Positions 1 to 64,000 of a DNA stretch of 64,000 nucleotides are shown here, piece by piece. Source of the stretch: Stegostoma tigrinum (taxonomy: Eukaryota); assembly GCF_030684315.1 (NCBI RefSeq), contig NC_081363.1, positions 46,097,254 to 46,161,253 on the forward strand, given 5' to 3'. Position 1 is the stretch's first letter. Every line of letters starts with the position of its first letter. The notes under the pieces are model-generated. The model made no database searches and was not told the origin of the DNA. It saw only the letters and a program-made list of their open reading frames with translations. A program made the position numbers and the translations under genes.

Positions 1-263
1 TGGGAGCATAGGTAATTCTAACACGCTTAGAAGCATTTGGTAATTTGAGGGCCTCAGCAAAGCGACTAGGAGCTGGCTTCAAGAAGCTGAAGCTGCCAGG
101 CTTCCTGCATGACATAGGTAAAATACTAACAGTGGCAGATGAGCGTGTTTACTCACAACTTAAGGGCCTCAATAGGCCCAAGGTTGGGCAGGGGACCTGA
201 CACCCTGAAAATCTCAGATCGGTGTGGGGGTGAGTGGGTAAATGACAGAAATGCCACCGACTC

Positions 264-376
264 AGTGATAGTAAGAACTGCCGATGCTATGGTCAGAGAT
301 AACACAGTGTGGAGCTGAAGGAACAGCATCAAAGGAGCAGAAAAGCTGACGTTTTGGGTCGGGACCCCTCTTCAGA
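264..376 (-). mobile_element. Single-arm remnant of the Penelope-derived family
   Basis: Similar to the family end (GATAGTAAGAACTGCCGATGCT...AAAGCTGACGTTTTGGGTC..ACCCCTCTTCAG). Confidence 0.7.
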
Positions 377-599
377 TTGCTGTGTTAAGGCCACCTACTG
401 GACTTCACATGCCCCTGCATCTCCACCTTCAAACATGCCAACTGGGCTAGTGTGAAAAAGCCCAATGACTTGTCAAGGCATCTCAGGCAACAAATCACTT
501 GAATGTCACCAGGACAAGAAAGAAGGAACCTGTTAATCCACCGCAAGTGTTCAATGTTTGTAACCTGAAGGGTCGCTCAATTATGGCTAAGAGGCTGCT

Positions 600-1485
600 T
601 GAAATCGTATGAAGTTGGGGACCAAATGTAATACTTCCAAATTTGTTGATGAGGCAAAGCTACATAGGAATGTGGATCGGAATGAAGATTTTATGTTGGC
701 TTCAGGAGGATTTAGACAGGCTTTGCAAACTGACAAGAACTTGGCAGATAGAATTTAGTAGGGAAAATCCACTTCAACGTAAGAAAAAAAATTCAGAGAA
801 TTGCTTAAATTGTAAGAACTTGGAAAGTATAGATGCATAAGGTGCCTTTGTCAATATCACTGAAGGCTAACATGCAAGTTGAGTAAGCAATTAAGTAGTA
901 AATAGATTGGAAAACATTCTTGCTAGCGGCTTTGACTACAGGAGTAGTGTGTTCTTACTTTTATTATATAGAGCTTGGTTAGACTGCATCTGAAATATGA
1001 TTTGAGGGAGTGCATGAACGTTCATCAGACTTTCTTCCCACAATGGTAGGACTGTCCTACGGAGAAAAGTTTGGAAAACTGAGCCTTTATTCACTGGGGT
1101 TTCGAACAATGAGAGGTGATCTCATTGAAACCTACAAAATACTGGGGACTAACAAATTAGATGCAGGTAACATGTTTTCCCTAATAGAATGTTTTCGAAC
1201 TGGGGATATAATTTAAAAGATAAGAGGATATACTACTTAGGTCAGAAATTAGGACTTTTTTTCTTAAACTGAGATGATTGTGAACCTTTGGAATTCTCTA
1301 CCAAGAGGACTGTGGGAGCTTAGTCTTTTAGTATGTTTAAGATAGTATTCAGAAACCTATCAATTTCTAAGGGCTCACAAGGTTATGGGAATAGGGTGGC
1401 TAAAAGGCATTGAAATGCTCTTATGATTATCTTGAATAGTGGAGCAGGCTTACTATGCTGAATGACCTACTTCTCTTCCTATGTA
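600..1485 (+). mobile_element. Degenerate CR1 LINE 3' fragment
   Basis: LQEDLDRL..W..W and LGLYSL..MRGDLIETYKIL motifs, plus a CR1-type 3' UTR. Confidence 0.85.
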
Positions 1486-3247
1486 CCATTATTAGCATGT
1501 CCAGGTATATCCAATATTCCCAGAATAATAATATTTTCATTAGATTTGCTAAAACATGCATTTGTAAATTAGTTTTTTAAAACCAATTTATGTGATAATT
1601 CAGCTGAAAACAGCCTTTGAACTACTTCTAATTCTTCCTTCAACAGTATGATTGTGATTGTAGTGTAAAGAACATGTCCTTGTATTTTTCTGCATTTTTA
1701 AATGGTGAACAGAAAAAAGAAAAGAACTTAAAAACCAAGGATTGCTGCAGTTTAGAAGGCAAGGAACTCAACTCTCATCATAAGCATCATTTATACTGCT
1801 GATTATTCAAGCAGAAATTGAATTGTACTTTGTAGACAAACTGGCGCTGAAGGGTTGCATGCAAATGGAGAGTTAGTTGGCAATAAGAAGCTGAGTAGCC
1901 TATGATAACTGACCACTAGACCAATGACAAAGTCCTTTTTGTTTTGCACAACTATGCAATTGGTTCTCAGGTAGCTGAGAGAATAAGAGAGAGAAGCCTT
2001 CAGACCTCCACCAGATCAGAACCTCTTTCTGTTCTCTGCAGTAAAATCTACTTTAATCCAAAAGTAAACCAGTGTATTTTTCCTTTAGAAGTTTCTATAA
2101 GCTGTGACTTAATTAATAAAAGAAACCTTTTATAAGTGCAAACTTGTCCTCTGTATCTCTTGCAAACCAGCAACAGCCTCCAGCTTTTGAAGACCAGGAA
2201 GACTAAGAAACAGCATTCTGATCATCAGAAGAGTCATCTGAGCAGATTCTGTGAACTTTCCCAGTTTTCCCTCCATCCATAACACCTATGTTTTGTTTTC
2301 CTGGTTTGCCTGTAAACAAACTTGGAAGTTGTTTACATGTAGCTACTCTCTAATTATTTGTGATAAATAATTAATTTTGTTAGGTACAGGCATCTGGTCT
2401 GTGTCTTCTGTCAACCTGGATCTAAAAGGAAATCCTGTATCCTTTTTAAAATCTTTTAACTTTTGTGACGACAGAATATAGTGGAGCTGAAGTTCCAGCA
2501 TACTAAATCACAGAGGCATGACAATATTTTACCATACAAAAACAATTTCTGATTCAAATCATTACATAGATAAACTGAGACTGAAAACCTATTGAAAAAC
2601 AATTGAGCAAGCAACTAAACAGTAAAGTACACTTTGTTTTTAATTAAAGTAGTGAATGCACCTTGTTTGTAGGTTTGTTGATCGTCCAGTTTGAATTGGG
2701 TTTGCCGATCTCAATGGCAGCAACATTTTGGGTTTTTGGGTGCGAATGGCAATTATTACCCATCCCTAATTTCCCTTGAACTGACCAGCTTACTCAGATA
2801 CTGCAGAGGGCAGTCAACAGTTATCCGCATTGCTGTGCTTCTTAATCCAGCATGGATATCAGATAAATGAGCCAAACAGAATTTTAAAGCAATTAATTAT
2901 AGTTTAATTTTATGACTTATTAATTAAATTCAAGTTCCCCCAACTTCATTGATAAGATTTGGCCCCATGTTCCCAGTGCCATTAACATGACCCTCTGAAT
3001 TATTATTCTGACAACTAATCATTAAGTTAGCACTTCCTATTACATTACAATCAGCTTTTGAGGAAGGAAATGAAAATTATTTTTCAATTCATAAACCTAG
3101 CAAGTTACAGGAATTATTACTTTTTTAGGTCAACTAAGTGCACCCATACCCAGTTAATCTAATTTGCCCATTAGAAGGTGTGTTTGAAATGATTGAAGGC
3201 TGGGCAAATATATCATTTTGATACAACCAGAAATCATTTACAGTGTG

Positions 3248-3467
3248 CGATAACAAAGTGTGGAGCTGGATGAACACAGCAGGCCAAGCAGCATCTCAGG
3301 AGCACAAAAGCTGACATTTCGGGCATAGACCCTTCATCAGAGCTGAAGGGTCTAGGCCTGAAACGTAAGCTTTTGTGCTCCTAAGATGCTGCTTGGCCTG
3401 CTGTGTTCATCCAGCTTCACATTTGTTATCTCAAATTCTCCAGCATCTGCAGTTCCCATTATCTCTG
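3248..3467. mobile_element. Short fold-back Penelope-derived element
   Basis: About 90 bp inverted arms centred near 3341 plus a one-sided tail. TSD ATCATTTACAGTGTG (3233) / ATCATCTAGAGTGTG (3468). Confidence 0.85.
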
Positions 3468-4710
3468 ATCATCTAGAGTGTGGCTTTTCATTGTAGCACT
3501 AGTAGCAAAAATCTAATTTTAAAGCATCAAACTTTACAGAATCATAGAATCATCACTGCACAGAAGATTAACTATTTGACCAGTTATGTCCATGCTGGTT
3601 CTTTGCAGTAGCAACTCAGCTCATCACACTCCCTCTAAGAAAAGTTAGATCTGAAACGTTCCATAGATGCTGCTCGGTATGCTGACTGTTTCCAGTATTT
3701 CCTGTTTTATTTGAATCTTGTGCTCTGTTGCTCAGTGAACCATTATAGTGTATGCTGTGGTACTGAATCAAACTACAAATAGTAAGTTTCAGTTGATGCA
3801 GCACCAATTTCTAAATCTGGCCATAATGTTTGGAGGAGGAAGAGAAGTAACATTTTGTGCACTTTTTGATGCAAATTTAGGATTGAGAAGCAAGTTGTTT
3901 TAAACTAATGTTCATATTGTAGTGCAAATCTAGAATCAGGGCTCTGCTTTAATGCCTTCAAGGACTTGCATATATATTATGCCCATAATTCAATAAAACA
4001 TTTCAATAATCAAAGAAAAATAATGCTGATCTCTGGCATCTACACTAAAAACAAAGTGAATGCAACAGATTTGGCCACATTTGTGGAGAGAGAAACACAG
4101 TTGATGTTTGAATCCAGTATACACTTTCCAAATGGAGGAGGCTGGCAGAACAGCATCATTTTTACACACTTTCTGTTTTTATTATGAAACATCTCACAGA
4201 ATGTCATGGGAGTGATTATCAGACAAAAGTTGTCACCAGGTAACCTTAAAAAGCATTAGGAATTGCTTGGTCAGAGGTAGAGGCTAAAGGAGGGGAAGAG
4301 GGAAGTGAAGAGATTTGGACAGGGAATGGGTAGTTCAAGGTATCATTTTCTCAGGACACATAAAAGTAAGGCTCATTGGCAGAGAAAGGGCAGTACCAAC
4401 AAATTACAATTGGGCATTGCATGAAATACAACTTCAATCCAACATCAAGTCAAATATAAAAATGCACGGTGGTGTTTTGAATCTTTGAGACTCTTCCTAC
4501 CCCTATCACTAGGTAACTATATTCATCCTACTAAACACAGAATCTAACTGGTGCTCTGTAGTTTGCACATCACTGCACCATCTGGAATATGGGTTCCAGT
4601 CAATAGTTAAACTGGGCAAAGCCTGGCCAGAATCAAGACTACAGCTAATGGAGTGAGGTTTAGTTAAGGATCTGGGTCATGATCACAATCCAGTATCCCA
4701 TACTAAACAG

Positions 4711-4892
4711 AGATAACAAGGTGTAGAGCTGGATGAACACAGCAGGCCAAGCAGCATCTGAGAAGCAGATTTCGGGCGGTCTAGGCCTGAAAGGTCAGCT
4801 TTCCTGCTCCTCTGATGCTGCTTGGCCTGCTGTGTTCGTCTGGCTCTACACCTTGTTATCTCAGGTTCTGCTTCTGCAGTTCCTACTATCTC
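4711..4892. mobile_element. Short fold-back Penelope-derived element (second subfamily)
   Basis: Inverted arms AGATAACAAGGTGTAGAGC...GCTCTACACCTTGTTATCT. TSD TCCCATACTAAACAG (4696) / TCCCATCCTAAACAG (4893). Confidence 0.85.
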
Positions 4893-5249
4893 TCCCATCC
4901 TAAACAGGTCCGGATGTGTGACGTTCACAGATATAACTGGTGATGCCTCTTCAGCAGTTAAAATGTTCTGAACACTCACCAGGTTCTCCTTACCCAAGCA
5001 GCTAGTAACTTCAGAAGAAATGGACAGAAAAATGACAAAAGTTCTGCATACAAGTTCAGTTGGATATCTGCAATCCTACGGGTAGGGATGAAACTTTCTA
5101 ACTTGGTTTTGTGACTCATTGATTTCAACGTACATAGGGAATTTTATGAACAAAAGGAAATGTAATTTCACCCAACATGGTTGGAACTGTGTTTGTCAAT
5201 ATGTTGATGTCCTCACACATACAGACACACCCTTACATTACTAACCCAA

Positions 5250-6130
5250 GTTGTGGTTACACGCGGGAAGCCTGTGATTAGAGCTTGGCCCTGACTCTGA
5301 CCCCAATGTATTAGCTTGCTCACATATCGCACTGCCTACGTGCTCAATCAACCGTTCCCATCCCAAAAAGAGGGGCGAGCTGGTTTCTTGCACGAAGCAA
5401 CATCACCGCGGTCCAAACTTAGAAACCAGCATCGAGCATAAAACAAAGTGGCCTCGCACTGCACCAAATATATACCGATTTAGCACGTCTATTTGGGGAC
5501 ATCTCTAGAGCAACAACGTTCAAAACCGTTCTCATAAATGTGGTGTGGGGTGTAAATCTCTACACAAGCAACAAAGTAATTATGTTTCACACACTTCAGA
5601 AAAACCCTCACATATTCGCATGAAATTATCATCAAAGATCCATCGTTTGTTACCTGATAGGAACATTTTTGGTCATCCACCTGCCTTTTTGAAGTATGAT
5701 GCTCCTTACACCGGGCTGAAAATACACAATAAAGCAGCAAAAGGACCCGTGTCAACATGATAAGAAATGCTTAATCTCGCCTAATACGGTCAAACAAACC
5801 GCTTCAATCCAAATGCTGGAAAAAAAAATAAATGCCAACGCGAACCAGCAACTGGGAGTGAACAAACTCGACTCATTGAAAGTTTGCTGGTAGAAGTTCC
5901 ACCTCCTGGTAAATTTCACAATACTTCCTGGTCTGATGTGCAACACCAAACTCGCACGTCCCGAGACGCTACCAAACACCTCCGGTGGTGTAGTTGTTCG
6001 ATTTGCCGTTTGTTACCATGCGCCTGAGACACTGTACAGAATCAGATCAGTGGAGGGACAACTTCCTCTCAGTGTTGAGAGGACGTGGATTACGTGCTCG
6101 TTCGCTTCCATTTAGAGGAATTAGATTCTG
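5250..6130. promoter_or_regulatory. CpG-rich promoter region of the minus-strand gene (ERO1A), with an ACGTG (HRE/UPRE-like) cluster
   Basis: Local CpG enrichment against a CpG-depleted background. ACGTG/CACGT cores at 5338, 5484, 5955, 6083 and 6092. Confidence 0.6.
5654..5758 (-). CDS. ERO1A: Probable first coding exon of ERO1-like protein alpha (signal peptide); the rest of the gene was not found in 1-5653 and probably lies left of the window
   Basis: ATG at 5758 gives MLTRVLLLLYCVFSARCKEHHTSKRQVDDQKCSYQ, then a phase-0 donor CAG|GTAACA. The hydrophobic leader and QxCxxQ| end resemble the human ERO1A exon 1 end (AQRCFCQ|V). It lies in a CpG-rich patch, head-to-head with PSMC6 as in human synteny. 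Confidence 0.65.
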
Positions 6131-7594
6131 CTGGCAAGGGAGGGATCTTTGCTTGTGTTTTATTTATTTAAAGATATACAATCTGATGTCACACCTGTGT
6201 TACACCGTCCTATACAGAAAATAGCCTTTCTCATGGCATGACAAATGAGTATTTTATCGTGTCACTAACCCCATTTCCGCCTTGGACAAAATTGATTGAC
6301 CTCCAACGAATGACGTTGAAATCAACTTTGTTGGCACAGCCAGCATGACAACATGCTTGTTCTCAAATTAGTAGATTGTGTTTTGCGACAATATTTCTTT
6401 AAATACAGGACTTCAGGTTATTCTTTCACCAAAGAGTTTAACAGAATCGAGAATTTTCACTCTGGGAAGAGCCACATATAGATGCCAAAGTTTAACAACA
6501 GTCACAGGGTTACAATGCAATTTTTTAAACAATCAGGCCTTCTGATTAGTTTATAATCATGAAACGTGGAAGTCTGACCGGGAACTATTTTCTGTAGAGT
6601 AGAAAAGGTGGGTTTACTTGAAAAGGATTCGATATTAATTAAGGAATAAACATTCTATTTATTTCCTTGAAATCTTAACTACAATAATTTCAGCATCTAT
6701 TACTAAAGAAAATTGTTGAGGGGAATATGGGTCAGGATGGCTAAGTTGGCATTTATTGCTCTTTCCTAATTGCCCAGAGGGCAGTTAAGAATCAATTAGG
6801 TTTAAATGGATCTGGAGTCACATGTAGACAAGACCAGCAAAAGATGACAAACATCCTCCCCAAAAGGACATCAGGGGATATTTTTAACTTTAGTCATGTT
6901 CCAAGACAGTATCACTATTTAGACTCAAATTATGGGCAACATTTTTGCAGCTGTTACTTTGACTTTAACTCTGCAGGATCTAGATGTTATCATCTTCTTT
7001 GTCTACAGCATAATTGATAACATATTCTTTTAATTCACTTGCCAGCTGCTCTTAAACTTCTTCATTCAGTTGTAATGAGTCTTCGTATTTTATCTTACAC
7101 AACAAAGAATAAAGTTGTAATAAATAATTGTTTCTGTAATTTTGCTACATTTAATCTATAATCTCCATCAGGCTGGGACAGATAGACCAGACAACTATCT
7201 ACCAATGAGTCTGACATCAATGGTTGGTAAAATATTGTAGAAAAGAGTGACGGAGAGAATTAATCTCCATTTTGAGAGGCATGGTTTGTTAAGGGAGAGT
7301 CAGCATGACTTTGTCAGAGGGACATCATGCCTAACAAATCTGGTTGATATTTTTGAGAAGGTGACCAAATGTTTGGATGAGAGTGGGGCAATTGACAGAG
7401 TTTACATGGATTTCAACAAGATCTTTGACAAGGTCTCACATGGGAAACTGATTAAACAAAAAGATAAGAGCTCACAGAATATGGGTAATTTGGTATGTTG
7501 GATCCAAAATTGGCTTAGTGACAGGAGAAGGGGGTAGTGGTAGGAGACTGTTTGTGTGACTGGAGCCCAGTATACAGTAGCATAACATTTACAT

Positions 7595-7760
7595 CAGTCA
7601 TCTACAATCCCTACAGTGCAGATGAAGGCCATTAAACCCATTGAGTCTGCACTGACGTTTTGAAGAGCATCCCACCCAAACCCATACCACACGCTCTCGC
7701 CATAATCTTGCATTTATCATGGCTAATCACCTAACCTACACATCCCTGGACACTATGAGA
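7595..7760 (-). mobile_element. HE1-like SINE 3' fragment
   Basis: AATCCCTACAGTGCAGATGAAGGCCATT...CTAACCTACACATCCCTGGACACT, matching the copy near 38000. Confidence 0.6.
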
Positions 7761-8069
7761 TATTAAAAACATCAGAGAATAGCTGAAAACAAGAGAAGAC
7801 ATAACTTAAAATATGAGCAAAAGCTGGCTAGAAAATAAAAACAAAAAGAGTTTTTATAGGTATTTTAGAAGGAAGGAAGTAACCAACATGAGCTTTAGTC
7901 CTCTAGAAAATGAGTCTGGCTAATTAACAATGTGAGTTATAGAAATGGTGGATGCATTGAAGATAATACTGTCTGTTTTCATACAAGACACAAATAACAT
8001 CCTGGAAATACTCGTAAGTCAACAGTGAAAGGAAGAGATAAACTAAAAACAATTTCAGACTGTACTGTG

Positions 8070-8294
8070 ATAATAAAGTGTGAAGCTGGATGAACACAGC
8101 AAGCCAAGCAGCATCTCAGGAGCACAAAAGCTGATGTTTCGGGCCTAGACCCTTCATCAGACACCCTCTCTGATGAAGAGTCTAAGCCCAAAACGTCAGC
8201 TTTTGTGCTCCTGAGATGCTGCTTGGCCTGCTGTGTTCATCCAGCTTCACACTTTATTATCTTGGATTCTCCAGCATCTGCAGTTCCCATTATC
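8070..8294. mobile_element. Short fold-back Penelope-derived element nested in a CR1
   Basis: Inverted arms 8069-8160 and 8170-8261, 33 bp tail. TSD TCAGACTGTACTGTG (8055) / TCAGCCTGTACTGTG (8295). Confidence 0.87.
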
Positions 8295-9499
8295 TCAGCC
8301 TGTACTGTGCTGTACCTTTCTATGTTCTATGTTCTTAGGAAAAGGATACTAAGAATAATATTAGAATTAAAGGTAGAGAAGATACCAGGACCTGATGAAC
8401 TTCACCCTAAGGTCTTAAAAAGACTAGTTATTGAGATAGTAGATGCATTAGCTTCAATGTCCAAAATTCCCTGTATTCTGGAACTGTCTCATCAGATTGG
8501 AAAATGGCAAATGTATTCAAGATTTTATTCAAGAAAGGAGGGAGAAAGAAATCAAGAAATTATAGGCCAGGTAGTATAAGAGCTGGCAGATGGAAAATGC
8601 CAGAGTCTGTTGTTAAGAAGGTTATAGCAGGGAATTTAGAAATCTTACTATAAGTCAAAATCAACATGGTTTTGTGTAAATGTGTTTGACTAATTTGTCA
8701 GTTATTTAAGGAAGTAATAAGCAACAAAGATAACAGAGAAAATGTCCTTGCAGTGTTTTTGGATTTCCAAAAGGCATTTGATAAGGTTCCCATCAATATT
8801 TATTACACAAATTATGACCTCCAGGTGAGAATAAGCGTAGATCGATCATTTCCAGGTTGGCAAGAAAAAAACAAGTGGAGTTCCACAAGGATCATGCTGG
8901 GGCCTCAACTATTTCTAATTTAAATCAATAGCTTGAATGAGGAGAATAAATGTATGGTTGTTAAATACTGATTACCCAAAGATAGGTGATAAAATAAGTT
9001 GTGAAGAGTCTGCACTTATTATTAACAGATTAAGTGACCGGACAAATGTTTAATAAAGTTTAATGTGGGGAGATTTGAACTTGCCCATTTTGGCAGGAAG
9101 ATTAGGAAAGCAGCATTTGATTTAAATTGAGAGACATTAAAGAATACTATGATGCGGAAAGATATCTTCTACAGTAAGTCACAAAAACCAAGACTGTATT
9201 ACAATACATGATTAAGTTGGCAAATGAATGTTGTTGCTTATTGCAAGGAATTTAAAGTAGGGATATTTTGCTATACGTGTACAGGGCTTTGGTGAGATTA
9301 CATCTGAAATATTGTGTACAGTTTTGGTCTGCTCACTTAACTAAAGATATGTTTACATTCGAAGCATTACAATCTTCTGGAGTGGGAAGGGAAGGACAGC
9401 AGAAAGAGTGGCCAACCTATTTAGGGGTTGGATGTCAAACAACACAAAGCCAGTTGCAGAAAATCTACAGTGAATGTGTGAGGATAGCACAAGACAGAC

Positions 9500-29808
<20,309 letters not shown>

Positions 29809-30195
29809 AATAGCCCACCTTTTTAATCTTAATTGTACAGTTTAAAAGGGTTTAAAAACATATAAACCTTAAATGGGAGAGGAATCTGATGGTGGCTCTG
29901 TCGTGTCATTCATTGCAAGTGTATATCTGTATGCTGCAGACAGTAAGTGACGACTAACTTTCGTGTTCTGCTGCATTATATACGTATCGACTATTTTTAT
30001 GCCATAGTTTAGCTGTTGAAAAAATATTGTGTTGAAAATGATTTTGAAAAGCAAGTGTTAGCACCGAGACAGGTTTGTCTTAACAGTGTGATGTATTCTC
30101 TTGTATACAAATGACACTTGAAGCCTTTGTGGTGTGATGGTCACAATACAAGTTTATAGGTTTTTGATGAATTTGATTCATTTTCCCTAGGCCTC

Positions 30196-30201
30196 AATAA
30201 A
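30196..30201 (+). terminator. Probable PSMC6 polyadenylation signal
   Basis: First AATAAA after the stop codon (about 390 nt downstream), followed by U/GU-rich sequence. Confidence 0.6.
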
Positions 30202-31239
30202 ATTTAAATTTACAAGAATATGACCAGTTATTTGTTGAATATTTATATAACACTTGCAGATCTCCTGTGGCATTTTCATGATGAATCAAGTTTTATAAAG
30301 GCGTATTTTGTTAGCATTAATGGAGGGCAATGATTTATCAACATTGGAAACCGACCTCTGGGAAGAGAATCTAGGATTGGTATGACAAAGTGTAAAAGTG
30401 GACACTGGTGTTGTAGAATTTGAGATATGCCCCTAAAAGGACTTGAGTAGACCAGTTGCCCTTTAGTGTACTGTTAAAATGTTGGTCAACTTATACAGTA
30501 TTTAATAGCAATAAGTTTCCAAAAGAAACATGAAAGATTTTCATTTCATAATTACTCAGTTTCTAGGCTTTTGTACAAAGATTTCATTTAGCCTGATCAC
30601 TTATTCTGAAGACAGTGTGTGTTTTAGCTAAATGTGTAAGCAGAATAGAAATGAGTGATTATAAAAGAAAGATAAACAGTTTTCTGTGAATAAAGAAATT
30701 ATGATAATTGCTAATGATGACATGTTGTCTTGGTTTTTAAATTTACAACAGCATTAAATAAATATAATCAATTGTCTGAAATTAAAGCTTTGAGAATTAA
30801 ATGTCAATGTTAATTTGAAGTCTTCGACACAATCAAATTTTCACAGGGTGAGAGGGCATGCCCTTCTATGTGTCAGCATTTGCTGATGCACAACTTTTGC
30901 AATCAAAGACTTTAAAGTGCATAAACAAATATATATATATATATGTATAGTGAAAAAAATCTGTCTCATTGTTGAGGTAATGAAAAATTTCAGTAATGCC
31001 CAGCTTGTTAAGATTGGTGAAGCCTTAAAGTAAAAGTTTATAGGTCAAAGATATTAAAAAGTCACTCGAAGTATTATTACACAGATTTTGTTTAAACTTT
31101 TTCTGGATTCTTAATTCAAAATACAAATGAATTTTTTTTAAAAATCTGTTACGATTTGTTTGAATCATACTTCCTAGTAGAAATATTTAATTTTTAATTA
31201 TACCCGGTGTGAAGGATAAGAATTCACACAAACTGGTTG

Positions 31240-32060
31240 TATGAACATATGAAATAGATATGGAAGTAAACTATTTAGCCCTTCAGTAGAAACCAAAAGA
31301 ACTGCGGATGCTGTAAATCAGGAACAAAACAAAGTTGCTGGAAAAAACTCAGCAGGTCTAGCGGCATCTGTGAAGGAAAGAAACAGCTAACGTTTCAGGT
31401 CCAGTGATCCTTCCTCAGAACAGGTCACCTGACCCAAAACATTAACTCTGATTTTTCCTTCACGGATGCCACCAGACCTGCTGAGCTTTTCCAACAACTT
31501 CATTTTCATTCAGCCCTTCAAGCCTGCTCCGGAACTCAATGAGATTATGACTAATTTGTTTCAAATTCCACATTCCCATTACCTTCTGAAAAGCTTTGAT
31601 TCCATTGCCTAACTAGAATCTATTTATTTCTTAAAAAGTATTTAATGACATGGTCTCACTACTTTCTGAGGTGGAGAAATCCAAAGTGTCTCAGCCTTAT
31701 GAAAATGTTTCTCCGCTCTGCCCCGAAGAGGTAACCACTAATTTTTAAATAGTGCCCGCTAATCCTTTACTGACCAATAAGAGAAATACCCTTTCCTTGT
31801 CCACCTTGTCAAGACCATTTGATACATTTTAATCAAGTCACGCTCATTCTAAATTTCAGTGGAAAGGAGCCCATCTATTAAACCTATTCAAGACAACCCA
31901 CTCATTCCAAGAACATCATTTTTATGTTTGATGCCTCTTATAAATAAAGAAGGACATCCTGTTTGTCAGTTTGATTGTGTACTGTACCTACAGACTAATC
32001 TTTTGTAATCCCTGCACTAGAACACTAAATCCTTCCATACCTTTGGAATTCCATAATCAA
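31240..32060 (-). mobile_element. Degenerate CR1 3' fragment (hosts the 31286 element)
   Basis: Reverse-complement CR1 tail (GAACATATGAA..AGCCCTTCAAGCCTGCTCC). Confidence 0.6.
31286..31507. mobile_element. Fold-back Penelope-derived element (third, diverged subfamily)
   Basis: Inverted arms AAGTTGCTGGAAAA..CTCAGCAGGTCT / AGACCTGCTGAGCTTTTCCAACAACTT. Minus-strand CTGAGGAA..GAAACGTT motif. TSD ATTTAGCCCTTCA (31273) / ATTCAGCCCTTCA (31508). Confidence 0.78.
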
Positions 32061-32332
32061 TGTAAGTAGTAATTGGGCCTAATCATCTGTTTTTAGTTTG
32101 CAATTTCTAAATATTCTCTAAAGCTAGTGAATAGGATTACAAGATTCACTGTTTCTAGGAATCAACATAGGGTAAGTTACAATCTCCACATTTCTTGTCT
32201 GTGTCCTTAAATATATTTTAGGAAAACCTGTTACTGGCTTTCCAAAAGAAACAATACATTACCTGCTAATTTTGTGTAATTTTAAAAGTAACCACGACTC
32301 AGTTCAAATAAATAACTAAACTAATTCTTGTG

Positions 32333-32472
32333 ATAATGGGAACTGCAGATGCTGGAGAATCCAAGATAATAAAATGTGAGCTCTCTGATGGAGGGTCTAG
32401 GCCCGAAACGTCAGCTTTTGTGCTCCTGAGATGCTGCTTGGCCTGCTGTGTTCATCCAGCCTCACGTTTTGT
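32333..32472. mobile_element. Internally deleted fold-back Penelope-derived element, tail on the left
   Basis: Same family sequence. Perfect 16 bp TSD TAAACTAATTCTTGTG at 32317-32332 and 32473-32488. Confidence 0.85.
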
Positions 32473-33779
32473 TAAACTAATTCTTGTGTTTGCCTGACCA
32501 TAGTTTCCCCTTAAAATGATTGAAATTAATTAGGTTTTGTTTTGTTTATCTAGACAGTCATTAATGACTTTTTAAGAATCTGATTCTATGGATTCTGGTG
32601 CTTCAGAAAGACAAGACAATGATTAACTGCAAATGGGCTATTGACATCAGCCATCTTTATTTAATATAAATCCATATCTAATGTGGCTATTTATTATTTT
32701 GCAGATAAATCAATAGAATATTCAGGCTGCATCTTCTTAATCTATTTTCGTGCCCAGGCTTGTCAAATTTAACTGCTGCCCAAGCTGAAATTGGTTCATT
32801 TCTCACACTGAGGGTAAAGCTTTTGAGCCTTCCTAACCTGTGAGACAATTGATATTGTGTTAATCAACAAAATCATTGGGGCACTGATTCAAACTTTAAG
32901 TTAAAATTCTGTGGAAACTTGTAATTGACAGTAATATTGTTGGATGTTAGCAACTTGATATCTAAATTGTGTGTAAGTGTATATGATACATTGCAAATCC
33001 TGATTACTGGTATCAGACAGTTGTTTTTCAACTTTGGCTGAATTGTTGAACTTCAGATTTCTAAATTAACCGAGTAAAATGATGAACCTCAATGATGGTG
33101 TATGATCTATTTTTCACTATCTCCATACAATACTTGCAATTATACTTTTAGAATATACATTGTTTTCAAAAAAAGCAACCGATTCCAGTATGTTGTACGA
33201 ACATTGTAAATTTTGCAAAAAAAACTACATCTTGGTAACCTTTGTTTTAATTTCTAAATTTCACAGCCATGTTCTGTTAGTAAATTACCACACACAAGAT
33301 GTCACAAACAGACGTTTCCTTTGAATTTACTATTTAATTGTAGGACTTTAGAAGAGAGTTGCAGCAGGCCTTTTGTAATTAAAAAGGAGTCACAACCAGG
33401 CCTGCTTATGTTCCTCACTGTACATCTGCACATTTTCAGCACTTGACAAAACAGTCAATAGCATACCAATTTACTGAAGCACGTTTTCTTGTCTAGCTAT
33501 ATCACTTGATCACTTTTTCTGCTGCTGCCATTATGCCCTTTGATGCAATGCTGATCATATTCTGACAGACCTTCAGTTGAGACAGTAAAATCTTACTGTT
33601 CTGTGATTGACTTGAGGAAAGTGAAGCCTCAATAGCTCGTGCATTCAATTTTTGTGGGTTTGGATAATGTCAGTGGGGGTGGGTGCTTGTGATAAAGAGG
33701 AAGGGACATTGAATAAGATGGTGAGTGCTGAGTTGAGTAGGGATTTTGGGGGTGGGTTCTAAGAGTTGGTGAGGGCGAG

Positions 33780-34800
33780 TGATAGACATCTCTGGGTAGT
33801 TGCTGAGGAGATCGGGGACCGAGGCGATTTGGAAGTGTCGGGGGGGAAGTTAAGTGGTGGTTAGTGGCCATCGTAAGGTTTTGAGAATCAGAGAGAGGTG
33901 CTGGGGGATGTCGGTGGGATTCCTCGATAGGGTTGTTGGCAGGGAGTGGGGGTTTGGGTGCTGCAAAGTTATGGGTCTGCGGAAGCGTTGTTGGGGGGGG
34001 AGGAGGCTAGAGCGGGGCCTCTAGGAAAGCTTCGTATTGGTAGCGGTGAGTGGTCAATAGTTTGGGGTGGGGAGGAGGAGGTCGATGGTGGCGTTGAGGT
34101 GTCTATGGGAGGGGGTCATTGTCGGCGGTGACGGGCCTCGGGGCTGTCGTTAGGGGGACGGGTGCAGGTCAATGTTGGCGGTTGTTGGGGTGGGGGAGGG
34201 CGATGTCTTTGGGGGTGGGGTCAGTACGCGAGCTCCAACGGTTTCAGAATGGGGGGGTGTGGCGGCGAATGAGGTACGCGACCTGGAGCCAGCCGATTGG
34301 TTGCGTACTGGCCGTGACTTGCGGCGTGATGACGTTGTGTTGATGTTGGTTTCCAACAGCATGGCGGCGCGTGAGCTCCAGCACACGTAACAGAAAGAGC
34401 GAGAATATCTGAGGGGGGGTGGGGGGCAAAAAATTAACGACCATTACTGCCCCCCGGATAGATAGACCGAGAGATGGATGGAGTGCACCTGGAATTCCCG
34501 GCTCTACCGTCTTCCAGGGAAGACGCGGGGGTGGGTACACGTAAACGTAAACCGGCGCCGAGTTTCGGCCTAAAGTTGTGAACAAAGCCGGCTGTGATCC
34601 TGGAGGGGACGGGGGGACGGGGGGTGGCAGGAGGAGGTGAGTGGAGACTGGCTGCCAGGCGCCGTTAGTCGGAAATAGGCGCTGGACGACCCGCTGCAGC
34701 CGCCTGGTTTCCATAGTGTCGGCGATGTGAGGTGGCAAGCTTCGCTGAGTTTACCGCAGAGTATTTATTGATTTGCTTTCATTCTTGTGTCTCGGGAATT
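33780..34800 (+). promoter_or_regulatory. STYX CpG island/promoter, strongly G-skewed
   Basis: High GC and CpG content with many G-runs. Reverse CCAAT (ATTGG 34296-34300), CRE half-site TGACGT at 34330, YY1-like CATGGCGG at 34360. Contains STYX coding exon 1. Confidence 0.8.
34474..34530 (+). CDS. STYX: STYX coding exon 1
   Basis: MDGVHLEFPALPSSREDAG, donor |GTGGGT. Confidence 0.9.
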
Positions 34801-37800
34801 GCTGTGAAGTTTACTGAACTATTTAGGCTTTTATTTTGTTTTTGTCTCGTGTATCAATTCGGCTTTTTAGGGAGGTGTATTTTAATCTGGGCCGTGTTTG
34901 CTTCTATCTGACAAGTCAGCAACACGTGGGATTGAGGAACAAAACCAACTCCGTTTAAACTTCAACAAAACGTATTCAAGAGTTCTAGGAACTTCTTTGC
35001 TCTTTTCCAGAAAAAATGTGTACACAGCTTAAAATTATTTATTAACCTAATGGTAAAATGTCACAAGCTTTGAGCTACTAGAGAAAAGGGAAGCTTGAAG
35101 GTTGCGTAACCTCTGATTGTTCTTCCTGCTTGAGGCATGGGAAGGGCCTTCTGGCTGTTGGTCTCGGCTGGATCCTAAGCAGGGTTTGAGGGGTGGCGGG
35201 GAGGGTGGGAGGTAAAGCGAGTAAAGGTATATAAATGTTTCTTAACTATGTCAAGCATGTTTGCCTGTGTTTTGCATTAGATTTACCTAAGATTATGCAC
35301 CAAACAAATATAATATAGTATAACTCTATTCTTAAACTTTGGTTTCAGTGCCTTTCAAACATTTAAAATTGCTTGGAGCAAAGAAGCATGTATTTCATAG
35401 ATTTGACAAGTTCCTGCCGAGCAAATTTGTTGGAAAAATAAGAATTCTCAGCTCCTAATTTGCTCGTGTAGTCATAGTATTTGTTTGTCTGGTCCAGTTA
35501 AATTTCTGGTTAGTGATAATCCGTTAGGATAATGAAAGATTTTGCAGTGGTAAGTATTGCTAAGCATCAGTAGGAGTTGGTTAGCTGTTAGCTTTGATCT
35601 TGTTGAAGATGGTCATTATCTGGTACTTGGTGTGAATGTTAATGCCATTTATCAATCTAAATCTGGATGTTGTACATGTCTTCATGTGGGCTGTTGAACA
35701 TCTTGAATATTGTTGACTCTCTGTATGTTAAGAGGCACCATGGTAGAGTTAATAGAAATGACATTTCTTTTGCAAAGAAATAACCAGCAGCATGCATCTT
35801 AATACCTGCTAGTAGGAATAAAGGGAAGATCAGAAACATTATTGTCACAGGATGATTGAATTGCTGAACTGCTGAAAAGACTAATAAAAGCAGAATACCT
35901 CATCACATTAAAATTAAAGCTTGGGTGTGCACTTGAATTTGGACAGAGGGATTAGGCTGAATAACTCTTCTTTGACCTGCACGGAGCTGATAGGTTTCTG
36001 TGCTGTAAATTTTCTTTTTAGTTGTAAAATATTAAATGGTATAAGATGACATGGGCCCAGTAGGAAAAGTCAGTTTTGGAAAATGTGAAGTAGGCTAGGT
36101 AGCAGTTGCAGACAGGCTACAAAAGAGATACAGATAAGTTAAATTGTGTGCAAATATCTGGTAAATGATGTATTATATAGGGTGTGTGCAATTAAAACAT
36201 AGGTGGGTAGGTTCTTAAACAGAAGGGTGAAAAATTATTGGGGAAGTAGAAATATGGAGTAACCAGATGAACTATGATCTTAGTGATTGAGGAGTAGGCT
36301 TGAGGGACTGCATGGTCTACTCCTGTTCCTACCTAAATAAAATAAATTTAATTTTCAGACACATGCCCTTCTCGTTAAAACCAGTTCTGACAGATCATTG
36401 TTCTAAATGTTAACTGTTTCTCCATCGATTCTGCCCAATCGATCTATTTCTAGTTTTATCTGTTGTTATTTCCTATTTACAGCGTTTGTGATATTTTGTT
36501 TATGCATTAAAATTAACTAAAGGTGCATTTTTTTAATATCAGAATGTCATGCATTAAATATTTTAGGAGTGTTTGATAGACAAGGCTGGAGATAGGAAAT
36601 TCAAAATGAGTTTGGATCATACACTGAGAGAGTTGAGCTGCTCAAGAAATGATTTTTAATGGGCCATGTTGATAAAGTTTGTTTCCCTTTCTACTGTAGT
36701 TAAATCCAATTCATCCTTTTTATAACAGTACTACGTATTTCAGAACTCCATTTGCTTTTGGAGATCATTGACTATTAATTCCTTTCTGCATAATGGGACT
36801 ATGTAAATATAATTTTAAGATGTGAATACACCTTACACTTCAAAAAATTAAATGGACAGTATTTTTAAAATAACTTTTTAAATGACAGCTCTGAGCCCTC
36901 TCCTCAACCGATACTGAAATAGGATCTTTGTGCAAATAATGAAGGCATGACCCTTGTTAACCCCTGTCAAAGCAGAGTTTTCAGACCTGTGGTTAAATGG
37001 GCTTCTCCGTTTTGAGTTATCTCCTATTCTCAGTGGTAATCCCATAGATTTAATTCCAGCTGTGTTGCTGCACAATTATAACAACAGACCTTTTCAGATT
37101 TCAGCACTGGCTTCCATCTCTCATGTCAGTTGATTGCAAAAAAAAATCATGATTTGTTACTGAACCTCCTATTTTGTCCTATCGTGAAATACTGAGCATG
37201 CTTTGATTATGGTTGTGCTTCTGGCTCACAGACCTGTAATGTATGGACTGTCAGCTAACTGGAATTGCTGTTAAAATTATGATAGACTGATTGTTTGTAA
37301 CTGCTTTTTTAATTCTTTAGCTTTTTTAAAAGTATTGCAATTAAACTGCAATTTTGTTTTGAAACAGGGTAATATTTGAAGATGCCTAACATTTGGCACT
37401 TTATCTTTTTCTTCTTTGTAAGATCCTTTTTGATTGAAGTTAACATAATGAGCTGCTGCATTATAATTACTCTGTAGATGTAGTTTATTACTTGCCTTTT
37501 TCAAAAGTACTTATCAGCTTTTCCCTCCAACAGCCATACTGCTTTCAATCAACTCAACTCAAAACAAAATAATTTTACAGACAGTTTGTTTGATTCAGGA
37601 TTATTTCTGAAGGCAGTCTGACATTAAATGGGTGTGTGAAATTAGACTAAATATAGAAAAAATGCTTTAAATACAACTGGCAAAATACTCAGGCTAAGAT
37701 GCAAAATCTGAAATAATGGCCATTAAAATTGGGGTTTTGGAAATACGAGATAAATTCTGGAGTTTGATGAGATGATGAATTTTAAATGTCAGATTCTAAT

Positions 37801-40800
37801 TAGGCAGAAATAAGTGCCATCTGTTACTTGTGTTAGGAAGAATTCACAACTATCGTGTCTTACATCATTTTGTTTTGCCATTTAGGATTGGATGTATCCA
37901 ATGAGACGTGCAATGCAGGTAATCTAAATGCTATTTTTTTGCCTGTTTGCAACACTGAGGCCTCTTTTGTGGTGCATTCATCTTGTCATTGTGTTAATCA
38001 TAGAACCCCTACAGTGCAAAATGCAGCCATTCAGTCCACTGAGTCCTCACTGACCCCCTGAAGACCCATGCTACCCAGTTCTAGCCCCTTACTGTAGCCT
38101 GTAACTCCACATTTACTATTGCTAATCCACCTAGCCTACACATTCCTCAACCCTACAGACAATTTCAGCATGGCCAGAACGTGCAAACTCCACACAGACG
38201 GTTGTCCGAGGCTGGAATTGAACCTGGATCCCTGGTGCTGTGAGGCTGCAGTGCGTGGATCTAAGGCGTCCATGTTACCGCTTAGATTAAGACGTGAATG
38301 AACCTCAGAATTTTATCTACAGAAGGTTTGGCAGAATTTCCCATCACCAGCAAAAATTGGTGCTTTGGATAATATTCAGTTTTTTGATTAATTTTTAAAT
38401 GCAACAGAATTTAATAATTGAATATTATCTCTGAATGTAGAATATAACATGCCAGTAATACTTGATAAAATCATTACTTACTGTGATTTATATTTTACAT
38501 TTCGTATTATATACTGTATTCAAACAGATAACTAATAGTAAATTTTTTTTGGTCTTACCCTTCATCTCTCTTTCAGTAGCGTAACTGCCTAACTCTTTCT
38601 GCACCTTTCCTTCACAAGGGTTATTCTGCTTCAAGACATCTATTGGATTACATGCCCAGCTCCAATGGTAGAGGCTTTGCAATAATAAAGTTAGAAATCT
38701 TGATCGATCAATTAGCATGTTCCAGCTTCTGTTGTTCAGCAATTTCTTACTGTGCTTCTCTCTGGTCCTTTTCATTGTTTTCCTGTAATTGTGTTTTTCT
38801 CTGGCTTGATGTTTTTTATGTCTCCATGCCTTTACTGCAATTTATCATATTGTAATGTGGAGAGGGGCTGTTGTAGAGACATTGACTGGCCTACCAAACT
38901 TCTACCCCAACCAAGATTGGGTGCGTTCAAATCACTAAAATTAGAAAAAAACAGTTTGCTGTTACCCTATTCGGATCATGGGGACGTGAAAGCTGGTGTC
39001 GACATTTTGAATTAAATGGCACTCTCATTGCAGAGTACTCTTGGGAATTGTAGTCCTCACTGTCAGGGTTTGAATGCAGACATCTGCAAAAATTTGGGCT
39101 GGGTAGGGACTGGGAGAAGAGATTGTGCCTGCCATGTAAGTTACGAATCATGTGTCAACCTACATTTGTAACTATTTATAATTGTGATGGTGGTATCAGT
39201 ACAAATGTAACTTTTTCACATGTGATTGAATAGTCTGCAGAATCTCTTCGGCCTATTCTAACTTTATAGGCATTCTTTGTAGTAGAATGCAATTAAGCAG
39301 AAAAGTCCTGTGAATTTGGGAATGAATAATAAAAGTAGTTTATAAACAATTGAAAAATACCAATACAACATAATTTATTTCTTGTTCACTGAAAATAACA
39401 TGGTATTAAACAGACAAACAACAGGCATAAAATGTGATGATGTTTCAACACTCATTAGAAGAAAATTCTTAATGCAAAAATAGAGAAAAAATTCTGACAT
39501 TAAGCTTTTAAAAACTCAGTTTTATTTCAGTTTGTCATTTTAAAATATAATTAGCAATAATGTGCTTTATTTCATATTATCCAGTTGGCTAATGACCTTT
39601 TTTTGTTCATAGGAGATACTACCTGGCTTGTACTTGGGGCCATATTCCGCTGCTATGAAAAGTAAGGTATGAACTTTAAGAAATAAAGGATCAGAACTGT
39701 TCGCTGTGAAGTGGAATAGATGCTACTTCTGCTTTTGTAAAACGAAAATTAATTTTATGGCTCCCTTGCTGGTAGTGCAATACATTTCCTTAACCCCTGT
39801 GTAGTGGAATATCAGAACATTAATAGACAACTTAATGATGTTGAGAATTTACATCTTCATTTTTAAACCAGAGTGTCTTGACTTTTGTCATGGGCCAATT
39901 GGGATTGCAAGATTTCACAAGTACCGTTCACTTACTATGGAAATCGGAACAATCTGCAATGCTGATAAAGAACATACATGTCAATAGAAAGATGAGCTTG
40001 AGCACCTGAGATTATCTTGTAGAAATTATTGAATGTCTGTAGTGAGAGGAGAGAGACTTTGTAGCGGTTCATACCTTTATTAAGTACACGCTATTTAGAG
40101 AGTAACTTTGAAGATTATGCTGAAATATAATTCTCTAGTGGTTTCCTATGCATGGAGTTAATGTTTATTCCTGTGATAAATGAAATTTTCGCTTGTTAAA
40201 GACTCTTCAAGGAATCTCCTCACTTTTTTGTGTTGAGTCATTTTCTCCTGAGAAAATTTTAATTCTCTGTGTAGCCTGTCTGTCTTGAGACTTGAATGCA
40301 ACGCCTGTAGAGTGAGGCTGTGATTTAATGTGAATTAACGCTGCAGGATGCTTTGCATCTCATATTTTTAAAAAAAGACTTATTGAATGACTGTTTGCGA
40401 AGTAGTGTTTATTTTCATCTTTTTTCTACAGTCTTAGAAGCTGTATTGATGTCACTGATCATCCTGCAACTGGTTAAATCTTGGTTGCTTGAAAGAACCC
40501 ATGTAGCCACCGTGGCATTTGTTTGTCAAGCCCAATCTTAGTATTGGTCTCCCACTCAAAATAAAGCACACTTTATGATCCCCATCGAGACAATAACTTC
40601 TGTTTTTAAAAAAGCTGGAGTTTCCATTGAATGACTGAAAGTGTCACACAGGAGTTTGTATGATTTGAGAGCAAAAGTATGCTATTCAGCCTGGTTTGCT
40701 ATTCAATAACTTAATGGCTGAACTGATTGCAACTTCAAATCTACATTCCTGCCTATCACTGACCATTCATCTCCTTGTCTAACAAGAATCAATTGAAAAT

Positions 40801-43800
40801 ATTCAAGGACTCTTGTTACCACTGCATTTTCAGAAGTGCGAAAAACTTCAAACTCCTGAGAGAAAATGTTTTGTCCCATCTCTGTTTTAAATATACAATT
40901 CCTGATCTTTTGAAGAGTGATCCTAAATTCCAGATTCTCCCAAAAGAGGAAACATCATCTCAGCTTCTACCCTGACAAGACCCCTTAGCATTTTGTGTTT
41001 CAGACGATTCTAAATCCCAGCAAGTAGAACTTAGCCTGTCAACCTTTTCTCATCTTGTGTCGTCAGCAAATTTGGCGACTGTACCCTCCATCCTTTTATC
41101 CAAGTTAATTAATAAATTGTAAACAATTGAGGTCTCCAATCGCTGTGGCACACACTCCTTACAGACAGTCCCCAAGTTGTGAATGGGTTCCATTTTGGAG
41201 TCCATTTGCAAGTTGATTTGTTCGCAAGTCAGAAGACAATATAAAGGAGTCGTTTGTAAGTACAAGAAATGTTTGCATGTCAAGTATTTAAATTTATATT
41301 GTTGTATGAGATGATATTTGTAATTGTGAACATTCAAATGTAAGGTCTTTTTAAATCAGTTACCTTTTGTATATCTTACTGACCTCAAAAAGATGTCCTG
41401 TTATTCAGGTAATCTTTCATTTGTGTAAATGTACTGTCTCCTACAGAATGAACTTTTATTTTGAACATAATCTTTGATGTGCTACTATATCAAAAGCCTT
41501 CTGGAATCAAAGTGCAATACAGCCACTAGTTCAGCTTTATCCACAGCTTGCTTACCTCCTCAAACAACTCCAATGGACTGATCAAATGTCATATTCGTTC
41601 ACAAATTATTGTTGACTCTGCCTCAACTTATCCAAGTGACCTTCTTTCATAACAGCTTCTAACAAATCTCCTATTGTAAATGTTAAGCTACTAGCTTGCT
41701 GTTTAATGTTTCATCTTCTCTTCTGGATAAAGTTGTTACTTTAGCTTTTACTAAATTTTAAAATTTATTGTGGGAATCTTAAAAGCAACATTATTTTTGT
41801 AGGCTGCTTATGTTCTAATCAACTGAAAATAAATTCTTCCTTTAATTTTTAATAAGGCTTAATTTCTCTTGCTATGGTTATCTGCTGTTGTCATGTAGTA
41901 GATATGTCATTTGCCTGGAGCCAGTCCAAAGTTTGTTCTCAGCTCCTGATGGCTTGTTTCCGTTCCAAGCCAAGTAACTGCTCATCCTAGAACTGGCTTT
42001 CTCTTTGGGCCTTTTATAAATGGAGATTCCTCCACTGTAGCTCAAGTTAGGTGACTTTTTCAGCCTCCTTTTAAATTGTCAGGAGCTCAGTCTCTCCTTT
42101 CTGAATGTGGGCTCCAATTTGCATGGTGAACAATAAAGTCAGTATTTTCTGTATTTCAGGTTCAGGACTAGCTGGTATTGCTGCCTCCTGTTTGTCTGTC
42201 AGATGTTTAAATGCTGACTTGTGTCTGACAGTTTCAGGGCTATTTTAGAAAACTGCAACTCGATCCTTCCATCACTTTCTACTAATATTTCCTTTCTGGA
42301 AGTTCCATCTCTATGGCACAAGTATGATGGACCTTGTGTCTACGTAGAAATGTGGATTAGCTGTTTTCTAAACTGTTGGAGAAAAAGCAAATAATGTCAA
42401 ACATTATTTCACTTTTGCACTTCTTATGACATTTGCAAGACTACAAATTCAGGGGAAAATCAACATTTTTATACTGCATGAAAAGAGAGTATTGCTGCCA
42501 AGGAGAATGCATCCATTAATATTAATTAGATTTTTATAAAGCAGGTAGGCTTTGGTCAGGGCATTGTCTTGAGAAATTAACCAGCCCATGGCTGTCACAT
42601 ATTTTTTTTCAAGTGGAAAAAGAAAAGTGCTTGTATATGTTATTTCTGTCCTTTAAGAACAGCATCCCGTGCATGCAAATATGCTTTGCTGCGAGCCTGA
42701 ATGATAATGCTAAATTGATTGTCACCATAATTCCTTGCACATTCCCAGTTATCCAATAAACTTTACTCAATTGCCGAATCACATCTAATGTTAGACATCA
42801 TTGTGAATGTTGCTAGTATGGTCTGGTTGGGTGCATAAGTAGACGCTCATTATGAACAGCTAAAGGGTATATTATTTGATGTGATCTGCTAGTCTTTGGA
42901 ACGTATGGCCTACATACCATCACATTGGCACTGAAACCATATTACCATAGTTTTGTGAAGGGCAAAATGTCTCTTTGACCTGACAGCAGCGCCCAGATAG
43001 TGACAACCATCACTTGTGTTGCTGCTGCTGAGTATTAGAGTAAAACAACTAGCTTCATCTGTTAATCAAACATTTGAAATACCCTGCTCTTCCAGGGTAA
43101 CCTGATAGATGTTTCAGGATGAGAAGTGACTGCCTTAAGGCCTTTTCATGAGTTTGTGCAATATATAATAAGAAGTGATGTGACCAGGGTGGCTGTTATA
43201 CCACAGGATGATTTTGATGTGCCTTGTTTCCGAATCAAGTTTGCACAGTGAAAAAATGGCTTGTGGCCCTATTTATGAGGTTACTCAAAAGATCACTTTT
43301 ATAGTGCATGAAATTGTAGGAATCTGAACTTGTGTACTGAGTAATGATGATAGTTTCCAATAACAGTTGTACAAAACAACCTGATTGATTTCTCAATGAG
43401 GACATTGAGGAAAGTGAGCTGATTTAACTGTTTCATTTTAAATGTGAATTTGAGCACAGGATGCCATGCATTAAGATCTTTCAGAAATTTTTCTCTGCAG
43501 CTCTGGATTTAGGGATGGAAAACATTGTCATCAACATGTTGGAAATGTTCAAGGGATAGGAGGCTCATTGTCATCCAATTAAAGATACATTTCTCATGGA
43601 ACCCAATGAAGATGTTTGTGAGCATTGGGTTTCATAAAGATTCCATGGCAACACCATTTATGTGACCATACACGGTGTCATAGAAACTGAGCCCAGCTGC
43701 ACAGGTTGATGAGTTCATAATTTGTACAAATATTGATTCATGTAATGGTGGCAAGTCTGGATTGTCATGATACAGTGCTGTAGTGCAGATGTCAATAGCT

Positions 43801-46800
43801 TCTTTGAGTACATAGATACCGTAATAGTATTCACTTGCAAGTCCCGTATGATCTTTGTAAATGTGAAAGAATTTTTTTTTGTTGTTGTAGGCACGGGCAA
43901 CTTGCTGTTTGTCTAAACATGGTCCTGATTCCTATTTTTTTAAAAAGCACACTACTTAATCCACTCAACATGGCACAGAACCAGCACAATGGTAAATGTT
44001 GATCCATTCATTCTTAAGCAATGACATAGGAGATGTACGAGTACAACTGTACAAAAAAAAGTGGGAGTGTGACATTAGGTCATCCATTCACCTCTTCCCT
44101 TATCTTAACTTGCAATCCGTTCTGTTCACCCACTTCACTTTCCTGTCTTTGCTTTGTTTTGTAACCCATGATTCTTCCATTGATTAAAAATCTACCTTTC
44201 TTTCTCGGCCTTAAGGACCCAGCCTGAACAGCCTTTTGCGTGTAGAATTCCACAAATTCACTACCCTCAGGAGAAACTCTTCCTCATCTCTTGTCTTGAA
44301 AAGGCAGCTCCTTGTTCTGAGATTATGTCCTCTGGTCCAAGACTTCCTACATGGGGGAACAATCTTGCTGCATCTACCCTTCAAGTCCCCCAGTGATTTT
44401 TTTAATGTTTCAACAAGCAACACCCCCCCCCCCCCCCCCCCCCCCCCCGCCCCCAACTGTGTCTTCCAACAAGTACAGGCCAGCGTATTTAATCACTCTG
44501 TGCCTGGTATCCGTCTGGTTACCCTTCTCTGGACTGCCTTCAATACTAGCATATCTTTGCTTGAACAACGGCACTAAAACTGTTCACCGTATTCTAGCTG
44601 TGTTCTAACTGCCTTCTATCGTTTCAGCAAGGCCTCCCTATTTTCTACTCCATTCTTGTTGAAGTGAAGGCCAGCATTTCATTTGGATTCCCCTATTGTA
44701 CATTGAACCTCCTGTGCTAGCTTTTCTTGTGTTTATACACAAGAACACCAATCCCTTCGTGCCTTCTGCAGTTTTTATCCATTGAAATCACATTCACCTC
44801 TTCTCACCTCTTGTGCCAAAGTACATAACCTCATATTTTCCACATTTGTTCCATCTGCCATGTTTTTGTCCACTCACTTAAATTGTCTTTATCTCACTGT
44901 ACACATTTTGTGTGACCCTCTCACTATTTGCCTATCCACCTATTCTTATAGCCGGGTTTGCAATGATCTTAATATGCTGTGGCATATATGTTGCTATGGC
45001 ACTCCACTTGTTCCAGGTTATTATCCTGAAAATGCCCTCCTTATTGCAACTGTTTTGTATTAGTTAACCAATCCTCTATACATGCTAATGCACTGCCTAC
45101 AATGCCATGAGGCTTTAATCTGCAATCTTTATCAAAAGCCTCATGAAAATCCACATATATTCACTCCTTCCCCATTATATCTATACTGCTTGTCACCATC
45201 TCAAAGTATTCTAGTAAGTGTATTAGGCATGATTTCCCCTTTTGTGAAGCCATGCCATCTCTGCTTGTTCATATTATGTATTTTAAATGATCTGCTATTA
45301 TGTTCTTTGTAATAGATTCTAACAATGTTGAAACAACAGATATTAAACTAACTGGCCTATATAGTTACTTAGTTCTTTTGCTTCCTTCCCTTCTTTCAAT
45401 AAAGGTGTCAGATTTAACACAACAAGGTGTCAAATTTGCTGTTTCCAATCGTCTGGGAGTTTTTCAGAATCTAAAGATTCTTCAGAGATTACTAACAATA
45501 TATCCTTAATTAGAATGCATCCCTTGCGCTCAGTTTCCCCAGCACTTTTTTCTCTAGTTATTTATTGCTTCACTTCCTTTTGTCCTTTGTTTGGTAATTT
45601 TAGGGCGTATTTAGTGTCTTCTGCTATGCAAAGTTTTTATTCAATTCCTCTGCCCTTTCCTTATTCCCCAATATTATTTTCCCAGTCTCATTCATTAAAG
45701 AGTCTATGTTAACTTTGGCGTGTCTTCATTCATATATAAATTAAGGATACTACAGCTGCAAGTTGATAAAACTTGTAAGTTTACCCTCAAAGTTTGTCTT
45801 TTCCCTCTACTATTTCTTTGGTCACCTTTTGTTGTTTTTTTTATAACTTTCCCAATCACCTACCTTACTACTAATCTTTGTCACACTGAAAGAAAAAAAA
45901 TACACAGTTGATGCTATCCTTAACTTCCCTGCTATTAACATAAAAATCATAATTTCCAAATTCATGTTATTTGCAGTTTGTTTGATGGGAAGTTGCAGAC
46001 CTCAGGATCTAAATAGTAAATATTTTTCTTTACTAGCTCCCAATTCTTGAGGAAAATGGAATAACTCACATAATATGTGTACGGCAGGATATTGAGGCAA
46101 ACTTCATCAAGGCAAATTTCCAAGAGAAATTTAGGTAAATATTTGAAATTATACTTGTTAGTAAATATTCTCTGAAAGGTATGTGTTGATTGTGTTTTTG
46201 CTATGTGCTCATTTTATTGGGATCAAGCAAAATTCTTGACTCTGCTATCGAGCATCAGAGACAACTGTGACAGTAGTTATAAACTTGACAATTCCCTGTA
46301 CTTTTCAATCTTCTCCTTTACACACATCGTTAGGAATTCAACTGTTTGATACTTGCTTATAGCAGTGAGGCCTGAGGAGAAAGCTCTTGTAGAATGTGGG
46401 AGGTAAGGATCACCATTCGTGTCCCTTCTGACTTCACCTGCAAGAAGTGTACCCAATTCCAGCTCCTCTGAGACTGCGTTAAGAAACTGCAGCTGGATGA
46501 ACTTCAGATCATTCGGGAGGCTGAGGTGATGATAGAGAGGAGCTATAGGGAGATAGTCACATCTAAGTTACAGGTTAAAGGTAGCTGGGTGACCATCAGG
46601 AAAGGGAAAGAGATTAGGCAAACAGTGCAGGGATCCCCATTGGCCATTCCCCTCAATAATAAATATACCACTTTGGATGCTGGGTGGGGGGTTGGGGGAG
46701 CGGAATTTCTTAATGAATACTTTGTTTCAGTATTCACCAGTGAGAGGGACCTTGTCATTAATGAGGACAGCATGAAACAGGCTGAAATGCTGGAACAGCT

Positions 46801-49800
46801 TGATGTTAGGAAGGAGGATGTGCTAGAAATTTTGAGGATAGATAAGTCCACTGGGCCAGATGGGATATACACAAGGTTACTACAGAAGGCAAGGGAAGAG
46901 ATTGCTTTGACGATGATCTTTGCGTCCTCGCTGTCCACTGGAGTAGTACCAGATAATTGGAGATTGATAAATGTTATTCCCTTATTCAAGAAAGAGAGTA
47001 AGGATATCCCTACAAATTACAGACCGGTCAGTCTGTCTTCTGTGGTGGGAAAATTATTGGAGACGATTCTGAGAGATGCTATTTATGATTATTTGGAAAA
47101 GCACAGTTTGATTAGAGATAGTAAGCATGGCTTTGAGAGGGGCAGGTCATGCCTCATAAGCCTTATTGAATTCTTTGAGGATGTGACAAAAACATATTGA
47201 AGGTAGAGCAGCAGATATGGTGTATATCGATTTTTTTTTTATATAAAGGCATCGTTTTGATAAGGTTCCCCATGGTAAGCTCATTCAGAACAAGTAAGGA
47301 GGAATGGGATTCAAGGGAATTTGGCTGTCCAATAGAAGACAGGGGTGGTAGATGGAAAGTATTTGGCCTGCAGTTCTATAAAACCCTGGTTAGACCACAC
47401 TTGGAATATTGTGTTCAGTTCTGGCCGCCTCATTATAGGAAAGATGTGGAAGCTTTAGAAAGGGTGCAGAGGAGATTTACCAGGATGCTACCTGGACTGG
47501 AGGACAGGTCTTTTGAGGGAAGGTTTAGAGAGTTAGGGCTTTTCTCACTGGAGCGAAGAAGGATGAGCGGTGACTTGATAGAGGTGTACAAGATAATGAG
47601 AGGCATAGATGGAGTGGATAGCTTGAAACTTTTTCCCAGATTGGAGATGGCTATTATGAGGGGGCATAATTTTAAGGTGATAGGAGGAAGGTATAGGGGA
47701 GATGTCAGAGGTACGCTCTTTACACAGACTGGTGGGTATGTGGAATGCACTGCCAGTGGTGGTGGTAGAGTCAGATACTTTAGGGACATTTAAGTGACTG
47801 TTGGATAGGCACATGGATGATAGTAAAATGAAGGCTGTGCTGGTTAGTTTGATCTTAGAGTGAGATAATAGGTTAGCACAACATCATGGGCCAAAGGACC
47901 TGTATTCTGTTCTTTGTTCTCATCCTATAGGTACTGGAATTTAAACTGTTGTTCCCCTGGCAGGTTTTTCACAATCTCAGGAGAGTCATCTGAGAGAGAG
48001 AAGAAAAGCTGGTTCAGTCACTTTTACCATATTCGTTATTCTAAATGAACCAGCTAAGAATTGTCTAGTCTTGTTTCCTCATGGGATGTAGATGATGTTA
48101 GCAAGGCCAAGATCAGTTTAGCATCTTAATTACCTTTGAACTGAATGGCTTGCTAGGGCATTTGAGAGTCAGATACATTGATGTAGGTCCATAGTGTCAC
48201 ATGTAGGCCGGACCGATTAATGCGGACAGATTTCCTTCCTTAAATTGCACTATTGAATCAAATGGGGTTTTATAACAATGATGATAGTTGTATTAGTTCA
48301 CCTTTACTGAGACTAACTTTATATTGCAGATGCATTATTTGAATTTCACTTCCACCAGCCAGTAGCCTGAGCCTCATAATGACATTATGGCTTTTTAAAA
48401 TTCATTTTTGGGATGAGGGTGTCACTAGCTAGACCAGCATTTATTGTCCATCCCAATTGTGCAGGGAGCAGTTAAGGCCAGAACCAGATAAGGATGGCAG
48501 TCTCCTTCCATGAAGGACATTAACGAGCAAGACTAATTTTGCCAAATAATTGGCAATGGCTTACTGATCATTAGACTATTAATTCCAGACTCTCTTTATT
48601 GAATTCAATTGAATTCATATCTGCCATGGCAGGGTTCAAACCTCTGTCCCTAGAAAATTTCCTGGATCTCTGGATTAACAATCCTGCAATAATACCACTA
48701 AGCTATAACAGGTGGCACTGCCACTGTCATCCCCTTAGACTATCTTATGCATTCAATTGTGAGATTTACAATGAGGAACTTCGCACAAAAAAGACATTCT
48801 TGAATTGATGTTTTCCTTATGCTTACAGGTATTTGGTTTTGGATATTGCTGATAATCCAGTGGAGAATATAATACGATATTTCCCTGTGGTAGGTACTGG
48901 CTGCACTTCTGGTTGTCTGTATTTCTTGTGTTTCTTCCTACTTCAATACTATATTACTTTCTTTAAAAAAAATACCACTTTCGTGAGCATGTTTTCTAAT
49001 ACATTATTATCAGAATTTAACTACCAGTTGTTCTTAAAAGGTACAATTGCTTTTGTTCTAGGTTTTAAATATCTATTATTTCATCATTGTGAATGCAGTT
49101 CTCATTTTCTCGTCAGGATAACTTTTCTTTATGAAACTGATCATTTTAAGTATTAATCTAGCAGCAACCAAACAAAAGATCTAGTGCTAAAATGAACACA
49201 CAAATGCTGAAGCAACCCAGAAAGAAACAGTTTATGTTTCAAGTAGAGTATTTCTCTTCAGAACGGAAATTTATTGGGAGATGATATTTTAACATACAAA
49301 GGCAAAGGAGGAGCAAGTGGGCAGATGGTATGGAGGCCCACTGCAAAAGACAGAAGGATTGCTAGTCGGAGTGAATGAGAAATAGAAGTATAAAACACAT
49401 GTAAATTAAGGTGTGGAAGGGTCAAAGTGAGTCCTCACAGCTGGGAGAAAACTAAACAAGACAAGCTTGTTGAGTGGAGACAGAATATAAGAGAAATGGA
49501 AGACATGTTGTAATGTCAATCTTTGAAGATGTATAATTCAACATTGAGTTCCAGAGGCTGTTAAATGCCTAAGCAGAAAATGAGATGGTGTTTCCTTGGC
49601 TGTATGCAGTGCTTTGATGGAACATTATGACAGGCCCCTGACAGAAGTGTGACCATGAGAGCAAGGTGGTCTTTTTGAAATGGCAAGCAACTGAAAGGCC
49701 AGGGTCATTCTTGGACACAGCCAGAGGTGTTCTACAAGCACTCACTGAGTGTGCATTTGATTTCGCCAATGTAAAGCAGACTGCATTTTGTGCAGCGAAT

Positions 49801-52800
49801 ATAGTAGACTTGAATGAAGAAAATATAAGTAAAATTCTACTTCCTCCAGGTACTGCATTCAATCTTGTTTGCTGCATTTGCTGCCTCTATGCTCTATTTA
49901 ACTTTTAAAGTGGCAACAGAAGAGTCAATGAGGGTTACACTACTGACATAGTGCCCATGAACTTCCGGAAGGCATTTGACATAGTGCCTCGAAACAGACT
50001 TGAGAAAAGATTATGCATTAAAAGGGATTATGGCAACCTGAATGCAAAGTTGACTAAAGGGTTAAAAAAAACAGCAAGTAACTGGATATTTATTGGAGTA
50101 GAGGAAGGAATGTGGTGCAGTTGCCTGGAGTCAGTTTTGGTACCCTTGATTGTCTTCACATACATTAATGATTCAGATCTTGATGTGCCCCTGGAAAATT
50201 AAATGTTTTTGAATGACACAAAATTTGGAAGTGTTGTAAACTATAAGGAAAGTAGCAGTGAGAACTTCGAATGGATAGAGACAAGTTTGCAGAGTGGGTG
50301 TATGGGTGGCAGGTGAAGATCAATGTGAAGTATAACATAAAATAAGGAGTGACACTTTAAAGAAGGTGCAAGAGCAGAGGGCCTGGGGTGTGTATGTGCA
50401 CAGATTATTGAAGATGCAGACCAGTAGAGAGAGCAGTTGACAAAGCATGTTGTATTCAGAGTTTTATTAATAGTACCTTGGAATAGAAGAGCAAGGAGGT
50501 GATACTGTACTTGTATAAAACACTTGTTAGACATCATCTGGAGTATTTTGTACAATTCTAGGTGCCACAGAAGAATGTGAAAGCATTGGAGAGAATGCAG
50601 AAGAGGTTTGCAAGAATTGTTCTGGGGGTGAGATACTTCATTTATGAGGACATATTGGAGAGGTTGGAACTGCTTCCCTTGGAGAGAAGAAAGCTAAGAG
50701 GAGATCTGATAGAAGTTTTCAGTATAATGAGTAGGGGCTGGAGAGAAATTTCTCCTGCTTATAAAAGGATCAAGAATGAGAGGATGCAGAATTACTTTGG
50801 CTTGCAAAGAAGTGAACATGCTGTATGGAAATGTATTCTCACAACAAACATTTCCGGTTTAGAATACGCAGGATGGAAGTATGGTGGAGGCAGTTTCAAT
50901 TGAGGCATTCCAAAGGGCACTGGAATTTAAATAGAAACAATGTACCAGGCTATGTAGAAGAGGCTGGAGCATGGCATCAAGCCATGATGCTCGTTTAGAG
51001 AGCTGGTGCAGATTTGTTGGGCTGAGAGGTTGCGCCCTCTCCTGGTACACTTCTCTGACTCGTGCAGGAATATTTCACATTTCCTTTATGAATCATTTTC
51101 AGAATTAATTTCGGGAAATGACCAATATTGGTGTTGTTTCCTGGCGGCCACATAATCTGAGTCATGTTTGGAAGTGGTTATTGTAGCAAAATTAATCAGA
51201 AACTTCAGAATGTGTATTGACCTTGACACAATTCAACAACATGGTTGCTAGGGGAATCCATCCATGTCAACATCCATTTTTGTAGGAATAACAGGAAAAT
51301 GGACTGTATTTTGAATGGTTAGAACATTGCAGCACGCTCCTGTTCAGAGAGACTTAGGTGTCCTTGTGCATGAATCGCTAAAAGTAGGATTGCAGGTGCA
51401 GATGGTAATTAAAAAGGCAAATGGAATTTTGTCTGCCATTGCTAGAGGGATGGAGTTTAAAAACATGGAGGCTATGCTGCAGCTGTATAGGGTCCTGGTG
51501 AGGCCACACCTGGAGTAGCGTGTGCAGTTTTGGTCTCCTTACTGGAGAAGAGATATACTAGCGCTGGAGGGGGTGCAGACGAGATTCACTCGGTTGATTC
51601 CGTAGTTGAGGGGGTTGGATCATGAGAGACTGAGTAGCTTCCCCACAGTGTAGGCACAGTTTGGTAACTGTTGCAAGGGTAGAAAGGCCTCAAATAACAA
51701 GACACTCCTATTACCACTTTGCTGTTTGCCAACTATCAGGTTCTGTGCTGATTGACCTAGTTTTCATTCTCGTCCACCAGCCAAACTGTCGTTTTAGGCT
51801 TATAAAACTGATTTGCACTTTCCCTGCTCCCTACCAGTCTGAAATTCACAATGAGTTAAAGCCAGTCCCATAGTATCTAATATTTGAGACAGTTGAATAT
51901 AATATTATACCCCAGTAGAAGAGATTGCGTAGTGTATTTTCAGCACTTTTTATTGCAAATTTTCTCTCCTAATTTGACGCAGCCCATGGGTGCAAGTAAG
52001 GAATCTTCTGGTCTGCTTGGTTCATTGTGACATTCTGTTACATTATTTTATCTTTATTTCATGCTTATCAGACTTGATCCTTTTATAAGCATGTTTTAAA
52101 TCACCAAAGACTTCCATTGAATGTTAATTCCCCTTGGAAAGTAACAGTAATACTAGGATTGTGAAAAATATATACTTTCCTTTTTGTTATTTCTTCAGAC
52201 AAAAGAATTCATTGATGGATGCTTGGAAAATGGAGGTAAAAATCTGATTTTGATTAGTTTTCGTAATGTTTTGAACGAACACAGCTATGGTAATGTACCC
52301 TGACTGCTTTACTTTTATAGGAAAGGTTCTTTTACATGGAAATGCAGGTATTTCTCGAAGGTAAGAAAATGATTTTACTTCGAATTTATAATCTAATTGT
52401 TATGCCCTCCCTTTAGAGGAAGCTTAGTGATTTCACTTTTTTTTTCCCCTTCCTCCAGTGCAGCCTTGGTGATAGCATATATAATGGAAACATTTGGTGT
52501 TAAGTATAGGTAAGCAGTGAAAAGAAATATGAAGTTTAAGGTGTTGATTACCATACTATATTTGTTTACTTTTTTTTCAGCTCATTCAATATTGAAGTTA
52601 GAGTTTCACAATAATGTAAATGACATTGAAAGCCAAATGGAGAGTATTATTGAATTATGTAGGAAGAACAGGGCAAGAGGATATTTTCTTCTTTTCATGG
52701 CATGTGAACATTACTGCCAATTCCAATAATTGTTGCCCATCCTTTAATTCCCTGAGAGCATGGTGCTGAGCTACCTCCAACCATTCTAGTTCATCTGTTG

Positions 52801-55800
52801 TACACCCATGGTGGTACTAAGAAGGGTATTTCAAAAATTTGCCTCAAACTACTTAGTAATGCTATTAATGGGTTTTGTACACAGTGGTCAATACATTTGC
52901 AAAAAATGTACAGTTTATAACTTCGTATTTCATTGCAGTTTCTTTAATTTGGAATAAAATGGAGGAATGAAGAGGGTATGTGATCATTAAAACATCGAAC
53001 AGAACAACACAGGAATTCTGCATCTCTGTCAATGCTGACCATGATTCCATTCTAAACTAATGTTATCTGCCTGCGCGTGATCTATATCCCTCTCTTCCCT
53101 ACCTGTTCCTATGTCAGTCTAAATTCCTCCTAAATGTTGCTCTTTTTTTCTGCTTCTACCACCTCTCCTAGCAGTGCACACACCTTCTGTGAAATAAAAT
53201 TGCCTGTCACAACTCCTTTAAACATTCCCCTCTCACCTTGAACCTTTGCCCCCTAGTATTTGACATTACCACCCTGGGAAAAATGATTTAGATTATCCAC
53301 CCTATCCATGCCTCTTTTACACTTCTTTCAGGTTCACCCCTAGCTCTGACACTCTAGTGAAAACAATCCAAATTTGACCAACCTTGCCAACCTCTCCGTA
53401 TAGCTAATGCACTCTGATTCAGGCAACATCTTGACGAACCTCTTCTGCACGCTCTCCCAAAGCCTCCGCATCTTTAATGTAATGTGGTGACCAGAAATAA
53501 TCTGAATGTGGCCTAACTAATGTTTTAAGTAGCTGTAACATTGACTTGTCAACTTTCATACTAAATACCCTGACTGATGAAGACAAGCATGCCACCTTTT
53601 ACTACCTCATCCTCTTTCAGGGAGCTATGCACCCCACGATCCTGCTGTTTATCAATGCTCCTAAGGTATTGCCATTAGCTGGATAATGCATTTGACCTCC
53701 CAGAATGTATCGCCACGCAGTTGTAAAGATTAAACTCCATCTGCCATTTCTCCACCTAACTTCTCAACTGATCTATATCCTGCTGTACCCTATGACAATT
53801 TTCTTCACTATCCATGACTACCATCAATTTATGAGTCATCTGCAAACTCAATCAGACCTTCTACATTTATATGTAAAAGAACAAGACAACAGAATTCTCA
53901 GCACGAATGCTTAGGGATCATGACTAGTGATAAACTCCCAGAAAAGCACCCCTCCATAACTAACTTTTGTATTCGAAGCTAATTTTGAATCCAACTGACC
54001 ACTTACTGTGGATCCCATGTGACTCCATCTTCTGGACCAGCCTCTCATGAGAGACTTTGTCAAATGCTTTTGTAAAGTCTCTGTCCGTTGCCCTACCCTC
54101 AATACCTTCATTGCTTCCTCAAAAAACTCAAATCAAATTTGAGAGAAGATATCCTCTGCATAATCCATTCTTTTCCAAATGCAAGTTAATCTTGTCCATA
54201 GGCATCTTTTCCACTATTTTCCCTACCAATGATTTAAGGTTCTACCAGCCTGTAATTTCCTGGATTATCCTTGTTGCCTTTCTTAAACAGGAACAGAATT
54301 GGCTAGTATTCAGTCTTCTGGGGCTTCGCCTGTGGCTAAAGAGAATGCAAAGATCTCTGTCAAGACTCCCAACAATCTCCCCTTTGCCTTTCTTAGTATC
54401 CTGGGAAAGATTTCATCAGGCCCAGGGGACTGTATCTTAATGTCTTCAAGGCACCCAACACCACTATCTTCTTAAAATCAATAACGTCCAGAATATTGGC
54501 ATATCCCTCACTCTGTTTCTGTTTCTAATCTTGCCATCATCTGTGTCCTTCTCTTTGAATTCAATATGGAAATGTTTGTTAAAAGATCTCACCTATTTCC
54601 TGTGGTCCACGCATAAATTCCCTCAATCCTAATCCGTGTGTAAAATGCCTTTAGATTCTTGTAATTCTTATTAGTCAAGGATATTTCGTGGCCCTTTTAG
54701 TCCTTCCAATTGCTTGAGTTCTTTTACTGCTTCCTTTATATTCCTCAAGGGTTTTATCTGATTTCAGTTTACTAAACTTTTTTGTATGCTTCTTTTTCTT
54801 TTTGACTGAACTTTCATTATCTCACGTCATCCAGAGTTCCCAAATCTGACGATCTTTATCTTTCATTCTCATTCTGAACTCTCATCAGCTGGCCTTTAAA
54901 AGACTCCCACATTGTCAGATTTAAATTTACCCTGAAATGGCTGCCCCAGTCGAATTTCTCCAGGTCCTGCCTAATAGTTTTATAATTAGCCTTTTCCCAG
55001 TTTAGCACATTCACGTGAGGGTCGATCTTAACCGTATCCCTAACCATTTTAACACTTCTGAAATTATGATCACTGATCCCAAAATGCTCCCCCACTGAAA
55101 CTTAGATCACCTGGCTAGGCCCACTCCTCAATACAAGGTCAAGTATGGCCCTTTCCCTAGTTGAACTGAATACACATCGTTCCAAGAAATACTTTTGGAT
55201 GCATCTAACAACTTCTGCTTCATCTAAGGCCGCTGGAACTAATGAAGTCAAAGTAAGGGAAGTTAAAAGCACTCACTGCAACAACCCCGTTTTTACATTT
55301 TGCTGTGATCTTCCCACATAGCTGTTCCTGTATGGCCTGCTAGCTATTTGTTGGCTATTTGTATAGTATAATCACATCAGTGATTACACCTTTTATTCCT
55401 GAGTTCCATCCATTTGGCTTTACTGATGACCCCTCCAAGATGTCCTCTTAGTGCAACTGTGATATTCTCCTTTAATCAGTAATATATTTCCCCTATCCCT
55501 CTTCATCTCTCTGTATTTGCCTGAAACATTTAAACATTGACATGCCAAGTCTGCATTTCACTCAACCAAATTTTTGTAATGATTACAACATCGTAATTCC
55601 ATGTACTAATCCAGGCTGTAAACTCAGCTGTATACCTATTATGATCAATGCACTAAAATAAACACAGACTGCCAGTCCCATGATGCTCATTAGCCTAGCC
55701 CTGCCTGTTCTTTCCTTTCTTTCTGAATCACTCGACATGTTGATGTACCACTGTGGTCAACTCCATCCCACCCACCCACCTCCCCGCCACCACACAAGCT

Positions 55801-58800
55801 TATCCTTCCTGAGATTAGTATTGCGTTCACCTAACAACAACAGTAGTGTGATTGTTAAAGACTAAAGGGTAGCCCACGTTTACTTGTTAGGAATAATGTG
55901 CAAGATGTTCACATGATTGTGGAATAGTCAAGTTGTAAACTTTTAAACTGGCTAGTTTATTTGCAAGGTATGTTCTGAGGTTAGAGTGTAAACAGGACTA
56001 GTCAACATCTCTACCTGGACAGAAGTAGAAATGATTCACAGAACCTTAGCGATTGACTTTGTGGGGGAAAGATTGCACGGGAAGCCACTAAGAATAGATT
56101 GCCAGATTCTATTAAAAAGCATCACTGAACCTCTCCAACAAATGATAAGAAATGAGATATAGAGGTGACACGTTCACCATGCAAAACTGCAGGTGCGAGC
56201 TTGCACTCTGTTTGAAGAAAATATTTCATGTGGATTTAACCGACAGGAAGATTCACTTTGTTTTGGCAGGAGGGAGAAATCCAGGGCAACCCACATTTTA
56301 AAAGCCAGTTGGAAATTAATTGTGATCCTGATGGGTAAGGAAAAGAGGAAGGCAAAGCCTCAAGCTTTGGACTGGTTCTGGGAGAATAAAATGTCTACTT
56401 AAAGAACAACTTAAAGTATAGTCTTCAAAGAACATGTTCAGTTTATATCTTAAACAGGAATTTTTTTTAGATAAGTTGCCTGCCAAAATATTTAATCATC
56501 TTTGTTCTAGTAAAAGTCTTAAAACTTAAAAAGGAATGTAAGGGATTCAATTTTTTTAAAACGTTATTCATGTCTGTGAATCAAACATGGATTAAAATTT
56601 TGGGAGGAGTAATGGAGATGAAAATCCTTTCACTTATTTTAAGAACTACTTGTTACTGCAATAGATGACTTGAGAATCTTTCTGGGTGAAGGAATTAAGT
56701 TGGGTCAAATTGCCTCACTCAATTCTAATGATGTAATTGAGTGCAATGAACCAGATTACAGTGATTCAAGAAGGCCATTTGCCACCACCTTCCTGAGCAA
56801 GTAGGGATAGGCAATAGATGCTGGCCCAGCCAATGATGCCTACATCCCATAAGTGAATTGAAGAGAATTGAACATTTCTCGTTCGTTATAATATAAGTTG
56901 TGTAATGTGTTGTCAAATTGTAGAAGCTCCTGTCCTTGTCCTGGTGTTAGACTAGGCAGTTTCTGTCTTGCTTGCTACTTCCACTGGAATAGTAGACAAG
57001 TAGTGTAGAAGAGCCAGAGAGGTTACAACACAGGATCAGGTGGTTTGCCATTATATCTGTGCCAGCTCTTTGATAGAGCTGTCCGAGATTGCCCTGTTTC
57101 TCCCCAGATTGTACTTTACACTTTACAGAAGATGTAATGGACTCATCTTCCACCACTTTTTTTGTGATAAGAGCATTATGCACAACAACATTTTCCTTTG
57201 TTTAAAGAAAATTGTCTTAACACCCTCCCCAGTTTGACTGCTTATAAACAACCCCAATTTTGCAACCAAAATAAAACCCTTCCTGATTCACCTTACGAAA
57301 ATCCTTTATCTTTAAAAATCTTTACCAAATCTCTCAACTTTCTTTGCTGCAGTATCTTGAGTCTTCCCTTACAAAGTTTATAAAATCACTATGACTGTAT
57401 AAAGTTTGTAATTCTTGATGTTTTCTGGATATATTTCATTCACATGTTCTCTGTGGCTTTGCACTTTATATAATACAGTAGTTAAATCTACAGTTGCATC
57501 ATACTATGTATGCTAACAAGTGTTTTGTGTAGATTTACCATTACTTCTTTACACTTCTGTCTTCTACCCTTATTTGTAAAGTACAAAATCCTCTGGATGA
57601 TTCTGTAATCTTATTGACTCTGACCTTCATTTTTGGGATATTATATAATTGCCCCTTTACTAATTTTTTTTCTTACAATGTATTATCTTACATTTGCACC
57701 CATATTGAATTACACCTGCTATTTCGAAGTCTCTTTCTTGTCTCCCTTGCTGGCTGCTAACCTGCCAGCCTACTTCTGTATTATCAAACTTTAAAATTTT
57801 GTTCCATTTAAATGAGACTAAATCATTTATTCATAGATCCCCATCACTGATCCTTTGAATAGAATGTAATGTGAATCATTGCCATTCTTTGGAGAAAGGT
57901 AATAGCACAGAATGAGGACATTCAGCTTATCATGTCTGTGTGCATCCTGATGGAGCAATTCACAAATACCCTTGCCCATCCTTCTCCCCTTTTACTTTTG
58001 TGCTTTTAGTTTACAGGTAATAGTCCGGCTCCCTCTTGAATGCCTTGATTGTATCTTCCTCCAAGAGGCACTTGAGTCCATCCAGATCCCAAACACTTAC
58101 TGCATTTTCTTCCCCTTTCATGTTGCTGTTTTTGCCAGCTATCATAAATTTATGACCTCTTGTTCTCAATCCTTCCACCAATGGGAAGATTTTTTTCATG
58201 CCTACTCAATCTACTCCAGGATATGGACCCTGAGAACATACTGACATTAGTACTGAACATCTTTACTCCAGAATTAGCTGAATCTGTAACCAAGTTGTTC
58301 CAGCACAGCGGCAGCACTAGAATCTATCTCGCAGTGTGTATAATTGTCCCTGTCTGCCCTGTCCACAAAAGGCAAAACAATTACCCACATCACCAATTAA
58401 CCGTCAGCCATCAACAGAGTGAAGGAAAGGGCTGTCCACAATGCTATGAGAGGCATTTGCTCAGAATAACCTCGCTGTGGTGAGTTTGGCTTTCACAAGG
58501 GCCATTTAGCTACTGACCTGATTACTGCTTTGACCCAGATATGTTCAAGAAAGCTGAACTCCAGAGGCAAATGTGACACCTCAAGACAGTATTTGAATGG
58601 TGTCAAGGAGCCCTAACAAGCTGGACTCAGTAGGAATGAAAGGGAAAATTCTACTGGTTGCACAAAGTAAAATAGTTGAGGTTATTGGATGTCATGGAAT
58701 TCAGCCCAGGACATCATGGCACAAGTTCCTCTGGTCATGTCCTAGGTACAATTTCTTCTATTCCATTATCTAGTTGTAAGGTTAGAAGTTGGGATCTTCG

Positions 58801-61800
58801 CTGATAATTGTGCAGTGTTTAGTGCATTTGCAACAGAATGAGACGAGGGAGCTAATAATGGGGATCCAGGAAATGGTAGTGGAGTTGAGTAAATACCTTG
58901 CATCAGTTTTCACAGCAGAAGATGACCATTGTATTCCAAAAATACTAAATAGTCAAGGTGCAAAAGGAGGAGACATAATGAAGACAGTAATAATCCTCAG
59001 ATAAAAGATGCTGGGGAATCTAATATTGCTAAAAACTGATAAGTCCCCTGGACCCAATAAGATGCAACCTCGGATGTTAGAAGAAATATGTACAGAGATA
59101 GCGGACGCACTGGTTTTAGTGTTCCAAAAATCTTTATTCTGTAAAAGTCCCAGATGATTTAAAAACTCCCAGTGTTTTAAATTTTTAAAAAAGCAAGGCA
59201 TAAAATGTAACTGTAACCTGTTAGTTTAATATGTTATTTGTAAAATTTTAAACGCTTACAGTAAAGGATGTAAGAGCACAGCATTTAGGGATACATAATA
59301 TGATCTAGCAGACGGGAAAATAATGCCTGACATTTAGTAGAATTTTTTGAGGCGATAACAAGTAGGATAGATAAAGGAGAAGCAGTGAACAGAATATATT
59401 TTGGATTTTCAGGAGGCGTTTGATTGGGTACTATATGTTAAGCCATTTAATAAGATTGACCAAGGATTGATTAATAGACGACAGAGTTGGGAAATGTGGG
59501 TATTTTCAGGATGGTGACCTGTGACTAGTGGAGTGCGACAAGGATGAGTGCTGGGGCCACAGTTATATACAATGTACATCAGTGAGGGAAGTTTATGTAC
59601 TATGGCCTGGTTGAAGACGACATAAAAATAGATGGGAGCACAAGTGTTCAGTAAACAGTATCTATAGGGGGATATAAACAGGTTAAACAGGTAGGTGGAC
59701 TCAAGGCAGATGGAATATAAGGAAGAATAGAGCAACTAAATATTTAAATTAAGAAAGATGCTGCACAGAGGGATTTGGGGGCGTTAAGCATAAACTATTG
59801 GGTTAGCACTCAAATTCACTTGCTAAAAGGCAAGGTAAATGGAATATTGGCCTTTCTTTCAAAGGGAACGTATTTGAAAATTAGAGATACTTTGCTGAAA
59901 CTATACAAGGCACTAGTCAGATCACAGCTGGAATACTATGAATGACTTTGGTCGCTTTGCCTAAGGAAAGATGTATTGGTGTTGGAGGTAGTCCAGAGAA
60001 GGCTCACTTGGTCAAAACGAGGTATGGAGAATAGATTGAGTAAGTTGGGTGTGTACCCATTGGAATTTATAAGAATGAGAGGCAGTCTTATTGAAACAAA
60101 CAAGATTCTTATGGGACTTGATAGGGTAGATACAGAAACGTTATTCACCTTGTGGGAGAGGCTAGGACCAGAGGGCATAATCTCAGAATTGGGGGTCACC
60201 ATTTAAGACATGAAGAGAAATCTCTTCTCAGAGTAGTGAATCTGTGGAATTTTATACTATAGAGGATTATTGATGCTGGGTCAATAAGTATATTCAAGGC
60301 TACGATGGACAGATATTTAATCAATAGAAGAATCAAGGGTTACGGGGTAAAGGCCGAAAAGTGGAGGTGAACCATGATCATCTTGAATGGCCTACTTCAG
60401 CTCCTGTTGTCTTTTGATCTCAGATGTAGAAACAGGTTGTCTTTTGATCTCAGATGTAGAAACAGTTCTTGTCCATATGCAGTACGCCTTGCCAATATTG
60501 GCCAGTACCATATGCATCACCTAATTGTCAGGCAATGATCATCTCCTCCACCAGCAGAGGACCTAATCATTTATCCTTGATATTCAAGTGCATTGATTTT
60601 GCTAAATCCTAAATTGTCAGCATTCTGACTAGAGGCTGGGCCAGGCATGTAAACGGACCAGCTACAAGAACAGATTAGAGGCTAGGAATTTGGAGGCAAT
60701 TACTCATCTCCTGGTTGCCCAATGTACCTGGCACGAGTTAGGAGTGTGATGGAATACTGCATACTTTCTTGAACGGGTGTGGCTTCAGCAACACTGCAGA
60801 CATTTGACATTGTTCAGTTCAAAATAGCCCACTTGTTGATACCCATTCACCATCTTCCCCATTTCCCCATCTTGCAGTTTGTACCATTTCCAAGATACAC
60901 AGTAGTAATTTATCAAAGTTGTTTCAACATCACCTTACAAACCTGCGACCCCTGCCGTTTATATGGGAGCACCACTATCTGCAAGTTTCCCTCCAAGCCA
61001 TGTACCATCCGGACTTGGAATTATTCACCATTCCTGCACTATTGCAGGATCAGAATCCTGGAATTCTTAACGGTATTGTGGGTGAACTTGGATTCAAGAA
61101 GAGAACTCACCACCACATTCTCAAGCTCAGTTAGTACTCAACCGTGAAAGATATCAAAGTCACATCATCCGAAAAGGTGGTGCCCAGAACTGGGCACAGC
61201 ACTCTAGTTGAGGCCAAACTAATGTTCTGCACAAAGTTTACAAAACTTTCTTGCATTTGTACTGCTGGTAAAGCCTAGCCTGCTGTAAGTTTTTTTTAAA
61301 ATCAGCCTGTTCAGGGATGTTATGACAGATGTTTGAAGCAGGTGGAACTTGAAACCAGCACACACCACCCCCCCCCCCCCCCCCGGATCAGAGATAGGGA
61401 CACTACCAGTCACAAGAATCAAAGCCTGCTGTATGCTTTTGCTTTCTCAACTTATCCTGTCACTTCATTGTTTTCTGTGCAAAACTCTACATCTAGGACC
61501 CTCTAATCTAGTGCCCTCTTTAGAATTGACCAAGCAGTTAATGTAATAGCAATTTTCAAGCCATGCTGCTACATTTTCCTTTTATACCATATGTCTAGTC
61601 TTTCTGATAAGCCTGTGGTGAACTACCTATTTGAACACTTTCTGACAGTCCACATGAAACATTCCCATTTCTGTCCACATGATCATTTCTTCAGAAAGCT
61701 ACTAATTTCATTAAACACAACTTTTAAATAAGTTAGAGGAAGAGGACTGGTGTTCCCAAACTGAACTGTGACCAGTGGCAGTTGTGAAGATAAAGCAATT

Positions 61801-63632
61801 TGTTTCTTGAAAGTGAACAGAAAAGCTGTGAATCACTTGTCCATCTCCTAATGATTAGTTAGGAAATCACCAATGCCAAGAAGCAGTTCACTTGCTTAAT
61901 CTTTTACTTGAGAAATAATTTGGACAGGAACTAGGAGAAAGGGGAAATAAATGAGTTGGGTTTTGCATAGAAAAAATAACAGTTTGGAAAGATGTTCATA
62001 GTATGTATCTTTACTTTTTTGTTTTTAGGGATGCATTTACATATGTTCAGGAAAGGAGATTTTGTATTAATCCAAATGCTGGATTTGTCCATCAGCTGCA
62101 GGTAACTGGCTTGTCTTTTTATTAATTACCACAAAATACTCATTTATATTGATAATGTAACATTTGTGAGCTATTTTTTAAAATTGCTTTGACACAAGAT
62201 GTATATGTTTTAAAATGAATGCTGATGTATTATCATTTTATATAGTTTAGGCTTTATTTACTTTTTAAACTACACACTTTGCAAACTGTAAAGCCTAGGT
62301 TTTCTCACCTGCAAGAGAGCAGACATAAGGTGCAGGGGCAAGGGGAGACCATATGACCTCATAAGCCTGCTCTACCACTTGATCTTCTACCTTCACTCTG
62401 TTTTTTCTACCTATTTCCCGTATCCCTTCACTCCCTCTCTAAGTGGCTAAAGGTCTGTTTATTTCAACCAGAAATGTCTTTAATAAGTGAGTGTCCATGA
62501 CTGGGCTAGATTATTTCAAAGGTGAACAGCCCTTTGAAGAAATTGCCTCTCATCACTAGTCTTAAATGAACCAGCCCTTATCCTGTGACAGTGTCCTGGG
62601 GGTTCTGAATTCCCCAGCCTGGGAAACAATTTCTGAGTCAAGCCTGTCAAATTCCTTCAGATCTTGATTGAAACAATCATCTTTCATTCTTCTAAGCTTC
62701 AATATAGGCCCAATTTGCACAGCCTTTGGTTGTAAGTTAACCCCACAAGGAAACCAGACCAGTAATCTTTGCTGTGCTGCCTCAAAGGCAGGTATGTCTT
62801 GCCTTAGATGTATAGAAACATCTGTAGACCAGATGGGGACGTGTCAAAGTCCTGTTAAATTAATTTGAACAATTAATTACCAATTTGGTGTAGACCGGGG
62901 ATATGGTAGGCACCCCCAACTAAGGTTGTAGCCCAGCAAGTAGTTAGAGAATTTAGCAGAGGTAGGACTGAGAAGGCAGCTAAATCAGATTGGTTTGTGT
63001 TAAATAAGGTACAGATTAAAGAAATAGAGGGGGGAGAAAGGAAAGCTGGATCAAAAGGGAGCAGAGACAGAAAAAGGAAGGGAAAAAGTCAACAGAATTT
63101 GGCATTTACAAATTCTTCCAACAATAATCCATAAGGAATGATGCACCATACTTTTAATTGTTCACCTTTTGGGAAGGACAGATTGATTGTCACTTAGTGA
63201 TTGTGTACCTTTGTTAAATTGGTACTTGCACTGTTATTGGCAAGAGAGAACTTGCTGTGGGGAGTTTTGGCAATGAGCAAATGCAGCAACTTCACAAAAC
63301 TTGTGGGAGATAAGGGCATGATGCCTGTTTTGTGAAGCTTACAGCAGAGTGGTGCAACACAGTCAGCAGCATTATGCAATAGGCAATTCCCAGAGTGTCT
63401 GTCCCTTACTTGTTATTGGCTGATTTTTGCATGTTCCAAAAATTGTAGAAAAATGTGAGAGGGGTGTTAAGCTGTTCTAGATGTTTGCTTTAGTCAAATC
63501 AAAAATCATTTTTTTAATAAAAGCTAACTTACAAACTGTTCTATAAATAGGAGTATGAAGCCATTTATTTAGCAAAATTGACAATAAAGATGATGTCACC
63601 ACTTCAACTGGGCAGATCAGTTTCTGCACAAG
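34474..63632 (+). CDS. STYX: Serine/threonine/tyrosine-interacting protein (pseudophosphatase), coding exons 1-10, 3'-partial
   Basis: join(34474-34530,37886-37918,39613-39666,46037-46134,48829-48889,52199-52235,52321-52360,52459-52509,62029-62101,63551-63632) = 586 nt, open, all GT-AG. Diagnostic HGNAGISR motif with Gly in place of the catalytic Cys. Confidence 0.97.
37886..37918 (+). CDS. STYX: STYX coding exon 2
   Basis: DWMYPMRRAMQ, AG/GT flanks. Confidence 0.93.
37996..38282 (-). mobile_element. HE1-like tRNA-derived SINE
   Basis: The minus strand has a B-box GGTTCAATTCC and the core GTCTGTGTGGAGTTTGCACGTTCT, with a CR1/HER1-like tail. Confidence 0.8.
39613..39666 (+). CDS. STYX: STYX coding exon 3
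   Basis: EILPGLYLGPYSAAMKSK. Confidence 0.96.
41162..41369. mobile_element. Tigger/pogo-like MITE inserted at TA within a CR1 fragment (about 40650-41700, minus)
   Basis: TA-CAGACAGTCCCCAAGTTG left end, internal TTCGTAAG-like subrepeats, degenerate right end ..TG-TA. Confidence 0.5.
44050..45960 (-). mobile_element. Degenerate CR1 ORF2 fragment
   Basis: TRGHNL..RVVNLWNS motif on the minus strand; contains a poly-C tract. Confidence 0.8.
44423..44448. repeat. Poly-C tract (another at 61368-61384)
   Basis: About 26 consecutive C. Confidence 0.9.
46037..46134 (+). CDS. STYX: STYX coding exon 4
   Basis: LPILEENGITHIICVRQDIEANFIKANFQEKFR. Confidence 0.96.
46345..47922 (+). mobile_element. Internally deleted CR1 (ORF1 head fused to ORF2 pieces plus 3' UTR)
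   Basis: ORF1-type zinc-finger segment FTCKKCTQ; ORF2 motifs GPDGIY, NYRPVSLSS and KTLVRPHLEYCVQFW. Confidence 0.88.
48070..48715 (-). mobile_element. Two adjacent tRNA-derived SINE copies
   Basis: Reverse complement of the 13167-13515 family. Confidence 0.75.
48829..48889 (+). CDS. STYX: STYX coding exon 5
   Basis: YLVLDIADNPVENIIRYFPV. Confidence 0.96.
49180..49890. mobile_element. Old degenerate Penelope-like fragment in STYX intron 5
   Basis: The minus strand near 49535-49596 resembles EQHLIFRLGTLQP.GLNVE. Plus-strand TAFNLVCCICC resembles the GIY-YIG N-terminal segment. Confidence 0.55.
49915..51640 (+). mobile_element. CR1 fragments (49915-51060 and 51270-51640)
   Basis: FRKAFDIVP, LRGDLIEVF, QRDLGVLVH and YRVLVRPHLE motifs. 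Confidence 0.85.
52199..52235 (+). CDS. STYX: STYX coding exon 6
   Basis: TKEFIDGCLENG. Confidence 0.95.
52321..52360 (+). CDS. STYX: STYX coding exon 7 (pseudo-active site)
   Basis: GKVLLHGNAGISR. Confidence 0.96.
52459..52509 (+). CDS. STYX: STYX coding exon 8
   Basis: SAALVIAYIMETFGVKYR. Confidence 0.96.
52990..55700 (-). mobile_element. Long degenerate CR1 ORF2 (APE endonuclease to 3' end)
   Basis: GEHFGISDHN endonuclease motif and LNWEKANY on the minus strand; CR1 tail near 53000. Confidence 0.85.
58835..60420 (+). mobile_element. CR1 fragment nested in an older LINE (58280-58820 and 60470-61140)
   Basis: ELSKYLASVFT, KSPGP and MRGSLIETNKIL motifs. The flanks look like consecutive parts of another LINE. 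Confidence 0.8.
60406..60465. repeat. Perfect 30 bp tandem duplication
   Basis: GTTGTCTTTTGATCTCAGATGTAGAAACAG x2. Confidence 0.95.
62029..62101 (+). CDS. STYX: STYX coding exon 9
   Basis: DAFTYVQERRFCINPNAGFVHQLQ. Confidence 0.96.
62320..62830 (-). mobile_element. CR1 3' fragment
   Basis: Reverse-complement CR1 tail and ORF2 end. Confidence 0.65.
63551..63632 (+). CDS. STYX: STYX coding exon 10
   Basis: EYEAIYLAKLTIKMMSPLQLGRSVSAQ, donor G|GTTAGT. Confidence 0.93.
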
Positions 63633-64000
63633 GTTAGTAATTGTTGAAAATGATTTCTTGGATTTTCTTGTGTTAAGTAATACTACCGATAAATTGTGTT
63701 TGGCTAATATAGCGTTTTGAAATATGCTGAAAACCTCATCTTAATACAAAGCTGAAACCTTTGAATCATTAGACATGTTGCAGTTATTGATTAAAAATGT
63801 TACAGCCTGAAAATAAGCTGCTGGGAATACAGATATTGACATAGTTGGAGAAGTGATGTTATTTCTGACACTCAAATATCCAATGTAAATAAAGAACAAT
63901 ATTTTGGAAAGAGAAGGGCACGTACCCATTATAACCATGTGCTGAACAATTTTTTTATTTTTTGCCCCCAATACTTTGCATGTGCACAAGGCAGATCTAA

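Follow-up and report, generated by a model that had tools for sequence, protein, structure and literature searches.

What are the hairpin-shaped inserts that recur in a stretch of the zebra shark genome, and how did their inverted arms arise? The stretch analysed here (hereafter the window) is 64,000 nt of the forward strand of Stegostoma tigrinum (GCF_030684315.1, NC_081363.1: 46,097,254-46,161,253). The inserts are genuine: each is a short stub of a Penelope-like element (PLE) of the Neptune type in sharks. The fold-backs follow the published layout of an inverted copy plus a one-sided tail, and the family itself is ordinary. Each arm is the pseudo-LTR, the ribozyme-bearing end of a Neptune-type PLE with reverse transcriptase (RT) and GIY-YIG endonuclease.

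We found 20 arms in the window. An earlier reading of the letters alone (the sequence-only reading) had named seven insertions and described them as ~200-bp non-coding units with two inverted arms. Five are indeed two-arm fold-backs of about that size. The unit at 15321 is instead a 1,129-bp fold-back that extends as far as 16449 and contains coding sequence from RT and GIY-YIG; six of the seven have two arms, but the unit at 32333 is nearly a single arm and barely a fold-back. All four of the single-arm remnants it listed (264, 12030, 17522 and 28631) are real arms, and two further decayed arms lie at 3640 and 4058. Where it had seen one family, the arms fall into two clearly different types with sub-variants. 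The features are listed below, with target-site duplications (TSDs) given as left / right copies.

250..399, minus strand: single arm plus tail (262-378), the remnant at 264; weak TSD 250-262 / 387-399 (11/13, score 7, inside the control range); possible ~8-nt tip of a second arm, by eye only.
3233..3482, both strands: unit A; TSD 3233-3247 / 3468-3482; the arm at 3248-3342 is antisense and tailless, the one at 3343-3467 is sense and includes the tail.
3640..3711, plus strand: decayed arm of the second type; nhmmer E 5e-6, outside the training set.
4058..4109, minus strand: decayed arm of the second type; nhmmer E 0.003, outside the training set.
4696..4907, both strands: unit B; TSD 4696-4710 / 4893-4907; antisense arm 4711-4778; sense arm plus tail 4779-4892.
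8052..8309, both strands: unit C; TSD 8052-8069 / 8292-8309 (14-18 bp); the arm at 8070-8161 is antisense, the one at 8162-8295 is sense and includes the tail.
12013..12108, minus strand: single decayed arm of the second type; TSD sought, none found.
13623..13853, both strands: unit D; TSD 13623-13640 / 13836-13853 (14-18 bp); the arm at 13641-13734 is antisense, the one at 13735-13835 is sense and includes the tail.
15308..16462, both strands: unit E, the 1,129-bp fold-back; perfect 13-bp TSD 15308-15320 / 16450-16462; centre at ~16104.
15321..16106, minus strand: left arm of unit E; RT piece with YIDD 16106-15869, a deletion, GIY-YIG C-terminus ~15866-15724, a 3' UTR rich in pyrimidines, the core of a hammerhead (15412) and an end without tail (15321).
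16104..16449, plus strand: right arm of unit E; GIY-YIG piece 16104-16277, most of the 3' UTR deleted, minimal hammerhead with C3 at 16325 and predicted cut between 16352 and 16353, arm end ~16416, tail to 16449.
17513..17669, plus strand: single arm plus tail of the second type (17522-17655); direct repeat weak (8/9); the flanking DNA is matched by other repeats of the window and is presumably CR1-like.
28631..28733, plus strand: single tailless arm of the second type; TSD sought, none found.
31273..31520, both strands: unit F, second type; TSD 31273-31285 / 31508-31520; tailed minus-strand arm 31286-31419; tailless arm 31420-31509.
32317..32488, both strands: unit G; TSD of 16 bp without mismatch, 32317-32332 / 32473-32488; the antisense side (32333-32380) consists of the tail and ~14-17 nt of the arm end; the sense side (32381-32472) is a tailless arm starting 4 nt before the core.

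The inverted arms at 3256-3424, 4705-4867, 8069-8261, 13639-13808 and 31343-31490 are 89-95% complementary over 37-93 nt, and the unit at 8052-8309 folds at z = -21 relative to 200 shuffles. Shuffled sequences fold as well as the RNA of the arm does (z 0.39 to -0.96), in line with a ribozyme that depends on dimer formation. The TSDs of units A to G match at 13/15, 14/15, 16/18, 16/18, 13/13, 12/13 and 16/16 positions (scores 9, 12, 12, 12, 13, 10 and 16). An identical search on 150 random pairs reached a top score of 9, in two of them; six of the seven insertions score above all controls and the one at 3248 equals the best control, which bears out the claim of seven TSD-bounded insertions. The TSD length first proposed was 13-16 bp; direct repeats are present at all seven, at 13-18 bp. 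In the two 18-mers, ~4 nt could equally belong to the end of the element, and a cautious length for them is 14. A predicted GIY-YIG cut with a ~15-nt stagger is a fair but loose inference from this range. Alignments show a one-sided tail of ~32-38 nt in all seven units, close to the ~30-35 bp first proposed, but the tail sequence quoted then is absent at 31286, which carries the second arm type. Across units, arms measure between ~14 and ~785 nt. For the six single-arm remnants tested, TSD scores were 7 (264), 6 (17522), 6 (4058) and at most 4 (the others), all inside the control range. Among paralogous repeats in the window, no empty site was found for 11 units; both flanks of the 17522 arm are matched by such repeats, never both at one locus.

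The sequence-only reading held that the units look like MITEs and are retro-derived, and PLE open reading frame (ORF) pieces joined to arms within the window confirm a PLE origin. The RT (YIDD) and GIY-YIG pieces of unit E are 93-94% identical to carpet-shark ORFs. Of 117 candidate proteins, 115 match its 52-aa RT piece, led by two at 94% from Stegostoma and Rhincodon; these carry RVT_1 and/or GIY-YIG domain matches. In one relative, P0001, RT, endonuclease, 3' UTR and then the arm follow in one frame, and this order maps onto unit E. The arms are linked in this way to an ORF with RT followed by GIY-YIG endonuclease, of which the window holds fragments only, with no Pfam match by themselves. 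Unit E carries three internal deletions, and in public contigs other copies run straight through its centre and deletions (loose ends 16104, 16277 and 16291). Young short arms are 99% identical to ORF-attached arms (1/89 differences). Searching with the candidate ORF start in the arm, as a sign of a full-length pseudo-LTR-ORF-pseudo-LTR tandem, yielded one weak match in 11 candidates, and no relatives with 3' UTR read-through were found among 51 candidates.

Motifs place the family as Neptune-type rather than Penelope/Poseidon-type, with the proviso that Nematis also has the linker used here. This CX2-5CxxC linker between RT and endonuclease lies at residues 318-326 of the relative P0002 and is not in the window fragment; its presence sets P0002 apart from the Penelope/Poseidon clade, which is defined by having no linker. 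By eye, two cysteines sit inside the GIY-YIG domain (CCHH-type motif) of P0001 and P0002, in a stretch deleted from the window copy, and the P0002 endonuclease resembles the Neptune1_Nv alignment row. No solved structure matched P0002 at E below 0.1.

Hammerhead cores had been placed at the inner ends of the arms, and in the window they are mostly decayed or cut off. A strict minimal hammerhead descriptor finds one of the 20 arms (16325; shuffle mean 0.01 matches), and under a relaxed pattern six of the 20 keep the core letters. Unit B lacks the first half of the core in both arms. Rfam returned no hammerhead among eight matches at E<=5; six of these were microRNA families, all below threshold.

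Most probably, the units are 5'-truncated Neptune-type ends lying head to head between TSDs, each likely written separately by the RT-endonuclease of the element. The enzyme would nick both strands ~13-16 bp apart, and each nicked 3' end would prime one cDNA, one from the start site of the tail and one from a site ~35 nt upstream. Host end-joining would then fuse the two cDNAs, giving the order TSD, inverted tailless arm, arm plus tail, TSD. A cDNA of pseudo-LTR-initiated RNA would end at the RNA 5' end, near the ribozyme, and the hammerheads would be passengers, with whole ones copied from uncleaved RNA. The nicking, two-start-site and joining steps are modelled on an anole protein of Poseidon, not Neptune, type studied in vitro; the available text of that work describes cutting and extension of both strands, two RT start sites that bracket the tail, a predicted dimer and dispensable ribozyme cleavage (PMC11167929).

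Inner arm ends range from -790 to +76 relative to C3; 15 of the 18 fall at -6 to +21, that is, inside or just 5' of the ribozyme, and none at +22 to +75. Against a constant hazard this clustering has P 4e-9 (young family alone, 5 vs 0, P 0.003), for a zone picked after seeing the data and including older arm types whose upstream sequence is not known and may mimic an end at -1. The largest loose-end class in contig set X1, which is undercounted, consists of 908 contigs whose first base is 16324, immediately preceding the core, and whose DNA further upstream is unrelated (agreement 0.36). We rejected a splice site as the source of this boundary, there being no AG at -2/-1 in the young family. 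We see about an even chance that most cDNAs stop within 28 nt around the ribozyme by run-off at the 5' end of pseudo-LTR-initiated RNA; the main alternative is stalling at the ribozyme or the pyrimidine tract. In D. virilis, the available accounts place an intron 46 nt after the start site, with the end of that intron in helix I (PMC2377424, PMC4209133); this species therefore offers no precedent for run-off at the edge of the ribozyme.

A sharp 5' boundary would also fit a mobile template consisting of a ~130-nt single-arm RNA, from ribozyme start to tail, made from solo pseudo-LTRs and acting as a SINE- or retrozyme-like partner to the Neptune element, with each fold-back being two copies joined at insertion. 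Head-to-tail joints of 129-130 nt in X1 (16447 to 16319 in three contigs, 16454 to 16325 in two) point the same way, and solo pseudo-LTRs and in-trans mobilisation by pseudo-LTRs are described in the accessible part of PMC3846280. We nonetheless think this unlikely: young short arms carry no private variants relative to ORF-linked arms, the boundary differs from the ribozyme cut site, which a retrozyme circle would predict, and run-off at the 5' end of a full-length RNA leaves the same pattern.

The arms of unit E are identical over 92 nt, yet show four differences in the ~35 nt just upstream, including AA vs TT. At the protein level P0001 agrees with the TT state; loose-end consensuses from contig sets X5 and X14 agree with AA. 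The arms of unit G differ at two of 13 shared positions, both common family variants (chance 0.01-0.14). Different family variants on the two arms of these young units possibly hint at two RNA templates, and we lean slightly towards the two arms coming from two RNA molecules; the case rests on two units, and gene conversion among very many copies could mimic it. Self-priming by fold-back on one antisense template, as proposed in PMC3846280, would account for head-to-head junctions with short palindromes, for the identical 92 nt in unit E and for a variant shared by the arms of unit C. It predicts arms identical at birth, in contrast to those of E and G, and extension of both strands from sense RNA has been seen in vitro (PMC11167929, available text), which leaves self-priming with a small chance. 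It is a tentative, rather doubtful extension of separate priming that the shark Neptune would integrate as a dimer with two RNAs, each target strand priming a cDNA close to the 5' end of a pseudo-LTR-initiated transcript and both cDNAs running off at the 5' edge of the ribozyme, strong-stop-like, before being joined head to head. If so, the many short fold-backs would document across the genome which templates paired and where RNA 5' ends lay, and would settle how PLE inverted repeats form.

We consider it improbable that the units were long or full-length at first and were shortened afterwards, whether through deletion at the centre of the palindrome or through recombination of pseudo-LTRs in direct orientation. 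An inverted pseudo-LTR followed by pseudo-LTR-ORF-pseudo-LTR is typical in the available text of PMC3846280, and collapse of the direct pair would yield the observed layout; the internal deletions of unit E and the loss of both core halves in unit B also fit. Partnerless arms (264, 17522, 28631 and the 908 contigs) end at the same place, which would not follow from palindrome collapse, and unit G is already short although its TSD is perfect and its divergence 1%. Later shrinkage probably accounts for some centres only (B and D).

A ~200-bp palindrome that is itself a non-autonomous element, transcribed and re-inserted whole, should leave shared centres, the check proposed by the sequence-only reading. 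The seven units have seven different centres, none common within or between arm types, pointing to independent truncation. Strand-change joints in public contigs, among those listed, also all differ, in one to three contigs each (four joints in X1, two in X14). This view covers 15 of 140 joints, and X1 is possibly a sample of the window's own source; all listed fold-back joints are offset by at least 32 nt, which points to assembly bias, and near-symmetric shared centres could be hidden. Contig joints near 16355-16356, by the ribozyme cut site, looked suggestive and are confounded by AG microhomology. With seven distinct centres and no dominant shared one among the listed joints, the palindrome is probably not amplifying as a unit. 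Its being an element would suit the similar size and layout of five of the seven units, known non-autonomous pseudo-LTR derivatives (retrozymes, 10.64898/2026.07.22.740005; Chlamys MRC1, PMC8557442; available text of both) and a contig survey probably blind to near-symmetric centres. We hold it highly improbable, since units G and E, whose arms measure ~14 and ~785 nt, obey one rule for TSD and tail, and re-copying would start at the tail, making a second start site needless. Between the two origins first offered, the dominant truncation product of a shark PLE fits, given the distinct centres, the spread of arm lengths and the near-identity of young short arms to ORF-attached arms; a non-autonomous ribozyme-bearing family finds no support for the palindrome as a unit. 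An origin as DNA-transposon MITEs, suggested by short size, inverted arms and flanking duplications, is refuted for practical purposes, as the arms join RT and GIY-YIG sequence, the TSDs are 13-18 bp and the ends are asymmetric.

The shark units have close published relatives, compared here with the available text of each source. Endonuclease-bearing (EN+) PLE insertion units (PMC3846280, PMC8557442) likewise pair a direct copy, head to head, with an inverted one truncated at its 5' end, and have a 30-40 bp tail at one end, a TSD round the whole unit and a hammerhead in the pseudo-LTR. The shark units differ in that most are cut to the last 90-130 nt on both sides, and their TSDs, at 13-18 bp, are longer than the 8-10 bp given for Adineta examples. 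The 94%-identical relative P0002 shares the C-terminal GIY-YIG, CX2-5CxxC linker and CCHH-type cysteines of the Neptune clade (PMC8557442); that clade was proposed to target microsatellites, whereas none occurs in the seven shark target sites. Poseidon_Ac of Anolis, although of a different clade, resembles the shark element in its bracketing start sites, two-strand cutting and extension, and use of uncleaved ribozyme RNA (PMC11167929); the available text offers no model for the inverted copy, for the length of the TSD, for a 5' stop at the ribozyme or for how many templates take part. Minimal PLE hammerheads (PMC4209133) have the same type I core, extra base after position 9, missing helix III, G10.1-C11.1 pair and palindromic 15.2-16.2; the predicted ribozyme of young shark arms differs in a helix I of only 2 bp. 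That source also reports motifs that occur in pairs, on opposite strands and separated by 100-700 bp, as well as many solo ones left by truncated PLEs.

Animal non-LTR retrozymes, reported in one chondrichthyan genome, are similarly short, non-coding, hammerhead-bearing and derived from PLE pseudo-LTRs (10.64898/2026.07.22.740005). They are head-to-tail tandems with a same-strand ribozyme per unit, whereas the shark units are head to head with one ribozyme per strand; a retrozyme identity was rejected, all window units being head to head or single, with a few 129-130 nt tandem joints elsewhere in contigs. The 31-nt arm pattern had no copies in metagenomes, and viral contigs yielded none; 31 loci for a looser 21-nt pattern were set aside as chance, their profile matches covering part of the arm at 8-19 bits. 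Among 23 runs listed, none was an RNA run with such copies, which carries no information about expression. A literature search, with Repbase, Dfam and most subscription papers outside its scope, returned nothing on shark fold-back stubs, PLE arms ending at the ribozyme edge or two-template PLE insertion. Two features are less ordinary: the majority of arms end at the ribozyme motif, and in two young inserts the arms were possibly copied from different RNAs. Such stubs mimic MITEs and microRNA hairpins. The formation of PLE inverted repeats is called unresolved in the available text of PMC8557442 and PMC11167929, and the shark copies, being short, TSD-bounded and very abundant, offer material in which two-template arms and cDNA stop sites can be counted.

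A profile search of the window (38% GC), using a profile trained on 18 arms that match it by construction, found 20 arms at 13 loci from 262 to 32,476, together with one further weak arm match at 46.5 kb. Direct repeats of 13–18 bp bound seven of these loci (units A–G); their target-site duplication (TSD) scores lie above all 150 random controls at six loci and tie the top two controls at the remaining one. All seven units carry ~32–38 extra bases (the tail) on one side, and most have a similar TTATC(TC)-like motif where the tailless side ends and again where the tail ends. The TSD-bounded inserts and one-sided tails described in the sequence-only reading are therefore borne out, but its layout of ~200-bp, non-coding, two-arm fold-backs holds for five units and fails for two:

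Unit E, 15321 to 16449: long fold-back with coding sequence inside and a perfect 13-bp duplication around it.
Unit G, starting at 32333: insert with a full tail and a second arm of just ~14–17 nt.

Where that reading saw one family, we find two arm types. Hammerhead cores are indeed present, with one arm passing a strict minimal hammerhead descriptor and six keeping the core letters, but in most arms they are decayed or cut; overall, the earlier observation is partly confirmed. By eye, helix I could be extended to 3–4 bp with differing paired letters in the arms at 3340, 17522 and 31418, and is 2 bp in young arms.

The minus strand of unit E contains, in order, a reverse transcriptase (RT) piece with YIDD, a GIY-YIG end, a pyrimidine-rich 3′ UTR and an arm; the plus strand contains a GIY-YIG piece, an arm and the tail. 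Public contigs from this and other species cross its junctions normally. Predicted Stegostoma and Rhincodon proteins with RT and/or GIY-YIG domains share 94% identity with the RT piece, whose best named matches are in carpet sharks. Because the arms of E are joined to RT and GIY-YIG, and the matched protein P0001 spans RT, endonuclease and 3′ UTR and reads into the arm, the arm is the 3′ pseudo-LTR (pLTR) end of an RT + GIY-YIG element. This link to a Penelope-like element (PLE) ORF upholds the earlier view that the units are retro-derived and not MITEs, and rules out the DNA-transposon origin named as its alternative. We call the family Neptune-type, a motif-based assignment from the CX4CxxC linker of a second relative, P0002, whose endonuclease resembles by eye the Neptune1_Nv row of Craig et al. 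(PMC8557442); according to that paper, such linkers occur in Neptune and Nematis and are absent from Penelope/Poseidon. A further match, P0003, comes from a 474-bp contig recorded as Proteus mirabilis and shares 88% identity with the shark PLE RT; the record is probably contaminated with host sequence. Unit E also has three internal deletions (15860–15875, 16277–16295) that differ between arms, one with a short templated-looking filler.

The palindrome itself probably does not amplify as a unit. The fold-back centres of all seven units differ and, counted from the first hammerhead core base (C3, 16325 in E), the inner ends (the 5′ stops of the arms at the centre) span -790 to +76. Strand-change joints among those listed from public contigs (15 of 140) are all distinct, with 1–3 contigs each, in a view in which sample X1, possibly the source of the window, is undercounted, and in which every joint seen is offset by at least 32 nt and near-symmetric centres may escape. 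With no centre shared among the seven units or the joints listed, the non-autonomous palindromic family raised earlier is not supported. Between the short young arm of G and the ORF-linked arms of E, 1 of 89 sites differs.

Inner ends were placed for 18 arms, those at 3640 and 4058 being excluded as too decayed. Fifteen fall at -6 to +21 and none at +22 to +75; of the other three, two lie far upstream and one is at +76 (P = 4e-9 under a constant hazard, for a zone picked after the data were seen; P = 0.003 for the young family alone, whose upstream sequence is known). The top loose-end class in X1 comprises 908 contigs starting at 16324, the base just ahead of the core, with unrelated DNA upstream; 15 contigs start there in sample X14. 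Since the inner end can shift by a few bases in older arm types with other upstream sequence, we read the arms as stopping at a boundary within ~10 nt of the hammerhead core. We prefer cDNA run-off at the RNA 5′ end as its cause, although the D. virilis start-site data (PMC2377424, PMC4209133) offer no precedent for run-off at a ribozyme edge; stalling at the ribozyme or pyrimidine tract is the main alternative. Palindrome collapse does not explain a boundary at which single arms also stop, and the boundary is not the ribozyme cut site, since an end there would take the core away.

The two arms of E are identical over 92 nt, with 4 differences in ~35 nt upstream and 3 in ~62 nt of endonuclease. 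Among these differences is AA in one arm against TT in the other; the protein sequence of P0001 agrees with TT, and loose-end consensuses (151 contigs in sample X5, 10 in X14) agree with AA. Of the 13 sites shared by the arms of G, 2 differ, one of them a CpG, and both variants are common in the family. These two units suggest two RNAs per insertion; gene conversion could also account for their arm differences. Self-priming of the inverted arm, the model of Arkhipova et al. (PMC3846280), predicts identical arms and fits less well with the differing arms of E and G. For anole Poseidon, Frangieh et al. (PMC11167929) describe cutting and extension of both target strands, RT beginning at two internal sites that bracket the tail, predicted protein dimerisation and dispensable ribozyme cleavage. 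By analogy, staggered nicks ~13–16 bp apart would leave two 3′ ends, each priming a cDNA from one of the RT start sites; both cDNAs would halt near the ribozyme, and repair would fuse them head to head. A single nick-prime-join event would thus yield TSD, tail and inversion.

Elsewhere in the window, a CpG island at 34100–34800 (34001–35000: 55% GC, CpG o/e 0.96), with CCAAT-like and CRE-like motifs by eye, probably represents a host promoter, and the 13 arm loci are all on the left of it (P ~3e-4 if uniform). The stretch 49810–49160 (minus strand) is an older, different PLE relic, with a decayed GIY-YIG end (32% to P0001) and, ~260 nt further on, a hammerhead-like core at 49261; a search there for a fold-back found none. 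A decayed RT fragment at 43386–43694 (minus strand), 28–32% identical to shark PLE RTs, is a further old family. RT fragments of another type, with a weak RVT_1 match, lie at 46472–47793 and other spots; by their motifs they are putatively CR1-like.

An inverted truncated copy, a one-sided 30–40 bp tail and a TSD around the unit are reported as typical features of PLE insertions (PMC3846280, PMC8557442), and the same is found here. Minimal hammerheads, including opposite-strand pairs 100–700 bp apart, likewise appear in Cervera and De la Pena (PMC4209133). The ribozyme-edge stop and possible two-template origin merit a genome-wide count. Animal non-LTR retrozymes (10.64898/2026.07.22.740005) share the pLTR origin but have a head-to-tail layout. 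Head-to-tail ribozyme-to-tail monomers of 129–130 nt occur elsewhere in this species (16447 to 16319 in 3 contigs, 16454 to 16325 in 2); their layout is retrozyme-like, yet they are not joined at the cut site.
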